Positions 1-64,000 of a stretch of DNA of 64,000 nucleotides are shown piece by piece (within the stretch, counting starts at the first letter, position 1; each line of letters begins with the position of its first letter). Origin of the DNA: Methylococcaceae bacterium. Its GTDB lineage: Bacteria; Pseudomonadota; Gammaproteobacteria; Methylococcales; Methylomonadaceae. The stretch covers positions 5,683-69,682 of the forward strand of contig JBJPGG010000004.1 of assembly GCA_048595505.1 (NCBI GenBank), read 5' to 3'. The notes beneath the pieces are model-generated. The model did not search any database. It saw nothing but the letters and a program-made list of their open reading frames with translations, and had not been told where the DNA came from. The position numbers and the translations under genes were made by a program.

Positions 1-53
1 TACTCATCAAAGGATCGTCCCCAAGGGACAACTTTTTGTAAATTAAACCCCAT
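1..53 (-). CDS. 5' end of a gene running off the window edge (17 codons visible: MGFNLQKVVPWGRSFDE); possibly a SAM-dependent methyltransferase-like protein
   Basis: ATG at 53-51 on the minus strand with GGAGA (59-63) 5 nt upstream. The frame stays open to position 1. The product guess rests only on my recollection of a VVPWGRS N-terminal motif and cannot be verified from 17 codons. Confidence 0.3.
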   Translation of the reverse strand, partial: MGFNLQKVVPWGRSFDE

Positions 54-67
54 TATTTTCTCCAGGC

Positions 68-103
68 AAAAAAAAGGCCGCAGATTCGGATGAACCTGCG
101 GCC
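68..103 (-). terminator. Rho-independent terminator or attenuator hairpin directly upstream of the truncated minus-strand gene
   Basis: 8-bp GC-rich stem GGCCGCAG (76-83) / CTGCGGCC (96-103) with a 12-nt loop. On the minus strand it is followed by a run of 8 U (A-run 68-75 on plus); on the plus strand only TTTT follows. Confidence 0.6.
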
Positions 104-237
104 TTTTATATTAAATTTGAAATAATTGCTTACACTATTTAATCACTTTTAAAACACACAGATTCACCTCCGGCAATATGTCGTAGCCAGCGCCAAGTTG
201 ATAATCTGTTGTTTTGTGAATTGAAAAGCATGAGTAC

Positions 238-266
238 AGTATGCGCAATTTTTATTATGTAGTCAA
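238..266 (-). promoter_or_regulatory. Candidate sigma70 promoter (TTGACT-N17-CATACT) that could drive a ~165-nt leader or sRNA ending at the 68-103 terminator
   Basis: On the minus strand the -35 TTGACT is at 266-261 and the -10 CATACT at 243-238, with a 17-nt spacer. Sequence match only. Confidence 0.3.
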
Positions 267-515
267 ATACTATACTCTACTACAAATGCGTTGAAGGTCA
301 TCCAGTTTTTTCAACAGATTTTTGCAACATAAAGCTGGGTTGTACACCATTAACTTGGCCAAAACATATAAATTTTCCTAAAATAAATGTCTGATAGGTC
401 TTCATAACAGCGACTATTAATAATCAAAAGATTGTCCTGTAATTAGTTAACAGACTTCATTACAATATTGATAGAGAGTTTGAGAATAGTAAAGCTATAT
501 TAAATAGGAAGTATT

Positions 516-1313
516 ATGGAAATAATAAAAAAATTAGTTATCTTGTTTGCGAGTATCACAATTTGTATAGCAAATAATGCGCAAGCAGAAATTCGTTCCG
601 AAGTTGTAAACTATCAAATCGGGGGGCAACCGTTTCAAGGATACTTGAGTTACGACGATGCAATAACAACTAAACGTCCTGGCATTTTAGTGGTCCATGA
701 ATGGTGGGGGCATAATGCATACGCCAGAAAACGTGCTGATATGCTGGCTGCTATGGGCTATACAGCTTTTGCTTTAGATATGTATGGTGCTGGAAAACTG
801 GCTAAGCACCCTGACGATGCACAAAAATTCATGCAAGCTACTTTAGCTGATATGCATGTTGCAGAAGCCCGTTTTAATGCTGCTGTATCGGTACTACAAA
901 AACATTCAACTGTATCGTCAAATAAAATAGCGGCAATTGGTTATTGCTTTGGCGGCGGTACTGTTTTGCATATGGCAAGAGTCGGTGCAGATTTGGCTGG
1001 TGTGGTTAGTTTTCATGGTTCTTTAGCAACTAAAACAACTGCTAAAGCAGGGCAGGTCAAGGCTAAAATACTGGTTTTTAATGGTGCTGATGACCCTTTT
1101 GTTACAGCTGAGCAGATTACTGGTCTCAAGCAGGAAATGAAAACTGCGGGTGCAGACCTGAAATTTGTAAATTACTCCGGTGTAAAACACAGTTTTACCA
1201 ACTCAGAAGCTGACGTTTTCGGTAAACGATTTAATTTGCCGCTGATTTATAATGCTGAAGCAGACAAGGATTCCTGGCAGCGTATGCAAGTTTTTTTAGG
1301 CTTACTGTTTTAA
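516..1313 (+). CDS. Secreted dienelactone hydrolase family protein
   Basis: 265-aa ORF with a signal peptide (MEIIKKLVILFASITICIANNAQA). It carries the HEWWG motif, the GYCFGG nucleophile elbow and a C-terminal VKHSF His, all typical of DLH-fold hydrolases. Confidence 0.85.
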   Translation: MEIIKKLVILFASITICIANNAQAEIRSEVVNYQIGGQPFQGYLSYDDAITTKRPGILVVHEWWGHNAYARKRADMLAAMGYTAFALDMYGAGKLAKHPDDAQKFMQATLADMHVAEARFNAAVSVLQKHSTVSSNKIAAIGYCFGGGTVLHMARVGADLAGVVSFHGSLATKTTAKAGQVKAKILVFNGADDPFVTAEQITGLKQEMKTAGADLKFVNYSGVKHSFTNSEADVFGKRFNLPLIYNAEADKDSWQRMQVFLGLLF

Positions 1314-1560
1314 GATATCTATACGTGATGTATAAAGAAAAGGATTTAATAATTTTTGCTTTTTCTGTTGTATGAGTTCAGTCATATTTCCACAGAAAAA
1401 CATTCGGTGCCATCTTTCACTCTAAAGCTGGCACCGGCTGATTTAATAATCGAAATATTTTCTGAATTGATTAAATAATATAAATCGATTCTACCAAAGA
1501 CTGGCTTTTGTGTGATATTAGACCGGTATAGAATTCATGCAAGCGGTCCCAGGATAAAAT

Positions 1561-1926
1561 TTATGTTTCATTTTTTATTTGGTCATACTTTATCCGCGCC
1601 TGGTGAATCTCATCTGCATGTTCATTACTCCAGTTTACAATAGAATTAAATAATGGTTTAAGGCTGTCAGCAAGTTCTGTTAGGCTGTATTCAACACGAG
1701 GAGGAATTTGTTCGTATTGCCTGCGGATAACTAAACCGTCTCGCTGCAGTTCTCGCAATTGTTGTGTTAACATTTTTTGAGAAACCCCACCAATAGCTCG
1801 TTGCAACTGGTTAAAACGCATTTCCTCATCTTTAAGGTGCCATAAAATTTCAGGCTTCCATCTGCCAGCAATAATGCTCAATGTGTTTCCAATTGGGCAA
1901 GAGGAATTATGTTGATGTTTGGCCAT
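1561..1926 (-). CDS. HxlR-family winged-helix transcriptional regulator
   Basis: 121 aa with CPIGNTLSIIAGRWKPEILWHL...FNQLQRAIGGVSQKMLTQQLRELQRDGLV...PPRVEYSLT, the classic HxlR pattern. It is divergent from the pirin/FMN-reductase/GFA genes. Confidence 0.9.
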   Translation of the reverse strand: MAKHQHNSSCPIGNTLSIIAGRWKPEILWHLKDEEMRFNQLQRAIGGVSQKMLTQQLRELQRDGLVIRRQYEQIPPRVEYSLTELADSLKPLFNSIVNWSNEHADEIHQARIKYDQIKNET

Positions 1927-2026
1927 ATAATCTCCCTAAACAGGTGGTTACTAAAAGGTACCTAGTTGACAAAAGTAATGCATAAGATACATCATGGTTG
2001 TGTGATTTTACAACAGGGGGATTGTA

Positions 2027-2707
2027 ATGAGTCTACAAATATTACATAGAAATGATCTGCCACTTGGTGGATTTGAAGGTTTAAAAGAGTATCGCCTTAT
2101 CGTTGATAAAAAAGTGGGTGGTGGAAATGATACATGGGATGGTCTTGGGGATTTCGTGTATCTGGCTGATGCACAGTTTTTAGCTAAAGGTGAAACTCGT
2201 TTGCACCCCCATAAAGAAATTGATGTCATTTCCATTATGGTTGAAGGACGTGTTGTTCATGAAGGTTCTTTAGAGCATGGTAAGTCTATGAATGCAAATC
2301 AGGCTCAGGCTCAACGTGCTGGAGGGGAAGGTTTTGAGCATAATGAAATCAACCCTGATAATGAGAGAAACCGCATGTTACAGCTGTGGGTATTACCTGA
2401 AACAAAGGGGGAGTCAGCTGATTACAAGTTTTATGATCTTGAGCATGGTAAGTTAACACTTATTTATGGCGGAATTAAAAACCAACATAATACCCTGGAT
2501 AGTCATACCATTATAAAAGCAGGCATCTTAAATGCAGGGCAGAAAATAAACTGTGATGGTGCTTTTATCGCCTATATTACTAGAGGAACGGGGGAGCTTA
2601 ATGCTGAAAGTATTAAGGATGGAGATCTTGTTCGAGGTAACGACTTAAATTTTACTGCAACAACGGATAATGTGTTGTTGTTTGTTGTAACAACAGAAGA
2701 CTTTTAA
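2027..2707 (+). CDS. Pirin-like cupin family protein
   Basis: 226 aa with the cupin metal-site segment LHPHKEIDVISIMVEGRVVHEGS and QLWVLP, as in pirins. An AGGGGGA RBS lies just upstream of the ATG. Confidence 0.65.
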   Translation: MSLQILHRNDLPLGGFEGLKEYRLIVDKKVGGGNDTWDGLGDFVYLADAQFLAKGETRLHPHKEIDVISIMVEGRVVHEGSLEHGKSMNANQAQAQRAGGEGFEHNEINPDNERNRMLQLWVLPETKGESADYKFYDLEHGKLTLIYGGIKNQHNTLDSHTIIKAGILNAGQKINCDGAFIAYITRGTGELNAESIKDGDLVRGNDLNFTATTDNVLLFVVTTEDF

Positions 2708-2724
2708 TTTTATAAGGAAAAACA

Positions 2725-3300
2725 ATGGCAAAGATTGTATTTTTAGCAGGTAGTGCAAGAAAGGAATCTCTAAATAAAAAACTGGCAAGCTTAGCTGCTA
2801 ATATGGCTGAGGCCGCAGGAGCTGAGGTAACGATAGTTGATCTGAAAGATTATGAAATGCCACTTTACAATGGTGATTTGGAAAAGGAACAAGGTATTCC
2901 AAATAATGCTAAGAAGCTAAAGCAAGTATTTATAGACCATGATGGTTTTTTTATTGCGTCTCCAGAATACAACAGTTCTTTTTCTGCATTGCTGAAAAAT
3001 ACAATCGACTGGATGTCCAGGCCTGATGAAGAAAATGAAAGGCCGCTGGTTGCTTATAAAGGTAAAGTCGCTGCTTTAGGTGCTGTTTCTCCCGGTGCAT
3101 TGGGCGGATTACGGGGTCTTGTACCACTAAGAATGTTGCTTGGAAATATTGGCGTTACAGTTATTCCATCACAAATTGCAATTGGAGCTGGTTTTAAGGC
3201 ATTTGATTCAGAAGGAAAGCTGATTGATGAGGGGCAGTCAAAAATGCTTCAAGTCATTATTGTTGAACTGCTTAGAACAGCGGATAGATTAAAAGACTAA
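2725..3300 (+). CDS. NAD(P)H-dependent FMN reductase family oxidoreductase
   Basis: 191 aa with KIVFLAGSARKESLNKKL and FIASPEYNSSFSALLKNTIDW, characteristic of the FMN_red flavodoxin-like fold. Confidence 0.85.
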   Translation: MAKIVFLAGSARKESLNKKLASLAANMAEAAGAEVTIVDLKDYEMPLYNGDLEKEQGIPNNAKKLKQVFIDHDGFFIASPEYNSSFSALLKNTIDWMSRPDEENERPLVAYKGKVAALGAVSPGALGGLRGLVPLRMLLGNIGVTVIPSQIAIGAGFKAFDSEGKLIDEGQSKMLQVIIVELLRTADRLKD

Positions 3301-3305
3301 TCAAT

Positions 3306-3713
3306 ATGCCTTATAAAGGTGAATGTTTATGTGGTGGGATTAAATATGAAGTTGATAACATAGCAGGCAAAATGGCGCATTGTTATTGCATCATGTGTCG
3401 TAAGTTTCATGGTGCTGCATACTCTACATTTGCTGAAGTGAAAATAGAACACTTCCGTTGGCTGCAAGGAAAAGAATTGCTTAAAAGCTATCTGGCAACT
3501 AATGGTACAACACGACAGTTTTGTAGCGTGTGTGGATCAAGTATGACATTCTCATCATCAAAAAATTCTGCTGAAACTGTTGAGTTTTCCCTAGGTACAT
3601 TAGATAGTGAGATATTATTATCACCTGATGCGCATGTTCATGTCGCCTCAAAAGCAAATTGGACAATAATCTGTGATAATTTGCCACAATATGATGGAGA
3701 CAGGGGCAGTTAA
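3306..3713 (+). CDS. GFA (glutathione-dependent formaldehyde-activating enzyme / CENP-V) family zinc protein
   Basis: 135 aa with the Cys pattern CLCGGIKY, CYCIMCRKFHGA, FCSVCGS typical of GFA domains. Confidence 0.85.
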   Translation: MPYKGECLCGGIKYEVDNIAGKMAHCYCIMCRKFHGAAYSTFAEVKIEHFRWLQGKELLKSYLATNGTTRQFCSVCGSSMTFSSSKNSAETVEFSLGTLDSEILLSPDAHVHVASKANWTIICDNLPQYDGDRGS

Positions 3714-3831
3714 AGTTACCAATTATGAAAGACTTTGAGCAAATATATCAGTGTGCAGCACAAAGAACCGAAATTGCCCTATACACATATTAGTAAAATA
3801 TTGTCCTATTCGGTGGGTGAGGTTTGACCTT

Positions 3832-4114
3832 ATGTGTTTGAGTAAACTAAAAGGTCTTGGCCCAAAGACTGAAAAATACTTGAATGAAATTGGAATTTAT
3901 TCAAAAGACGATCTGGTAAAAATAGGTGCTGTAAATGCATATATTAAACTTCAAAAAGAAAGTCGATTTAAACCGAGTATGAATTTTCTTTATGCAATGG
4001 TTGGTGCTGTTGAAAATGTGATGGGCAAAAATTGCAAAATCAGAAAGGGAACGCTTATTGATGGAGCTTGAAGGATACAGGGCTCTTGAAAAAATACTAG
4101 GGGATGCAGGCTAA
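3832..4114 (+). pseudogene. TfoX/Sxy C-terminal-domain gene interrupted by a 1-nt frameshift
   Basis: From ATG 3832 the sequence reads MCLSKLKGLGPKTEKYLNEIGIYSKDDLVKIGAVNAYIKLQK...NFLYAMVGAVENV, then drifts out of frame. The +1 frame opening at 4022 reads WAKIAKSERERLLMELEGYRALEKILGDAG* with its stop at 4112-4114. Removing one nt near 4021 restores a typical TfoX_C domain end. Confidence 0.6.
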
Positions 4115-4121
4115 AAGATAG

Positions 4122-4322
4122 ATGAAAAACCCAGATAGAAATTCTATTTCACAACTTGATGAATTGCATAAATCACTGTGTGCTGTATTAAGGAAAAGAA
4201 TAGACCCGTGTGTGATTGATGTGTTTTTGTCTGCAATATATTTTATGGAAGGGGGAGAGTCTCTTTCTTGGTGGTTATTTACTGATGAAAGAAAAAAGTA
4301 TTTAACGGGTATGGAGAATTAA
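4122..4322 (+). CDS. Hypothetical small protein (66 aa)
   Basis: The ORF ends 8 nt before the HD-domain reading frame. I recognised no motif, and it sits in the decaying region, so function and expression are uncertain. Confidence 0.3.
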   Translation: MKNPDRNSISQLDELHKSLCAVLRKRIDPCVIDVFLSAIYFMEGGESLSWWLFTDERKKYLTGMEN

Positions 4323-4330
4323 GGTGTTTT

Positions 4331-4843
4331 ATGTCAATTGAACTGAATATTCCATTATTAGAAGAGATTATAGATAAATGGAAGCAGGTAATAAATAAAG
4401 ATTTCGTGGCTTATAAAAACCATCTTTATCGTATGATACATTTTTGTTTCTACTTGCATGATACGACTGAAGAAGAAAGGCAGAAATTAATTGTTGCCGC
4501 CTGTTTCCATGATCTCGGGTTGTGAACAGATAAAACCGTTGATTAATTGCCACCTTTAATTGTGGTAGCCCAAAATTATTTATAGCAAAATAATCTTCAG
4601 CATTGGGCTGATGAAATGACACTGATTATTGATATGCATCATAAGGTGACTAGGTGTATAAATACTGAATATCCATTAGTTGAGGTTTTTCGCAAAGCTG
4701 ATTTGGCAGACTTTTCTTTAGGTTTGATAAAGGGCGGAGTTTCAGCCAGCTATGTTAGAGAGGTTAGAGCCGCTTTCCCAAGTGCAGGGTTTCATAAAAT
4801 GTTGTGTAAAGAACAAGGTAAATGGTTATTACAAACCCCTTAA
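4331..4843 (+). pseudogene. HD-domain phosphohydrolase-like gene with three in-frame stop codons
   Basis: Track ORFs 4331-4525 and 4616-4843 lie in the same frame. Reading through gives ...AACFHDLGL*TDKTVD*LPPLIVVAQNYL*QNNLQHWADEMTLIIDMHHK..., with TGA 4523-4525, TAA 4544-4546 and TAG 4583-4585. Confidence 0.7.
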
Positions 4844-5013
4844 ATCCGGTTCCAATAATTAAGTGGTAATGAAAAGCTATTGTTTCTCGATGTTTCCTAA
4901 GGCTTTGTAAAGTAATGTAATTGTCTCAATATGCTGTTTTAAATGTTTGGTATTCACATCGTATTCAGTATGGCTGAGATATCCTGGCTTACAATAATTC
5001 AGGAGAAATCATT

Positions 5014-5517
5014 ATGAAAATTATGGCAAAGGTAAGCATGCTGGCTTTAGTGTTGTTGCTGAATGGGTGTGCACATTATGTTGGACATTCTTCCGGTTAC
5101 TCCGGTAGTAGTGGGTATGGATTTGGTGTTAGTAGTAATATACCTTATAACTCTTATACGGTTTATCATGACAGAGAGCTCCATCGGCATAAATATTACA
5201 AACCTCATGATGATTCTCATCATTACTACAATGACAAGCATTATAAGAAGAAAGCTAAGCATCATTACTATGATAATAAAAAGCATTACAAACAAAATCA
5301 CCGTTCTTATGTAAAGAGCAAGCACTCTAAATATAAGCATAATAGAAAGTCTGAATATTATGCAGATAGAGGCTTAAGGGATAGATATGAATCAGGGTCA
5401 AGGGTCAGAAAAAACAATCATTCTGGAAGTTTTTCTAAACGAAGGTCTGGTTCGGGTGATAAAAGCAGGAGAGGGGATGGTAAAAGGTCTAGAAAAAATT
5501 ATTACAGGGATAGATAA
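5014..5517 (+). CDS. Lipoprotein with a His/Tyr/Lys-rich low-complexity region and an Arg/Ser/Gly-rich basic tail
   Basis: AGGAGA RBS upstream. The signal peptide has lipobox LLNGC (Cys19). Residues 52-116 contain 13 His, 12 Tyr and 15 Lys out of 65 by hand count. Confidence 0.7.
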   Translation: MKIMAKVSMLALVLLLNGCAHYVGHSSGYSGSSGYGFGVSSNIPYNSYTVYHDRELHRHKYYKPHDDSHHYYNDKHYKKKAKHHYYDNKKHYKQNHRSYVKSKHSKYKHNRKSEYYADRGLRDRYESGSRVRKNNHSGSFSKRRSGSGDKSRRGDGKRSRKNYYRDR

Positions 5518-5603
5518 AAAGTAGAGACCTTTAATTTATGAGTGCATTGAGCGGATGAGTGAATTAAGATGACTATCTGTTCAATGGCATAAGGTAATGA
5601 ATT

Positions 5604-5883
5604 ATGGGCTTTCAATCTATTCGATTTTTTCACGAAATCAGGATTGATGATATTGCATTAGTGGGCGGTAAAAACGTTTCATTGGGAGAAATATTTCAGA
5701 AATTTGAGTCACAGGGAGTCAAGGTGCCGAACGATTTTGCAATGACTGCTTTTAGGCCTACCGTAACGTTCTGGTTATCCTGAAATAGCTGAATTTTTGG
5801 TGGGAATTGGTATAGAGTCGATGAGTCTAAATCCAGATGCTGTGATTAAAATAACCTTACATGTGCTAGGAGTGGAAAAATAG
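5604..5883 (+). pseudogene. ppsA: Remnant of phosphoenolpyruvate synthase (ppsA) retaining only N- and C-terminal fragments
   Basis: 5604-5783 encodes MGFQSIRFFHEIRIDDIALVGGKNVSLGEIFQKFESQGVKVPNDFAMTAF..., which matches the E. coli PpsA N-terminus (VDRVGGKNASLGEM...VSVPNGFATTADAF). A shifted frame up to the stop at 5881-5883 reads YPEIAEFLVGIGIESMSLNPDAVIKITLHVLGVEK, which matches the PpsA C-terminus (DFAAWLMEEGIDSLSLNPDTVVQTWLSLAEL). About 700 internal codons are absent. Confidence 0.75.
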
Positions 5884-5957
5884 ACTGCTAGAACAAAAAG
5901 AGGGGTAGGAGGAGATTAGCTTGAAAAACAAAGAAAATATTTTGGTAGCTTAAAAAA

Positions 5958-7700
5958 ATGTACATTATATTCAAAGAGTATAGTCGGGTTGTATGGCAAA
6001 AAAAGTGGTATTTTTTACTTTGTATCCTAGGCCTGACCAGTGCGACGGTGCTTAATTTTTATGTGCCCGTTATTTACAAGGATATTGCTAACGGTCTGAC
6101 GCAGGAATATTCAGACGCCACGTTAGAGATGTTACTGCATAACCTGTTTCTTATTGGCGTGTTTTATGCGGGTGTCTGGCTATCATGGCGAGTATTGGAA
6201 ATAGGCATTATTCCAGTGGATGGCGGTGGTGTAAATTTGCTGGAAAAACGATGTTTTGATGTATTAAAAAAGCAGAAATATATTTTTTTTGAAAATAGTT
6301 TTTCCGGAAGTTTGATTAAGCAGGCAAACCGCTTTTCACGCTCTTTTGAAATCATCATGGATTGGTGTTTGTTTCAGTTGTTTCAAAACATACTGGCAAT
6401 AGGGATTGCATTTGTTATTTTCTACCAGCAGCAGCCAATGTTTGCTTTGTATTTTCTTGCTTGGGTAGTGTTGTATCTGCTTTGGAATGTTGGTTTTTCT
6501 GTCTGGAAACTAAAATTTGACAAGGCAGTGGCTAAAGCTGATTCTAATGTAGGTGGTGTTTATTCGGATGCAATTAGTAATATTTTTATAGTAAAAAGTT
6601 TTGTCATGGAAGACAAAGAGCAGCAACGGATCAATCAAGCTTCAGACCAAGTTTATCGTCGTAAAAAGATTGCTTGGATATTAATGTTTATTTCTTTTGC
6701 CGTACAGGGATTGATGGTATTTAGTATTGAATTGTTGTTGATGTACTTGATGATTGGTAAATGGCAATTGGGTGATTTTCAGGTGGGTGAGTTTGTGTTG
6801 TTTCAGTCGATACTATTAATGCTTATTCAGCGACTTTGGGAGTTTGGGCGAAATCTGCGTAACTTTTTTACGGCACTGGCGGATGCGGCTGAGATGTCGG
6901 AAGTATTCAAAAATGCCGACCTGGAAGTCGACTCTCCTCACGCTAAAGCACAACAAATTAGCAAGGGTAAAATTACTTTTAATAAGGTGTGTTTTGCCTA
7001 TGAGGGTCATAAGTCGTTGTTTCAGAATTTCTCTTTACAGATCGAAGCAGGAGAAAAAGTGGCTCTGGTTGGAGAGTCTGGTTCAGGAAAAACCTCTTTG
7101 ACCCGCTTGTTGTTCCGGTTTGTGGAACCACAAAGTGGAACAATTATGTTTGATAATATTAATAGCCAGGAGTTTACTTTGGCTTCTTTGCGTGAGCAAA
7201 TATCTTTAATTCCACAGCAACCTGAGTTATTCCATCGCACTGTGCGAGACAACATTATATTAGGGAATAATGTGTCAGATGAGCAGTTGGAAACTATTGT
7301 AACAAAAGCACAAAGTTTACAGTTTATTCGTGAATTACCTGATCAATTTGATACTAAAGTGGGGGAGCGGGGTGTTAAGTTGTCAGGTGGTGAAAAACAG
7401 CGTATCGCCATAGCTCGTGCCTTGCTTGAAAAGGCACCTATTGTTGTATTAGATGAAGCTACCAGTGCATTGGATTCTCTTACTGAACAACAGATCCAAG
7501 TAGCGATTTTTGATCTGATGAAAAATAAGACTGCTATTGTTATAGCGCATCGCCTTTCAACTATTTTGCGCATGGATCGAATTATCGTATTGGAGCAAGG
7601 TTGTATTATAGAGCAGGGAACGCATCAGCAATTACTTGCAAGACAAGGCAGATATTATCAGATGTGGCGACACCAGAAAGGTGATTTTTTGGGGGATTAG
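5958..7700 (+). CDS. ABC transporter, fused permease/ATPase (type I exporter, MsbA-like architecture)
   Basis: 580 aa with an N-terminal 6-TM-type domain. Motifs present: Walker A GESGSGKTS, signature LSGGEKQR, Walker B VVLDEATSALD. Confidence 0.9.
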   Translation: MYIIFKEYSRVVWQKKWYFLLCILGLTSATVLNFYVPVIYKDIANGLTQEYSDATLEMLLHNLFLIGVFYAGVWLSWRVLEIGIIPVDGGGVNLLEKRCFDVLKKQKYIFFENSFSGSLIKQANRFSRSFEIIMDWCLFQLFQNILAIGIAFVIFYQQQPMFALYFLAWVVLYLLWNVGFSVWKLKFDKAVAKADSNVGGVYSDAISNIFIVKSFVMEDKEQQRINQASDQVYRRKKIAWILMFISFAVQGLMVFSIELLLMYLMIGKWQLGDFQVGEFVLFQSILLMLIQRLWEFGRNLRNFFTALADAAEMSEVFKNADLEVDSPHAKAQQISKGKITFNKVCFAYEGHKSLFQNFSLQIEAGEKVALVGESGSGKTSLTRLLFRFVEPQSGTIMFDNINSQEFTLASLREQISLIPQQPELFHRTVRDNIILGNNVSDEQLETIVTKAQSLQFIRELPDQFDTKVGERGVKLSGGEKQRIAIARALLEKAPIVVLDEATSALDSLTEQQIQVAIFDLMKNKTAIVIAHRLSTILRMDRIIVLEQGCIIEQGTHQQLLARQGRYYQMWRHQKGDFLGD

Positions 7701-7766
7701 TGTAGGCAGGCACTCAGTGAAAGCAACAGAAGTAATTTATATAGAGTGATTATGAGAATAGGTGTT

Positions 7767-7805
7767 TAGAGTCGCAATAGATTGTTTTGCAAGGTTGCGA
7801 CTCTA
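7767..7805. terminator. Hairpin between convergent ABC-exporter and RRM genes (possible bidirectional terminator)
   Basis: Perfect 11-bp stem TAGAGTCGCAA (7767-7777) / TTGCGACTCTA (7795-7805) with a 17-nt loop. There is no strong U-tract on either side. Confidence 0.4.
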
Positions 7806-7867
7806 TACGTCCCGGATTAGCGAATAAAGTTTAACTCGGACTAAATGAGACGGTGGGTTGGAAAGTA

Positions 7868-8131
7868 TTAACGACGTCCTCGGCGTCCGGCCTTGGCAAC
7901 CTCAAAGTTAACTTTAAGTGGTTTTCCGTTAAAGTCTTTGCCATCTAAACCTGTAATGGCGGCTCGCGCTTCATGGCCTTCCATTTCAATAAAACCAAAG
8001 CCCTTACATTGGTCGGAAAAAACATCCATCACTAGTTTTAATGAACGTACCTTGCCAAATTCGGAAAACAGAGTTTCAATGTCTTTTTCGCTAGTGTTGG
8101 CAGGCAAATTGCCAATAAATAGTTTCTTCAT
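7868..8131 (-). CDS. RNA-binding protein with a single RRM (RNP-type) domain
   Basis: 87 aa with RNP-2 LFIGNL, RNP-1 KGFGFIEM and a basic RGRR tail. Confidence 0.9.
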   Translation of the reverse strand: MKKLFIGNLPANTSEKDIETLFSEFGKVRSLKLVMDVFSDQCKGFGFIEMEGHEARAAITGLDGKDFNGKPLKVNFEVAKAGRRGRR

Positions 8132-8179
8132 TTATGTTCCTGTTTAGGAATATGTAGCTTATTATTTTTAATAAGCCGC

Positions 8180-8208
8180 AAAAAAAGAACCCCGCTGTAG
8201 CGGGGTTC
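8180..8208 (-). terminator. Rho-independent terminator of the cold-shock gene
   Basis: Stem GAACCCCGC (8187-8195) / GCGGGGTTC (8200-8208) with a TGTA loop. It is followed on the minus strand by a 7-U run (A-run 8180-8186 on plus). Confidence 0.8.
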
Positions 8209-8237
8209 TGTCGATCGGTAGATCCGATGGGTGTAAT

Positions 8238-8441
8238 TTAGGCCGCTGAAACGCTAGTAGCCTGAGGACCTTTAGGACCATTCTCTACTTCATAAGAAAC
8301 TGCTTGACCTTCGTTCAGAGTTTTGAACCCTGTGCCCTCGATAGCGCTGAAATGTACGAATACGTCTGCTCCACCATCGTCTTGAGAAATAAAACCAAAA
8401 CCTTTGGCTTCGTTAAACCACTTTATTGTACCTGTAGCCAT
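8238..8441 (-). CDS. Cold-shock protein, CspA family
   Basis: 67 aa: [34 protein letters not shown], carrying the RNP1/RNP2 motifs of the CSD. Confidence 0.95.
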
Positions 8442-8915
8442 GTAAATTTTTACCTGAAATAATTAAACAATTTGTAAATTTGCGTACAGCTAATGAAACG
8501 GTGGATCATGAGGGGGAACACAGAGGGAACAACCTTTACTGCCAATAACAATATCTGTAGCTGCGCATACTATAGGTTAATCTTGCTGATTTTACCAGAG
8601 ATTTAATTTATATTTCATGGTGATAAGATGAAAATTGATAAAGATAGCTTAAGTGTACTAGTACGAAGACAAGCTTTGTTAGACTGAAATGGTCAGGGTT
8701 AGAGTTAATATATTGAGGTTTGGCGCGGGTTGCAGGGAGGTTCTGGAATTATGATGTTTCTATGGTTGAGTAAAATTAAGCTACCGAAGAGGTCTGGGTG
8801 ATTTATATCTATATACTGTTAAGTGTACGGCATTAAAAGCGACTTATAAAACGTACATGAAGTTATATTGGGTGATAATTAGTATAGAAAACTACAGTGT
8901 TGCTGTTTTTAGTGC

Positions 8916-8944
8916 TTGCATATAGTTTAATAAAGCAATATAAT
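8916..8944 (+). promoter_or_regulatory. Sigma70-type promoter for tRNA-Leu (TTGCAT-N17-TATAAT)
   Basis: -35 TTGCAT at 8916-8921, a 17-nt spacer, and a perfect -10 TATAAT at 8939-8944, which ends 15 nt upstream of the mature tRNA 5' end. Confidence 0.6.
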
Positions 8945-8959
8945 TATCAATTGATTTAG

Positions 8960-9044
<85 letters not shown>

Positions 9045-9244
9045 CTAAAATTTTATTATAGTTAACGATAATCACCGTTAATTCCCCATCTTATTTAAAT
9101 ATATCCTATTATCACTGCATTATGCATAAACGTAATACTTGTCTTGCTGATGACCAAATGGCTGGAGATAGATAGATAGGTGGTGTTAACTATGAATTGC
9201 CGATCAGCGGTATCTAAAAATCACACATTGTTTGAGGTAAAGTA

Positions 9245-10543
9245 ATGCAAGTTTCTGTTGAAAAGACATCGGAATTAGGTCGTAAAATGACCGTTAGTCT
9301 TCCTGAGGAAGTGATCCAGGAAAAAATGGATGTTCGTTTTAAGTCATTAGCACGCGAAGTTAAAATTGATGGTTTTCGTCCGGGAAAAGTGCCTGTCCGA
9401 GTAGTAAAGAAAATGTATTCAGACCGGGTGCGAGATGAGGTGACTGGTGATTTGATTCAAAAAAGCTATTTTGAAGCGCTCGAAGAGCAAAAATTAACGC
9501 CAGCAGGTCATCCGCATATCAACCCGACTGATGAGATGGTGGGTTTTGAATATATTGCTGAATTTGAAGTTTACCCAGAAATTTCTCTGGATGGCTTGGC
9601 TGGTTTAGACGTTAAACGGCCCGTGGCAACAGTTGAGTCGGCGGACCATGATGCGATGGTTGCTAAATTAAGAGATCAAAAGAAAGAATGGGGCGTTGTT
9701 GAACGTGCTTCTGAAAAGAGTGATCGGGTAACACTTCATTTCTCTGGTGTTTGTGATGGCGAAAATTTTACCGATGGAAAAGTTAAGGATTATGCGGTAG
9801 AAATTGGATCGGAACAGATGATTCCGGGGTTTGAGCAAGAGTTAATTGGTCTTGAAGCAAGTGCTAATAAAAGTTTTGAAGTTGCTTTTCCAGAAGAATA
9901 TGGAAATGAAAAACTGGCAGGAAAAACAGCTGAGTTTGAGGTTGAAATAGTTAAAGTTGAAGCATCTGTCCTACCGGAGATTGATGAGGCATTTATTAAG
10001 GCCTATGGGATTGAGGATGGTACGGTTGAGTCTTTTAATGCTGATGTTCAGGCTAATATGGAAAGAGAGTTGGTCCAGGCTTTAAAAGGTGAATTGAAAA
10101 CTGCTGTGATGGATGCGTTGTTTGACAAGATTCTGATTGCTGTACCTAATGCTTTGATAGATCAGGAAATTCAAAGTATGATGAAACCCTATGAGGCAAA
10201 CGCTAAAAAGCAAGGCATGAAGGTAGAAGATCTTGATTTGCCAAAAGAAATGTTTGAAGTTCAAGCTAAACGTAGAGTTGCTCTGGGGCTTATTTTAGGT
10301 GAAATTATTCGTAAAAATGAGATCAAGGTAGATGATGCCAAAGTGCGGTCTACACTTGAGGAGATGGCAAGTAGTTATGACAGACCTGAAGAAGTTATCG
10401 AATGGTATTACTCTGATGAAACTCGTTTGAATGAAGTTAAGCAAATAGTGGTAGAAGATCAGACGGTTAACTGGATTGTTGATCAAGCCCAGGTGTCTGA
10501 TGAGACGATTACTTTTGATCAGGCTATGGACAAACAGCAATAA
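9245..10543 (+). CDS. tig: Trigger factor
   Basis: 432 aa. The N-terminus MQVSVEKTSELGRKMTVSLP...IDGFRPGKVP is collinear with E. coli Tig, and the gene sits in the conserved tig-clpP-clpX-lon order. Confidence 0.97.
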   Translation: MQVSVEKTSELGRKMTVSLPEEVIQEKMDVRFKSLAREVKIDGFRPGKVPVRVVKKMYSDRVRDEVTGDLIQKSYFEALEEQKLTPAGHPHINPTDEMVGFEYIAEFEVYPEISLDGLAGLDVKRPVATVESADHDAMVAKLRDQKKEWGVVERASEKSDRVTLHFSGVCDGENFTDGKVKDYAVEIGSEQMIPGFEQELIGLEASANKSFEVAFPEEYGNEKLAGKTAEFEVEIVKVEASVLPEIDEAFIKAYGIEDGTVESFNADVQANMERELVQALKGELKTAVMDALFDKILIAVPNALIDQEIQSMMKPYEANAKKQGMKVEDLDLPKEMFEVQAKRRVALGLILGEIIRKNEIKVDDAKVRSTLEEMASSYDRPEEVIEWYYSDETRLNEVKQIVVEDQTVNWIVDQAQVSDETITFDQAMDKQQ

Positions 10544-10562
10544 TTATCACTGAAGGATATTT

Positions 10563-11222
10563 ATGAATCAATATAATGGTTTGGACCAAATGGGTTCGCC
10601 GCAGATTACACCACAAGCTGCAGGTGGCTTGGTACCCATAGTCATAGAGCAGACTGCCAGGGGTGAGCGTTCATTTGATATATATTCAAGGCTATTAAAA
10701 GAGCGGGTTATTTTTTTGGTTGGTCAGGTAGAGGATTATATGGCTAACCTTGTGGTTGCTCAGTTACTGTTTCTTGAATCAGAAAACCCGGATAAAGACA
10801 TTCATTTATATATTAATTCACCGGGTGGTTCGGTGACGGCAGGGATGGCCATTTACGACACAATGCAGTTTATTAAGGCAGATGTAAGTACTATGTGTAT
10901 TGGCCAGGCGGCGAGTATGGGTTCTTTGTTGTTGACAGCAGGTGCGAAGGGCAAGCGCTTTTGTTTGCCTCATTCAAGAGTCATGATTCATCAGCCTTTA
11001 GGTGGTTTCCAGGGACAAGCATCAGATATAGATATTCATGCTCGGGAAATTCTGTTGATTAGAGAAAAATTGAATAACATATTGTCTTTTCATACGGGCC
11101 AGAATGTTGAAACAATTCAAAAAGATACAGATAGGGATAACTTTTTAAGTGCAGCGGATGCGGTTGAATATGGTTTGATTGATAAGGTGCTGTCGAAAAG
11201 AGAGCAAAATACTGAGGATTAA
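10563..11222 (+). CDS. clpP: ATP-dependent Clp protease proteolytic subunit
   Basis: 219 aa with [18 protein letters not shown], catalytic Ser in GQAASMG and His in MIHQP. Confidence 0.97.
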
Positions 11223-11290
11223 TATTGGTAATTTTAACGGTTTCGATATATCCTTACATAATGCAACCTTATTTTTTGGAGGCTTAATTT

Positions 11291-12550
11291 ATGAGTAATG
11301 ACAAAAAAAGCAAGGACGATGAGAAGCTACTCTATTGTTCTTTTTGTGGTAAAAGCCAAAATGAAGTTAGAAAGCTGATTGCTGGACCATCGGTCTATGT
11401 TTGTGATGAATGTGTTGAGCTCTGTAACGATATTATCAGAGATGAATTACAGGAAGAAGTAGAGTTTGGTAGCGGTAAGTTGCCTAAGCCTAAAGAAATA
11501 AAGGCGGAGCTGGATGGTTATGTCATTGGCCAGGAAAGTGCCAAAAAAATGCTGTCAGTTGCTGTTTATAACCATTATAAACGCTTACGTAGCAATTCCC
11601 AAAAAGATGAGATAGAGTTGGCGAAATCTAATATCTTGTTAATTGGGCCGACTGGTTCGGGAAAAACATTACTTGCTGAAACTTTAGCTAGGCTGTTGGA
11701 TGTGCCTTTTACTATTGCTGATGCAACTACATTAACGGAAGCTGGGTATGTAGGTGAAGATGTTGAAAATATTATCCAGAAGATTCTGCAAAAGTGTGAT
11801 TATGATGTGGAAAAAGCAGAAACAGGGATTGTTTATATTGATGAAATAGATAAGATTACCAGAAAATCAGACAACCCCTCAATTACCAGGGATGTTTCTG
11901 GCGAAGGTGTTCAGCAAGCATTGTTGAAATTAATTGAAGGGACCGTTGCTTCAATTCCGCCTCAAGGAGGAAGAAAGCATCCACAGCAAGAATTTTTGCA
12001 GGTGAATACTGCCAATATACTATTTATCGTAGGTGGTGCGTTTTCTGGCTTGGAGCAAGTGATAAAAGATCGTACCGAGAAAGGTGGTATTGGTTTTTCT
12101 GCTGAAGTAAAAACAAAAGACGAAACAAAAAATGTGGGTGAACTTTTTGCTCAAATTGAAGCAGAGGATTTAATCAAATATGGTTTAATTCCTGAATTTG
12201 TAGGTCGTTTACCAGTGGTTGCTACATTAGAAGAGTTAGATGAGGCGGCATTAATACAGATTTTAACAGAACCTAAAAATGCTTTGATTAAGCAGTATCA
12301 ACATTTGTTTGAAATGGAAGGTGTTGAGCTTGAATTTAGAGACGAATCTTTATCAGCTATTGCAAGAAAGTCCATGGAAAGAAAAACGGGGGCTAGAGGG
12401 CTGAGAACTATTGTAGAAAATGTTTTATTGGATACGATGTATGAAATACCTTCAGCTGAAAACATTAGTAAAGTGGTGGTCGATGAAAGTGTTATTTTGG
12501 GTGAATCTGATCCGCTGATGGTTTATGAGGCAGAGCAGAAAAAAGCGTAA
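11291..12550 (+). CDS. clpX: ATP-dependent Clp protease ATP-binding subunit ClpX
   Basis: 419 aa with zinc finger CSFCGK...CDEC, Walker A GPTGSGKT and Walker [10 protein letters not shown]. Confidence 0.97.
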
Positions 12551-12638
12551 TTGAGATAGGGTAATAGCATTTTTCGAGTGAATGAATGTGTGGGCTAATA
12601 ACATCCAATATTATTCTGTACTTGTTTGTGTAAAAAAA

Positions 12639-12672
12639 CGGGAAGCTTGGAAACAAGCTTCCCGTTTTTTTT
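12639..12672 (+). terminator. Rho-independent terminator after clpX
   Basis: 10-bp stem CGGGAAGCTT (12639-12648) / AAGCTTCCCG (12655-12664) with loop GGAAAC, followed by T8 (12665-12672). Confidence 0.9.
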
Positions 12673-12692
12673 GCCAAGTTTATTGCCGGTTA

Positions 12693-12720
12693 CTTGCTTT
12701 TTCTATATCTCTCCCCATAT
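12693..12720 (+). promoter_or_regulatory. Sigma32 (heat-shock) type promoter upstream of lon
   Basis: CTTGCTT (12693-12699), N13, CCCCATAT (12713-12720), compared with the consensus CTTGAAA-N13/14-CCCCATNT. It lies 50 nt upstream of the lon ATG. Confidence 0.65.
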
Positions 12721-12769
12721 CATTAGGCAAAACCGATTGTTATAGTAAGATTATTTAAAGGTTCCTTTG

Positions 12770-15187
12770 ATGGAAGAACAGACTGATTTGATACATTTAG
12801 ACGACTTAATTCCTGTTTTACCGCTGAGAGATGTAGTGGTTTATCCACATATGGTCATCCCTTTGTTTGTAGGTAGGGATAAATCGATTGATGCCATAGA
12901 GGCGGCAATGAGCCAGGATAAGCAATTGCTCTTGGTTGCCCAAAAAGAAGCCGAGGTTGATGAGCCAGAGTTTGAAGATCTATACCGGGCAGGAACTTTA
13001 GCTAATATATTACAGTTATTGAAATTACCTGATGGTACTGTGAAGGTGCTGGTTGAGGGTGAGCGACGATGTAAGGTGATTAAGTATCAGGAGTTTAAAG
13101 GCTATTATGCGGCGACTGTTGCAGAAATAAACGACGAACTGGATATTTCAGATCTAGAGCAAGAAGTGCTACAGCGCACGGCAATTAGCTCATTTGATCA
13201 GTATGTGAAGCTGAATAATAAAATACCTCCTGAGGTATTAAATTCATTGGCTGGTATTGACGACTCTAGTCGACTGGCTGATACGATTGCTGCGCATATG
13301 ACCTTGAAGGTTGAAGAAAAGCAGGCGATGCTGGAAATGGAGGATGTCGCTAAACGTTTGGAAGGCTTGATGACTTTAATGGAAGGTGAGAATGATCTGC
13401 TGGAAATGGAGAAAAGAATTCGTGGTCGAGTAAAAAAGCAAATGGAGAAAAACCAAAGGGAATACTATCTGAATGAGCAAATGAAAGCGATTCAGAAGGA
13501 ATTGGGGGATATGGATGATGGCAGCAATGAAATTGAAGAGCTGGAAAAGAAAATTGTTGCGGCAGGCATGTCTAAGGATGCTAAAGAAAAAGCCGATGCT
13601 GAGCTGAATAAACTAAAATTAATGTCACCCATGTCTGCTGAGGCAACAGTGGTGCGAAATTATATAGATTGGATGGTGGGTGTGCCTTGGAAAAAGAAGA
13701 CTAAGGTGCGTCATGATCTAAAAGTTGCAGAAGAAGTATTAGAAGCTGATCATTACGGCCTGGATAAAGTTAAAGAAAGGATTCTTGAATATCTAGCTGT
13801 ACAGCAACGAGTCAAAAAATTAAAAGGACCTATTTTATGTTTAGTGGGGCCTCCTGGTGTAGGTAAAACTTCTTTGGGTCGTTCTATTGCTAGGGCGACT
13901 AATAGAAAATATGTTCGTATGGCATTGGGCGGAGTTAGGGATGAAGCTGAAATTCGTGGACATAGACGGACTTATATTGGATCGATGCCAGGTAAGATAT
14001 TGCAAAACTTATCTAAGGTGAAAACTAGGAATCCAATGTTTTTATTGGATGAGATTGATAAAATGGCTGCTGATTTTCGGGGTGATCCGGCATCTGCTTT
14101 GCTGGAAGTTTTAGATCCCGAGCAAAACCACACCTTTGCAGATCATTATTTGGAAGTGGATTTTGATTTGTCGGATGTTATGTTTGTTGCAACGGCTAAT
14201 ACTATGAATATTCCTCCAGCTTTACTGGATAGAATGGAGGTTATTCGTTTGGCTGGATATACAGAAGATGAGAAGATTAATATTGCTACCCGTTTTCTAA
14301 TTCCAAAACAACAAAAAAATAATGGGCTTGAAGCATCTGAAATTGATATTACAGAGGATGCCGTAAAAAATATTGTTAGATATTATACCCGTGAAGCAGG
14401 GGTTAGAAGTTTAGAGCGAGAAATTTCCAAGATATGTCGTAAAGTAGTTAAAGGCTTGTTATTAAAAGCTAAGAAAACTAAAGTATCTGTCACAGAAAGC
14501 AATTTAAACGATTACCTTGGAGTCAAACGCTTTAGCTATGGTTTAGCTGAGGATCAGGACCAGGTAGGGCAAGTTACTGGCTTGGCCTGGACTGAGGTGG
14601 GTGGTGAGTTGTTGACTATTGAAACGGCAGTAATGCCAGGGAAAGGCAAGCAATCTGCAACCGGTAAGTTGGGCGATGTAATGAAGGAATCTATAGAAGC
14701 AGCCGTGACTGTTGTTAGAAGTCGGTCTGGGTTGTTGGGTATTGATAATGATGTGTTCCAAAGCAATGATATTCATATTCATGTGCCTGAAGGGGCTACA
14801 CCAAAAGATGGCCCCAGTGCAGGGATTGGTATGTGTACTGCTATTATTTCGGCATTAACACAGATTCCAGTACGAGCAAATGTTGCTATGACTGGCGAAA
14901 TAACACTCAGGGGTGAGGTTTTGCCAATTGGGGGGTTGAAAGAAAAATTATTGGCTGCTCATAGAGGTGGGATTACAACGGTATTAATCCCTTTTGAAAA
15001 TGAGAAGGATTTAGTTGAAATCCCAGAAAATATTAAACAAAGCTTAGACATCAGGCCCGTTCGCTGGATAGATGAGGTGTTAGAAATAGCATTGCAGTAT
15101 ATGCCGGTTCCTAGTGATAGTGTAGAGGAAAAAGGGGCTGACTCAAAAACGGAAAAAAATAAGAAAATGGGAATGATTGCCCATTAA
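12770..15187 (+). CDS. lon: Lon protease
   Basis: About 805 aa from ATG 12770 (the track ORF begins one codon earlier at TTG 12767). Walker [10 protein letters not shown] and the catalytic Ser segment PKDGPSAG are present. Confidence 0.97.
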
Positions 15188-15430
15188 AACAATTGCTTTA
15201 ACCAAATTTATATTCTGGTTTGTAGTGTCAATCCCTCGAAATCAGGTGGTCTATATGGTTTTTTCTTGACAGGATGTGATGGCTATTGATATAAAGAGTC
15301 CTGTTTCTTAATAGACTGGATTATTGCTCTGGTACAGTCTACGAGATCAGGAAGCATTCATACCATAATATATAAATAATAAGTATAAATATAATTACAT
15401 AATATTACTTTACTTCCTTAAGGAGGAATA

Positions 15431-15703
15431 ATGAATAAATCGGAACTTATTGATGCAATTGCTGATGCATCTGAATTAACAAAGGCGGATGCAGGTCGTG
15501 CATTAGATGGTTTTTTAGGTGCTGTAACTGAAGCTTTGAGTAATGGTGATTCTGTTGCCTTAGTTGGTTTTGGAACATTCTCTGTTAAGGAAAGAGCAGA
15601 GCGTAAAGGACGTAATCCACAGACAGGTGCAGAAATAACTATTAAAGCAGCAAAAATTCCTTCATTTAAAGCTGGTAAATCTTTAAAAGATGCTGTAAAC
15701 TAG
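15431..15703 (+). CDS. hupB: DNA-binding protein HU (beta-type by position)
   Basis: 90 aa: [11 protein letters not shown]...[33 protein letters not shown] upstream. It sits between lon and ppiD as in E. coli. Confidence 0.95.
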
Positions 15704-15715
15704 TCTTCTTTAGTC

Positions 15716-15791
15716 GGGTGCTTAGCTCAGCTGGGAGAGCATCGCCCTTACAAGGCGAGGGTCGGGGGTTCGATCCCCTCAGCACCCACCA
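15716..15791 (+). tRNA. tRNA-Val (anticodon UAC)
   Basis: 76 nt: GGGTGCTTAGCTCAGCTGGGAGAGC...CTTACAA loop...GGTTCGATCCCC...CACCCACCA, close to E. coli tRNA-Val(UAC). Confidence 0.95.
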
Positions 15792-15799
15792 GAGACTAT

Positions 15800-15876
15800 G
15801 GAGCGGTAGTTCAGTTGGTTAGAATACCGGCCTGTCACGCCGGGGGTCGCGGGTTCGAGTCCCGTCCGCTCCGCCA
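15800..15876 (+). tRNA. tRNA-Asp (anticodon GUC)
   Basis: 77 nt: GGAGCGGTAGTTCAGTTGGTTAGAATACC.GCCTGTCACG...GGGTTCGAGTCCCGTCCGCTCCGCCA, near-identical to E. coli tRNA-Asp. Confidence 0.95.
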
Positions 15877-15887
15877 AAAAATGAAAA

Positions 15888-15918
15888 CCCCGAGCCATTT
15901 GGTTTGGGGTTTTTTTTT
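15888..15918 (+). terminator. Rho-independent terminator after the tRNA pair
   Basis: Stem CCCCGAGCC (15888-15896) / GGTTTGGGG (15901-15909), including G-U pairs, with loop ATTT, followed by T9 (15910-15918). Confidence 0.85.
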
Positions 15919-16022
15919 GCTTGAAATTTTTACATTAAAGACTCACTCCTGCTTGTTAAAGTCTTGAGCGTAGTGTCTGTTTTACATTATTAATTATTAC
16001 AAATTTGATTTAAGGATCATAT

Positions 16023-17906
16023 ATGTTATTAAAGATTAGAGAGAAATCGCAGGGAGTTTTTGCCTGGGTCATTTTGATATTAATATGTGTACCCTTTGCT
16101 TTATGGGGTATTCAGAACTATGTGGGAGGGGGTAGTGAAACAGCTATCGCTACAGTTGGAGAAAAAGATTTTTTTCAACAAGACCTCAATAGAGCCTATG
16201 CGCAATATAGTCAGAATTTAGCCGGGGTTAATTTTGATGAAAATGCAGTAAAAAAACAGGCATTGGAAAAGTTAATTCAGGATGAAGTCGTTTTACAGCA
16301 TGCGCAAGATGAAAACTTGGTTGTTACTGATGGGGAGGCTAGGGCCTTTATTAAAGGCTTGGACTATTTTCAAACGGATGGCAAGTTTGATAACAAGCAG
16401 TATAAAACATTACTATCTACGCAAAGAATGACACCTGCTGACTTCGTCAATAGAATTAAGAAAGCATTGGTAATGGAGCAGTTTCAGCGTAGTGTAATGG
16501 AAAGTAGTTTTGCTACCCAGATAGACATTGAGAATTTTTTCAAAATACAAAATCAGAAGCGTGATGTAGAGGTTATTTCTATTGCTAAGCAAAAGATAGA
16601 AGAACAGCCTGCAGTTGAGGAAATTGAAAGTTATTATCAACAGCATCAAAACTCTTTTTTAACTGATGAACAGGTTTCAATTGAATATATTGAGTTATCA
16701 CTGGATGTGCTGGCAAAACAAGTAGAGCCTTCAGCTGAGCAGTTAACAGCTTATTATGAAGAGCAAAAAGATTTGTATACGACCAAGGAACGTAGAAAAG
16801 TTAGTCATATTTTATTTGCATTTACTAAGGATGGTGGCGAAGATGAAAAACAGCTGGAGAGAGCTATAGTTGCATCGAAAGACCTTGAGATCAAAGAGTT
16901 CTCGGTGCTAGCTGCTGAAGTGTCAGATGATAAGCTAACGGCCTCTAAAGGAGGGGATCTTGGCTTGTTTAATGTGGGTGTAATGGAAAAAGCATTTGAA
17001 GGTGTTGCTAGTTCTTTGCAGTTAGGTGAGGTTTCGAAACCAGTAAAATCTGCATTTGGTTATCATTTAATTAAAGTGACCGAGCTTGAACCGGCTAGCG
17101 TTAAATCGTTTGATGTTGTCAAAGATGAATTGACACTCGCTTATCAAAGGTTAGAAGCAGAGACAAGCTTCTATGAATTGGGCGAAACATTAACAGAAGT
17201 GAGTTTTGAAAACCCGAATAGCTTGCAGCCAGTTGCTGATGCATTGGGTGTAGAAATCAAGAAAACAAGATTGTTTGGCAAAAATGCAACAGCAAATGCT
17301 GCTGATGAAAAAGCTGTTGTTTCTCAGGCAGTAGTGGTTAATGCAGCATTTTCTGAAGATGTGTTAAAAGGTAATAACAGTGAGCCTGTCGAACTTGGAA
17401 CAGATAGACTGATTGTGTTAAGGATGGTCGAGCATACGCGGGCAGATGTAAAAGCCTTAAAAGATGTAAAAGCCATCATTGTTGTAACATTGTTAAATGA
17501 AAAAGCCACAAAATTAACTGCTGAGAAAGCGGAAAAAATCAAAAAAGCAGTTATGTCAGGAAAGACTATGCAGCTGGCTGCAGAAGAGAATGGGCTTAAA
17601 GTTCAACAATTTTCTGATTTATCACGCGCTGGTGGTGATTTAGCTTGGCAGGTTAATCAGGCTGTTTTTAAGGCGGCAAAGCCTATAGATGGTAAATCAA
17701 CTGTTGTTGCAGTTGCTGAGCCCTCCGGTTCACAAGTTGTCATCAATGTACTTAAGGTTAAAGAAGGAGTGATGACTGAGGCTGATACTGCTAAACAAAA
17801 ACTGGCTGAGACTAATTTGGCTAAAGCATTTGGGCAAGCTGATTTTAAATCTACCATCAATAGTTTGCGGGCAAATGCTAAGGTCAGGATTAACATCGAA
17901 GAGTAG
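16023..17906 (+). CDS. ppiD: Periplasmic chaperone / peptidyl-prolyl isomerase PpiD
   Basis: 627 aa with an N-terminal membrane anchor (VFAWVILILICVPFALWGI) and a parvulin segment GGDLGLF...FGYHLIKV. It is in the conserved position after hupB. Confidence 0.9.
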   Translation: MLLKIREKSQGVFAWVILILICVPFALWGIQNYVGGGSETAIATVGEKDFFQQDLNRAYAQYSQNLAGVNFDENAVKKQALEKLIQDEVVLQHAQDENLVVTDGEARAFIKGLDYFQTDGKFDNKQYKTLLSTQRMTPADFVNRIKKALVMEQFQRSVMESSFATQIDIENFFKIQNQKRDVEVISIAKQKIEEQPAVEEIESYYQQHQNSFLTDEQVSIEYIELSLDVLAKQVEPSAEQLTAYYEEQKDLYTTKERRKVSHILFAFTKDGGEDEKQLERAIVASKDLEIKEFSVLAAEVSDDKLTASKGGDLGLFNVGVMEKAFEGVASSLQLGEVSKPVKSAFGYHLIKVTELEPASVKSFDVVKDELTLAYQRLEAETSFYELGETLTEVSFENPNSLQPVADALGVEIKKTRLFGKNATANAADEKAVVSQAVVVNAAFSEDVLKGNNSEPVELGTDRLIVLRMVEHTRADVKALKDVKAIIVVTLLNEKATKLTAEKAEKIKKAVMSGKTMQLAAEENGLKVQQFSDLSRAGGDLAWQVNQAVFKAAKPIDGKSTVVAVAEPSGSQVVINVLKVKEGVMTEADTAKQKLAETNLAKAFGQADFKSTINSLRANAKVRINIEE

Positions 17907-18102
17907 ATGTTTTTTGAGGTATTATTTAGGTTGCCGGTTTAAATTCGGGGTTAGAAGTGTTTAAATTGGCAGTATGGAAATATATTTTATTTCAAATGAT
18001 TTCGTTTATGTTTCCTAGAGCCTGATCACGATTGTTAGGAGCCGGAGGCAGTTAAGTGAGGGCGGAGAGCAGAAGCCGGGTTTCACATGAAGTAAAGGAG
18101 GG

Positions 18103-18151
18103 TTTCGAGCACCGCCCAAGCGTAACTTATAGTGGTGCAGTAAGTCTTGAG
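18103..18151 (-). repeat. Copy A of a 49-nt conserved intergenic element (second copy at 61861-61909)
   Basis: The minus-strand read CTCAAGACTTACTGCACCACTATAAGTTACGCTTGGGCGGTGCTCGAAA aligns without gaps to 61861-61909, with 41/49 identities by hand. It begins 7 nt after the stop of the motB-like gene, in the same orientation. Confidence 0.7.
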
Positions 18152-18158
18152 CCGGCCC

Positions 18159-19088
18159 TTAGTCAATTTTATCTGATACTTTGATAACTAAACTAACCCT
18201 ACGGTTTTTCTCCCTTCCTTGTTTGCTAGCGTTGTCTGCAATAGGCTTAGTGTCTCCATAGGTTATCGCTCTCAGACGGGATGCCACTAACTTTTGTGAT
18301 GATAGATAATGCAGAACGCTAGTTGCTCTCGCAGCCCCCAGTTCCCAGTTTGATGGAAATTTGGCTGTTTTTATAGGCCGGTTATCGGTATGTCCTTCTA
18401 TATAAATTAGTCCTGATGATTGGTCTAATAATGGAATGAGTTTTTTTAATAAGGCCTCACCTGCGTTTAATAGAATCGCATCAGATGATTTAAATAGAAT
18501 GTTGTCTTGAATTTCAAGTTGAGCATACCCAAGGGATACTTTCATATTTACTGCATCAATAAGTCCTAAATCTTCAATCGTTTTGTTCAGTTGCTGTTGT
18601 ATTGTTTGCTCTTTTGGCTGCTGGTTTTGTTGTTGGTCTATAGGATTTGGTTCGACATATTCTTTCTCTTTCTTGTTATCTTCTTCTAAATCGATTATGT
18701 GTTCTTTTTTTATTGGTGGTAATTCCGTATCTTCGATAGCATGTGGTTGCTGTTGTTCGAGGGGAGGTGTTTCTATGGTTAAGGATTGCAGGTCTTTACT
18801 AGCTTGTTTACTTGGTTCGTTGAGAATTGGCACTATTTCATTGACGATAGTTGAACTACTGTTTTTTAGGGACGCAGATGTTTTTATTGGTTTTTTAGAG
18901 GAGGCAGTGTATTTGTTTTGTTGCTCATCCTCTAAATCATTAAGGGCCATTAATGTGATAACCAGCATGATAATTAAAACAAAAACATCAATATAGGTTA
19001 ATAGCCAGTTTTGTTGATGCTGGTGGGGTTGTTGATATAGTTCTTCAATAGCCAAGGACGCTTGGTATTTGTTGTAAGAACTGTTCAT
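18159..19088 (-). CDS. MotB/OmpA-family stator-like protein with a long Gln/Glu/Pro-rich linker
   Basis: 309 aa. The single TM segment carries the conserved Asp (WLLTYIDVFVLII). The C-terminal OmpA-like peptidoglycan-binding domain reads GHTDNRPIKTAKFPSNWELGAARATSVLHYL...RRVSLVI. A 4-nt ATGA overlap links it to the upstream motA-like gene. Confidence 0.8.
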   Translation of the reverse strand: MNSSYNKYQASLAIEELYQQPHQHQQNWLLTYIDVFVLIIMLVITLMALNDLEDEQQNKYTASSKKPIKTSASLKNSSSTIVNEIVPILNEPSKQASKDLQSLTIETPPLEQQQPHAIEDTELPPIKKEHIIDLEEDNKKEKEYVEPNPIDQQQNQQPKEQTIQQQLNKTIEDLGLIDAVNMKVSLGYAQLEIQDNILFKSSDAILLNAGEALLKKLIPLLDQSSGLIYIEGHTDNRPIKTAKFPSNWELGAARATSVLHYLSSQKLVASRLRAITYGDTKPIADNASKQGREKNRRVSLVIKVSDKID

Positions 19089-20005
19089 TTAATGTCCATG
19101 GTTTCCAATTCGTTGTCATAATTAGCGATGAACGAATTGAGTGTTTCCCTAACAAAAGAAGGTGTACGGCGATCAGCAATGAGAGTTATGCCTTCCATTA
19201 CCATGCTCATAATCATAATACGTTGTTCAGTTCTTCTTTCCAGTTTGACTGCAATGGGATTAAACACTAGGTTGGCAAGCAATAAACCATAAAACGTTGT
19301 AACCAGTGCAATTGCCATGTTAGATGTAATTGAATTGATATCTTTAATTTCTATGATTTCTAGCATATTAATGAGTCCAACTAAAGTGCCTAGCATGCCA
19401 AATGCGGGTGCGTAGGACGAGAGGCTATAAAAAATATTTGATTCGGCTCTTTCTTTGGCTCGTAAACGAGCAATTCTCCATTTTAGTAAAGCAAGAATGT
19501 CATCTGTTGGTGTTTTATCAACAATGAGTTGGAATCCTGTTTTTAAATAGGGATTGTTGATTGAATCAATGATATTTTCGATAGCAATAGAGTCACGTTG
19601 AAACCACATTTTTGCTACAACAATAATCTCATCAGCTTCTTTTTGTGGATTTAGGCTTTCATAAAAGAAAATGAGTTTGATTGATCTAAATCCTTGTTTT
19701 ATATCTCTTAACGGATAGCTAAGGAATGTTGCTGCAACTGTACCGGCAATGACAATTACCATTCCAGGGAAATTAAGAAAAGTTAAAGGGTTATTAGCAG
19801 CATAAAGAATTATAAAAAATAAAAGTAATATACTAAGAATAATGCCTAGAGCAGTAGAATAGTTAACGGTATTTTTTTTTAGATAGAGAGAATGTAACCA
19901 GCTATTTTTGTTCATACCTATGATAATAGCAAAACTACTTAAAAATATTAAAGAATAATGATAAAGGTTATAACAATAGTTGATGTGTGGCGAGTTTTTT
20001 GTCAA
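19085..20005 (-). CDS. MotA/PomA (MotA/TolQ/ExbB) proton-channel family protein
   Basis: The C-terminal half APAFGMLGTLVGLINML...MAIALVTTFYGLLLANLVFNPIAVKL is typical of MotA/PomA. The track ORF starts at TTG 20005, but the internal ATG at 19915 (MNKNSWLH...) is a plausible true start. Confidence 0.8.
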   Translation of the reverse strand: MTKNSPHINYCYNLYHYSLIFLSSFAIIIGMNKNSWLHSLYLKKNTVNYSTALGIILSILLLFFIILYAANNPLTFLNFPGMVIVIAGTVAATFLSYPLRDIKQGFRSIKLIFFYESLNPQKEADEIIVVAKMWFQRDSIAIENIIDSINNPYLKTGFQLIVDKTPTDDILALLKWRIARLRAKERAESNIFYSLSSYAPAFGMLGTLVGLINMLEIIEIKDINSITSNMAIALVTTFYGLLLANLVFNPIAVKLERRTEQRIMIMSMVMEGITLIADRRTPSFVRETLNSFIANYDNELETMDIK

Positions 20006-20230
20006 ACTATGATGTTAGCCATAAAAAATAGTTTAATGTATAAAAAGATTTATTTTTGAGTGGTTTTTGCAAGCACACAGAGTAAAGTTACAAATTTTTG
20101 CTCTTATAATGTTTGGTAAATATGACTTTTAAAGGACTTTCCTTGCTTGTTTTAGGATGTCTCGTTTCTGCACCCTAAAAAAAGGAAGAATTGAAAATGT
20201 TGGTTGTTATATCAAAAAAGGTAAGTTAGG

Positions 20231-20875
20231 ATGATTAAAGTTTTACTGGTTGATGATCACGAATTAGTAAGAACAGGAATTGAGTCTTTACTTAATTCTG
20301 AAGATGATATTACTGTTGTAGGTGTTACCGGTAGTGGCGAAAATGCATTGGAGATTCTAGATGATATTTCTCCTGATGTTATCTTGATGGATATTAATAT
20401 GCCTGGGATTGGTGGTGTAGAAGCATGTAGGCGCGTGTTGCAACGGAGTCCAGAGATGAAAATTATTGCTTTATCTGTTCATAATGATGGGCTTATACCT
20501 CAGCAGTTGCTAAAGTTAGGTGCAGTGGGCTTTATTTCAAAAGGATCACCTGTCAATGAAATGGTTAGTGCAATTCGAGCGGTAATAGAGGGCAAACGTT
20601 TTTTATGTTCTGAGGTAGCAAATAATCTAGCTTTTCAGAGTTTGCCTGGAGAGGGTGGGTCGCCATTTGCTAAGCTTTCGCAAAGAGAGTCAGAAGTGGT
20701 TAATTTGATATTGCAAGGAAATAGTATCAAAGAAATGTCGGAACTTTTGGTTTTAAGTGATAAAACGGTGAATACTTATCGTTATCGATTGTATGAGAAA
20801 TTAAAAGTGAAAAATGATGTGGAATTAACTCGATTAGCGATTAAGTTTGATCATATTGATAGTGGTTTAATCTAG
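20231..20875 (+). CDS. gacA: Two-component response regulator, NarL/FixJ family, GacA/UvrY-like
   Basis: 214 aa. MIKVLLVDDHELVRTGI..., VILMDINMPGIGG and the LuxR HTH (LSQRESEVVNLILQGNSIKEMSELLVLSDKTVNTYRYRLYEKL...ELTRLAI) are collinear with E. coli UvrY as recalled. Confidence 0.8.
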   Translation: MIKVLLVDDHELVRTGIESLLNSEDDITVVGVTGSGENALEILDDISPDVILMDINMPGIGGVEACRRVLQRSPEMKIIALSVHNDGLIPQQLLKLGAVGFISKGSPVNEMVSAIRAVIEGKRFLCSEVANNLAFQSLPGEGGSPFAKLSQRESEVVNLILQGNSIKEMSELLVLSDKTVNTYRYRLYEKLKVKNDVELTRLAIKFDHIDSGLI

Positions 20876-21052
20876 GAGTATGCACGAGATAACTTGAACA
20901 ATTTACTTGTGTTTCTCTTGAATACAAACAAAAATATTGCGCCAGCGTAACGGTGTGTCCAACTTATTCCGTACGCGTTTCTTACTATAAGGCAACGCGC
21001 AACTTGGGTGGATCATGTATTGCACGCTACCTATGCTGGATAAAGAAAGTTG

Positions 21053-21958
21053 TTATGTTTCTGACAGTATTTCTTGAGCCTTGATAAAGGCATCTCTAAA
21101 ATCTAGATATACCGGCTTAGCTGATTCTAGCGTTAATTCTAATAATTTATGCTGTAATTTGTACTTAATATTACCAACAGCCAGTGCTCCTATACCAATA
21201 GCTCCTTTTGGAGCATCAAGAGATATACCGTCATCGTTAGCACCTATACCTGCAATTCCGGCAGGTGGAACAGCATTAACATCCCCTGCAACTTTAAGTT
21301 GCTTTGCTTGAGCAAGAACTTCAGCGCTTAATACTTGAATACCGGCCTTAGCCGTACAAAATATGATGTCAGCATCTGCTATTAATAATGCTTTTTCTTC
21401 ATCTGAGCCAGCTATAGCACCGGTTAGGGTGCTTTGACAGCGACGATTGTATTCTTTTGCTGCATCCTCAGCGGTATCAATAGACATATGATCCACTAGG
21501 GCGGTCGATGCACCAGCAAGTGAAGCAATGACCCCAGTTGCAATTCCGACGGGACCCGTGCCGCCAAAAACAAGAGCTTTACAGTCTTTTAACTCTTTAC
21601 CATGCTTGGTTTTCAGTTCTTTTTCTACACAGGCAACTAAAGCTGCTGCAGTAGTAAATGCACCGCTTGGGTCTGCAAGCACTGAAACTTCAAATGGCGG
21701 AACCATAGCCTGTTTAGCACTATTCATCATATCCATTGCCATTCCCATGTCCCTACCTCCGATAAAGATACCGGTTCGTTTAATACCTGATGGGCTGCGC
21801 GAAAAGATAGTGTCCTGTGTTAGGCCGTGGATACTGTCAAGTTTTACATTGTTATACGGTATCAGTACATCAAACCCTGTGTCTAGCGCCATGTTAATAT
21901 CAAAAGGGCTATTGTTTGGCATAGGGTCAAACATATGTAGAATACTACGTTTGGGCAT
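21053..21958 (-). CDS. mtdB: NAD(P)-dependent methylene-tetrahydromethanopterin dehydrogenase, MtdB-like
   Basis: 301 aa. MPKRSILHMFDP...SPFDINMALDTGF, ADPSGAFTTAAA, GGTGPVG, DVNAVPPAGIAGI and LDFRDAF resemble Methylobacterium MtdB as recalled. Confidence 0.8.
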   Translation of the reverse strand: MPKRSILHMFDPMPNNSPFDINMALDTGFDVLIPYNNVKLDSIHGLTQDTIFSRSPSGIKRTGIFIGGRDMGMAMDMMNSAKQAMVPPFEVSVLADPSGAFTTAAALVACVEKELKTKHGKELKDCKALVFGGTGPVGIATGVIASLAGASTALVDHMSIDTAEDAAKEYNRRCQSTLTGAIAGSDEEKALLIADADIIFCTAKAGIQVLSAEVLAQAKQLKVAGDVNAVPPAGIAGIGANDDGISLDAPKGAIGIGALAVGNIKYKLQHKLLELTLESAKPVYLDFRDAFIKAQEILSET

Positions 21959-21967
21959 TTTACTTCC

Positions 21968-22876
21968 TTATTTGGATGAATTTATGATATCTCTAGCTAC
22001 TTCAAATGCATGTTCAAAATGTATGAAAACAGGTTTTTCAGCTCCAATCATTTCCTTTAATAAGCGACTTTGAGTTTGATATTTAATATTACCAATTGCC
22101 AAAGCGCCTAAACCTACGGCTCCACTTGTGCTGCCAGGTAATACTTTGCCATTATCAAATGCATCGAGACCTACAATTCCAGATGGGGGAACTGCATTAA
22201 TATCTGCGGCCACTTTAAGTTGTGATGCAGATGCGATATGCTCTGCATTAAGTAGCTCAATGCCTGCAGCACCGGTAGAAAAAACAATATCGGCTGTTTT
22301 AATGTAGTCGCCTTTATCCGTATCGACTCCTGCTTGAATGTTGATTTTTCCTTCGCCAAATTCATCGTTACATAGGTTGGTAACTCGTTGAGCCTTATCC
22401 AGTTGCCTACCAATAATTCTAACATTTGCTCCAGCTTGAGCGGCAAGAACAGCAGCAGCTTGGCCAACGGGCCCCGTCCCCCCTAGGGCTAATAAGGTTT
22501 TTCCTTTCAGAGTCGTGTTGAATTTATCAGCAAGTTCTTTTTCAACGGCAGCAACCATTCCCGCTGCAGTGGTGAAGGCTCCACTAGGATCAGCAAAAAC
22601 TGAAACTTCGAAGGGAGAGAACATAGCGTTTTTTGCTGCTTTCAGCATATCTCTAGCTTGTTTGGTGTCTCGGCCTCCGATAAATATTCCGGTACTTTTT
22701 AGACCTTTGGGGCTACGGGAGAAAATAACATCCTGAATTAACCCTTTAACTTCACTTGGCTCTACATTGATATAAGGTATAGCGGCTACCCATCCCGCAT
22801 CCATTGCCATATTGACATCAAATGGACTTAAGTTTTTGGCAGTGGTTAGCATATGTAAAATAAATGATTTTTCCAT
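21968..22876 (-). CDS. Second MtdB/MtdC-family methylene-H4MPT dehydrogenase paralogue
   Basis: The motif series matches the neighbouring gene (SFILHML...SPFDVNMAMDAGW, ADPSGAFTTAAG, GGTGPVG, DINAVPPSGIVGL). The start is taken at ATG 22876 (MEKSFILHML); the track ORF extends 10 codons further to 22906. Confidence 0.8.
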   Translation of the reverse strand: MEKSFILHMLTTAKNLSPFDVNMAMDAGWVAAIPYINVEPSEVKGLIQDVIFSRSPKGLKSTGIFIGGRDTKQARDMLKAAKNAMFSPFEVSVFADPSGAFTTAAGMVAAVEKELADKFNTTLKGKTLLALGGTGPVGQAAAVLAAQAGANVRIIGRQLDKAQRVTNLCNDEFGEGKINIQAGVDTDKGDYIKTADIVFSTGAAGIELLNAEHIASASQLKVAADINAVPPSGIVGLDAFDNGKVLPGSTSGAVGLGALAIGNIKYQTQSRLLKEMIGAEKPVFIHFEHAFEVARDIINSSK

Positions 22877-22953
22877 GGTTGTCTCTAGAGTTAGTAGGCT
22901 AGTCAATAATTATAAAAGAATTATGAGTAAGATTATAGTTTATACTTCGCATG

Positions 22954-23091
22954 GCCACGGTTACGAATTTCAAACGGTTGATTTTATGCCGATAGCTGCG
23001 TTGCTGAAACAGTTACGTAGCATGCTATGAGCCTATTTCAGCGATTTGCTCTCGACAAAAATCAACGTGCTATAAATTCCGCCCCCGTGGC
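22954..23091. repeat. 138-nt imperfect palindrome (MITE-like or cruciform element) in the divergent mtd / icd promoter region
   Basis: The symmetry centre is the perfect palindrome TAGCATGCTA (23018-23027). Mirrored blocks are GCTGAAA (23003-23009)/TTTCAGC (23036-23042), GTTGATTTT (22977-22985)/AAAATCAAC (23058-23066; 1-nt arm offset) and GCCACGG (22954-22960)/CCGTGGC (23085-23091). Confidence 0.65.
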
Positions 23092-23178
23092 TGTGAGAAG
23101 TATAAGCGCATTGAGTTCAGCAAAAAATACTTAGTTTGTGTATGATTTACTCTATTTTATTAGTTGGAGAATTTGATA

Positions 23179-24186
23179 ATGCATAATGTTACATTAATTA
23201 AAGGAGATGGTATTGGCCCTTCTATTATGGAGGCGGCTGTCAAAATTATTGATGCAACGGGTGTGAAAATAAACTGGGAAGAGGCAGATGCAGGGATGGC
23301 AGCATTCGATAAACTGGGTACGCCTATTCCAGATGAAACTTTAGCGTCTATTGAGAAAAACAGAATTGCATTTAAGGGGCCGTTGACCACGCCTGTCGGT
23401 GGAGGCTTTAGAAGTATTAATGTGGCATTACGTCAGGAATATGATCTGTATGCCAATGTGCGTCCTGCTAAGACATGGAATGGCGCGCAAACCAAGTATG
23501 AAAATGTTGATATTGTCGTGGTAAGAGAGAATACCGAAGGATTGTATTTGGGACTTGAGCACTATTTAACTCGGCAGAAAGATGTTGCTGAAAGTTTGGC
23601 TGTTATTACTAAGGAAGGGTCAGAGCGTATTGTGGAATATGCGTTTAAATATGCGAAAGAAAATGAGCGTAAAAAAGTCACTGTCTGCCATAAAGCCAAT
23701 ATATTAAAGTATACATCGGGTTTGTTTTTAGATACAGCAAGAGACGTCGCTAAAAAACATCCAGAGATAGAATTTGAAGAGATGATTGTCGATGCAGCAT
23801 GTATGCATCTGGTAATGAACCCGCAAAAGTTTGATGTGATAGTAACGACCAATATGTTTGGTGATATTTTGTCTGATTTAACTGCCGGTTTAGTCGGTGG
23901 TTTAGGGTTGATTCCAGGTGCAAATATTGGGGCAGATGCTGCGTTGTTTGAAGCCGTTCATGGTAGTGCGCCGGATATTACAGGAAAAAACATTGCAAAC
24001 CCAACTGCTGTGATTATGGCTGGTGTGATGATGTTAAATCACTTGGGTGAAACAGAAGCTGCAAACAAAATTAAAGTAGCTGTAGAGAAGATTATTGAAG
24101 AGGGTGAGTTTGTAACACCGGATTTAAAACCGGGATCTAAAATAGGCACTGTTGAAATGGGTGATGCAATTATTGCAGCGCTATAG
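23179..24186 (+). CDS. icd: Isocitrate dehydrogenase, small (about 335 aa) NAD-type of the isocitrate/isopropylmalate dehydrogenase family
   Basis: MHNVTLIKGDGIGP..., GGGFRSINVALRQEYDLYANVRP and NMFGDILSDL are present. The start is taken at ATG 23179, with GGAG 10 nt upstream; the track ORF starts at TTG 23164. Confidence 0.8.
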   Translation: MHNVTLIKGDGIGPSIMEAAVKIIDATGVKINWEEADAGMAAFDKLGTPIPDETLASIEKNRIAFKGPLTTPVGGGFRSINVALRQEYDLYANVRPAKTWNGAQTKYENVDIVVVRENTEGLYLGLEHYLTRQKDVAESLAVITKEGSERIVEYAFKYAKENERKKVTVCHKANILKYTSGLFLDTARDVAKKHPEIEFEEMIVDAACMHLVMNPQKFDVIVTTNMFGDILSDLTAGLVGGLGLIPGANIGADAALFEAVHGSAPDITGKNIANPTAVIMAGVMMLNHLGETEAANKIKVAVEKIIEEGEFVTPDLKPGSKIGTVEMGDAIIAAL

Positions 24187-24243
24187 TAATCGTTTTCAGG
24201 CTGTTTACGCTATACAGTAAATTCCCTGTTGGCACGGTTGTTT

Positions 24244-24858
24244 ATGATAGAAAAGCAGCAGCAACGCTGTAAAGCTTACCAAGCTAGAAATGCACAAGTA
24301 GATAAAGAAAAATTGAGTGAAATTATTTGTAAAAATTTTGTTACTCAATCAGCCTATCAGCAAGCAGATACAGTTATGTGGTATCTGCATTGTAGATCAG
24401 AAGTAAGGACATTAGATGTTGTGCGTGCAGAGCTTAATAGACCTAAAAAAGTAGTTATTCCCTATTGTACGACTGATCAGTCTGGACAAAATGAACTGGG
24501 TTTATGGTGGCTTGAAGACCTGTCTGAATTAATTCCGGGAACATGGGGGATTTTAGAGCCCCCAAAATCTAGATGGACAGAGAAAAACAAGGCCGTATTG
24601 CCTCAACAGTTGGATTTAGTTATGGTTCCTGGTGTTGCCTTTGATAGACGTGGCGGAAGGTTAGGAAATGGTGCTGGATATTACGACAGGTTATTACAGC
24701 AAGTCAGGTCTGATTGCGTATTAACCGCGGTTTGTTTTGAATCGCAAATCGTTGACTCAGTGCTTATGGAAAAACATGATGTGTATATGGATAACGTTTT
24801 AACTGAACACAAAAATTATAAAGCAAAAGAAAATGGACTTGAATTCAGTAAAACATAA
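24244..24858 (+). CDS. 5-formyltetrahydrofolate cyclo-ligase (MTHFS) family protein
   Basis: Signature VPGVAFDRRGGRLGNGAGYYDRLL and the C-terminal HDVYMDNVLTE. ATG 24244 is preferred over TTG 24229. Its 3' end overlaps the next gene by 26 nt. Confidence 0.8.
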   Translation: MIEKQQQRCKAYQARNAQVDKEKLSEIICKNFVTQSAYQQADTVMWYLHCRSEVRTLDVVRAELNRPKKVVIPYCTTDQSGQNELGLWWLEDLSELIPGTWGILEPPKSRWTEKNKAVLPQQLDLVMVPGVAFDRRGGRLGNGAGYYDRLLQQVRSDCVLTAVCFESQIVDSVLMEKHDVYMDNVLTEHKNYKAKENGLEFSKT

Positions 24859-25966
24859 CCTGGATTCAACACCTGCCTATGTATTTGATAGAGATAAAAT
24901 TGTTCATAATTTAACGCAGTTAGTTGAGCTGAAAAAACAGGCCGGTTGTCAGGTTTTATATTCTATTAAAGCCTTACCCCTGGAGTTTGTGTTGAAGCTG
25001 GCTAAAGAATATTTGGACGGTTTGTCTGTGAGTTCCTTATTTGAGGCACGGATAGCAAAAGAGGTTTTGGCTGACTCTGGAACGATACATATCACCACAC
25101 CCGGGTTAAGGGATGATGAATTTAAACAGGTAGCTGAAATTTGCACACATGTTAGTTTTAATTCAATCAACCAATATCAACGACTGAATAGTTTTGAAAT
25201 AGCGGATTGTTCGCTGGGGTTAAGAGTAAACCCTAAGCTTTCCTTTGCAGTTGATCCCCGATTTGATCCTTGTCGCAGTTATTCCAAATTAGGTGTAGAT
25301 ATAGAGTCTATAGACGATAGTTTTGAAAATATAGAGGGTTTGCATTTTCATACTGTATTTTCCAATACAGATTATTTACCTTTAGAAAAAACAGTTGAGC
25401 TGCTCAAGCACAAACTAGGTTTGAAACTAGCTCATTTGAAATGGCTGAATTTAGGGGGAGGTTATCTTTTTAGTCAAATTAATCAGCAGCAACCCTTTAT
25501 TAAGTTAGTAAAACAATTAACTGTCGACTTTGACTTTGAGGTATATATAGAGCCAGGAAAGACCATTGTGGATGATGCTGGTTACTTGGTAACCACTGTG
25601 ATTGACTGTTTCAACAGTGATGGAAAAAGTATTGCTGTGCTGGATACTTCAGTTAATCATAATCCTGAGGTTTTTGAATATCAGAATAAGCCTGAATTGT
25701 TGGAAGCAAGTGCCAAAGGCCAATATTCATGTGTATTGGTAGGCTCAAGCTGTTTGGCAGGTGATTTGTTTGGTGAATATCAGTTTTTAACAATGCCTAA
25801 GGTAGGTGATAGACTGGTTTTTTCCTATGTGGGTGCTTACAGTCTGGTTAAGGCAAATCGCTTTAATGGCTATAATTTACCTGATATTTATTTAGTAGAT
25901 AAAGAAAATCATATAACAGCTGTTAAACAAAGTAATTACCAACATTATCGAGAACAATGGAGATAG
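24833..25966 (+). CDS. PLP-dependent decarboxylase of the carboxynorspermidine decarboxylase (NspC) / Orn-DAP-Arg decarboxylase fold
   Basis: 377 aa, collinear with Vibrio NspC as recalled (SSLFEARIAKE, GLRVNP, SKLG, GLHFHT, LNLGGGY, YIEPGK, GSSCLAGDLFGEY, GAYSLVKANRFNG). No carboxynorspermidine dehydrogenase gene is nearby. Confidence 0.7.
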   Translation: MDLNSVKHNLDSTPAYVFDRDKIVHNLTQLVELKKQAGCQVLYSIKALPLEFVLKLAKEYLDGLSVSSLFEARIAKEVLADSGTIHITTPGLRDDEFKQVAEICTHVSFNSINQYQRLNSFEIADCSLGLRVNPKLSFAVDPRFDPCRSYSKLGVDIESIDDSFENIEGLHFHTVFSNTDYLPLEKTVELLKHKLGLKLAHLKWLNLGGGYLFSQINQQQPFIKLVKQLTVDFDFEVYIEPGKTIVDDAGYLVTTVIDCFNSDGKSIAVLDTSVNHNPEVFEYQNKPELLEASAKGQYSCVLVGSSCLAGDLFGEYQFLTMPKVGDRLVFSYVGAYSLVKANRFNGYNLPDIYLVDKENHITAVKQSNYQHYREQWR

Positions 25967-25970
25967 ATAC

Positions 25971-26972
25971 GTGAAAGCTATTTTAATGACGGATAAAGGT
26001 GCGCCCGATGTTCTGCAATATACTGATATTGAAGAACCGGAGGTCACTAAAGCCCGAGAAGTGAAAGTTAAGATAAAGGCTGCAGGGATAAATCCCATAG
26101 ATACCAAAGTTCGTAAAAATGGCGGCTTTTATCAGCAGCCTTTACCTACTGTTTTAGGTTGTGATGGGGCGGGAGAAATTGTTGAAGTCGGTGGCCAGGT
26201 CACGGAGTTTAAAGTAGGCGATGAGGTTTGGTTTTGCAATGGAGGTTTAGGTAGGGAACAGGGAAACTATGCTGAATATACAGTAATCGACAGTCGTTGG
26301 ATAAGTTTGAAACCAAGGCGTAGTACGTTTATTGAAGCAGCAGCAATGCCTTTGATTTTAATTACGGCATGGAGGGCTTTATTTGATAAAGGTGAATTAC
26401 AAGCAGGACAAACAGTTTTAATACATGCAGGTGCGGGTGGAGTTGGACATGTGGCTATACAATTAGCAAAATTAAAGGGTGCTAAGGTGATAACTACCGT
26501 TAGTTCTGAAGAAAAAGCTGAGTTTGTCAGCTCTTTGGGAGCTGACCATATTATTATATATTCAGCGGACGGTTTTGTTGAGGAGCTTAATCGCTTGACC
26601 GAAGGACAGGGTGCAGACCTGGTGATTGATACGGTGGGGGGCGATGTTTTTAAACACAGCATGGCAGCAACAGCGTATTTTGGTCGTTTAATTACTTTGT
26701 TGGATCCAGGTGCACTGTCTTTGACGGAAGCTAGAGTGAGAAATCTATTAATTGGTTTTGAACTGATGTTGACCCCGATGCTGAAAGATTTGGATGGTGC
26801 TAGAGATGAACATGTGCAGATCTTAAGGCAGTGCGCTGAATGGGTAGATGAAGGGATTTTAAACGTTCATATTTCAGAAGTTCTGTTATTGCAAAATGCT
26901 GCTTTGGCTCATTCCAAGATAGAGCAAGGCCATACTATGGGGAAAATAGTATTGGAAGTGGAACATGCATGA
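25971..26972 (+). CDS. Zinc-type alcohol dehydrogenase-like / NADPH:quinone oxidoreductase family protein
   Basis: 333 aa with a GTG start. It has KIKAAGINPIDTKVR and the Rossmann motif HAGAGGVGHVAIQLAK. Confidence 0.85.
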   Translation: MKAILMTDKGAPDVLQYTDIEEPEVTKAREVKVKIKAAGINPIDTKVRKNGGFYQQPLPTVLGCDGAGEIVEVGGQVTEFKVGDEVWFCNGGLGREQGNYAEYTVIDSRWISLKPRRSTFIEAAAMPLILITAWRALFDKGELQAGQTVLIHAGAGGVGHVAIQLAKLKGAKVITTVSSEEKAEFVSSLGADHIIIYSADGFVEELNRLTEGQGADLVIDTVGGDVFKHSMAATAYFGRLITLLDPGALSLTEARVRNLLIGFELMLTPMLKDLDGARDEHVQILRQCAEWVDEGILNVHISEVLLLQNAALAHSKIEQGHTMGKIVLEVEHA

Positions 26973-27046
26973 AATAACTTCGTCTACTTGCTAGTACATC
27001 ATTTTTATCATAATAACGGGTAAATTCTGCGCGCGTTCCTGTAAAA

Positions 27047-27895
27047 CTATTCAGGGTAAAAAATTTTAAAAATGGCTTCAAATTCTTCATGCGATTGTTC
27101 TATGATAATACTCATGTCTGCAGTGAGTATTTCTAGGCTATTGATTACCTTATCGCAACACTCGGTATCAATTTTACTGTAACAATCGGCTGTTTTAATG
27201 ATGGATGCAATTTTGTGATAACATTCTGTATTATCAGTGTAAGGGTGCAATCTAATACTTTCAGTAATAATATCAGGAAGTTTCCATAGTTTTGTTAAAG
27301 TAGCACCTGCCTGGTAATGATCAAATCCAATGATATTTTTTTCAAAATTGATTTCATCAATATCCGTTGAATTATTTAAGGGTTGTAGCATCAAACTGAC
27401 TTCTTTTGCTAATTCTGGAATACGCCGAAAAAAAACTAGTTGGCCTATGTTATGCAACAGTCCACAAATAAAAGCAGCCTCTGAAAACTCATTACCTAAA
27501 TGTGCATCAATTTTTTTGGCAATCAGTGCACAGCGTAGGCTTCTTGCCCAATAGTCATGCATAGACATTAACTCCTCTGGTATGTCAGAGAAGCGGTCTA
27601 TGACGACAGTGCTAAGGGTTAGTACTTGTATTTCTTTTATACCTATGATTGACATTGCTCTGTCAATTGAAAGGATTTGTGAGGGAAAGCCATAGTAGGC
27701 ACTATTTACTATTTTTAAAAGCCTTATCGCCAAAGACGGATCTTTTTCAATGACGAACGCTGCATCAACTAATGATTTATTCGGGTCATCCAAAATCTTT
27801 TTTAGTTCAAAATAAATATTGGGTGATGTTGCAAGTTGAAAGTCGCCTTTAAACAGGTCTTCAATGGATAATTCGTGTTGTGGCGGAGTTTGCAT
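27047..27895 (-). CDS. HDOD domain signalling protein
   Basis: 282 aa with the HDOD pattern LKKILDDPNKSLVDAAFVIEKDPSLAIRLLKIVNSAYYGFPSQILSIDRAMSIIGIKEI...GLLHNIG. Confidence 0.9.
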   Translation of the reverse strand: MQTPPQHELSIEDLFKGDFQLATSPNIYFELKKILDDPNKSLVDAAFVIEKDPSLAIRLLKIVNSAYYGFPSQILSIDRAMSIIGIKEIQVLTLSTVVIDRFSDIPEELMSMHDYWARSLRCALIAKKIDAHLGNEFSEAAFICGLLHNIGQLVFFRRIPELAKEVSLMLQPLNNSTDIDEINFEKNIIGFDHYQAGATLTKLWKLPDIITESIRLHPYTDNTECYHKIASIIKTADCYSKIDTECCDKVINSLEILTADMSIIIEQSHEEFEAIFKIFYPE

Positions 27896-28314
27896 AAGTA
27901 ATAATGTTTCTAGTTGGGCATTTTAAATATACTACTGATAAGCTTAACTGTAGACTTTAACCGCTGTATCTACAAGGGTGTGGCCGTTTTTGTTTTTTGA
28001 ATTAGTTATTTTGTGCGTGTATTTTAGAGGTGCAAATTAGGCAATAATTTTAATTATAAAAAAATATGAGTATTGCAGAGCAGGGTTGAATGAAAATAGG
28101 TAGCGTTTAATATGCTGACTATCCATACTGATGATTTACTAGAAACTGGAACTTAGTGGATTTATGAAAATCATAGTGTTTTTTCTAGGTTCAAGGACCT
28201 GAATTAATAATAAGCTAACAGATGAAAATGATCAGCCTGAAAAAGTGGTAAAATTTGTCCTGTTAGCTTCAATTTTGTATCCCGTTTTTTAACCCGTTAA
28301 ATTCGCATCAGTAA

Positions 28315-30651
28315 ATGCCAAAAAAAACCAGAAAAAGTCCTGTTAAAAGAAAAAAAAATATTAAGAAAAAGTCTACACACTGGTTTAAAAAGAGCTTGGT
28401 TTATACTTTGCTACTGTTTGGGTTTGTATTTTTTTCATATATTGGATATTTGGACTATGTTGTTCGCAAACAATTTGAAGGAAAGCGTTGGTCTATTCCT
28501 GCAAGAGTGTATGCCAGTCCGGTTGAAATTTATAGCGGGTATAAGCTGACGGCAGATGAATTTGAAGATTTATTACTGCAATTGCATTACCGTAGGGATT
28601 ACCGCCTTTCATCTGAAGGTACTTATAACAAAAAAGGGCAACAAGTTAATTTAAAAACCAGAGGTTTTAATTTTTGGGATAAACGGCAGGAAAGTCAGCA
28701 ATTGAGAATAAAATTTGCTGATGCTGCTGTGACACAAATTATTAATTTAACAACGTCAAAACAAATGCCAATTGTGAGGATGGATCCCATTCAAATTGGT
28801 AGTTTTTATCCCACCAGAAAAGAAGATCGTGTGCTAATAAAGCTGGAAAATACACCAGATGCATTGATTCAAGGATTAATGGCAACAGAAGACCGGGAGT
28901 TTTATAATCATTTTGGCTTGTCATTTAAAGCGATTGCCAGAGCTTTATGGGTGAATTTTCGTGCGGGTTCAGTGGTACAGGGTGGCAGTACTATTACGCA
29001 ACAATTGGTGAAAAACTTTTACCTTACACCTGAAAGAAGTTTATGGCGTAAAGTGAATGAGGCCTTTATGGCTTTGATCCTAGAGTTTAGGTTTCAGAAA
29101 GATGAAATCCTGGAAGCCTATTTAAATGAAATTTACCTGGGTCAAGATGGAGCAAGTTCAGTTCATGGTTTTGGTCTGGCTGCTGAATTTTATTTTGGCC
29201 GACCTTTAAAAAACCTGCCTTTACATGATATTGCCGGACTGGTTGCTCTGGTTCGTGGTCCTTCCTATTATGATCCAAGGCGACATGCAGACCGTTCTGT
29301 AAAGCGTCGTAATCTGGTATTAGAGGAAATGCATCAGCAAGGTTATATCACTAAAAAGCAAGCGTTAGCCGCTAAACAAGAAAAACTCAGTATTATTTCT
29401 CGTACCCATCGCTCCATTAATCGTTACCCAGGGTTTATGGACTTGGTTAAAAGACAATTAAGACAGGAATATAGAGAAGATGATTTAACTTCTGAAGGGC
29501 TAAGGGTTTTTACCACTCTTGATACCAGAGTGCAGAATATAGTTGAAAATAAGATTACAGTTAAGTTAGAACAATTAGAAAAAAGGCCTAACGCTAGCAA
29601 GCTGGAAACAGCAGTAGTTGTCACACACAGGGAAAGTGGAGAGATTGCTGCATTGGCTGGTGGACGGGATCCTAAAGGCGTTGGATTTAATAGGGCACTG
29701 GATGCAGTTAGACCCATTGGTTCGTTAATAAAGCCGGTGGTTTATTTAACAGCACTGGAATATCCTGATAGATACACAATAAACACAAAAGTCAGTGATA
29801 CCGCAATAGAAATCAAAGGTAAAAATGGTAAGCTATGGCAACCGAAGAACTATGATCGAAAAGAACATGGTGAGGTAGAAATGCACACGGCTTTGACGCA
29901 TTCTTATAATTTGGCAACAGTACGCATAGGGATGGATATTGGTGTAGCCCGAATTGCTAAAACAATAAGGAGTCTGGGGGTTAGCAGGCCGGTTAATTTG
30001 TTTCCTTCTTTATTATTAGGTGCATCCCCCTTGTCACCTCTGGAAGTGACGCAAATGTATCAAACGCTGGCCGGAGATGGTTTTGCTACGCCACTACGTT
30101 CAATACGAGCAGTTATTGCCGCTGATGGGGAAAGGTTACAGAGTTATCCTTATACGGTGAGGCAAACAGTAGACCCTGCTGCAACCTATATTACAAATAA
30201 AATGTTACAACAAGTTATGCATGAGGGGACCGGGCGTTCGGCTTATTTATATATGCCCAAAAATTTTGGTTTAGTTGGTAAAACAGGTACTACCAATGGA
30301 TTAAGAGATAGCTGGTTTGCTGGTTTTAGTGGTGATTATTTGTCTGTCGTCTGGGTTGGTCGAGATGATAACAAACCCGCGGGCTTAACAGGTGCAAGTG
30401 GGGCGTTGCAACTGTGGATTTCTTTGATGAGAAGAATTTCTACTCAACCGGTTTATTTGGTTGCGCCTGATAATATAGAAATGAATTGGGTAGACCCTGT
30501 TAATGGATTGCTTGCTAATGAACAATGTGCAGGAGCTAGGGTATACCCTTTTGTTAGCGGTTCTGGACCCACTATAGATTCTCCTTGTGTTACTACCAAT
30601 GTAAATCGAGCAAAGACTTGGTTTAATGATTTTTTACAAAATAATTTTTAA
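28315..30651 (+). CDS. mrcB: Penicillin-binding protein 1B (bifunctional transglycosylase/transpeptidase)
   Basis: 778 aa with a basic N-terminus plus TM and a UB2H-size insert. Glycosyltransferase motifs EDREFYNH and GGSTITQQL, and transpeptidase motifs SLIKP, SYN and KTGTT, are present. Confidence 0.9.
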   Translation: MPKKTRKSPVKRKKNIKKKSTHWFKKSLVYTLLLFGFVFFSYIGYLDYVVRKQFEGKRWSIPARVYASPVEIYSGYKLTADEFEDLLLQLHYRRDYRLSSEGTYNKKGQQVNLKTRGFNFWDKRQESQQLRIKFADAAVTQIINLTTSKQMPIVRMDPIQIGSFYPTRKEDRVLIKLENTPDALIQGLMATEDREFYNHFGLSFKAIARALWVNFRAGSVVQGGSTITQQLVKNFYLTPERSLWRKVNEAFMALILEFRFQKDEILEAYLNEIYLGQDGASSVHGFGLAAEFYFGRPLKNLPLHDIAGLVALVRGPSYYDPRRHADRSVKRRNLVLEEMHQQGYITKKQALAAKQEKLSIISRTHRSINRYPGFMDLVKRQLRQEYREDDLTSEGLRVFTTLDTRVQNIVENKITVKLEQLEKRPNASKLETAVVVTHRESGEIAALAGGRDPKGVGFNRALDAVRPIGSLIKPVVYLTALEYPDRYTINTKVSDTAIEIKGKNGKLWQPKNYDRKEHGEVEMHTALTHSYNLATVRIGMDIGVARIAKTIRSLGVSRPVNLFPSLLLGASPLSPLEVTQMYQTLAGDGFATPLRSIRAVIAADGERLQSYPYTVRQTVDPAATYITNKMLQQVMHEGTGRSAYLYMPKNFGLVGKTGTTNGLRDSWFAGFSGDYLSVVWVGRDDNKPAGLTGASGALQLWISLMRRISTQPVYLVAPDNIEMNWVDPVNGLLANEQCAGARVYPFVSGSGPTIDSPCVTTNVNRAKTWFNDFLQNNF

Positions 30652-30655
30652 TAAT

Positions 30656-31285
30656 ATGTTTAAAAAAACAGTTGTAAACTTTTCGCTTGTGGTTTTTTTA
30701 ATGACTACAAATACAGTATTTGCAAAACAGACACCACTTGAGCAGTTGAAAGCTTTTTTAGCGAAAACAAGTTCTTTAACTGCCGTGTTTAAACAGGTCG
30801 CTCTGGATGAAAATAATTTTCCAACACAAACAAGCCATGGCATGTTTTATTTAAGCAGGCCGGGTAAATTTCGTTGGAATTACACTAAGCCTTTTATTCA
30901 GGAAATTGTCTCAAATGCAGGCAAAGTCTGGTTCTATGATACAGATTTAGAGCAGGTTACTGTAAAAAAAATGGATGATTCACTAGGTTCCACACCTGCA
31001 TTACTGTTAAGTGGCGATATTGTATTAGAAGAGAAATTTATTGTCGAACAACAAGGGATTGATGAAGATTTGCAATGGATTAAGTTATCCCCTAAAAATG
31101 AAGAAAGTGGTTTTAAATACATACTACTGGGACTTGATGGCGATGTTTTAGGAGGCATGGAGTTAAGTGATAATTTTGGGCAGTTAACAAGGATTTATTT
31201 TTCTGATGTAAAAATAAATCCTCCACTGGAAGATTCATTGTTTGAATTTATTGCGCCAGAAGGTGTTGATATTTTTGAAAATTAA
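30656..31285 (+). CDS. lolA: Outer-membrane lipoprotein carrier protein LolA
   Basis: From ATG 30656 the sequence MFKKTVVNFSLVVFLMTTNTVFA is a signal peptide. F.Q......GMFYLSRPGKFRW.Y..P..Q..VS.G..VW.YD..LEQV is a LolA pattern. The lolA-rarA adjacency matches E. coli. Confidence 0.85.
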   Translation: MFKKTVVNFSLVVFLMTTNTVFAKQTPLEQLKAFLAKTSSLTAVFKQVALDENNFPTQTSHGMFYLSRPGKFRWNYTKPFIQEIVSNAGKVWFYDTDLEQVTVKKMDDSLGSTPALLLSGDIVLEEKFIVEQQGIDEDLQWIKLSPKNEESGFKYILLGLDGDVLGGMELSDNFGQLTRIYFSDVKINPPLEDSLFEFIAPEGVDIFEN

Positions 31286-31304
31286 ATTTTTTTAAAAGCT
31301 GATT

Positions 31305-32615
31305 ATGTTTGATGATATGACGAAACCGCTTGCAGACAGAATGAGGCCGGTTTCTTTAGCAGATTACATAGGCCAAAAACATATTTTAAAACCAGGGAAA
31401 CCTCTTTATGAGGCTGTCTCAACAGGGCGATTGCACTCGATGATATTTTGGGGGCCACCCGGGACGGGTAAAACAACACTGGCAAGAATGATAGCACAGC
31501 ATTCGGACGCTGAATTTATGCCAATATCTGCAGTTCTGGCTGGGGTAAAAGATATACGGGCAGCAGTTGCGGAAGCCAAGAAAATACAGCTGGAACAAAA
31601 CAGGCGGACTATTTTGTTTGTAGATGAAGTTCACCGCTTTAACAAATCCCAGCAAGACGCTTTTTTACCCCACGTAGAAGATGGGACCGTCTATTTTATT
31701 GGGGCTACTACTGAAAATCCATCGTTTGCTCTCAATAATGCGTTGCTATCCAGAGCTAGAGTTTATGTCCTAAATTCATTAACAACTGATGATTTAATCG
31801 ATGTGCTAAACAAAGCGTTATCTAATAAAGATAATGGCTTGGCAGGGTCAGGTATAACTATTGCTGAAGATTTGAAGCAGCAATTTGCCCTGGTAGCAGA
31901 TGGAGATGCCCGGCGTTTATTGAATTTATTGGAAATTGCAGCTGAACTTGCTGCAGCCAAGGACAGTCAAATAATAAGCGAAGAAATTTCTCAGGAAGTG
32001 TTGTCTGGTGGTGTGCGACGGTTTGATCAGCAGGGTGAAGAGTTTTATAACCAGATCTCAGCATTCCATAAGTCGGTGAGAGGCAGTTCTCCTGATGCTG
32101 CGCTATACTGGTTGTGCAGAATGATAGATGGGGGCTGTGATTTAGCTTATCTGGCAAGAAGAATTGTCAGAATAGCTTCGGAAGACATAGGTAATGCTGA
32201 CCCTAGGGCATTGGAAGTGACTATTAATGCCTGGGAAGCACAGGAGCGTTTAGGTAGTCCAGAGGGGGAGCTAGCATTAGCACAGGCGGTTGTTTATTTA
32301 GCTTGTGCGCCAAAAAGTAATGCTGTTTATATGGCTTATAATGCGGCTATGCGAGAGGTAAAGCAAAGTGGAAGTTTAGGGGTGCCACTTCATTTAAGAA
32401 ATGCACCAACAAAACTCATGAAAGCTTTAGATTATAAAAAAGATTATCGATATGCGCATAATGAGCCGGAAGCTTATGCTGCTGGAGAAAATTATTTTCC
32501 TGATGAATTATCAGGAACACAATATTATTTTCCGGTTAAACGAGGATTGGAGATAAAAATTTCTGAAAAGTTGGCACATCTGAAGGAATTAGATAGTAAA
32601 ACCATGAAAAAGTAG
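31305..32615 (+). CDS. rarA: Replication-associated recombination protein A (AAA+ ATPase)
   Basis: 436 aa with LADRMRP, Walker A GPPGTGKTT, Walker B LFVDEVHRFNK and the MgsA C-terminal domain (AFHKS.RGS.PDAALYW..RM). Confidence 0.95.
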   Translation: MFDDMTKPLADRMRPVSLADYIGQKHILKPGKPLYEAVSTGRLHSMIFWGPPGTGKTTLARMIAQHSDAEFMPISAVLAGVKDIRAAVAEAKKIQLEQNRRTILFVDEVHRFNKSQQDAFLPHVEDGTVYFIGATTENPSFALNNALLSRARVYVLNSLTTDDLIDVLNKALSNKDNGLAGSGITIAEDLKQQFALVADGDARRLLNLLEIAAELAAAKDSQIISEEISQEVLSGGVRRFDQQGEEFYNQISAFHKSVRGSSPDAALYWLCRMIDGGCDLAYLARRIVRIASEDIGNADPRALEVTINAWEAQERLGSPEGELALAQAVVYLACAPKSNAVYMAYNAAMREVKQSGSLGVPLHLRNAPTKLMKALDYKKDYRYAHNEPEAYAAGENYFPDELSGTQYYFPVKRGLEIKISEKLAHLKELDSKTMKK

Positions 32616-32786
32616 AGTAAATACGCAAATCATACAATCAAATTAATGTTCTTAGGAACGCTAGAGGTATTATTTATAGACTGCTAAATAAAATTTTCTG
32701 TCAGTTTTGTTGAAATTATTTAGAATTAATTTCAGTTTTTCTATAGAATCTCTTAATTGATTAATAAACTTAATTTCCGGGTTTCT

Positions 32787-33755
32787 ATGGATCTAAAATT
32801 TCTAGACTTCGAACAACCTATCGCTGAACTTGAAGCGAAAATAGTTGAACTCCGTAAAGTGGAGTTTGATAATGACATAAATATTTCTGACACGCTTACG
32901 CAGCTGGAAGAAAAAAGAGAGCGGTTAACTGAATCAATTTTTTCTGCTTTGAGTGACTGGCAGATTTCTCAGTTATCTCGTCATCCAGAGCGGCCGTACA
33001 CTCTGGACTATATAGAGCATATGTTCACTGATTTTCATGAATTGCATGGCGATAGAGCTTATGCTGATGATCCAGCGATAGTCTGTGGATTGGCTAGGTT
33101 AGAAGGCCAGTCAATAATGGTTATCGGACATCAAAAAGGGCGGGACACTAAAGAGAAAATTTATCGTAATTTTGGTATGCCACGTCCTGAGGGTTACCGA
33201 AAAGCGTTACGGATGATGAAAATGGCAGAACGTTTTGGCTTGCCCATTATTTGTTTAATTGATACGCCAGGGGCTTATCCAGGGATTGGTGCCGAAGAAC
33301 GTGGGCAAAGTGAAGCGATTGCCAGAAATTTATTTGAAATGTCTAAATTAAAAACACCTGTTATCTGTACCGTTATTGGTGAAGGGGGTTCAGGTGGAGC
33401 CTTGGCGATTGGCGTGGGTGATCGCTTGATTATGCTGGAATACAGTACTTATGCGGTGATTTCTCCGGAAGGCTGTGCTTCTATATTATGGAAAAGTGCA
33501 GAAAAATCACAATTGGCTGCAGATGCGATGGGCATAACATCAGACCGGGTGCGAGAACAAGGCTTTTTAGATGAAGTGATTCGTGAGCCATTGGGTGGGG
33601 GGCATCGTGATTATCAGAAGATTGCATTAAGTTTGCGGGAAACACTGATTAGACATTTGGATGAGTTAAAACAACAAGATTTGGATGAATTAGTGAGCAA
33701 ACGCTATCAACGTATTATGCATTATGGTTCATATACAGAAGATGCTGTGAAATAA
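32787..33755 (+). CDS. accA: Acetyl-CoA carboxylase carboxyltransferase alpha subunit
   Basis: From ATG 32787, [19 protein letters not shown]... is collinear with E. coli AccA throughout ([32 protein letters not shown]). Confidence 0.96.
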
Positions 33756-33781
33756 TTTTTTCACTAACTATGATTTTTAAA

Positions 33782-33801
33782 AGACCGACTCATGTCGGTC
33801 T
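33782..33801 (+). terminator. Hairpin after accA (possible terminator or attenuator) overlapping the first candidate tilS ATG
   Basis: Stem AGACCGAC (33782-33789) / GTCGGTCT (33794-33801) with loop TCAT, followed by ATTTCATGTT, which is only a weak U-tract. Confidence 0.4.
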
Positions 33802-33806
33802 ATTTC

Positions 33807-35138
33807 ATGTTGACTCCTGATAATATAATTTCTGTATTACCTCCGCAAACTGAACGGGTTATTATTGCCTATAGTGGCGGTATAGACTCTCATGTGTTGC
33901 TACACTTAGCTGCTTCAATTTCAGACATAAAATCAAAAATAACGGCTATCTATGTGCATCATGGTCTGCAAAGTGATGCAGATTTATGGGAGAAACATTG
34001 TGAAGCAGTGTGTTTGGCTTTAAACGTCAGGTATAAGTGTCTGAAGGTTAATGCCCAAAAGGTTGTGGGCCAAAGTCCGGAAGAAGTTGCCCGAGACCAG
34101 CGTTATCAGGCATTTAAAAAAATAGTGGCTAACAATGATGTGCTGTTGTTAGCCCAGCATCGCGAAGATCAAATGGAAACGGTGTTGTTGCAATTGTTTC
34201 GGGGAGCTGGTGTGCAGGGACTTTCAGGTATGCCATTAAGCATAGCTTTTGGGCATGGGCTAATGTGTCGTCCATTTCTTGATGTCCCAAAACAGCTGAT
34301 TAATGAGTATGCAGATGAAAATCAGCTGTGTTGGGTTGAAGACCCCAGTAATAAAAGTAATGATTTTGATCGTAACTTATTGCGTAATCAAATTTTGCCG
34401 CAATTAAAAAAACGATGGCCGGCATTAGATAAAACTATAGCGCGTTCAGCCAGACATTGTGCAACCAGCCATGAGTTATCTCAAGATATAGCACAGAAAT
34501 TATTGAATAGCGTTTGTGATAAGGCTGATGAAACGCTATCTATCAGTCAATTACTTGAGTTGGAAGTTAATAAACAACAATTGGTGATTAGACAGTGGTT
34601 TACAAATCAATGTTTAAGAATGCCATCAGAAAAAATGTTGCAAAGAATTATAAATGAAGTTGTTGCAGCTAAACAATCTGCAAATCCTATGGTTCAAGGG
34701 CGTGATTATTGTATTAGACGTTATCGGGATAAATTATATTGTTTAAAAGAATTTTATGATGATCAATTGCTGCAAGAAAAAAAATGGCCAACAAGTTTAA
34801 AGCAATTGGGTTTGGGTGGCGGGCAAGTCTTAGCAGTTAAAGATGCGGCGGAAGGGATCTTAAAAGAATTGTGGGATAATTCAGAGGTGTCTGTACGATT
34901 TCGAAAAGGTGCAGAGAAAATCAGCTTGCCAGGAAGGCGTGGCCATCATACGCTTAAAAATTTATTCCAGGAAAAAGCAATCCCACCTTGGGAAAGAAAT
35001 AATATTCCGCTAATTTATTTAAATGATGATTTGGCCGCTGTTACTGGCTTATGGATTAGTGCAGATTTTTATAGTATTGATAGTGGGCCATGTTATCAAA
35101 TTTTATTGTTGAAAAAACAACAAAAAACGGAAAAATAA
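33807..35138 (+). CDS. tilS: tRNA(Ile)-lysidine synthetase
   Basis: PP-loop SGGIDSHVLLH and a TilS C-terminal domain. It follows accA as in E. coli. The start is either ATG 33807 or ATG 33792, and the latter lies inside the hairpin. Confidence 0.9.
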   Translation: MLTPDNIISVLPPQTERVIIAYSGGIDSHVLLHLAASISDIKSKITAIYVHHGLQSDADLWEKHCEAVCLALNVRYKCLKVNAQKVVGQSPEEVARDQRYQAFKKIVANNDVLLLAQHREDQMETVLLQLFRGAGVQGLSGMPLSIAFGHGLMCRPFLDVPKQLINEYADENQLCWVEDPSNKSNDFDRNLLRNQILPQLKKRWPALDKTIARSARHCATSHELSQDIAQKLLNSVCDKADETLSISQLLELEVNKQQLVIRQWFTNQCLRMPSEKMLQRIINEVVAAKQSANPMVQGRDYCIRRYRDKLYCLKEFYDDQLLQEKKWPTSLKQLGLGGGQVLAVKDAAEGILKELWDNSEVSVRFRKGAEKISLPGRRGHHTLKNLFQEKAIPPWERNNIPLIYLNDDLAAVTGLWISADFYSIDSGPCYQILLLKKQQKTEK

Positions 35139-35211
35139 TAGTAAGAATGATAGAATTACCGGTTTTAAGTTTATTTTATAGCTGATTAGGCATGGGCAGA
35201 ATCTTACTTAG

Positions 35212-38965
<3,754 letters not shown>

Positions 38966-39004
38966 GAGCAGGTTAAAGGTAAGGTATAAGGAAAAAAGTA
39001 GTTC

Positions 39005-39029
39005 CGTTCCCATGCTTTGCGTGGGAACG
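39005..39029 (+). terminator. Hairpin downstream of eno (weak terminator candidate)
   Basis: 8-bp stem CGTTCCCA (39005-39012) / TGGGAACG (39022-39029) with a 9-nt loop. Only TT follows, so termination efficiency is uncertain. Confidence 0.35.
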
Positions 39030-39092
39030 TTCAAGCTGATGCAGGAGTAGCTATTTATGCAGTCTCATATAGAACGTGAGAACGAAAAAAAA

Positions 39093-39371
39093 ATGGTGCT
39101 TTTTAAAGTTCTTATCGTGATTCTTTTTTTATTTATTATTTTGCTGCAATATCGCTTATGGTTTGGTGATGGCAGTGTTCAGCTAGTTCAGGAATACCGG
39201 CAACGTCTGGATGTACTTAAAAATGAAGCCCAAGAGAAAAGAGAGCGCAATGATGATTTATATGCTGAAGTGCTTGATTTAAGAAAAGGAGAGGAAGCGA
39301 TAGAGGAAAGAGCTCGCTATGAATTAGGGATGATTAAAGAAAATGAAACATTTTTTCAAGTGATTGAATAA
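39093..39371 (+). CDS. ftsB: Cell division protein FtsB
   Basis: From ATG 39093, MVLFKVLIVILFLFIILLQYRLWFG... and EERARYELGMIKENETFFQV parallel E. coli FtsB. The track ORF starts 12 codons earlier. Confidence 0.88.
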   Translation: MVLFKVLIVILFLFIILLQYRLWFGDGSVQLVQEYRQRLDVLKNEAQEKRERNDDLYAEVLDLRKGEEAIEERARYELGMIKENETFFQVIE

Positions 39372-39480
39372 TTATTTGATTTAACTTAGGTAGGTTGAGA
39401 AAAATGATTTTGCTCAACACGACGATTTTAATATTGGGCCTCGTCACTATCTTTCTTTGCCCAACTTAATCTTATATCCT

Positions 39481-40176
39481 ATGACAAAGTCCTTAAAATA
39501 TTGGGCTGTTGTTCCTGCTGCCGGTGTAGGCAAAAGAATGCAAGCCGACAGACCCAAGCAATATCTTCCCCTTGCTGGTAAAACAGTAATAGAACAAACT
39601 TTGGCACGTTTATTACAAGCTGATGTTTTCTCCGCCATAGCGGTCGCTATTTCCAAAGAAGATCCTTATTGGCCTACGCTAGATTGTTCTAGTCATAATA
39701 AAGTGATGACTGCCGCTGGTGGAAAAGAAAGAGCGGACTCAGTCTTGTCTGCCTTAAAAGCATTGAGAGAACATGCCTCAGATAATGATTGGGTGTTGGT
39801 GCATGATGCAGCAAGGCCCTGTTTAACCAAGTCAGACATTCATTTGTTGATCGATACCCTAAAAGATGATGATGTGGGTGGGATATTAGCTTTATCCTCG
39901 CATGATACATTGAAAAATGTAGAGGGATTGAACATTACCGATACAATAGATAGAAGTCTTATCTGGCGGGCATTAACTCCACAGATGTTTCGTTATGGTA
40001 TGTTAAAGCAGGCGCTTGAAGAGGCAGAAGGTAATCCTGCGATTACTGATGAAGCCAGTGCACTGGAAATTCAGGGCTTACAACCAAAAATAGTTGAAGG
40101 TCGTCCTGATAACATAAAAATTACCCGTCCTGAAGATTTAGATTTAGCACAGTTTTATATGGAGCATCAAGTATGA
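39481..40176 (+). CDS. ispD: 2-C-methyl-D-erythritol 4-phosphate cytidylyltransferase
   Basis: From ATG 39481, ...[12 protein letters not shown]...PKQYL and VLVHDAARP are present. A 4-nt overlap links it to ispF. Confidence 0.93.
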
Positions 40177-40646
40177 TTAGAATAGGCCAAGGTTATGATG
40201 TACATCGCTTTATTGATGAAGGTGAGGTGATTTTAGGCGGTGTCACTATTGATTATGAAAAAGGGCTGGAAGCCCATTCAGATGGTGATGTGGTTTTACA
40301 TGCCTTATCTGATGCATTGTTAGGCGCAGCAGCTTTGGGGGATATAGGAAAACATTTTCCTGATACAGACCCTGAATTTAAAGGGGCTGATAGCCGGGTT
40401 TTGTTACGACATGTATACGGAATAGTGCTAGATATGGGCTATAAACTGGTTAATGCGGATATTACTATCATTGCTCAAGCACCCAAAATGGCACCTCATA
40501 TTGCAGCTATGTGTTGCAATATTTCCAAGGATTTAGAGGTTGAAACTGATTGTATTAATGTCAAAGCAACAACAACAGAAAAGTTGGGATTTGAAGGTCG
40601 TAAAGAGGGAATTGCAGTGCAGGCGGTGGTGTTGATTGAAAAATAG
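40173..40646 (+). CDS. ispF: 2-C-methyl-D-erythritol 2,4-cyclodiphosphate synthase
   Basis: 157 aa with [30 protein letters not shown] and [10 protein letters not shown]. Confidence 0.96.
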
Positions 40647-40728
40647 TATTGATGCTTCTACTTCTAAGTAGCACAGAAAACTCACATTAATTCCCTCTTT
40701 TCTATAGGGATGAACTATATTTATAGCA

Positions 40729-41775
40729 ATGTCTAATCATCAATCAAACATTGAAATTCCTATATGGGCCTTTGTATATGGTGGTCCAAATGGTACGGGA
40801 AAAATTAAAACAATCCCTGACGATTTTATTGTCGAAGAACAGTTACCTTTTCAACCTGAAGGGTCAGGAGAACATGTTTTTCTACAAATAGAAAAATGTG
40901 GTGAAAACACTGAGTATGTGGCTAGATTACTTGCCCGGTTTGCAGGTGTAAGGCAGCGTGATGTCAGTTATGCGGGATTAAAGGACCGGCATGCCAGAAC
41001 CACGCAATGGTTTAGTGTTTGGTTGCCAGGAAAAGATGCCCCTGATTGGCAACAAATTGAAACAGAAAATATTAAAGTAGTGCAAGCTCAGCGCCATGCC
41101 AGGAAGCTAAAACGTGGTGTGTTATCCGGAAATAAATTCAACATAAAGATAAGAGAGTGGCTGGGTGATAAGGCAAAGATTGATGCGCAACTGCAACAGA
41201 TAAAAATGGAGGGAATTCCTAATTATTTTGGCGTACAGAGGTTTGGACATCAAGGACAAAATGTTAATAAGGCCTTGGCTTTATTTCAAGGGGCAAAAGC
41301 AAAACGTGAACAACGCAGTATTTATTTATCTGCAGCGCGTTCTTATTTGTTTAATCAGCTTTTGGCTAAAAGAATATTAGCTAATACTTGGAATCAGGCT
41401 GTTGCTGGTGATGTGTTTGTTTTTGATCAGTCGAATAGTTATTTTAAAACGGATCAGCCTGATGCTTCTGTTAAAGAACGAATAAATGCTGGTGAAATTC
41501 ATCCGACAGGGATGATGTTTGGGAAAGGAGAAAGAGAAACCAAAGCGATTGCATTGGAAATTGAAGACTCCATTATTAATAATAATCCATCATTGGCAGA
41601 AGGACTTATTCAATATGATTTGAAGGGTGCACGGAGACCATTGCGGGTATTAGTGGGTGATTTGCAGTGGGATTTTATTTCGGATTCAGAAATGATCTTA
41701 AGTTTCTCCTTGTCTGCAGGGAGTTATGCAACATCATTATTAAGGGAATTAGTAAAGATTGATAGCAACAAATAG
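40729..41775 (+). CDS. truD: tRNA pseudouridine(13) synthase
   Basis: 348 aa with the catalytic-Asp segment YAGLKDRHARTTQWFS and NYFG.QRFG. It is in the ispDF-truD order. Confidence 0.9.
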   Translation: MSNHQSNIEIPIWAFVYGGPNGTGKIKTIPDDFIVEEQLPFQPEGSGEHVFLQIEKCGENTEYVARLLARFAGVRQRDVSYAGLKDRHARTTQWFSVWLPGKDAPDWQQIETENIKVVQAQRHARKLKRGVLSGNKFNIKIREWLGDKAKIDAQLQQIKMEGIPNYFGVQRFGHQGQNVNKALALFQGAKAKREQRSIYLSAARSYLFNQLLAKRILANTWNQAVAGDVFVFDQSNSYFKTDQPDASVKERINAGEIHPTGMMFGKGERETKAIALEIEDSIINNNPSLAEGLIQYDLKGARRPLRVLVGDLQWDFISDSEMILSFSLSAGSYATSLLRELVKIDSNK

Positions 41776-41894
41776 TGTTGCTGCTAGGTGTTATAAAAAC
41801 CATCAGTTTATAATACAAGGCAGGCTAATTGATTTTTAACAATAACAAGTGAATTTTATTATCGCATCCGTAAAGGTTTGCCAGGAGATTAAAA

Positions 41895-44800
41895 GTGGAT
41901 TTATCTAAAGCGTTGGGCTTGAACATTTCTGAACAAGATCCCGTTTTATTGCAGCAGAAGTTACATTTATATATTAATCTTAAATTAGCCTCTTGTGGCC
42001 AACCCACTTGTTTAAAGGGAGAGTCGGCTGACTTTTTGGCTACCGCAGATGATATGTTACGCAGCTTTGTGGAAAAAAGCCGTCAGCTTGTTTCCCATCA
42101 TTATCCTGCTGATAGGCGGATACAAGATTTTCTTGATAGTTATCTATCAGACCTAGGTCTTGAGAGTATTCCAACCCTACCCACACTTACATTCGAGTTA
42201 GACAGACATGGCATAGCGCGAGAGTTATCTTTACCTATGGGGGAAGATACTTTTAAGTCTGAATGTGTTTCCAGTTATAAAGTTAAACAAGGTGTGCTAC
42301 ATAACCCAGCGAATGATCGTAGAACTACCAAAGGGTCATTTCATATTGCTGCGGGCGGTTTACCTGTGCCCGGGGATAAAAAAGAAGTACCCAAGCAAAC
42401 CTTTGCAAGTATGTTAAAACATGCCTTGAATCCGCCTAAGGGTTTAACCTTGTTACCTTATACCGCAAATGAAGAAACCCCCGCTTATATGTTTACATCC
42501 TTATTGTTAAGGCCTACGGTATGCCCGGCAATTCCTGGTGTAGCAGAACAAAAAAGTATGGAGATTCGGTTTTTTGCACCAGGTACTTTGGTGAGTAATC
42601 TGGATTTTGTAGAAAGTATTTTTGGTAATGGAGGTAATCCAGCCTTGCCTGAATATGATGCTGGGCTGGATGTTGAGCATTGGACCGGACAAAGCGGTTG
42701 TGTGATTTTGGCCCCTCATTTAGTTAAATTAACTAAGAAAGAATTAGGTTTGCCTCATTGGGATGATGCTACTGAACGACAACGTAAAGATGCTATGTGT
42801 TGGCAGGAGTCAGAAGAGCTATACAATGATGGTCAAGCTTTTAAATTGACTGCCAGGGATGAACGAGGGGTAATTATCACAATGTTAGCGGATAATTACT
42901 TTGGTTATTGTAAAAAAGAAGTTAAAACTCAAATTGGTTACGCCGCCAATCTTTATGGTTTCTCTGAAGAAGAGCATGCCGGCGGAGCATTGGCTTTTCA
43001 TTGTCAAAATCATGGTAATGAATATGGTGCTGGGGGTGCCAGTAGAGAGGCTGGCTATAGTTTTAACGAACTGACCAAGAGCTATGGCGATTTAATGGAT
43101 GTTATGCCAGAAGGCTATGCGGTCGATAAGGAATATCCAGAGATAGTTTACGTGCCACAAGATGTAAAAATGGATGTGCCAACGCAAGCCATTACCTGGA
43201 AAAATGACAAGTTAACCTGGAACAGTGATAAGAAGACTTCTTCTTTACGTTTGCAACCAGGGAAAATATATGTAAAGCCTAATGGTTATAAATTGGAACT
43301 GATTAAGCATCCAGCTGCTCCCTCATGGCGCTTGATCGGTACAGCAGCAGAAGGTACTTTTTGTCATAAACCGAGTACTGTTTCCGGGGGAGGGAAGTCT
43401 GAAATTTCAAAATCAATCAGTGATGCGGTAATATTTAACACATTGTTTGTCAATGATTTGAACGAAGATCTAGACCGGGTGCAAGAGATTTTTGACAGGG
43501 ATTACAGTGACCGTTATAGGAAAAAACTTGATGCAGCAGACTGGGTTTCCAGTCGAGCATTATTAAGTGCTAACAGAAGTTTGGGGTCAGTGATTAAATT
43601 ACTAACACCCTCGACTGGATATACCGATGAATTCAATCAATGGCTGACAGAAATACCGCCTTATATAAGAGCATTGGTATTATTAATTAAACGGTTTTAC
43701 CAGGAAGACTGGGGTGATAGTTGGCGTACATTTTTTTCTGCTGATATTGTAGATGGATCGCCGGGACATGACCTTAAATTTGAAGGTAGACAGATTATTG
43801 CCAGTTTTTTACGTGTTGGTTTTAACGAACAAGGTGGATGGCGTACGTTTAAAGTTCGACAAGATTTTTATGCGGCTGAAAAAATACAAATGGAAGATGA
43901 TATTACCTCATCCGTGGTAGTTCCCGTCTCAATGGTCTCTAAATATATGTCAGACCAAAAGGTTGGGGAAAGTATAAAATTAACCGCCAATTGTGAGTAT
44001 CGTCTGTTTCAGCGCCCTGATGATGCTATTGTTCCTGGTTATGATAAGCAGACTGAACTTAATATGGCAGGCCCCGATAATTTCATTGCAAATTACGAGC
44101 CCTTATTTGCAGATAAACTGTCAGCAATAGTTGAAGATGTTTTAACAATGTCCAAGTTTACTGAACCTATGCATGATTTGTTGGAACAAGCATATAAGGA
44201 CGCTTCTGGAATTGTTGTTTCTTCAGCGCATCCACGAATTGTGGATGGTAAGCCAACTAAAAATCCACGTTATCTAGAGCGGCGTGCTGACGTTATTAAT
44301 CCGGTTCGAAAATATTTAGCGGATTTAGGTGTTCGCTTGCATAGCAGAATACCTTTGGGTGTGGAAGTCGTTCATCCTGTTGATGCTGTGTTGGCCGGTC
44401 GTAGAAACAATCCTCCTGAACCAGGTATACGTGCATTAGCCGTTTATAATCCCATTCATTATCAGCAATTACCTGAGTTATTTATGGATTTTATTTGTTC
44501 TTTAACAGGTAAATCACCATCAACAACGGGAGCCGGGAGTGAAGGTGCGTTAACCAAAGGTCCATTTAATGCATTAAGAGCCACTGCAGATTTGAATAAT
44601 GCATTGGTTTCTTTCATTCTGACAGGCTATGCAGGATTTTCCAGTTCAGCGGGACATATTGGCTCTCATGTCAGAGTTGATCATGATATTAGCTTATTAA
44701 TCCCTGAAATTTGGACCCGTTTAAAAACGCATGAACGCGAGCCAAATTACCTTATAGAACAGGGTTGTTTGGAAGCGCTAGAGGATTTTGAGTATGAAGG

Positions 44801-45380
44801 TCAGATGGTATTAGCCAGTCGTTTGGGTTATCGAATAACTGAGCAGTTTGTACATGAATTTATGGGTAAAATCTTTGACAATCCAAGTTCAGTGTTAACA
44901 GAAGATATTCTTAAGCCAGAAACCCAAAACTTGCATGATTATGTTGATGGTATTCATAATATTGTTGAGACACAGCAAAAAGTGGCGCAACAATATTTGG
45001 ACGATGGCAGTGTCGCAGATGCCTGCCCACCGTTACAGGCTTTGTTACATATCATGGCAACAGGGAATTATCAGGGCAAGGATGTGCATGACCCTGAGAT
45101 TAGAGAGTTATTTAGCAAACAAAGTTTGTTAGCATCAGACTGGTATCTTGAGCGTCTACAAGTTAAACAAAATAGAGATATTGCTTTATGGGTTAGACAT
45201 GTCAAGAGCTTACAAGACTTTTCTGAGTTACCAAATTATGCTGACGAAGTTGAGCGATTGAATATTAAGCAACGCCTAATTAATGCACAAGCTGAATTGG
45301 AAAGAGTAGAAAGTCCTGCTTATCTGGAGCAGATGATAGGTATGATAGGGGCAGACCCAGTCAAGCAGCCAAGACATTAG
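41895..45380 (+). CDS. Large (1161 aa) PEPCK-motif protein; candidate PPi-dependent phosphoenolpyruvate carboxykinase
   Basis: GTG start with AGGAG 7 nt upstream. YFGYCKK (aa 335-341, nt 42897-42917) resembles the PEPCK YGGEMKK motif. The P-loop-like TVSGGGKSEIS (SGGGKS at nt 43383-43400) resembles the PckA kinase-1a motif GLSGTGKTTLS. The roughly 131 kDa size class matches the reported ~130 kDa PPi-PEPCK subunit. Confidence 0.5.
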   Translation: MDLSKALGLNISEQDPVLLQQKLHLYINLKLASCGQPTCLKGESADFLATADDMLRSFVEKSRQLVSHHYPADRRIQDFLDSYLSDLGLESIPTLPTLTFELDRHGIARELSLPMGEDTFKSECVSSYKVKQGVLHNPANDRRTTKGSFHIAAGGLPVPGDKKEVPKQTFASMLKHALNPPKGLTLLPYTANEETPAYMFTSLLLRPTVCPAIPGVAEQKSMEIRFFAPGTLVSNLDFVESIFGNGGNPALPEYDAGLDVEHWTGQSGCVILAPHLVKLTKKELGLPHWDDATERQRKDAMCWQESEELYNDGQAFKLTARDERGVIITMLADNYFGYCKKEVKTQIGYAANLYGFSEEEHAGGALAFHCQNHGNEYGAGGASREAGYSFNELTKSYGDLMDVMPEGYAVDKEYPEIVYVPQDVKMDVPTQAITWKNDKLTWNSDKKTSSLRLQPGKIYVKPNGYKLELIKHPAAPSWRLIGTAAEGTFCHKPSTVSGGGKSEISKSISDAVIFNTLFVNDLNEDLDRVQEIFDRDYSDRYRKKLDAADWVSSRALLSANRSLGSVIKLLTPSTGYTDEFNQWLTEIPPYIRALVLLIKRFYQEDWGDSWRTFFSADIVDGSPGHDLKFEGRQIIASFLRVGFNEQGGWRTFKVRQDFYAAEKIQMEDDITSSVVVPVSMVSKYMSDQKVGESIKLTANCEYRLFQRPDDAIVPGYDKQTELNMAGPDNFIANYEPLFADKLSAIVEDVLTMSKFTEPMHDLLEQAYKDASGIVVSSAHPRIVDGKPTKNPRYLERRADVINPVRKYLADLGVRLHSRIPLGVEVVHPVDAVLAGRRNNPPEPGIRALAVYNPIHYQQLPELFMDFICSLTGKSPSTTGAGSEGALTKGPFNALRATADLNNALVSFILTGYAGFSSSAGHIGSHVRVDHDISLLIPEIWTRLKTHEREPNYLIEQGCLEALEDFEYEGQMVLASRLGYRITEQFVHEFMGKIFDNPSSVLTEDILKPETQNLHDYVDGIHNIVETQQKVAQQYLDDGSVADACPPLQALLHIMATGNYQGKDVHDPEIRELFSKQSLLASDWYLERLQVKQNRDIALWVRHVKSLQDFSELPNYADEVERLNIKQRLINAQAELERVESPAYLEQMIGMIGADPVKQPRH

Positions 45381-45556
45381 AAAATCAATTTTTTGCCGCC
45401 CCGTGCTTCATGCTGATATGGGTTATAAAAACAGTCGATACAACCTGGCAGAAGTACTAGGGAGTGGTGAATGAAAAATGTAGAGTTAATTATTCACTTA
45501 TCTTTGCAGTGCTTCTGGCCTATAATTGACCGATCTAGTGTATGTAAGGTAAGTTT

Positions 45557-48331
45557 GTGACAAAGGTAATTAAAATCCTTTTTTTTTGTTGTGTGATTTT
45601 TCTATTACTCATACCCTTTGGAGATTTTTCTCTCGAGGGTAAGAAACCTCACCCATCAGAACTACCCGAATCGCAGCCCATACAATTAACGGCTGAAGAA
45701 CAAACATGGCTGGAGACGCATCAGCCTATTCGTATTGCATTTGATGGTTTTTTCCCTCCCTATAGTTTTATTGCCGAGTCTGGCCAAATATCGGGTATTT
45801 CATATGATACTATCCAATTAATAAGTCGAAAGCTTAAGATTTATGTCCAAATAGATGACAGAGTTGTGTGGAAAGATATTTATAACGCGACGCTTAATAA
45901 GGAAATTGATGTCATAGCTACTATGGTCAGAAGACCTGAACGCGATTTACAATTCGTTTTTACCAAGCCTTATGTTTTTAAGTCATTGGTTATCATCACT
46001 CATAACAGCAATGCAGAGATAAACGATCGCAGTAATTTGACTGGGAAAACTGTTGTATTGATGAAAAACTATCGATATTCCCAACGTGTTTTAAAAGACT
46101 TTCCCGGTATTACGCCTTATTACGTGGAAGATATGCATGAAGCACTTAATATTATTGAAACTAAACAGGCTGATGCGGCCATTGGTTTTTTTGCTGCCAG
46201 TTATTTTTTACAAAACAAGTATCTATTAAATGATATCAAGTTTGCCGCTTTTTATGACCGTAACAGTGCAAACGAAAGTATTGCTGTGCGCAATGATTGG
46301 CCCATATTGGTTAGTATTTTCCAAAAAGGACTGGATGCAATAACCGAACAAGAAAAACAAATAATAAACAGTAAATGGCACCCGCCTACAGAACTGCCAT
46401 TTGACTATGAAATGATTTTTAAAGTTGTGGCTGTTTTTCTGTTGGTTTTATTTATATTACTGCTATGGATTGGGCAAATAAATCGTCAAAACCGGCGCAT
46501 CAAACTAGCAAAAAAAAAATTACTTAAATCGAACAGAGAGTTAAATGAGTTAAAAAAAAACCTTGAAAATCAGGTGGTAAAACGTACCGAACAATTGCAA
46601 AACAGTGAGCAAAAATACCGTAGTCTGGTTGAGAATTTACATGATGAATATTTTTTTTATCAGCATGACCTGGATGGTACGTTTACCTACTTAAGTCCTT
46701 CAATTACCTCCATCCTGGGCTATAGTGTGGATGATTTTTTACAACACTCTAATACCTATTTAACGGATCACCCTGATAATAGAAAGATAGATATGTATAC
46801 TGCCCGGTGTATCAATGGCGAAAAATTACCCGCTTATGAAGTGGAGTTATTTGATAGTAAAAGCCATAAACGTAGCTTTTCAATACTAGAAACAGCCGTT
46901 TATGATGAGGATGGTGTGTGTGTTGGCGTTGAAGGAATTGCACATGATATTACTTTAATAAAGCAGACTCGGGAGCGGTTGAACTGGTTATCTTATTATG
47001 ATGATTTGACTGGCTTGGCAAATAGACGGCTATTTAAGGACCGATTTGAGCAAGTCATCATTTTATCGCATCGTCATCAGCAAAAACTGGCTTTGTTATT
47101 TTTGGATCTTGACCATTTTAAACAGGTCAATGACAGTTTAGGGCATGCTGTGGGTGATGAGGTTCTTAAAGAAACGGCATCAAGATTACAAGCACAATTG
47201 CGCGATTCTGATATCTCTGCACGAATGGGCGGGGATGAATTTACTCTAATTTTACCAGACACGGATGCTGATGCTGCAGAAATTGTAGCTAAAAAGATCA
47301 GACATAGTTTATCATTGCCTTATTATTCAAATGATCAGCAATTTATACTGGGTGCCAGTATAGGAATTGCTATTTATCCAAAGGATGGAAATGATACCGA
47401 GACCTTGTTGCAACATGCAGATAACGCAATGTATTTTGCCAAAAAGGCGAAAACAGGCTATGCATTTTGTTCATCTGATCAGCAGGAAATAAGCAGTCGA
47501 AGTCATATACTTGAACAGGCTTTGCGTAAAGTGCTTGACCAACAATGTTATGAAGCAGACTTTGAATTATATCTTGTGTTTCAATCTAAATATTGTCTAA
47601 AAAACAATTGTATATTAAGTTATGAAGCGTTAATACGCTGGCATCACCCTGAATTAGGCATGGTTTCTCCCCTTGAATTTATTCCTATTGCGGAAGAAAC
47701 CGGATTAATCCCTGAACTTACTCATTGGGTGATGACCCGAGTTTGTTTGCAGGCGTTACAGTGGTCTGGGAAAGGGTTTGATTTTGGTCGAATCGATGTG
47801 AATATTTCAGCGGTTGAGTTGATTAATTTAGAGTTGGCAAAAAATATTATTGAGCAAATTCGATCTTCTGGAGCATTACTGGAATGGATAGGTATTGAAA
47901 TCACTGAAACTGCGTTAATGAAAGCGCCTAGTGTAGCGGCCAGAGTGTTGCAACAACTAAAGAATGCTGGTGTGTTAATTTCGATTGATGATTTTGGTAC
48001 AGGCTATTCATCATTATCCTATCTTAAAAATTTACCCGTTACATTTATTAAAATAGATCAATCATTTATTCATAATTTGCTGGATAGTCGAGAAGATCAG
48101 GCGGTTGTTCAAGCTGTAGTGTCAATGTCGCATGCATTGGGTAAAAAAGTGGTTGCAGAAGGGGTGGAAACACTGGAGCAAATACAATATTTAATTGAGC
48201 ATGGCTGCGATATTATTCAAGGAAACTGGTTATCCAAGCCTGTTTTAGCAGAAGAGGTTAGTTTAGCTAAGAATGTTGGCTACTTTCCATTAGCAAGCAG
48301 GGTTCAGGCTATTTCAACCCTAAAAGATTAA
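45557..48331 (+). CDS. Membrane sensor with a periplasmic solute-binding domain, PAS, GGDEF and EAL domains (c-di-GMP turnover)
   Basis: 924 aa with a GTG start. In order: signal/TM, an SBP_bac_3-like domain, a second TM, a coiled coil, PAS, GGDEF (RMGGDEFTLIL), and EAL (YEALIRWHHPELG ... DDFGTGYSSLSYL). Confidence 0.9.
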   Translation: MTKVIKILFFCCVIFLLLIPFGDFSLEGKKPHPSELPESQPIQLTAEEQTWLETHQPIRIAFDGFFPPYSFIAESGQISGISYDTIQLISRKLKIYVQIDDRVVWKDIYNATLNKEIDVIATMVRRPERDLQFVFTKPYVFKSLVIITHNSNAEINDRSNLTGKTVVLMKNYRYSQRVLKDFPGITPYYVEDMHEALNIIETKQADAAIGFFAASYFLQNKYLLNDIKFAAFYDRNSANESIAVRNDWPILVSIFQKGLDAITEQEKQIINSKWHPPTELPFDYEMIFKVVAVFLLVLFILLLWIGQINRQNRRIKLAKKKLLKSNRELNELKKNLENQVVKRTEQLQNSEQKYRSLVENLHDEYFFYQHDLDGTFTYLSPSITSILGYSVDDFLQHSNTYLTDHPDNRKIDMYTARCINGEKLPAYEVELFDSKSHKRSFSILETAVYDEDGVCVGVEGIAHDITLIKQTRERLNWLSYYDDLTGLANRRLFKDRFEQVIILSHRHQQKLALLFLDLDHFKQVNDSLGHAVGDEVLKETASRLQAQLRDSDISARMGGDEFTLILPDTDADAAEIVAKKIRHSLSLPYYSNDQQFILGASIGIAIYPKDGNDTETLLQHADNAMYFAKKAKTGYAFCSSDQQEISSRSHILEQALRKVLDQQCYEADFELYLVFQSKYCLKNNCILSYEALIRWHHPELGMVSPLEFIPIAEETGLIPELTHWVMTRVCLQALQWSGKGFDFGRIDVNISAVELINLELAKNIIEQIRSSGALLEWIGIEITETALMKAPSVAARVLQQLKNAGVLISIDDFGTGYSSLSYLKNLPVTFIKIDQSFIHNLLDSREDQAVVQAVVSMSHALGKKVVAEGVETLEQIQYLIEHGCDIIQGNWLSKPVLAEEVSLAKNVGYFPLASRVQAISTLKD

Positions 48332-48484
48332 TGGAATTTATTTTTACCCTCTTTTGAAGATCATTTATAAAAAGTGATAGGCTGTTGTTATATAATGAGC
48401 TATCAGAATGTTTGGTTGAGTCTATGTCTTGAGGAAATATTCTGTCTCTTTCTATTTATTTGACACTATATAATAAAGTTGGCA

Positions 48485-49177
48485 ATGGATCTTCAGCATT
48501 CTTCTGGAAACGACGCTCAAACTCAATTTTCAAGGAAAGAAATGTTAGACATTAGTGATGGCATAAGTAAAAGTTTTGCACCTGTTATTGCTGCTGAGAT
48601 ACTAGAACAAGATGAAGGGATACAGTTAGCTAGTCAAGATCTGCTCGAAGTAAGTCAAAATATTAGTTTGTATTTTGCACCGAGCATGTCATCAAACGCT
48701 AACAAACTTGTTGTATTACCTATCGATCCTCAGCATATTTATGCTTATTGGCATTTGAATGATAATCCCGAAAAATCAATGTCTCAACGTATGTTGAATG
48801 ACGAGTTGACGCTTAGAGTTTATTCACAGCCAGAGCAAAAGAAACAAGCAGTCCACATAAGCCCTCTGGTTGAAATTCCAATCCATGATTTTGATTCACG
48901 ACATAGAATTAGATTGCCAGAAGCAGAAAATGCAACAGCTTACTCTGTCAGCATAGAAGCAGCGGTTAAAAAAAATGACTTTGTTTCATTGATAGACTCC
49001 AATAATACCTATACTTTTCAAGGATCATTGGAGCAGAAAGAACGTCATGAAACTGAAGGTTATTCAGAGCAATATGATGATGTTGAAACTAAATTAATAG
49101 ATAGAGAGGCTTCTCGCAAGGGCTCTTCTTCAGTTTATGCAAGTTTAACGTCTTCTGCTAAAGGGAAGAAAAGATAA
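48485..49177 (+). CDS. DUF4912-like protein (family commonly found next to GH57 genes)
   Basis: The core VVLPIDPQHIYAYWHL is typical of DUF4912 as I recall it. The N-terminus has a duplicated motif (LDISDGISKSFAP / LEVSQNISLYFAP). ATG 48485 is preferred over TTG 48479. The gene ends 5 nt before the GH57 gene. Confidence 0.55.
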   Translation: MDLQHSSGNDAQTQFSRKEMLDISDGISKSFAPVIAAEILEQDEGIQLASQDLLEVSQNISLYFAPSMSSNANKLVVLPIDPQHIYAYWHLNDNPEKSMSQRMLNDELTLRVYSQPEQKKQAVHISPLVEIPIHDFDSRHRIRLPEAENATAYSVSIEAAVKKNDFVSLIDSNNTYTFQGSLEQKERHETEGYSEQYDDVETKLIDREASRKGSSSVYASLTSSAKGKKR

Positions 49178-49182
49178 CAGCG

Positions 49183-50775
49183 ATGAAAAAAGGATTCCTC
49201 AGTATCATACTTCATGCACATTTACCTTATGTGCGACATCCAGAGCATGATAGTTTTTTTGAAGAGATCTGGTTGTTTGAAGCAATGACTGAGTGCTATA
49301 TCCCATTATGTGACGTCTTTGAACGTTTACAAAAAGATGATGTTAATTATCGCTTAACACTGTCCTTATCACCTACGTTAATCTCAATGTTGCGGGATGA
49401 TTTATTACAAACGCGTTACCAAAATCATCTGAACAAACAAATTGAATTGGCTGAAAAGGAAATCATCAGAACTCTTAATCAACCGCCACTGCAAAAATTA
49501 GCACGTTTATATAGGCGTTTTTTTATAAGTACACGTAATACCTATAATAAATATAATTGTGATTTATTAATGGCTTTTAAAAAGTTCCACGCGCAGGGGC
49601 ATCTTGAATTAATTACCACTGCAGCGACCCATGGTTTTTTACCATTACTTAGCATCAGTGAAACGGCTGTCCGCAATCAGATTGAAGTAGCGGTTGAGAT
49701 GTTTGAATCCAATATTGGTTTTGCACCTACTGGTTTTTGGATTCCAGAATGTGCTTATTATCCAGGGTTGGAAGTGATTTTAGGTAATGCGGGTATCAAA
49801 TACTTTTTTACTGATACGCATGGTGTAATGGAAGCAAGTGAGACGCCTGATAATGGGGTGTATGCACCACTAGATTGTGGTAATGGAGTGATGGCTTTTG
49901 CACGTGACCCTAATGTATCTCAGCAGGTTTGGAGTGCCGAACAAGGTTATCCTGGTGATGTAAATTATCGTGAATACTATAGTGATATTGGATTTGATTT
50001 GGATATGGGGTATCTTGCACCTTATATACTGGATGGACAAAACCGTATCAGTACAGGCATTAAGTATCACCGAATTACTGGTGAGGGCTTGAAAAAAGAA
50101 TGTTACCAGCCGAAAAAAGCAAAACTTAAAGTAAAGCAAGATGCTGATGATTTTGTTAGTAAGTGTCAGCAACAAATTGATGACTTGAGTCTTGGTATGG
50201 ACAGGCCACCTGTAATTGTGGCACCTTATGATGCTGAACTGTTTGGACATTGGTGGTTTGAGGGGCCTTGCTGGCTGGAAATGGTGCTAAGAAAAGTCGA
50301 TGAAAGCAACAATATTGAAACAATAAGTTGTGGGGATTATTTAAAAAGACAAGGTTCTCATCAGGTTGCGATACCTGCATCTTCCACCTGGGGGGAAGAT
50401 GGCTATTGCAGTTATTGGGTTAATGAAGAAAATGACTGGATTTATCCTTTTTTGCACAAAGCAGCTGATCAAATGGAACAATTAGTGATCGATTTTAAAG
50501 GGGTAACCGTATCATCGATGCAAAAACGCGCCTTAAATCAGGCAGTAAGGTCTATTTTGTTAGCCCAGGCATCGGATTGGCCATTTATTATGAAGTCGGG
50601 GACTACAACTGACTATGCTAAAAAAACAATAACAGATCAATTGGCAAGGTTTAACTATCTACATGAGAGTATACGTAAGAACAAGATTGATGAACGCTAT
50701 TTGTGTGCATTGGAATTGATGGATAATATTTTTCCTGATGTTGATTTTCGTAAATATAAGTCTATTGAGTTATAG
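49183..50775 (+). CDS. GH57-family 1,4-alpha-glucan branching enzyme
   Basis: 530 aa, collinear with the Thermus GH57 branching enzyme as recalled: LHAHLPYVRH, ELITTAATHGFLPLL, GFWIPECAY, VWSAEQGYPGD, APYDAELFGHWWFEG, LAQASDWPF. Confidence 0.88.
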   Translation: MKKGFLSIILHAHLPYVRHPEHDSFFEEIWLFEAMTECYIPLCDVFERLQKDDVNYRLTLSLSPTLISMLRDDLLQTRYQNHLNKQIELAEKEIIRTLNQPPLQKLARLYRRFFISTRNTYNKYNCDLLMAFKKFHAQGHLELITTAATHGFLPLLSISETAVRNQIEVAVEMFESNIGFAPTGFWIPECAYYPGLEVILGNAGIKYFFTDTHGVMEASETPDNGVYAPLDCGNGVMAFARDPNVSQQVWSAEQGYPGDVNYREYYSDIGFDLDMGYLAPYILDGQNRISTGIKYHRITGEGLKKECYQPKKAKLKVKQDADDFVSKCQQQIDDLSLGMDRPPVIVAPYDAELFGHWWFEGPCWLEMVLRKVDESNNIETISCGDYLKRQGSHQVAIPASSTWGEDGYCSYWVNEENDWIYPFLHKAADQMEQLVIDFKGVTVSSMQKRALNQAVRSILLAQASDWPFIMKSGTTTDYAKKTITDQLARFNYLHESIRKNKIDERYLCALELMDNIFPDVDFRKYKSIEL

Positions 50776-50809
50776 TAAATGAGTGAATATTTAAAACATT
50801 AGGCTAAGC

Positions 50810-52315
50810 ATGGATAAAATCCAATTACTTTATATAGAAAATGTTATCACCAGGAAAAAAAGTCAGGTTCAGCAGCAATTGACTTTTTTTATGCTGGTAG
50901 AAAATATTAGCTATGATAAGCAAGTAGATGTTGTGTGGGCGGGTGAAGATGGTTGTTGGCACACCTTAGCGGTTAAATATCACTGTGTGCAAGGACATGA
51001 TAAGGAATATTGGCGTACACAGGTTGTTATTACGCTGAATGATGAGCAGTCACTTCCAGGCAATATTCAGTTTGGGTTGCGTTTTCGGGTTCATGGTTTT
51101 GAATACTGGGACAATAACAAGGGCCTTAATTATAGTAGTGATGCTGATTCGGGTATTAAGCTGGCAAATAGCCAAGTGATACAAAATATTGGTTTTGAAA
51201 GCTATTTGAATGATGGGCAGAATAACGTTCCTGTCACTGTTGCAGTAGACCAATCTTTTAATGCTGAAACAGTGACTATTCACTGGACGACTGATCGTTG
51301 GAATACCACTCAATATGAACACTGCCAATTAAAAGGAACTTATTGGAATAAAGCTTTGCATAGTAATGCCAGAAACCCAAATCAATATGGAATACAGATA
51401 TGGGAAGGGCGAATTAACAATGGTGATTCGTTTAGGTTGCAATATAGTATCTGTTGTGAAAGCCATGGACAGATAGTATGGGAAAATAATTACGGCAGTA
51501 ATTATTCTTTCCAAAGGGAACAGTTAAAAGTCTTGATTCTTAATTTACATTGTTATCAGGAAGAAAACCAGGATGAAAAGTTTTCAAAAATAGCTGAAGC
51601 GATTGATGATCTGGACGTTGACATTGTTTGTCTGCAGGAAGTGGCTGAGTTGTGGAATGATGGCCATGGTGACTGGGAATCAAATTCAGCGAGAATAATT
51701 AATGAACGCTTAAAGCTACCTTTTCATATTCACACGGACTGGTCGCATTTGGGGTTTGATAAATACAGGGAAGGTGTTGCTATTTTAAGCCGCTATCCTT
51801 TATCTGATCATGACTCCGGGTATGTATCTGATAGTCATGATGCGTTTAGTATACATTCCAGAAAAGTAGTGATGGCTCGCGTTCATGTACCTTATGTTGG
51901 CCCAGTTAATGTATTTTCCGCTCATTTAAGCTGGCTGGAAGATGGTTTTCAGGAACAATTCCAGAGATTGCATGAATGGGCCGAAACGCGTCATAGTGGT
52001 GATGTTAAAGCAACAATGTTATGTGGCGATTTTAATATTACTGCCGGAACAAGTGGTTATGAACTGGTAGTTGATTCAAATGAATACGATGATCAGTATT
52101 TAGCAGCAAATGAGCAGGGTGTATTTGAAAAAATATTTAGAGTCAATGATTCACATTGGCAAAGTTTATTGGCCGATGACTACCGGATAGACTATATTTT
52201 TATGAATAAGACCAGTGAGTTACAGGTCACTTCTGCTAAAGTGGTATTTACAGATCAGGACTATGGACAAGTGTCAGACCACTGCGGTTATTTTATGACA
52301 TTTGAACCAAAATAA
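50810..52315 (+). CDS. Tandem CBM21-like starch/glycogen-binding modules fused to an endonuclease/exonuclease/phosphatase (EEP) domain
   Basis: Two modules, about aa 5-110 and 120-234, end in FEYWDNNKGLNYS and IVWENNYGSNYS, the CBM21 hallmark WDNNxGxNY. The EEP motif series is present: LNLHCYQEE, VCLQEV, CGDFN, RIDYIF, VSDHCGY. Confidence 0.7.
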   Translation: MDKIQLLYIENVITRKKSQVQQQLTFFMLVENISYDKQVDVVWAGEDGCWHTLAVKYHCVQGHDKEYWRTQVVITLNDEQSLPGNIQFGLRFRVHGFEYWDNNKGLNYSSDADSGIKLANSQVIQNIGFESYLNDGQNNVPVTVAVDQSFNAETVTIHWTTDRWNTTQYEHCQLKGTYWNKALHSNARNPNQYGIQIWEGRINNGDSFRLQYSICCESHGQIVWENNYGSNYSFQREQLKVLILNLHCYQEENQDEKFSKIAEAIDDLDVDIVCLQEVAELWNDGHGDWESNSARIINERLKLPFHIHTDWSHLGFDKYREGVAILSRYPLSDHDSGYVSDSHDAFSIHSRKVVMARVHVPYVGPVNVFSAHLSWLEDGFQEQFQRLHEWAETRHSGDVKATMLCGDFNITAGTSGYELVVDSNEYDDQYLAANEQGVFEKIFRVNDSHWQSLLADDYRIDYIFMNKTSELQVTSAKVVFTDQDYGQVSDHCGYFMTFEPK

Positions 52316-52339
52316 TAATACAGAAAGAAGAGGGATGAG

Positions 52340-53941
52340 ATGGAAATAGCAGAACATTATGCTTGGCCTGTTCGAGGTGAATTAGGTGGCTCATTTGCAC
52401 GAGTTAATGATTTCAATCATGAGTTTTATGTACGCTGGGGCAAGATAGATTTTGATATGCACCAGGGTGTTCAGGTTAATCTTAAAGTTATCCTGAAGGT
52501 GTATAGTAATGACGGTATCTGTGAAACTTATGTTATAGATTCTGATGCCTATGATGTTGAATGGAATAGACATAAGCGAAGAACGCGCGATTTTTATATA
52601 CATCCGTATTCCAGTACTTATGGACAGGTTAACTGTGTAAAGTTTTCCTTTATTGTGCATAAGGATGGACGTTCTATTGCATCGGAAAAAGAATATATTT
52701 TTATGGATTGGCCTCAATTACAGGGTAATCCAGATGAACATCAGTTTAGAGATATTTCTGCTGATCACACCACAGATAACCATTATCGAACTTATGAATT
52801 AAATGCAGGCGAATTGCAGAGCGATGTCGACTGGTTTAATCATCATTTTGAATCATTAGGGCTGGTTCCTAAATTCACCAAAGGGCAATTAAATCATCCT
52901 TATCACCCTAAAAGTTATATTCATCATTTGATCGATAAAGTGATGCATTGTAAATGGGAAAACCCTGATCGGCTTTGTACCATTAAAGTCAGTGTGGATT
53001 GTATTGATGATGCGGATTTTGTAACTCACTTGGTTCATGCCAGTGAACAAGGGGTGTGGGTTCAGTGCATTGTTGATTGGCGCAAGATGACTTTGACTAA
53101 TAGCCACAGTTACGCGCGATTAAAACGTGCAGGTATAGAGTTGATCGGAGTGGTTTGTAGTCCTGATCATCATTTGATTGAAGTTGAGCCAGATATGCAT
53201 ACCAAATTCATTATTTTTAATGATGAGGATTGCATCATGGGCTCTTTTAATATTACCTTTGATCGCTGGTGGGCTAATTGGGAGTCAGGCATGACATTCC
53301 ATTCTAAAGGTGTGTGCCGGTTAATGGATAATATTTTTCAGAGTCAACGCGGCGGTGTAATTCAGCAATATGGAGTTGATCCTCACAGCCAGTTTAATTT
53401 GCTATACACTTTTGGCCAGCACACCATGGAAAATGGTGCGAATTATCTTCCTCATCATGCTATTTTAGGTGAAATTAATCGAGCCCAACATTCAATAAAA
53501 GTTACTTTATTTTTGATCGGTGAATTATTGGGAGACCATCAGGATAGCGTAATTTCGGCTTTGATTAATGCCAAAAACAGAGGTGTTCATGTTCACCTAT
53601 TATTAAATGGACATATTGCCAGACAGGGTAAAGTTGGCGTAGTACGATCTATGGATGATGAATTAAGTCAGCCTTTATTGCCAGCAGTAGATCAATTGAG
53701 ATTTGCTGGTGTTACCGTTGGCTTAGTCTATGGGAAGGATGACCATGAGGTACCTTATTCACCTATCCATTCAAAGTATTGCATTATAGATGACTATATT
53801 GTGATTGATGGAAGTTTTAACTGGTATAACACGTCTGTTTTTTCACATGATTTAGTTGTAATTGCCGCTAATCATGAAGTGGCAAAACCCTATTTACATG
53901 AGTTTGAAGAAATACAGCATGCATTTAGGGTTTATTATTAA
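52340..53941 (+). CDS. Soluble phospholipase D superfamily protein with two HKD motifs and an unassigned N-terminal region of about 280 aa
   Basis: HKD-1 is HTKFIIFNDEDCIMGSFN (nt 53198-53251) and HKD-2 is HSKYCIIDDYIVIDGSFN (nt 53768-53821, a perfect HxK(x)4D(x)6GSxN). No hydrophobic TM segment is visible. Confidence 0.75.
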   Translation: MEIAEHYAWPVRGELGGSFARVNDFNHEFYVRWGKIDFDMHQGVQVNLKVILKVYSNDGICETYVIDSDAYDVEWNRHKRRTRDFYIHPYSSTYGQVNCVKFSFIVHKDGRSIASEKEYIFMDWPQLQGNPDEHQFRDISADHTTDNHYRTYELNAGELQSDVDWFNHHFESLGLVPKFTKGQLNHPYHPKSYIHHLIDKVMHCKWENPDRLCTIKVSVDCIDDADFVTHLVHASEQGVWVQCIVDWRKMTLTNSHSYARLKRAGIELIGVVCSPDHHLIEVEPDMHTKFIIFNDEDCIMGSFNITFDRWWANWESGMTFHSKGVCRLMDNIFQSQRGGVIQQYGVDPHSQFNLLYTFGQHTMENGANYLPHHAILGEINRAQHSIKVTLFLIGELLGDHQDSVISALINAKNRGVHVHLLLNGHIARQGKVGVVRSMDDELSQPLLPAVDQLRFAGVTVGLVYGKDDHEVPYSPIHSKYCIIDDYIVIDGSFNWYNTSVFSHDLVVIAANHEVAKPYLHEFEEIQHAFRVYY

Positions 53942-54010
53942 TAAATCTTAAAACCAGTTGTTGCTAACTGAGGCGTACAACGTAGTCGTATTCCTCAGTG
54001 ACTATTAAGA

Positions 54011-56104
54011 TTATGAATTAATATTTTCAAAAGCAACAATGGTTTTTTCATTAACCAAAAATGTATCAGTTGTTACTGGCTTTTGATTGGGCCTGCGGAT
54101 AATATCTTTGGGTGAATCTTGTGATGTATCTACTGATAAACACCATGTTTTTCCTTCGATTTCAGGTAATTCAATAGTCGTTTTTTGTTCAGACATATTG
54201 ATAATAACGTGTAAGTCAGGTTCATTTTCTCCAGTACCAGCAAGAGTGAAAGCCAGCAAACGCGTTTCAGGGTCTTCCCACCGTGGTGTGTCTAATTTTG
54301 CACCATGCCATGAAATATCTTTAATACCTCTGGATTCGATTATGTTACCTGTCAAAAAACGTCTGCGCATGATTGATGCATGGCGTTTACGCAAGGCGAT
54401 CATTTGTTGAACAAAGCGTAGCATATTTGCATTTTCATTCACCATCTCCCAGTCAATCCAGGTTAGTTCGTTATCCTGACAATAACCGTTATTATTACCA
54501 TCCTGTGAATTGAGTATTTCATCACCTGCGAGAATCATGGGAACGCCTTCGCTAAGCAACAAAATAGCAAATGCATTTTTAGCTTGTTTTTTTCTAAACC
54601 CTAGAACACTTCGGTCGTTTGTTGGACCTTCTATGCCGCAATTGGAGCTTATATTATTGTTACAACCATCTCTGCTTTCTTCACCATTCGCTTCATTATG
54701 CTTTTGGTTATAACTAAATAAATCATTTAAAGTAAAACCATCATGACAGGTGATGAAATTGATGCTGTTAATAGGTAAACCATCCTGGTGAGCATACAAA
54801 TCGCTACTACCTGAAATACGTGTGGCAAGTTCTTGTATTTTACCTGAATCGCCACGCAAAACTTCGCGTACTACATCTCTGTACTTACCATTCCATTCGG
54901 CCCAGCGGTGGCCCGGAAAGCTACCAACTTGATAAAGACCAGCGGCATCCCATGCTTCGGCAATGAGTTTAGTTTGTTCTAGTTGTTGAGAAAGCTCAAT
55001 GCTCCAAAGTACAGGAGGATCTTCAAGCACTGCTCCACCTTCACCTCTGGCCAGGGCACTGGCTAAATCGAAACGAAAACCATCAACATGCATTTCTCTT
55101 ACCCAGTATTCAAGACTACTGGTAATAAAAGCAGCAACTAGAGGGTGATTAGCATTGACTGTATTACCACAGCCGGTATAGTCATGCAGTACGCTTTTGT
55201 CGTTCTTATCGTGATGGTAAAAAATATTTTCCCCAATGCCACGAAAGTTGATGATGGGTCCACCTATGCCAGCTTCAGATGTATGGTTGTATACAACATC
55301 TAAAATAATGCCGATTTTTGCAATATGCAGTGCTTTGACCAAATCACGGAATTCTTGTACATGCGTCCCTTGTTCAGGAGTCACACAGTAGCCTGGGTGC
55401 GGGCTAAAAAAACTGTGGGTGCTATAACCCCAGTAATTCTTTAGACCAAGGTTAATAGTGCCTTCTGGAGCATCCTGTTCATCAAAAGCCATAATCGGTA
55501 GTAACTCAACATGAGTAATGCCCAATTTTTTTAGATACGGGATTTTTTCAATCAAACCCGAAAATGTACCTGGGTTTTTAACATTAGCAGAAGCATGGCG
55601 GGTAAAGCCACCTACATGTAATTCGTAGATAACTGATTTTTCACTGCTGATGCGTAAAGGTTTGTCACCTTCCCAGTCATAAGCATCATCATCGACTACC
55701 ATACAGCGCATGGCTGTTGCGCTATTATCACCTGGTGAACAGGCAGCTTGGCGGTCCCAGTACATGTCGCATACCACACGGGCCCAGGGATCTATTAGTT
55801 CTTTTTCTTTGTCAAAATGTAAGCCGGCTTCTTTGGGTTCGTTCGACCCATCAATGCGCCAGCTGTACCAGCTTCCTGCTGTTAATCCAATAACATAAAC
55901 ATGCCATGAGTAAAAAGTTCTGTTGATATTTCGTTCTAAGTGTATGGTTTGAAAAGGTTGTTTACTACTTGCTTTTTCAAATAATAATAGTTCAACACTG
56001 GTTGCATGACGCGTAAAAATCGAGAAATTAACCCCGCCTTCATTCGGCTTAGAGCCTGAAGGATAGGATTGACCAGGTTTGATTTTGTATTCTTTATTTT
56101 GCAT
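54011..56104 (-). CDS. glgX: Glycogen debranching enzyme GlgX (GH13 with N-terminal CBM48-type module)
   Basis: 697 aa with GVNFSIFTRHATSVELLLF and GH13 regions DVVYNHT, DGFRFDLAS, AEAWD, FITCHDGFTLND. Confidence 0.9.
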   Translation of the reverse strand: MQNKEYKIKPGQSYPSGSKPNEGGVNFSIFTRHATSVELLLFEKASSKQPFQTIHLERNINRTFYSWHVYVIGLTAGSWYSWRIDGSNEPKEAGLHFDKEKELIDPWARVVCDMYWDRQAACSPGDNSATAMRCMVVDDDAYDWEGDKPLRISSEKSVIYELHVGGFTRHASANVKNPGTFSGLIEKIPYLKKLGITHVELLPIMAFDEQDAPEGTINLGLKNYWGYSTHSFFSPHPGYCVTPEQGTHVQEFRDLVKALHIAKIGIILDVVYNHTSEAGIGGPIINFRGIGENIFYHHDKNDKSVLHDYTGCGNTVNANHPLVAAFITSSLEYWVREMHVDGFRFDLASALARGEGGAVLEDPPVLWSIELSQQLEQTKLIAEAWDAAGLYQVGSFPGHRWAEWNGKYRDVVREVLRGDSGKIQELATRISGSSDLYAHQDGLPINSINFITCHDGFTLNDLFSYNQKHNEANGEESRDGCNNNISSNCGIEGPTNDRSVLGFRKKQAKNAFAILLLSEGVPMILAGDEILNSQDGNNNGYCQDNELTWIDWEMVNENANMLRFVQQMIALRKRHASIMRRRFLTGNIIESRGIKDISWHGAKLDTPRWEDPETRLLAFTLAGTGENEPDLHVIINMSEQKTTIELPEIEGKTWCLSVDTSQDSPKDIIRRPNQKPVTTDTFLVNEKTIVAFENINS

Positions 56105-56477
56105 GTCTAGTAGGGCTCAATATAAATGGAGTATTGCCTAGGTTTAAGCTACTCATTACAATACATTTTTGATTGATAAAGTGATGTGTAAAAAGCTTAA
56201 TAATGTCTGACGGGTAAACCTATAAAAGCTATATCAGCTCTATTATGCGAAGTTTTTTGTCACAAAGCAAAGAGATTTGTTATACGAAATTGATAAGTTA
56301 CTGATTAATTGTAATAAGTAATTATTAATTTATTGAAGAAAAGCGTTTGTTAGCTTTCTGTTTAGCTTTTTTATAGCGAAACCAGGTGGATATACACTGT
56401 ATTTGTGTGGAGTTAATAGTTGTGAAGTGCTTATGGGGCAATTCAAATGTCAGTAAAACACGAGGTTAGCAATGACA

Positions 56478-56522
56478 CGTCACCTTGGCATAATTTAGCT
56501 AGTTAATTATGCCAAGGTGACG
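56478..56522. repeat. Perfect 18-bp inverted repeat (hairpin or operator-like palindrome)
   Basis: CGTCACCTTGGCATAATT (56478-56495) / AATTATGCCAAGGTGACG (56505-56522) with a 9-nt spacer containing TAGCTA. There is no U-tract on either strand. Confidence 0.8.
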
Positions 56523-56600
56523 GTGATATTAATGATTAGTCTTCTACTGAATGCGATTTATCAACTTTCACTGTATTACTTTAATTTATTATCTGTTAGG

Positions 56601-57053
56601 TTATTTATGACACTCAATTTTAAATGAGCGAATTTTGTGATAAAAATTATACTCACCAAAGCTATGAACCTTAGAGTTAGGGTGAAGAATAATTTCTGAG
56701 TCTTCCAAGATATCCTGTTTAGTAATACCTAAGGATTTCATTAACACTGGATGGTTGGCCATTTCTTTTAATGTTAATTTGAAATTTTTATTTTCAAACA
56801 CAGTGACCGTTGCTTTGGGTCCAATCAGAATGCTTTCAATTCGTTTGTCCCAATTTTCTTTGTTTATTTTTAATAAATTTTTCTTTTGAGTGGGGCCATT
56901 AAGACGAAAGTGTTTACCCTTAAATTGACCATCTTCAAAAAAATCTGCCCAACAGTCTTTACTTTTTGCATTTATGGTTGATCCATAGCCTAATAACAAA
57001 GTTAGAATGAGTAATGTTTTAAAGCCACGAAATATTAATTTTAACTGTTTCAT
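56601..57053 (-). CDS. Secreted small protein, possibly of beta/gamma-crystallin-like fold
   Basis: From ATG 57053, MKQLKLIFRGFKTLLILTLLLGYGSTINA is a signal peptide. The FFEDGQFKGKHF segment resembles the crystallin Y/FxxxxF/YxG motif. The upstream 53 codons of the track ORF cover a REP-like element and are rejected. Confidence 0.45.
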   Translation of the reverse strand: MKQLKLIFRGFKTLLILTLLLGYGSTINAKSKDCWADFFEDGQFKGKHFRLNGPTQKKNLLKINKENWDKRIESILIGPKATVTVFENKNFKLTLKEMANHPVLMKSLGITKQDILEDSEIILHPNSKVHSFGEYNFYHKIRSFKIECHK

Positions 57054-57115
57054 TTCTATTTCCTCATGGTTGGATAGCTTTCTAGTAGCTTGGCAACTTT
57101 GCTTTGATGAGTACT

Positions 57116-57194
57116 GTAGAGCGGACTTCAGTCCGCAATTTCTGATATGACGTACTACATAGAATTGTTCATAGCGGACTGAAGTCGGCTCTAC
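57116..57194. repeat. REP-like pair of inverted 21-nt palindromic units
   Basis: GTAGAGCGGACTTCAGTCCGC (57116-57136) and its inverted copy GCGGACTGAAGTCGGCTCTAC (57174-57194) differ by 1 mismatch and are separated by a 37-nt spacer. Each unit also contains its own GCGGAC-N4-GTCCGC type hairpin. Confidence 0.7.
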
Positions 57195-57293
57195 AACGAA
57201 TCTATTTATCAAACCAAAGTTAGCTACTTATCTCACAATATCAGCTTTCAGCATAGTTTTTTTTACGTTGGTTTGGGGAAATGGCTTTAAATA

Positions 57294-60200
57294 TTAATTT
57301 TGACATTTGCCATAACCACCTCCGCCTGGTGTTTCAATTTGAATACTATCATTTTTGTGTAAATTAACCTGGGTGCAAGCATCAACTGTAATGACTTCTC
57401 CATTAGCTTTAATCACAGTATTCATGCCAACTTGTGCGGCTAAACCATGCTGAACTCCAAAAGGTGCGTGTACACGATGACTGGATAAAATTGTGGCAGA
57501 CATGGATTCAAGGAATTTGATTTTTCGCCTGACACCATTGCCTCCTTTCCACAGGCCTGCTCCACCCGTATTCTGACGAATTGAGAACTCCTCCAATAGT
57601 ACGGGGAAGCGCCATTCTAAAACCTCAGGGTCGGTGATTCTGGAATTGGTCATATGAGTTTGAACAGCATCACTTCCATTAAAGCCATACCCCGCTCCCG
57701 CACCTCCGCAGATGGTTTCATAGTATTGATAGTTATCATTTCCAAAGGTAAGGTTGTTCATAGTCCCTTGCGAACCTGCCAAAACACCTAAAGCACCATA
57801 AAGAGCGTCCACGATAGTTTGAGATGTTTCTACATTACCTGCAACAACAGCGGCAGGATATTGTGGATTGAGCATGGAGTTTTTGGGAATAATAATGTTG
57901 AGTGGTTGTAAGCATCCAGCATTCAAAGGAATATCATCTGTTACTAAAGTTCTGAAAACATAAAGTACTGCCGCTTTACATACAGCAGCAGGGGCATTAA
58001 AGTTGCTGAGTTGTTGTGTTGAAGACCCGGTGAAATCAATAGTGGCTGTTCTTAAAGCCTTATTTATCTGGATTTTAACGACTATTTTGGCGCCATTATC
58101 AAGTGTATTAATAAACTGGCCATCAGTTAATGAGGGTAAAATATTGCGCACACATTCTGCTGCATTATTCTGTACATGTTGCATATACTGTAAAACAGTT
58201 TGTAGTGTATATTGTTCTACCATTTTCCTTAACTCAAACATGCCTTTATTATTGGCCGCAATTTGAGCTTGTAAATCGGCAATATTTTGTTCAGGATTAC
58301 GTGCGGGGTAGGGTGATGATTCCAGCCAGCGTCTGACTTTCTGTTCTTGAAACACCCCCTTTTTTACTATGATCATTCCCATACTGAGTACGCCTTCTTG
58401 TTCAATGTGCTGACTATCTGCAGGCATTGAACCTGGGCTTATGCCTCCCACATCTGCATGATGACTGCGTGAGGCAATAAAGAATAATAAACGACTGTTA
58501 TCTACGCTGAAAACAGGTGTAACGACTGTAATATCGGGTAAATGGGTGCCCCCATGATAAGGTGAATTTAATAAATAAACTTGCTCTGCTTTAATCGATA
58601 CCTGATCCGAATTAAGTAATGCTAAAACACTTTCTCCCATAGACCCTAGGTGAACTGGAATATGGGGCGCATTAGCAATTAACTGGGCATTGTTATCAAA
58701 CAAGGCGCAGGAAAAATCCAGCCGTTCTTTAATGTTGACTGAATAAGCCGTTTTTTGTAATACAAAGCCCATTTGTTCTGCTATCGACATAAATAACTTG
58801 TTAAATATTTCCAGCATAACAGGGTCAGCTGTAGTGCCAACTGCCAGTTGGCGTTTGATAGGCTGGGTACGAGTTAGAACTAAGTCATTAGCTGCTGTGA
58901 TTTTACCTTCCCAACCGGGTTCTATGACTATCGTTGCAGTTGGTTCAACAATAATTACCGGTCCTTTTAAAATCACAGCTTGAGTTAATGACTCGCGTTG
59001 ATAAACAGGAGTTTTATGAGATCTATTCTCGGTAAAGATGTCCGTGAACAATGCAGGGATAGCATGATGATTTGATGGTTGAGTTAAAATTTCCTGGTCA
59101 GTTGAATTCTGACCAATAATTTCTACCGATAAGGACTCGATAATGATCGCTTTATCGGTAAAAACAAAGCCAAATTGTTGTTGATATTGTTTCTGAAAAC
59201 TCAGTAACATGCTGGCTTTATCAGCGAATAATACAGCTAATGAAGTATCTGTTCCAAAATAGCGTAAGTTGACTCTAAAGATGCTGGAAATTTCCAGGTC
59301 ACTTATTTGCAGCAACATTTCAGCGCGTCCCTGTTGCTCCAATATTAATAACTGATCTTTCAGTTGCGTATAACTGGCTTCTTCCCATGGTTGTTCAAGG
59401 GCAGAATCTTTTAATAATCTCAAATCTGCCAGCCCCATGCCATAGGCCGATAGTATGCCAGAAAATGGGTGTAACATAATGGTTGTTATGCCCAGGCGGT
59501 CAGCTACTTTACAGGCATGTTGTCCGGCAGCAGCCCCATAACAGCATAGAGTATATTCAGATACGTTATAGCCCTTTTGTACCGATATTTTTTTAATGGC
59601 AGTTGCCATGTTTTCGACAGCAATATTGATAAAGCCTTCGGCAACTTGTTGTGGACTACGTTGGTCTGCGCAACTGTTTTTTATTTGTGCTGCCAATTGA
59701 ACGAACAGTTGTTCAACTTTCTCTTTATCTAATGATAAATCCCCATGCTCACCAAATATGGCAGGAAATAAAGGCAATTTCCCCAGCATGATATTGGCAT
59801 CGGTAACGGTTAGAGGGCCTCCTCGACGATATCCAGCAGGACCAGGGTTAGCGCCGGCAGACTCAGGGCCTACGCGATAACGAAGACCATCAAAGAACAA
59901 CAGCGAACCGCCGCCTGCAGCAACGGTATGAATATTCATCATCGGTACACGCATTCTTATACCTGCTACTTCGGTCTGGTAACTGCGTTCCAATTCTCCC
60001 GCATAATGCGCAACATCGGTAGATGTTCCACCCATATCAAAGGCAATAATTTTATTAAACCCTGCCTTTTTCGCGGTTTCAACAGCGCCTACAATACCAC
60101 CAGCAGGACCTGACAAAATACTGTCTTTACCCTGAAAGTTTTGTGCTGCTGTTAATCCACCGTTGGATTGCATGAACATAATTGTAGGGGGGGTAACATG

Positions 60201-60893
60201 TTCAGCGCAGAGGCCGTCGGTCACTTGATTAACGTAACGCTTGAGCAGTGGAGATAAATAAGCATCAACCACAGTGGTGTCGCCACGGCTGACAATTTTC
60301 ATAAAAGGACTGACTTGATGGGAAATAGATATCTGGCTGAACCCAATAACTTTAGCCAGTGATGCCAATTGACATTCATGTGCAGGGTATCGCCAGGCAT
60401 GCATAAGAACAATAGCAATAGAACGCAGACCTGATGCAAAAAGTAATTCTAGTTGCTGTTTTACTTTGGGCTTATCTAATGGTTTTAATACCTGGCCCTG
60501 GGCATCAATACGTTCATCAATTTCAATGACTGTTTGATAAAGTTGTTCTGGAAGTTGAATGTCCAGTGCAAAAATATCAGGGCGGTTTTGATAGCCTATG
60601 CGCAAACAGTCTTTAAAACCTGCGGTAATAAGTAAAGCAGTTGCTTCACCTTTTCGTTCTAATAATGCATTGGTGCCGACTGTAGTCCCCATTTTTACAC
60701 AAGCAATGGATTTGTTGCTTGCCTCGGCTATGAAGTCGTTAATGCCTTGTAATGCTGCATCAGCATAATGTTCGGGATTGTCCGAGAGTAGTTTGCGGGT
60801 AAGCAGTTGATTGTCAGGTGTGTTGGCAACGATATCGGTAAATGTTCCTCCCCGGTCTATCCAGAATTGCCAGTTATTATCAAAGTCAGCCAT
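57294..60893 (-). CDS. 5-oxoprolinase (ATP-hydrolysing) / fused hydantoinase A-B family protein
   Basis: 1199 aa. The N-terminus WQFWIDRGGTFTDIV and an actin-like ATPase fold (FDMGGTSTD) indicate HyuA. The C-terminal half is HyuB-like (DPVMLEIFNKLFMSIAEQMG). Confidence 0.88.
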   Translation of the reverse strand: MADFDNNWQFWIDRGGTFTDIVANTPDNQLLTRKLLSDNPEHYADAALQGINDFIAEASNKSIACVKMGTTVGTNALLERKGEATALLITAGFKDCLRIGYQNRPDIFALDIQLPEQLYQTVIEIDERIDAQGQVLKPLDKPKVKQQLELLFASGLRSIAIVLMHAWRYPAHECQLASLAKVIGFSQISISHQVSPFMKIVSRGDTTVVDAYLSPLLKRYVNQVTDGLCAEHVTPPTIMFMQSNGGLTAAQNFQGKDSILSGPAGGIVGAVETAKKAGFNKIIAFDMGGTSTDVAHYAGELERSYQTEVAGIRMRVPMMNIHTVAAGGGSLLFFDGLRYRVGPESAGANPGPAGYRRGGPLTVTDANIMLGKLPLFPAIFGEHGDLSLDKEKVEQLFVQLAAQIKNSCADQRSPQQVAEGFINIAVENMATAIKKISVQKGYNVSEYTLCCYGAAAGQHACKVADRLGITTIMLHPFSGILSAYGMGLADLRLLKDSALEQPWEEASYTQLKDQLLILEQQGRAEMLLQISDLEISSIFRVNLRYFGTDTSLAVLFADKASMLLSFQKQYQQQFGFVFTDKAIIIESLSVEIIGQNSTDQEILTQPSNHHAIPALFTDIFTENRSHKTPVYQRESLTQAVILKGPVIIVEPTATIVIEPGWEGKITAANDLVLTRTQPIKRQLAVGTTADPVMLEIFNKLFMSIAEQMGFVLQKTAYSVNIKERLDFSCALFDNNAQLIANAPHIPVHLGSMGESVLALLNSDQVSIKAEQVYLLNSPYHGGTHLPDITVVTPVFSVDNSRLLFFIASRSHHADVGGISPGSMPADSQHIEQEGVLSMGMIIVKKGVFQEQKVRRWLESSPYPARNPEQNIADLQAQIAANNKGMFELRKMVEQYTLQTVLQYMQHVQNNAAECVRNILPSLTDGQFINTLDNGAKIVVKIQINKALRTATIDFTGSSTQQLSNFNAPAAVCKAAVLYVFRTLVTDDIPLNAGCLQPLNIIIPKNSMLNPQYPAAVVAGNVETSQTIVDALYGALGVLAGSQGTMNNLTFGNDNYQYYETICGGAGAGYGFNGSDAVQTHMTNSRITDPEVLEWRFPVLLEEFSIRQNTGGAGLWKGGNGVRRKIKFLESMSATILSSHRVHAPFGVQHGLAAQVGMNTVIKANGEVITVDACTQVNLHKNDSIQIETPGGGGYGKCQN

Positions 60894-60971
60894 TAATTGC
60901 TATTAGAGATTAATTATGTTTTATAACATTATAAATCAGTGTTGATTTTTTAGAGGATTAAGATAAGGAAG

Positions 60972-61835
60972 ATGAAAGGAAACAAAAGGAAACAAGTTAG
61001 CTATAACTACAACGAGGGCGATGCGCTAACAGCATGGCGTGAATCCCTTAATGAAATAATATTTGGTTCAGAAACACGGTTAGGTAAGATTTTTGATGTG
61101 GTGTTGATCATCAGTATAATTTGTAGTGTTATTGCAGTTATGCTGGGTAGCGTTACACGGATTTATCTGCAGTACAGTGATATATTGTTTTATGTAGAGT
61201 GGTTTTTTACTCTGCTGTTTACTTTGGAATATGCTTTACGGTTAATTTCAGTAAGACGTCCGTTACGATACACACTGAGTTTTTTTGGCTTGGTTGATTT
61301 TTTATCCATTATTCCAACCTATCTCAGTTTTCTGTTTCCCAGTATTAAGTACATGCTGGTGATACGGGTTTTAAGATTACTACGCGTTTTTCGCATCTTC
61401 AAGTTATCGGCTTACATGGGCGAAGCACAAACTTTAATGGGGGCTTTAAGTAAAAGTTGGCGAAAAATCCTAGTGTTTCTTTATACCATTCTTACATTGG
61501 TTGTGGTGTTTGGTTCTCTGATGTACGTAGTAGAAGGCAGTGAGTCAGGCTTTACCAGTATTCCTAAATCCGTGTATTGGGCTATTGTGACATTAACCAC
61601 GGTTGGCTATGGCGATATAGCACCTCAAACGCCTTTGGGGCAGATGATTGCTGCACTAATAATGATTATGGGTTATGGCATTATTGCAGTACCAACGGGT
61701 ATTTATAGTGCAGAGTTGATTAAAACCTATAAGCCTGAAAAAATTAATAACGATGCTTGTCCTGCATGTGGAGAAATTGGGCATGATTTTGATGCAGATT
61801 ATTGTAAATACTGTGGCAATGATTTAGATGATTGA
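60972..61835 (+). CDS. Voltage-gated-type potassium channel with a C-terminal zinc-ribbon
   Basis: 287 aa with S4-like RVLRLLRVFRIFK, the selectivity filter TLTTVGYGD, and a C-terminal CPACG...CKYCG. Confidence 0.88.
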   Translation: MKGNKRKQVSYNYNEGDALTAWRESLNEIIFGSETRLGKIFDVVLIISIICSVIAVMLGSVTRIYLQYSDILFYVEWFFTLLFTLEYALRLISVRRPLRYTLSFFGLVDFLSIIPTYLSFLFPSIKYMLVIRVLRLLRVFRIFKLSAYMGEAQTLMGALSKSWRKILVFLYTILTLVVVFGSLMYVVEGSESGFTSIPKSVYWAIVTLTTVGYGDIAPQTPLGQMIAALIMIMGYGIIAVPTGIYSAELIKTYKPEKINNDACPACGEIGHDFDADYCKYCGNDLDD

Positions 61836-61860
61836 AGGATGTGGTGTCTTTTAGAATCTG

Positions 61861-61909
61861 TTCAAGATTTACTGCGCCACTACCAGTTATGCTTGGGTGG
61901 TGCTCAAAA
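61861..61909 (+). repeat. Copy B of the 49-nt conserved intergenic element (see 18103-18151)
   Basis: TTCAAGATTTACTGCGCCACTACCAGTTATGCTTGGGTGGTGCTCAAAA. It contains a potential hairpin GCGCCAC (61874-61880) / GTGGTGC (61897-61903). It begins 25 nt after the K-channel stop, in the same orientation. Confidence 0.7.
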
Positions 61910-62277
61910 TTTAAATGAACTCCGGTTTCTACCGCTTAAAATCAGGGAAACAGAGCGGCAGCGGAGTGATGATTTTTAGTCCGCGGTAGGCGACAGGGAA
62001 ATTTGCTGATCCAACGTATGCTATAGCATGCGAGGGAAGCTAAAATTTTATACCGACAGCCGTCAAGTCAGAGTCGTTATAAAACAACCTATGGACTTTC
62101 AGTTCATAGTGGTTGAGTGACTGACTGCTCACGACCCATTGCGGTCATAGGATAAATTATTTTTTATACGGAATAACCAATGAAATAACTATTGGCGGCT
62201 TTATCGCCATATAGTTGATTGACAAGTTATGAAAGCGTCGCAGTAGTTCAACTTTCATTATAGAATCGAATTTTAAA

Positions 62278-62727
62278 TTAATTGTTGTCTTGGATGCTAT
62301 TTGCTATTTTAATTTTTAATGAATCTGAATACTCCTCTGAGTTCAATATTGAGTCAATGATATCGTGTAATAACTCTTTATTAATTCTTCCAGCAGCAAG
62401 TTGATAGCTAACCATTTCCATTTTATGAGCAAATTTCTGAATAATAAAAAGATAACCGTTATCAAGAAGAAATTTCATGCCTAATGAAATTGCAATCCGC
62501 TTGTTTCCATCCTGAAAACAGTGCGACTTATTAGCTACATAAAACAGATGTACTAATTTATCTAGAAATGTTGGGTAATAATCATCATTTTGTATATGTT
62601 CTAAAGCCGCCTCAAGAGAATGTGTATTCAATATACCGATAGAACCACCACCACTTACCTCAACTGTCTTTTGATGAATCATTTTTACTTCTTCAATCGA
62701 AGTAATGTAAATGATGGCATTATTCAC
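62278..62727 (-). CDS. doc: Fic/Doc-family toxin (death-on-curing type)
   Basis: 149 aa with the Doc-type Fic motif HCFQDGNKRIAISLG preceded by GGGSIGILNTHSLEAAL. It overlaps the upstream gene by 8 nt. Local GC is about 28-30% in hand-counted 60-nt samples. Confidence 0.85.
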   Translation of the reverse strand: MNNAIIYITSIEEVKMIHQKTVEVSGGGSIGILNTHSLEAALEHIQNDDYYPTFLDKLVHLFYVANKSHCFQDGNKRIAISLGMKFLLDNGYLFIIQKFAHKMEMVSYQLAAGRINKELLHDIIDSILNSEEYSDSLKIKIANSIQDNN

Positions 62728-63727
62728 TATCTTTTAACCTTTTGAAAACATCTTGTGCCTGCTCCAATTGTTCATCAAAAGCCATACTTTGATTACCAAT
62801 CAATCGTTCAAAATCTTCCTGAGGTACAGCTTGTACATAATGTTCTAATTTTTTATGAAATGCATCCCTGAAATGCAAATCTCTTGATGCCATTTTGATT
62901 CTTGCCTTATTTACTAAAGGTGAGTGTAAGGGGTGTTCTGCAAAATGATTAAAAATACTATCCACTTCCTTGGAGCGCAGTTTTCTAGTCAATTTTTCTG
63001 ATGTTTGCTTCAATTCATATGCTAATCCCACTTCAAAAGAAGCAATTAAGTCTAATACTTCAACGTAGAGAGTTTCCCTCAGATTGTCTTTAACTTTTAG
63101 CTTTAAAATATTTTTATATTCTTTAGCTTTTTCTTTAAATATTGCCTCATAGATTTTATCTGTATAGACCGCATATTTATAGTTCCCCATATCCACATAT
63201 TTATTTAGCGCATCCGTGAATTCTTTACGATACTTCGGCTCTTTAATTGCAGTTGTCAGGTAATCCGTATCCCGTTGATTAATATAATGAGTATTCCCAC
63301 CTGTTTTTTGGTTTATAGTATCAATAACAATATCTAACATTTTAGCTCTGAGTACTCTTGCTTTCTCACTATCGACCAGTAACATCGCTAAATTAAGAAA
63401 AGAGCGAAAGTTAAATAATCCTAATTGAGTTGTTTTGCTTCCGACATTGATGACGGGAGCAAACTGTAACTTCAATTCTTTTAGGCGTTTACCCTTCATT
63501 AAAACATAGCCATTATGCTTTATTTCATCTGAATATTTCTCTAAATATCGCTCAATTGTTCGCTCTTCCACCTCGAAAAAGTCGGATACCATTTGTTTGG
63601 TTAACCAGTATTCATTTTCAAACTCTATGGATGGCAAGCCAACGTAATTTTGAATCTTTTTCAGAGCATAGGTGTTATTTAAAACATTTTGTCTTTCAAT
63701 ACTTGAATTGGTTAAATCTTTATCCAT
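62720..63727 (-). CDS. 335-aa putative DNA-binding protein (RhuM-like N-terminal wHTH pattern), probable partner of Doc
   Basis: YWLTKQMVSDFFEVEERTIERYLEKY resembles the RhuM-type WLTQxQMAxLFxxxxxTIxxHLKN segment. The rest is helical and Lys/Glu-rich. It is translationally coupled to doc. Confidence 0.4.
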   Translation of the reverse strand: MDKDLTNSSIERQNVLNNTYALKKIQNYVGLPSIEFENEYWLTKQMVSDFFEVEERTIERYLEKYSDEIKHNGYVLMKGKRLKELKLQFAPVINVGSKTTQLGLFNFRSFLNLAMLLVDSEKARVLRAKMLDIVIDTINQKTGGNTHYINQRDTDYLTTAIKEPKYRKEFTDALNKYVDMGNYKYAVYTDKIYEAIFKEKAKEYKNILKLKVKDNLRETLYVEVLDLIASFEVGLAYELKQTSEKLTRKLRSKEVDSIFNHFAEHPLHSPLVNKARIKMASRDLHFRDAFHKKLEHYVQAVPQEDFERLIGNQSMAFDEQLEQAQDVFKRLKDSE

Positions 63728-63776
63728 TCTTTTTGCTCACCTTATGCATAAATCTGTTGATACACAATAAATTTTA

Positions 63777-63805
63777 ACTTTAATAGGATATAGAGATTGT
63801 GTCAA
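63777..63805 (-). promoter_or_regulatory. Candidate sigma70 promoter for the RhuM-like/doc operon (TTGACA-N17-TAAAGT)
   Basis: On the minus strand, a perfect -35 TTGACA at 63805-63800, a 17-nt spacer, and -10 TAAAGT at 63782-63777, about 50 nt upstream of ATG 63727. Confidence 0.4.
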
Positions 63806-64000
63806 AACCTTATTTTTAACTGGCTTATGTCTTCTGCTTCCAAACTAGCTTTACAATGATCAACTTTTGCTCTTGCTTTTTAAGTGCCTGGCAGTCTGTC
63901 GCGCTTATTTTTCTACGTCATTTTCGTTCTTTTCCGATTTCCACAACAGACTTTGAAAAAGCAACATCCTACTTTTCCATGTCAAATCCTGCTTTTTCAC

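Follow-up and report, generated by a model that had tools for sequence, protein, structure and literature searches.

Beside genes for glycogen branching and debranching, the genome of a methane-oxidising bacterium of the Methylococcaceae carries a conserved two-gene cassette in which the gene for a tandem-CBM21 endonuclease/exonuclease/phosphatase (EEP) protein is followed by the gene for a dual-HKD PLD-like protein. We propose that the two products work in the cytoplasm as a phosphoester-processing pair targeted to glycogen. The EEP enzyme would take phosphate off sugar, and we only infer the part of its PLD-like partner; the probability of this reading is put at roughly 45%. The first-pass annotation, which had suggested a glucan-tethered phosphoester-editing operon, is partly supported, and the domains, the gene linkage and the MapP-clade membership of the EEP domain speak in its favor.

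Organization of the locus

Positions 48479–56104 of the window (the whole 64,000-nucleotide stretch of DNA that was analysed) contain the DUF4912, GH57, 2×CBM21+EEP and dual-HKD PLD-like genes on one strand and a convergent glgX gene.

48479–49177, + strand: DUF4912 protein gene, first of the run (232 aa; PF16258, 50.4 bits versus a gathering score of 29.4)
49183–50775, + strand: GH57 1,4-alpha-glucan branching enzyme-type gene (530 aa; Glyco_hydro_57, 125.5 bits; BE_C, 110 bits)
50810–52315, + strand: 2×CBM21+EEP gene (501 aa)
50810–51154, + strand: CBM21 module 1 of the EEP protein (~aa 1–115; CBM_21 match at residues 11–109)
51182–51517, + strand: CBM21 module 2 of the EEP protein (~aa 125–236; residues 141–240 align to the PPP1R3B CBM21, 2eef)
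51521–52315, + strand: EEP catalytic domain, MapP-like clade (aa 238–501; Exo_endo_phos, PF03372, 58.4 bits versus 24.5)
52340–53941, + strand: dual-HKD PLD-like gene (533 aa)
52340–52789, + strand: orphan N-terminal beta-sandwich of the PLD-like protein (~aa 1–150; all-beta in the AF2 model, pLDDT about 80–88)
52790–53941, + strand: dual-HKD PLD-superfamily catalytic region (PLDc_2, 118.3 bits versus 27, two stretches)
~53198–53251, + strand: HKD1, invariant motif H287/K289/N294...G301-S302-x-N304
~53768–53821, + strand: HKD2, invariant motif H477/K479/D484...G491-S492-x-N494
53967–53999, no strand: inverted repeat ACTGAGG ... CCTCAGT between the PLD gene and glgX stops (MFE −18.4 kcal/mol, z = −2.59)
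54011–56104, − strand: glgX glycogen debranching enzyme gene, convergent with the operon (697 aa; TIGR02100, 678.3 bits versus 640.9)

The ORF list confirms the same-strand run of four ORFs, with gaps of 5, 34 and 24 nt, and the convergent glgX described in the first-pass annotation. The DUF4912 ORF starts mechanically at TTG 48479, and an alternative ATG at 48485 is its in-frame codon 3. The earlier CBM21, EEP, PLD, DUF4912, GH57 and GlgX assignments also held in profile searches, where every Pfam match at the locus exceeds its own gathering score and GlgX exceeds the TIGR02100 cut-off. GlgX contains the Pfam domains CBM_48, Alpha-amylase and ISOA1-3_C. In the PDB, the GH57 protein matches 2b5d (T. 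maritima AmyC; E 1.4e-141) and the GH57 branching enzymes 3n8t, 5wu7 and 3p0b. It carries the motifs FWIPECAYY and APYDAELFGHWW, and its scores against the NCBIfam equivalogs lie below the cut-offs (329 versus 920 and 1000). The PLD gene and glgX stops converge with 69 nt between them, and the hairpin in this interval could serve as a bidirectional terminator.

Conservation of the EEP–PLD cassette

What is conserved is the EEP–PLD gene pair and not the four-gene operon that had been taken as the functional unit. The cassette persists without nearby glucan genes in 6 of 39 (about 15%) well-flanked Methylococcales loci and in the five outside lineages examined, which weighs against the glycogen reading. 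Of the 70 Methylococcales species loci with room for a downstream gene, 68 have the PLD gene immediately after the EEP gene and in the same orientation. The pairing is kept in the five distant lineages, Betaproteobacteria and Kiritimatiellia among them (the carriers are Ca. Methylophosphatis, Kiritimatiellia and three further metagenomic lineages), and no glucan genes are found beside the cassette in these five. The pairwise identities of the EEP and PLD-like proteins correlate (r = 0.95, 74 pairs).

Within Methylococcales, an alpha-glucan gene is located within 8 kb of the pair in the other 33 of the 39 well-flanked loci, and GH57 directly precedes the EEP gene in 39 of 63 loci. The association with GH57, glgX and further glg genes on which the earlier interpretation drew is conserved rather than unique to this genome. 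In 38 related loci (cluster 4), GH57 is preceded by a DUF4912 homologue. Two arrangements are observed, DUF4912>GH57>EEP>PLD and malQ<GH57<glgC<glgB>glgA>EEP>PLD, and in Methylobacter glgX is positioned upstream of the operon on the same strand, unlike the convergent glgX here. The locus arrangement recurs in dozens of Methylococcales species and thus goes beyond chance, with the caveat that synteny kept among related species owes partly to common descent. The placement of the cassette in glycogen operons would allow co-production with enzymes that need phosphate-free chains.

The tandem-CBM21 EEP protein

The CBM_21 match of the EEP protein (60.8 bits versus 28.9) falls into two stretches, and the two modules align to each other with an hhalign probability of 97.6%. 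Module 1 aligns to the CBM21 of Rhizopus glucoamylase (2djm); across phyla, its W50 and W68 residues are invariant and W100 is nearly so. In module 2, W164, Y212 and W224 are invariant. The aromatic residues that align to W47 and Y94 of the Rhizopus CBM21, whose roles were reportedly described by Tung and colleagues in 2008, are conserved in the EEP protein. The CBM21 fold is shared with the PP1 glycogen-targeting subunits PPP1R3A/B/C and with Rhizopus glucoamylase, but in these eukaryotic proteins the enzyme recruited by CBM21 is either a glycoside hydrolase or a Ser/Thr protein phosphatase, not an EEP enzyme. Tandem modules with conserved aromatic residues are typical of polymer targeting, and they may tether the EEP enzyme to glycogen or malto-oligosaccharide chains.

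The catalytic residues of the EEP domain (N245, E277, H372, D407, N409, D461, D490 and H491) are invariant, as are H313, R351 and R459, which are common to the MapP clade. The Leptotrichia buccalis structural-genomics protein 3teb is the sole PDB sequence match of the domain at E ≤ 1 (E 3.6e-25) and its top Foldseek match (E 5e-20, TM 0.82). 3teb is in turn 33% identical (E 4e-46) to the product of an E. faecium EEP gene that adjoins GH65-pgmB and PTS-IIBC genes in the MapP operon layout. The EEP domain shares 29–31% identity over its whole length with the EEP genes of maltose PTS/GH65 operons. In favor of the proposed reading, relatives of the domain are independently fused to CBM25, with weaker CBM26, X25 and CBM58 matches, or to a single CBM21. 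The domain belongs to the clade of MapP, the maltose 6'-phosphate phosphatase of Enterococcus faecalis (EC 3.1.3.90; KEGG K06896), whose substrate is an alpha-1,4-glucoside with a 6-phosphate. Since MapP is a characterised sugar-phosphate phosphatase, this placement sharpens the idea of a glucan phosphatase, although the identity of only ~30% means that EEP specificity could differ. The EEP family also includes diesterases and nucleases. Both phosphoesterases had been called unassigned, which does not apply to the EEP protein, whose homologues carry the JGI label 'maltose 6'-phosphate phosphatase', and still applies to the PLD-like protein, which falls into no subfamily. MapP is a single domain of about 270 aa encoded beside maltose PTS transporter and GH65 phosphorylase genes, whereas the EEP protein has two N-terminal CBM21 modules, a glycogen-operon setting and an adjacent PLD gene, with no maltose PTS or GH65 gene around it at this locus.

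Another EEP sugar-6-phosphatase, BT3783, is among the Foldseek matches of the domain (PDB 4c1r). BT3783 and BT2630 of Bacteroides thetaiotaomicron are mannose-6-phosphatases that cleave 6-phosphate from polysaccharide-derived sugar residues, but they are periplasmic, act in mannan degradation, lack a CBM and are only about 15% identical to the EEP protein. Uncapping before their action is reportedly performed by a glycosidase and not by a PLD enzyme, as Cuskin and colleagues are said to have found in 2015.

In the proposed scheme, two soluble cytoplasmic enzymes would act on phosphoesters on, or derived from, the storage alpha-glucan glycogen. A search for a signal peptide or transmembrane segment found none. 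As its homology suggests, the EEP enzyme would be a metal-dependent phosphomonoesterase that dephosphorylates 6-phosphoglucosyl residues, either in glycogen itself or in dextrins released from it. Its action would unblock branching by GH57, debranching by GlgX, elongation and phosphorolysis. Glucan-bound phosphate reduces the affinity of branching enzymes, including a bacterial one (PMC13011383).

An alternative, which we regard as unlikely, is small-molecule housekeeping, with the EEP enzyme dephosphorylating soluble phosphorylated malto-oligosaccharides rather than polymer (maltose-6'-P-like by-products of the hexose-phosphate-rich RuMP metabolism, for example), the CBM21 modules merely raising oligosaccharide affinity and the PLD-like protein being separate or accessory. 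EEP relatives that stand alone, with neither a CBM nor a PLD partner, occur commonly, several lineages carry the cassette away from glycogen genes, and MapP is reported to act on a disaccharide phosphate (Mokhtari et al. 2013). This alternative sits poorly with the polymer-targeting character of the tandem CBM21 modules and with the lack of a maltose PTS or GH65 context, and it leaves the near-universal PLD pairing unexplained.

The dual-HKD PLD-like protein

Neither HKD motif varies among Methylococcales, Betaproteobacteria and Kiritimatiellia, and the PLD-like protein retains 58–64% identity across phyla, with less than 25% to any solved structure. It reaches no subfamily cut-off (best NCBIfam score 37 bits versus 133) and resembles Nuc, Zucchini, PLD, Pss and PPK1 only generically. 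Two HKD motifs in one chain and the PLD fold are shared with the superfamily (Nuc/NucT/Zucchini nucleases, bacterial PLD, cardiolipin and phosphatidylserine synthases and PPK1 C-terminal domains), but the ~150-aa N-terminal beta-sandwich is unique and membrane segments are absent. The beta-sandwich has no Pfam match or PDB sequence match and is met in no other protein family, and it is conserved across phyla. Its identification as a CBM21 was rejected by hhalign comparison. AF2 modelled the catalytic region poorly (pLDDT 62).

Under the proposed scheme, the PLD-like partner would act, by way of a phospho-histidine intermediate, on a phosphodiester carried by the substrate of the EEP enzyme; in the simplest form, its uncapping of a diester-linked substituent would leave a monoester, which the EEP enzyme would then remove. 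We infer this role only from the obligatory pairing and the superfamily chemistry.

A quite improbable alternative casts the two proteins as writer and eraser. The PLD-like protein would be a phosphotransferase that adds phosphate or a phosphodiester to glycogen via a phospho-histidine or phosphoryl-substituent intermediate, with a nucleotide-sugar, CDP-alcohol, lipid or polyphosphate as a possible donor, and the CBM21-EEP protein would remove the group, so that the pair adjusts how soluble the granules are, much as GWD and SEX4 do with starch. The PLD superfamily does include synthases and transferases with a covalent histidine intermediate (Cls, Pss and PPK1), and one host lineage, Ca. Methylophosphatis, is a polyphosphate-accumulating candidate. 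The PLD-like protein is also more conserved than the EEP protein (mean identity 79% versus 66%), and its own conserved N-terminal domain is rich in invariant basic residues. Weak similarities to PP_kinase_C and PPK1 (25.6 bits versus a threshold of 25.8) point the same way. The PPK similarity, however, is below threshold and generic to the PLD fold. Moreover, there is no recognisable donor-binding domain, and one operon co-transcribing writer and eraser without an obvious regulator would be futile.

The least probable alternative is that the two proteins cleave nucleic acids or lipid phosphodiesters, for example in stress, defence or membrane remodelling, and that CBM21 only parks or sequesters them on granules. 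Nucleases and lipid phosphodiesterases dominate the EEP superfamily, the nearest sequence relatives of the PLD-like protein are nucleases or cardiolipin hydrolases (Zucchini/MitoPLD, Nuc, NucT and DrmC-type) and some loci lack a carbohydrate context. Against this alternative, PADLOC returned nothing for the EEP protein and, for its partner, DrmC matches that were weak and generic. In addition, the EEP domain is specifically nearest to the MapP clade, with which it has H313, R351 and R459 in common, its relatives are fused to other starch-binding modules, and the cassette recurs inside glg and GH57 operons.

Comparison with eukaryotic glucan phosphatases

Against the proposed reading, the literature search found no report of phosphorylated bacterial glycogen, and no candidate writer enzyme is evident. 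In the literature consulted, the known glucan phosphatases are all DSP enzymes and none is bacterial. Read as a glycogen-targeted phosphoester-processing pair, the EEP and PLD-like proteins resemble a bacterial equivalent, assembled from other components, of the plant and animal enzymes that dephosphorylate starch and glycogen. The eukaryotic glucan phosphatases laforin (CBM20+DSP), SEX4 (DSP+CBM48) and LSF2 likewise represent the fusion of a phosphoesterase to a starch- or glycogen-binding module in the setting of polyglucan metabolism, and the proposed role would, by analogy, be the same, namely to clear phosphate from the glucan and so let other glucan enzymes work on it. The EEP protein differs in its metal-dependent EEP fold, in place of a Cys-based dual-specificity phosphatase, and in its tandem CBM21 modules, in place of CBM20 or CBM48. 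The cassette is further distinguished by its bacterial host and by an obligatory PLD-type partner, which the eukaryotic enzymes lack.

Proposed role and organization of the locus

The EEP gene, which encodes two CBM21 modules followed by an EEP phosphoesterase domain, and the adjacent PLD gene, which encodes a dual-HKD PLD-like protein, are best read as a glycogen-targeted phosphoester-processing pair, with a probability that we put at about 0.45. This reading rests on the domains present, the intactness of the catalytic residues, the predicted location in the cytoplasm, the obligate pairing and a recurrent glycogen-gene context. Four same-strand genes and a convergent glgX gene form the locus.

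Genes of the locus in window coordinates, with gathering scores referring to Pfam models
48479/48485-49177, + strand, DUF4912 gene: 232 aa, DUF4912 above gathering score
49183-50775, + strand, GH57 gene: 530 aa, Glyco_hydro_57 and BE_C above gathering scores
50810-52315, + strand, EEP gene: 501 aa, CBM_21 (two stretches) and Exo_endo_phos above gathering scores
52340-53941, + strand, PLD gene: 533 aa, PLDc_2 in two stretches, above gathering score
54011-56104, - strand, glgX: 697 aa, TIGR02100 equivalog, 678.3 bits versus a cut-off of 640.9

The genes of the same-strand run are separated by 5, 34 and 24 nt. The convergent stop codons of PLD and glgX lie 69 nt apart, and the spacer contains an inverted repeat (53967-53999, z = -2.6). 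The first-pass annotation had placed five ORFs at these coordinates with these gaps and had assigned their domains from sequence alone; the layout is borne out by the ORF listing, and the assignments by the Pfam scores and the TIGR02100 score of GlgX. The GH57 protein combines the catalytic domain, the C-terminal BE_C domain and similarity to the solved GH57 branching enzymes 3n8t, 5wu7 and 3p0b in a PDB sequence comparison, the features by which a GH57 branching enzyme is recognized. It is nearest to T. maritima AmyC (PDB 2b5d, E = 1.4e-141). Its scores stay below the cut-offs of the NCBIfam equivalogs for Thermus and Thermococcales, and we therefore do not claim that it is an orthologue of precisely those proteins. 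No hydrophobic segment that could serve as a signal peptide or a membrane helix is present in the four operon proteins, all of which are therefore predicted to be cytoplasmic. Upstream of the run (48461-48485), TTGACA is followed after only 3 nt by a TATAAT-like sequence. The spacing of the two hexamers is non-canonical, and ∼8 nt separate the TATAAT-like sequence from the ATG at 48485. Should the TATAAT-like sequence act as a -10 box, transcripts of the DUF4912 gene would have almost no leader.

Starch-binding modules of the EEP protein

The N-terminal half of the EEP protein contains two CBM21 modules (CBM_21, 60.8 bits versus a gathering score of 28.9), which match each other with an hhalign probability of 97.6%. 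Among sequences down to 33% identity, five aromatic residues never vary (W50, W68, W164, Y212 and W224) and a sixth, W100, hardly does. By these sequence measures, both modules are bona fide CBM21 domains, and glucan binding is predicted. The related EEP domains are also fused to other starch-binding modules. A CBM25 is attached in one relative (P0347, above gathering score), weaker CBM25, CBM26, X25 and CBM58 matches occur in three more (P0266, P0345 and P0365), and a single CBM21 is present in P0256 and P0302. That one EEP clade has become joined to two or more unrelated families of starch-binding modules is, at the level of sequence, the strongest argument for an action of these enzymes on α-glucans. 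The single-CBM21 homologue P0256 (CAF1012147.1) is annotated in an assembly of the bdelloid rotifer Didymodactylos carnosus and is 37% identical to the EEP protein over the matched region (33% in alignment A3); its presence there may reflect horizontal transfer or contamination.

The EEP catalytic domain and the MapP clade

The catalytic domain (residues 238-501) contains the complete set of EEP metal-binding and catalytic residues, and N245, E277, H372, D407, N409, D461, D490 and H491 are invariant in the homologue alignment. Its sole PDB sequence match at E ≤ 1 is 3teb (E = 3.6e-25), an uncharacterised EEP protein from Leptotrichia buccalis, which is also the top Foldseek match of the AF2 model (E = 5e-20, TM 0.82; EEP-domain pLDDT ∼90). 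Many homologues carry the JGI name maltose 6'-phosphate phosphatase (MapP). A tblastn search of plasmids located PTS-IIBC-linked EEP genes in Firmicutes whose products are 29-31% identical to the window domain (E down to 7e-23). On E. faecium pCBA710401, the EEP gene follows a PTS IIBC transporter gene and faces GH65, pgmB and epimerase genes, and its product is 33% identical to 3teb (E = 4e-46). We take this layout to match the maltose locus from which MapP was first described, reportedly by Mokhtari et al. (2013, Mol Microbiol 88:234). Beyond the generic catalytic residues, H313, R351 and R459 are common to all clade members. Judged by this similarity, the EEP domain falls within the MapP clade as a divergent member (∼30% identity), a placement that favours sugar-phosphate monoesterase chemistry and does not fix the substrate.

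MapP and MapP-context proteins are the nearest characterised relatives of the EEP protein by sequence and share its fold and full metal-binding and catalytic set. This kinship would suit a phosphatase acting on soluble malto-oligosaccharide phosphates, with PLD as an accessory, a description of the pair that we regard as unlikely. MapP is a single domain of ∼270 aa, whereas the EEP protein has 501 aa and two CBM21 modules. The MapP gene lies beside genes for the maltose PTS EIIBC and GH65 maltose phosphorylase, whereas the neighbours of the EEP gene in the window are GH57, PLD and glgX and include neither a PTS nor a GH65 gene.

The PLD-like partner

The HxK(x)4D/N(x)6GSxN motif occurs twice in the PLD chain (PLDc_2, 118.3 bits). 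Both copies (HKD1: H287, K289, N294, G301, S302 and N304; HKD2: H477, K479, D484, G491, S492 and N494) are intact and invariant across three bacterial classes. The protein is by its motifs a member of the HKD superfamily and belongs to no named subfamily: its scores are below the NCBIfam subfamily cut-offs for DrmC (37 versus 133), NucT (25 versus 297), Cls (24 versus 290) and PPK1 (16 versus 466), and PDB sequence, profile and Foldseek comparisons returned generic superfamily members only (Zucchini, Nuc, NucT, PLD, F13, Pss and PPK1). A role in anti-phage defence was considered and set aside, as PADLOC returned nothing for the EEP and DUF4912 proteins and weak generic DrmC matches for PLD (42 bits). 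Residues 1 to ∼150 are confidently predicted to form a β-sandwich (AF2 pLDDT 80-88); little trust can be placed in the model over its catalytic half (mean pLDDT 62). The N-terminal domain has no Pfam match at E ≤ 10 and no PDB sequence match, and its identification as a CBM21-like module was rejected (hhalign probability 0.9%). A profile search with this domain for other architectures returned solely fragments of the same PLD family.

Enzymes of the PLD superfamily cleave or transfer phosphodiesters via a phospho-histidine intermediate. Such transfer chemistry would allow PLD to act as the writer and EEP as the eraser of a phosphate mark, an arrangement that appears quite improbable. About equally improbable is a pair of nuclease or lipid enzymes that would have nothing to do with glucan chemistry and would only lodge on granules; the generic PLD matches would permit it, and the starch-binding fusions of the EEP clade speak for α-glucan action.

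Conservation of the EEP-PLD cassette

A CBM21-EEP profile scan of one genome per GTDB species yielded 463 relatives, and the best 80, all from Methylococcales, were taken with 10-kb flanks. A PLD homologue lies directly downstream of EEP on the same strand in 68 of the 70 loci from this set with room for it, with a median gap of 82 nt. Cultured Methylobacter and Methylomonas isolates carry the cassette, among them Methylobacter tundripaludum SV96 (L017). Full-length 2xCBM21-EEP proteins with 42-55% identity are also found in Ca. Methylophosphatis/Sterolibacteriaceae, Kiritimatiellia and three further metagenomic lineages. In all five of these lineages, a PLDc_2 gene of ∼530-540 aa directly follows EEP (fragmented in one), and in none of the five are glg or GH57 genes found near the cassette. 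PLD is 58-64% identical over its full length across these phyla and is thus more conserved than its EEP partner. The pairwise identities of EEP and PLD are correlated (r = 0.95, 74 pairs); as vertical inheritance would produce such a correlation between any two genes, it shows co-inheritance and nothing stronger. Among the stand-alone, CBM25-fused and CBM21-Kelch-fused EEP architectures examined, neither a PLD neighbour nor an EEP-PLD fusion was found. The near-universal pairing with PLD, compared with the presence of GH57 in fewer loci, and the absence of PLD from other EEP architectures identify the two-gene cassette as the evolutionary unit. In the Ca. Methylophosphatis loci (L081/L082, 8976-14117), the cassette is flanked by an S6PP-like gene (sucrose-6-phosphate phosphatase family) and a PfkB sugar kinase gene, a context that is carbohydrate-related, not glycogen-related.

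Glycogen-gene context

GH57 is located directly upstream of EEP in just 39 of 63 loci among the best 80 of the 463 relatives. ORF clustering with annotation of the recurrent clusters revealed a second arrangement, malQ< GH57b< glgC< glgB> glgA> EEP> PLD>, in nine loci (L021, L048, L055, L060, L066-L068, L076 and L080), and Methylobacter unites both as (glgX>) DUF4912> GH57> EEP> PLD> ... glgA< glgB<. An α-glucan gene lies within 8 kb of EEP in 33 of the 39 well-flanked loci (at least 5 kb upstream and 6.5 kb downstream); the six exceptions have unrelated housekeeping neighbours, and no third conserved partner emerged from the neighbours in loci without glucan genes. Methylococcales have repeatedly kept the cassette inside glycogen operons.

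Further genes recur at these loci. Two esterase-like genes, one AXE1/CE7-like (79.5 bits) and one of the PF00756 'putative esterase' family, directly follow PLD on the same strand in glgB-glgA-type loci (L048, L060, L067, L068, L079 and L080), and a membrane-anchored CE4 polysaccharide deacetylase is encoded between PLD and glgA in seven Methylobacter loci (L017, L027, L035, L038, L041, L044 and L063). Together with the phosphoesterases, these genes hint at a broader 'de-decoration' gene set. A gene for a periplasmic-sensor SBP_bac_3-PAS-GGDEF-EAL protein (45557-48331, + strand) lies directly upstream of the window operon, and GGDEF-type genes recur a few kb downstream of PLD in several Methylobacter loci (L010, L019, L022, L039 and L058). 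Binding of c-di-GMP to GlgX is reported for Streptomyces (PMC9530166), which makes a regulatory link between the GGDEF genes and glycogen turnover conceivable. At another homologous locus (L089, 4216-10307), an 892-aa dikinase-like gene (PPDK_N/Rph_4th/PEP-utilizers) and a UbiA prenyltransferase gene precede, in this order, the CBM21-Kelch-EEP gene of P0302. The dikinase-like domain set follows the logic of glucan,water dikinase, and the three genes adjoin phosphonate-biosynthesis genes; the dikinase-like gene could be a candidate writer or a coincidence.

Proposed mechanism and comparison with glucan phosphatases

In the glycogen-targeted reading of the pair, the CBM21-EEP enzyme would dock on glycogen or dextrins, and its EEP domain would then strip sugar-bound phosphate, probably at C6. 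PLD would act on a phosphodiester of the same substrate, in the simplest form by uncapping it to a monoester. Branching enzymes, a bacterial representative among them, show lower affinity when phosphate is bound to the glucan (PMC13011383), which would be a reason to co-transcribe GH57 or glgB with the pair. Against this reading, literature searches found no report of phosphorylated bacterial glycogen, no writer enzyme is evident, identity to MapP is only ∼30% and the synteny among related species is partly inherited. A more far-reaching version is doubtful: the glycogen of methanotrophs, some Betaproteobacteria and Kiritimatiellia would carry covalent phosphate or a substituent held by a phosphodiester, and the cassette would be a complete, unrecognised processing system, non-homologous to the DSP glucan phosphatases, in which PLD uncaps the diester or writes the mark via phospho-histidine and the tethered EEP erases it.

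In its predicted function, the cassette resembles laforin and SEX4, which likewise combine a CBM with a phosphatase. Laforin, SEX4 and LSF2 are defined by a DSP domain with Cx5R, whereas Pfam and NCBIfam place only CBM_21 and Exo_endo_phos in the EEP protein; the CBM attached to glucan phosphatases is CBM20 or CBM48, and that of the EEP protein is CBM21. Because the DSP domain is missing, the cassette is an analogue of the glucan phosphatases and not a member. The first-pass annotation had proposed a GH57-linked operon for glucan phosphoester editing without a described bacterial counterpart. Its glucan-phosphoesterase interpretation is partly borne out by the MapP-clade EEP domain, the CBM21 modules and the recurrent glg context, and the linkage to GH57, glgX and other glg genes recurs across loci; the unit is, however, the EEP-PLD pair and not the four-gene operon. 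Targeted searches of the literature on bacterial glucan phosphatases, bacterial CBM21, DUF4912, PLD and glycogen in methanotrophs, and a CRISPRi screen, found nothing describing the cassette. In the first 300,000 characters of a large 2024 review of prokaryotic α-glucan enzymes, CBM21, DUF4912, glucan phosphatases and the phosphorylation of glycogen do not come up. The locus appears to encode a CBM-tethered phosphoesterase, putatively directed at glucan and assembled from parts that are not homologous to those of the known enzymes, next to a PLD partner that is highly conserved and as yet unexplained.

In plants and animals, the solubility and turnover of starch and glycogen granules are governed by reversible phosphorylation, the failure of which leads to starch-excess phenotypes and Lafora disease. 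To our knowledge, the route by which phosphate enters mammalian glycogen is still unresolved. If the more far-reaching version holds, the domains of life would have converged on glucan (de)phosphorylation as a principle of polyglucan storage. A bacterial CBM-tethered phosphatase with another fold and an obligatory PLD partner would likewise point to convergence and would mean that the glycogen of bacteria bears chemical decorations; the cassette would then open the purpose of glucan phosphate to genetic study in a tractable system. Methanotroph glycogen is a target of methane bioconversion, which lends applied interest to enzymes that control its structure.

Other features of the window

A 1161-aa ORF without a Pfam or NCBIfam match (41895-45380, + strand) is a PPi-dependent phosphoenolpyruvate carboxykinase with full-length PDB matches to 6k31 (1176 bits) and 8e1u (1140 bits). 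An ORF on the - strand (56601-57212), situated between glgX and the oxoprolinase-like gene at 57294-60893 (Hydantoinase A/B), encodes a β/γ-crystallin domain (PF08964, 29.1 bits), and its internal hydrophobic stretch suggests secretion from a downstream start codon. GC content is uniform (0.34-0.41). Four ORFs of 432, 219, 419 and 806 aa (9245-15187) resemble tig-clpP-clpX-lon in size and order and are flanked by tRNA-Leu, tRNA-Val and tRNA-Asp genes (8960-9044, 15716-15876), which suggests that the locus sits in ordinary chromosomal DNA; nothing around it points to a mobile element.

Follow-up and report, generated by a model that had tools for sequence, protein, structure and literature searches.

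A tandem CBM21-EEP protein and its PLD-superfamily partner in bacterial glycogen operons are a candidate system for removing glycogen phosphate

Introduction

In plants and animals alike, covalent phosphate governs how soluble starch and glycogen are, how they are branched and how they turn over, and loss of glucan phosphatases results in starch-excess phenotypes in plants and in Lafora disease in humans. The described eukaryotic glucan phosphatases include laforin (CBM20 plus DSP), SEX4 (DSP plus CBM48) and LSF2. Their architecture follows one logic, in which a starch- or glycogen-binding module is combined with a phosphatase in the compartment of the storage glucan, and their proposed role is to clear glucan phosphate so that other enzymes can act. 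To our knowledge, all known glucan phosphatases are DSP enzymes and bacteria are without them.

The presence of phosphate in bacterial glycogen was stated to be unknown in a 2025 paper, which reports that branching enzymes, a bacterial one among them, have a lower affinity when the glucan carries phosphate (PMC13011383). Our literature search returned nothing on a CBM21-EEP fusion, on 3TEB, on the function of DUF4912 or on a prokaryotic glucan phosphatase, and MapP, CBM21 and glucan phosphatases are not mentioned in the available part of an alpha-glucan review (PMC11046441).

Two described systems are close to the parts of the protein analyzed here. The first is MapP of Enterococcus faecalis (EC 3.1.3.90), a maltose 6'-phosphate phosphatase whose disaccharide-phosphate substrate is a phosphorylated alpha-1,4-glucoside; MapP-type proteins consist of a single domain of about 263-285 residues and are encoded beside a maltose PTS transporter (PMC3737437). 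The second is the CBM21 family, which in animals provides the glycogen-targeting module of PP1 regulatory subunits (PMC9582199). The alpha-glucan-binding residues of the Rhizopus module and of PTG have been defined by mutagenesis and crystallography (PMC3398936; PMC9582199). In the Rhizopus module, site II consists of a Y32/F58 clamp with N29, K34 and E68, and site I of W47, Y94, N96 and N101 (PMC3398936). Site II of PTG is made up of N177, F180, K182, Y203 and D214 (PMC9582199).

Here we analyze a locus in which both elements are combined. The window is a stretch of 64,000 nucleotides from a Methylococcaceae bacterium (contig JBJPGG010000004.1).

Results

Architecture and conservation of the CBM21-EEP protein

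The open reading frame is found exactly where the preliminary description had placed it (Table 1). Its 501-residue product is 100% identical to P0001, a protein from a Methylococcaceae MAG, and full-length homologues of 64-81% identity occur in at least 80 species-level genomes. Because the full length is kept at this level of identity across so many genomes, the CBM21-CBM21-EEP architecture is not due to chance.

Over the whole protein Pfam matched only two families. CBM_21 (PF03370) was matched in two stretches, with 60.8 bits (cut-off 28.9) and E=1.8e-16, and Exo_endo_phos (PF03372) over residues 259-491, with 58.4 bits (cut-off 24.5) and E=1.1e-15. As in the eukaryotic enzymes, glucan-binding modules are coupled to a phosphatase domain in one polypeptide, with two CBM21 modules N-terminal to the EEP domain. 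The Pfam matches include no DSP domain of the PTP superfamily, which defines laforin, SEX4 and LSF2. The protein therefore lies outside that family and can only be a possible functional analogue of it: its catalytic fold and chemistry are unrelated, its binding modules are CBM21, it is bacterial, it has an additional PLD partner and its activity is a candidate one.

The AlphaFold model of the protein has a pLDDT of 82 and a pTM of 0.69. There is no signal peptide, in agreement with the preliminary description: the N-terminus lacks a hydrophobic leader (maximum 11-residue Kyte-Doolittle value of 1.39 within the first 45 residues), and in the model residues 4-16 already belong to the first beta-sandwich, as one of its strands.

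Table 1. Features of the locus, in window coordinates.
Feature	Coordinates	Strand	Description	Basis
DUF4912 gene	48479..49177	+	first in apparent operon; likelier start ATG 48485	Pfam E=3.3e-13
GH57 1,4-alpha-glucan branching enzyme	49183..50775	+	ends 34 nt upstream of EEP gene	Pfam Glyco_hydro_57 and BE_C
CBM21-CBM21-EEP gene	50810..52315	+	ATG start, 501 aa; coordinates include stop codon	ORF call
CBM21 module 1	50810..51145	+	aa 1-112; both ligand sites look intact	Pfam, PDB, alignment
CBM21 module 2	51179..51517	+	aa 124-236; site I kept, site II lost	Pfam, PDB, alignment
EEP catalytic domain, MapP lineage (by sequence and fold)	51518..52312	+	aa 237-501	Pfam, PDB sequence, fold, invariant residues
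PLD-superfamily partner	52340..53941	+	533 aa, two HKD motifs	Pfam PLDc_2 x2
Partner N-terminal orphan beta-sandwich	52340-52777	+	aa 1-146	
Partner HKD motif 1	53198-53251	+	H287/K289...GSFN301-304	
Partner HKD motif 2	53768-53821	+	H477/K479...GSFN491-494	
GlgX glycogen debranching enzyme	54011..56104	-	convergent with operon	TIGR02100, 678 bits vs 640.9

Two CBM21 modules with different ligand sites

The two successive CBM21 modules that had been recognized earlier each exceed the Pfam gathering score of 28.9 when scanned alone, with 39.8 bits (E=6e-10) for module 1 (residues 1-115) and 36.0 bits (E=9e-9) for module 2 (residues 120-237), and they are related to one another (hhalign probability 86%, E=5e-6). 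Among PDB sequences, module 1 matches the CBM21 of Rhizopus glucoamylase (2djm) and module 2 that of PPP1R3B (2eef). In the AlphaFold model residues 4-110 and 124-236 are all-beta, with a pLDDT of about 80-94; the fold search with the whole model was dominated by the EEP domain. By sequence, both N-terminal modules are CBM21, belonging to the same Pfam family as the modules of Rhizopus oryzae glucoamylase and of PTG, GL and GM. The hallmark of module 2, IVWENNYGSNYS, lies at residues 222-233 as originally given, and that of module 1, FEYWDNNKGLNYS, occupies residues 97-109, one residue away from the original 98-110.

By comparison with the Rhizopus and PP1-subunit modules, both ligand sites are preserved in module 1 and only site I in module 2. 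Site II of module 1 is made up of N32, Y35, K37, Y57 and E66, with full or nearly full conservation among the 12 members compared, and the alignment places site I at W50, W100, N102 and N107; the module thereby retains the equivalents of Rhizopus Y32, F58, N29, K34, E68, W47, Y94, N96 and N101. The equivalent of Y83 is lost from both modules in the alignment. In module 2 the aligned site I residues W164, W224, N226 and N231 are conserved, and the primary ligand site, site II, is gone, with N151 and L174 at those positions. Module 2 has gained the insertion SNARNPNQY (residues 185-193, nucleotides 51362-51388), of which S185-N191 and Y193 are invariant among 36 family members. The modules described here are also set apart by being bacterial, in tandem and fused to a phosphoesterase, whereas those of Rhizopus and the PP1 subunits are joined to a glycoside hydrolase or a PP1-binding motif. 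We infer from the aligned residues that the modules would bind glucan.

Placement of the EEP domain in the MapP lineage

The full EEP motif series of the preliminary description is present, with LNLHCYQEE at residues 244-252, VCLQEV at 273-278, GDFN at 406-409, IDYIF at 460-464 and the catalytic SDH at 489-491. Another SDH, at residues 332-334, is irrelevant to EEP catalysis. The catalytic residues N245, E277, H372, D407, N409, D461, D490 and H491 do not vary among 36 family members, and the same eight are invariant in distant relatives that include MapP-family proteins. Clade-specific residues (H247, E251, N292, H313, E321, G322, R351, R459 and Y462) are likewise invariant from the MapP family to the present protein.

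The only PDB sequence match of the domain is 3teb_A (3TEB; E=3.6e-25). The structure prediction and fold search that had been proposed for this protein also returned 3TEB, of the sugar-phosphate phosphatase lineage, as the top match (E=1.7e-19, TM 0.80), ahead by eight orders of magnitude, and all top 50 fold matches are EEP-fold enzymes. Relatives of 3TEB are encoded in malQ-glgP-EEP-PTS(EIICB) operons, which match the published MapP context (PMC3737437). P0485, a protein from such an operon, aligns end to end with our EEP domain at 31% identity (E=9e-28), and the JGI automated name for the 3TEB relatives and for the present family is maltose 6'-phosphate phosphatase. Judged by these matches, the domain is a member of the MapP sugar-phosphate phosphatase lineage and not an EEP nuclease or sphingomyelinase. 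Identity to MapP-type proteins of this sub-lineage is only about 30% over the whole domain, and the EEP sequence by itself does not separate monoesterase from diesterase chemistry. In a rough tree, built without support values, the clade of the present protein stands apart from that of MapP.

Another EEP-fold enzyme, BT3783 of Bacteroides thetaiotaomicron, acts on phosphorylated yeast mannan and would therefore be a precedent for EEP enzymes that dephosphorylate polysaccharide-bound sugars. Its structure (PDB 4c1r, titled mannosyl-6-phosphatase) is among the top fold matches (E=1.8e-10, 16% identity); it differs from the present protein in its sugar, in having no CBM and in serving extracellular or periplasmic glycan foraging.

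EEP domains of the same clade are fused elsewhere to CBM21 plus Kelch, to CBM25 or to X25/CBM25-26-like modules, the CBM25/26 matches lying mostly near or below the Pfam cut-offs. These fusions occupy separate branches of the rough tree, again without support values, and related EEP domains have, on this placement, been joined independently to other starch-binding modules. One protein, P0331, has the architecture EEP plus cyclase plus STAND plus TPR. For the secreted CBM25/26-fused relatives and for stand-alone ones, the surrounding contigs were too short to reveal neighbours or gave no informative context.

Glycogen genes and a PLD-superfamily partner at the locus

The gene belongs to an apparent operon of DUF4912, GH57 branching enzyme, EEP and PLD genes, separated by gaps of 5, 34 and 24 nt. 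The GH57 product matches NCBIfam branching-enzyme models at E of about 1e-97, below their equivalog cut-offs. A scan of the operon for promoters and terminators gave counts not above shuffled expectation.

When the ORFs of 83 loci were all clustered without bias, the only recurrent neighbours were PLD, GH57, DUF4912, GlgB/GlgX, GlgA, GlgC, a second GH57 and MalQ. A GH57 gene precedes the EEP gene in 41 of these loci, DUF4912 and GH57 occur together in 40, and a GH13 gene of the GlgB/GlgX type is found within 10 kb in 30. Where at least 5 kb is available on both sides (43 loci), at least one glycogen gene is present in 33; there is none near the other 10, which include the Methylophosphatis and Kiritimatiellia copies. 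No glucan kinase or dikinase was found in the window or, by the same ORF clustering, among the recurrent neighbours of the 83 loci.

The most constant neighbour is the PLD gene, which in 71 of 73 loci follows directly downstream. The two genes stand side by side in Ca. Methylophosphatis and Kiritimatiellia as well, and EEP and PLD thus constitute a two-gene module whose pairing is kept in three lineages. Among cultured strains, Methylobacter tundripaludum SV96 and Methylobacter luteus have both genes, and Methylomonas species encode the PLD partner. A search of 150 representatives for an EEP-PLD fusion (Rosetta stone) found none.

The partner (Pfam PLDc_2, 118 bits) shares with the HKD PLD superfamily, including bacterial PLD 7e0m, vaccinia F13, PLD3 and Nuc/Zucchini, two intact HKD motifs and the PLD fold. 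Its HKD residues are invariant (H287, K289, D297 and G301-S-F-N304; H477, K479, D484 and G491-S-F-N494). The model has a pLDDT of only 67.7, and its fold matches are 7e0m, F13, PLD1/3, Nuc, NucT, Zucchini and phospholipase D; the whole-model search returned PLD-domain matches only. Compared with that superfamily, the partner has no close characterized relative, is soluble, with no hydrophobic segment at its N-terminus, and is genetically tied to the CBM21-EEP gene and to glycogen genes. It is further distinguished by its orphan N-terminal beta-sandwich. A hidden CBM was looked for in this domain and no match was obtained: it has no Pfam match, its hhalign probability against both CBM21 modules is below 1%, and a 15-sequence profile retrieved nothing from PDB sequences at E<=10.

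Discussion

A carbohydrate-tethered phosphoesterase acting on cytoplasmic glycogen, as put forward in the preliminary description, is supported by the MapP lineage of the EEP domain, the glycogen operon, the CBM21 modules and the absence of a leader; that earlier reading lacked the MapP link, the near-obligatory PLD partner and the operon context. We consider it somewhat better than an even prospect that the protein is a cytoplasmic, glycogen-bound glucosyl-phosphate phosphatase, and the EEP-PLD pair is a strong candidate for a glycogen-dephosphorylating system, which would be the first one in bacteria and would work without a DSP enzyme.

In the mechanism that we propose, the 501-residue protein would dock through its two CBM21 modules on glycogen or on dextrins derived from it, and its Mg2+-dependent EEP domain would hydrolyze phosphate monoesters carried by alpha-1,4-linked glucosyl residues. 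The analogy to MapP would make the C6 phosphate the likeliest target, possibly at or near non-reducing ends. The monoesterase chemistry, the position of the phosphate and the polymer as substrate are all putative parts of this proposal. With phosphate removed, glycogen would stay open to the branching enzyme of the upstream gene and to debranching and phosphorolytic enzymes. As for the partner, our preferred guess is that it would cut a substituent attached to the same polymer through a phosphodiester, and that the EEP domain would then remove the monoester left behind. Several observations speak against the proposal: no kinase family recurs near the pair, 10 of the 43 well-flanked loci lack a glycogen gene, module 2 has lost site II, and identity to MapP-type proteins is modest. 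The tight linkage of the partner, too, suggests that the enzyme may really act on a phosphodiester or on a compound nobody has yet thought of.

An alternative, which we think unlikely, is a phosphatase that is localized to the granule and acts on small phospho-sugars, such as maltose-6'-phosphate or phospho-maltodextrins from glycogen breakdown, with the CBM21 modules only concentrating it there. In its favour, the whole of the EEP domain resembles MapP, the automated JGI name points the same way, and the characterized relative, MapP, acts on a disaccharide phosphate (PMC3737437). Unlike MapP, however, the present protein carries two CBM21 modules, forms its own clade and lies in glycogen operons, linked to a PLD-family gene. 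No PTS gene occurs in the window's operon or among the recurrent neighbour families of the 83 loci, so that a MapP-type source of maltose-6'-phosphate is not apparent. The tandem CBMs and the repeated independent CBM fusions also point to polymer targeting. The hosts are methanotrophs, in which maltose uptake is not expected, and this too speaks against the alternative. Since a phospho-dextrin must derive from phosphorylated glycogen, it differs from a glycogen phosphatase in substrate size only.

Less likely again is that the EEP and PLD proteins are phosphodiesterases for a non-glucan substrate, a nucleic acid or a membrane lipid, with the CBM21 modules serving only to anchor them on glycogen granules, or binding another ligand. 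Both superfamilies contain nucleases and lipid phosphodiesterases, and such enzymes appear among the fold matches of the EEP domain (Tdp2, APE1, sphingomyelinases) and of the partner (Nuc, NucT, Zucchini, PLD3, phospholipase D). There is a precedent for two such folds sharing one task in DNA repair, where Tdp1 of the PLD superfamily is paired with the EEP enzyme Tdp2. However, the Tdp2, APE1 and sphingomyelinase matches are at 14-18% identity with E-values at least eight orders weaker than that of 3TEB, and no nuclease or sphingomyelinase was retrieved from the PDB with the EEP sequence even at E<=1. The clade-specific residues common to this protein and the MapP family, the neighbourhood of glycogen genes rather than repair or lipid genes, and the lack of a hydrophobic segment at either N-terminus also argue against it.

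We find it very improbable that the protein is a non-catalytic glycogen scaffold, which would recruit the PLD enzyme or other proteins in the manner of PP1 targeting subunits. CBM21 does target PP1 regulatory subunits to glycogen in animals (PMC9582199), and the partner has no CBM recognizable by Pfam, hhalign or PDB-sequence profile. Against this, all EEP catalytic residues are invariant in the family and in distant relatives, which argues that the enzyme is active; it could recruit the partner in addition. An anti-phage defence or toxin module combining a DrmC-like PLD nuclease with an EEP nuclease was also considered, on account of weak, partial single-domain matches of the partner to DISARM DrmC (PADLOC E=1.6e-11; NCBIfam 37 bits against a cut-off of 133), and is hardly credible, as these matches reflect generic HKD-domain similarity far under the curated cut-off, PADLOC gave no match for the EEP protein, no other defence genes recur in the 83 loci, and across at least 80 species the pair keeps its chromosomal position beside glycogen genes, which is not how a mobile defence island behaves.

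Beyond the glycogen-bound phosphatase that we favour lies a bolder reading, which we regard as doubtful, in which EEP and PLD together would form a hitherto unrecognized prokaryotic system that modifies storage glycogen covalently with phosphate. In it, a phosphoryl or phosphodiester substituent would be either installed, by a transphosphatidylation-type reaction, or cleaved by the HKD enzyme, and the EEP domain would erase the remaining monoester. If true, this would be a reversible cycle of bacterial glycogen phosphorylation, a functional equivalent of plant GWD/SEX4 or of animal laforin assembled from two enzyme folds that are not related.

The conserved pair in glycogen operons makes the phosphorylation of bacterial glycogen directly testable. 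If confirmed, the phosphatase activity would represent convergent evolution of glucan phosphatases and would provide a first function for an orphan PLD-family enzyme. The secreted relatives with CBM25/26-like modules give a hint of extracellular phosphatases acting on dietary or environmental starch. Confirmation could also bear on carbon storage in methanotrophs and on the phosphate- and glycogen-accumulating organisms of wastewater.

Domain architecture and predicted ligand sites

The preliminary description placed two CBM21-like modules and an EEP domain on the ORF at 50810-52315, an observation that our analysis confirms far beyond chance. The ORF begins with ATG and encodes 501 aa. Pfam matches this protein (hereafter the query) to CBM_21 in two stretches (E=1.8e-16) and to Exo_endo_phos (E=1.1e-15). 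Scanned separately, modules 1 and 2 reach 39.8 and 36.0 bits, each above the gathering score of 28.9, and the two are mutually related (hhalign probability 86%). An AlphaFold model built with 36 homologues (pLDDT 82, pTM 0.69) predicts two all-beta modules at residues ~4-110 and 124-236, followed by an alpha/beta domain at 239-500. All motifs originally quoted are found in the query, the sole correction being that FEYWDNNKGLNYS occupies residues 97-109 instead of 98-110. As had been stated of the signal peptide, the query carries no hydrophobic leader.

We mapped ligand sites by aligning each module with the CBM21 segments of Rhizopus glucoamylase and PPP1R3B from the PDB search, using the experimentally defined sites (PMC3398936; PMC9582199). 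By this alignment, module 1 appears to keep both the primary site II (N32, Y35, K37, Y57 and E66, corresponding to Rhizopus N29, Y32, K34, F58 and E68) and site I (W50, W100, N102 and N107, corresponding to W47, Y94, N96 and N101). Module 2 appears to have lost site II and to keep site I alone (W164, W224, N226, N231). Glucan binding is therefore a well-founded prediction for module 1 and a plausible one for module 2. Module 2 also contains an invariant insertion with a conserved Arg, SNARNPNQY, which was not found in the aligned Rhizopus or PPP1R3 modules. Three ~264-aa relatives of the query's N-terminal half (P0371, P0388, P0389) have two CBM21 matches each and no other recognised domain, notably none that is catalytic.

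Features of the window
Feature	Position	Strand	Remarks
PPi-dependent phosphoenolpyruvate carboxykinase	41895-45380	+	1161 aa; full-length matches to PDB 6k31 and 8e1u (E=0); no Pfam family
Protein resembling c-di-GMP signalling proteins	45557-48331	+	924 aa, just upstream of the glycogen operon; by eye GGDEF (RMGGDEFTLIL) and EAL (EALIRW) motifs behind an N-terminal membrane/periplasmic part
DUF4912 gene	48479-49177	+	First in series; TTG start listed
GH57 branching enzyme gene	49183-50775	+	Second in series
CBM21-CBM21-EEP gene (query)	50810-52315	+	Third in series
SNARNPNQY insertion	51362-51388	+	Residues 185-193
PLD-family gene	52340-53941	+	Fourth in series; 533 aa
N-terminal domain of PLD partner	52340-52777	+	146 aa
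glgX	54011-56104		Convergent with series; TIGR02100 above cut-off
Beta/gamma-crystallin-type protein	56601-57212	-	203 aa; Crystall_3, E=1.1e-6; apparent hydrophobic leader; syntenic in homologous locus L002
ORF resembling, by eye, a fused hydantoinase/5-oxoprolinase	57294-60893	-	1199 aa

The EEP domain and the MapP lineage

Many family members carry the automated JGI name maltose 6'-phosphate phosphatase, the activity of Enterococcus faecalis MapP. In a PDB search to E<=1, the EEP domain has a single matching chain by sequence, 3TEB (E=3.6e-25), from an EEP protein of Leptotrichia that is uncharacterised. It is also the top fold match of the whole query model, CBM21 modules included (E=1.7e-19, TM 0.80, 28% identity); the remaining matches, among them 4RUW, Tdp2, the mannosyl-6-phosphatase BT3783, sphingomyelinases and APE1, have E-values of at least 1.5e-11 at 14-20% identity. 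Searching with 3TEB retrieved 263-aa proteins of Leptotrichia, Streptococcus, Gemella and Pasteurellaceae. One homologue representing a large cluster, P0485, is 56% identical to 3TEB and lies in an operon of GntR followed by malQ-glgP-EEP-PTS(EIICB), the genomic signature described for MapP (PMC3737437). P0485 and the query EEP domain can be aligned along their whole length (31% identity, E=9e-28). When MapP-family, stand-alone and CBM-fused relatives are aligned together, the catalytic set (N245, E277, H372, D407, N409, D461, D490, H491) is invariant, and so is a second set (H247, E251, N292, H313, E321, G322, R351, R459, Y462), which we infer to be clade-specific. Taken together, these matches and shared residues place the query EEP domain in the MapP lineage of sugar-phosphate phosphatases, where it forms a distinct clade in a rough neighbor-joining tree without support values.

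We then surveyed 90 representatives with a complete domain of this clade, one per 50%-identity cluster. Stand-alone domains account for 44; 13 have CBM21-like N-termini and no signal peptide, and 33 are extended in other ways and mostly carry signal or lipoprotein leaders. Pfam assigns CBM21, Kelch and EEP to P0302, CBM25 (above cut-off) and EEP to P0347, and CBM25/26-like, EEP, X25 and CBM58-like domains to P0266, with weaker CBM25/26 matches in P0345 and P0365. Several CBM25/26 matches lie at or below cut-offs, and many other fusions involve Ig-like or unassigned modules. The CBM fusions are scattered over different parts of the tree (neighbor-joining, no support values), so starch-binding modules seem to have been recruited several times, which ties the clade independently to alpha-glucans.

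Two further relatives were observed. P0256 (483 aa, CBM21 and EEP, same clade) is deposited under an assembly of the bdelloid rotifer Didymodactylos carnosus and could reflect horizontal transfer or bacterial contamination. P0331 (1630 aa) joins a MapP-like EEP domain to an adenylate/guanylate cyclase, an AAA_16 STAND ATPase and MalT-like TPR repeats, and could be a signalling protein sensing sugar phosphate.

Glycogen neighbourhood and the EEP-PLD gene pair

The query gene belongs to a tightly spaced series with intergenic gaps of 5, 34 and 24 nt. The DUF4912 gene lies ahead of the GH57 gene in the window, as its counterparts do in 40 of the 83 related loci. Its listed start is probably incorrect, given the in-frame ATG at 48485; we found no functional account of DUF4912 in the literature. 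Elsewhere the window holds chromosomal housekeeping genes. GC skew is strongly positive (~0.1-0.3) from 1 to ~54 kb, a stretch whose genes almost all lie on the + strand, and falls to around zero or negative beyond.

Relatives of the query occur in 307 genomes (one genome scanned per GTDB species), and a protein of a Methylococcaceae MAG is 100% identical to it. Of the best 80 loci, nearly all are assigned by label to Methylococcales methanotrophs or their unclassified relatives, including Methylobacter, Methylomarinum, Methylomonas, Methyloprofundus, Crenothrix, Methylovulum, and mussel and sponge symbionts. Assumption-free clustering of every ORF in 83 loci recovered as recurrent neighbours PLD (75 loci), GH57 branching enzyme (41), DUF4912 (40), GH13 GlgB/GlgX (30), GlgA (21), GlgC (19), a second GH57 (15) and GH77 MalQ (10). 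Other sizeable clusters were overlapping shadow ORFs in other frames (4, 5, 7, 9, 11, 13), short clusters (14, 15, 17) and families in 6-8 loci; no kinase-like family recurs among these clustered ORFs. At least one glycogen gene flanks the query homologue in 33 of the 43 loci with at least 5 kb on both sides.

In 71 of 73 loci with enough downstream sequence, the PLD gene lies directly 3' of the EEP gene and shares its strand. The real exceptions, both in Methylococcales (L025, L034), keep DUF4912-GH57-EEP, and no PLD gene or fragment was found within 10 kb downstream; the partner may be lost or lie elsewhere in the genome. Across loci the partner is more conserved (70-92% identity) than the EEP protein (64-81%). 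Full-length CBM21-CBM21-EEP proteins also occur in Ca. Methylophosphatis (Sterolibacteriaceae, 55% identity) and Kiritimatiellia (43%), directly followed by a PLDc_2 gene of 531 or 536 aa, and no glycogen genes were found near either pair. Therefore, it is the EEP-PLD gene pair that forms the conserved unit, most often within the glycogen operon. Flanking the Ca. Methylophosphatis pair (L084:6976-12117) are genes for a sucrose-6-phosphate-phosphatase-like protein (S6PP) and a PfkB sugar kinase.

Both HKD motifs of the partner are invariant, and its moderately confident model (pLDDT 67.7) gives generic PLD fold matches. Its N-terminal domain is confidently predicted as a beta-sandwich (pLDDT ~80), with many residues invariant across the three lineages, and is an orphan without match in Pfam, PDB sequences or CBM21 profiles.

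Proposed function

We consider it somewhat probable that the query is a glycogen-targeted glucosyl-phosphate phosphatase. The protein would dock on glycogen in the cytoplasm by way of contacts at CBM21 sites II and I, and its EEP domain would hydrolyse monoesters of glucosyl phosphate; C6 is the most likely position, given the analogy with maltose 6'-phosphate, the MapP substrate (cited second-hand from PMC3737437). Phosphate removal would restore the substrate for the adjacent GH57 branching enzyme, GlgX and GlgP. Branching enzymes, one of them bacterial, reportedly have lower affinity when the glucan carries bound phosphate (PMC13011383), which fits the place of the query gene beside the GH57 gene. 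We think it unlikely that small phospho-dextrins are its only substrates. The HKD partner might act first on a phosphodiester-linked substituent, install the modification, or merely be brought to glycogen by the CBM21 protein.

Lacking a DSP domain, the query is not a member of the eukaryotic laforin/SEX4/LSF2 family and would instead be its functional analogue, built on a different fold. It falls in the MapP lineage by sequence and structure; however, MapP is single-domain and linked to a maltose PTS gene, and the query has neither hallmark. Database entries for the family carry automated names only, and our literature search found no description of the CBM21-CBM21-EEP architecture or the EEP-PLD pair. 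We view the query as a MapP-type phosphatase turned candidate glucan phosphatase, with a near-obligatory new partner. This reading is entirely predictive, but it is surprising and amenable to direct testing.
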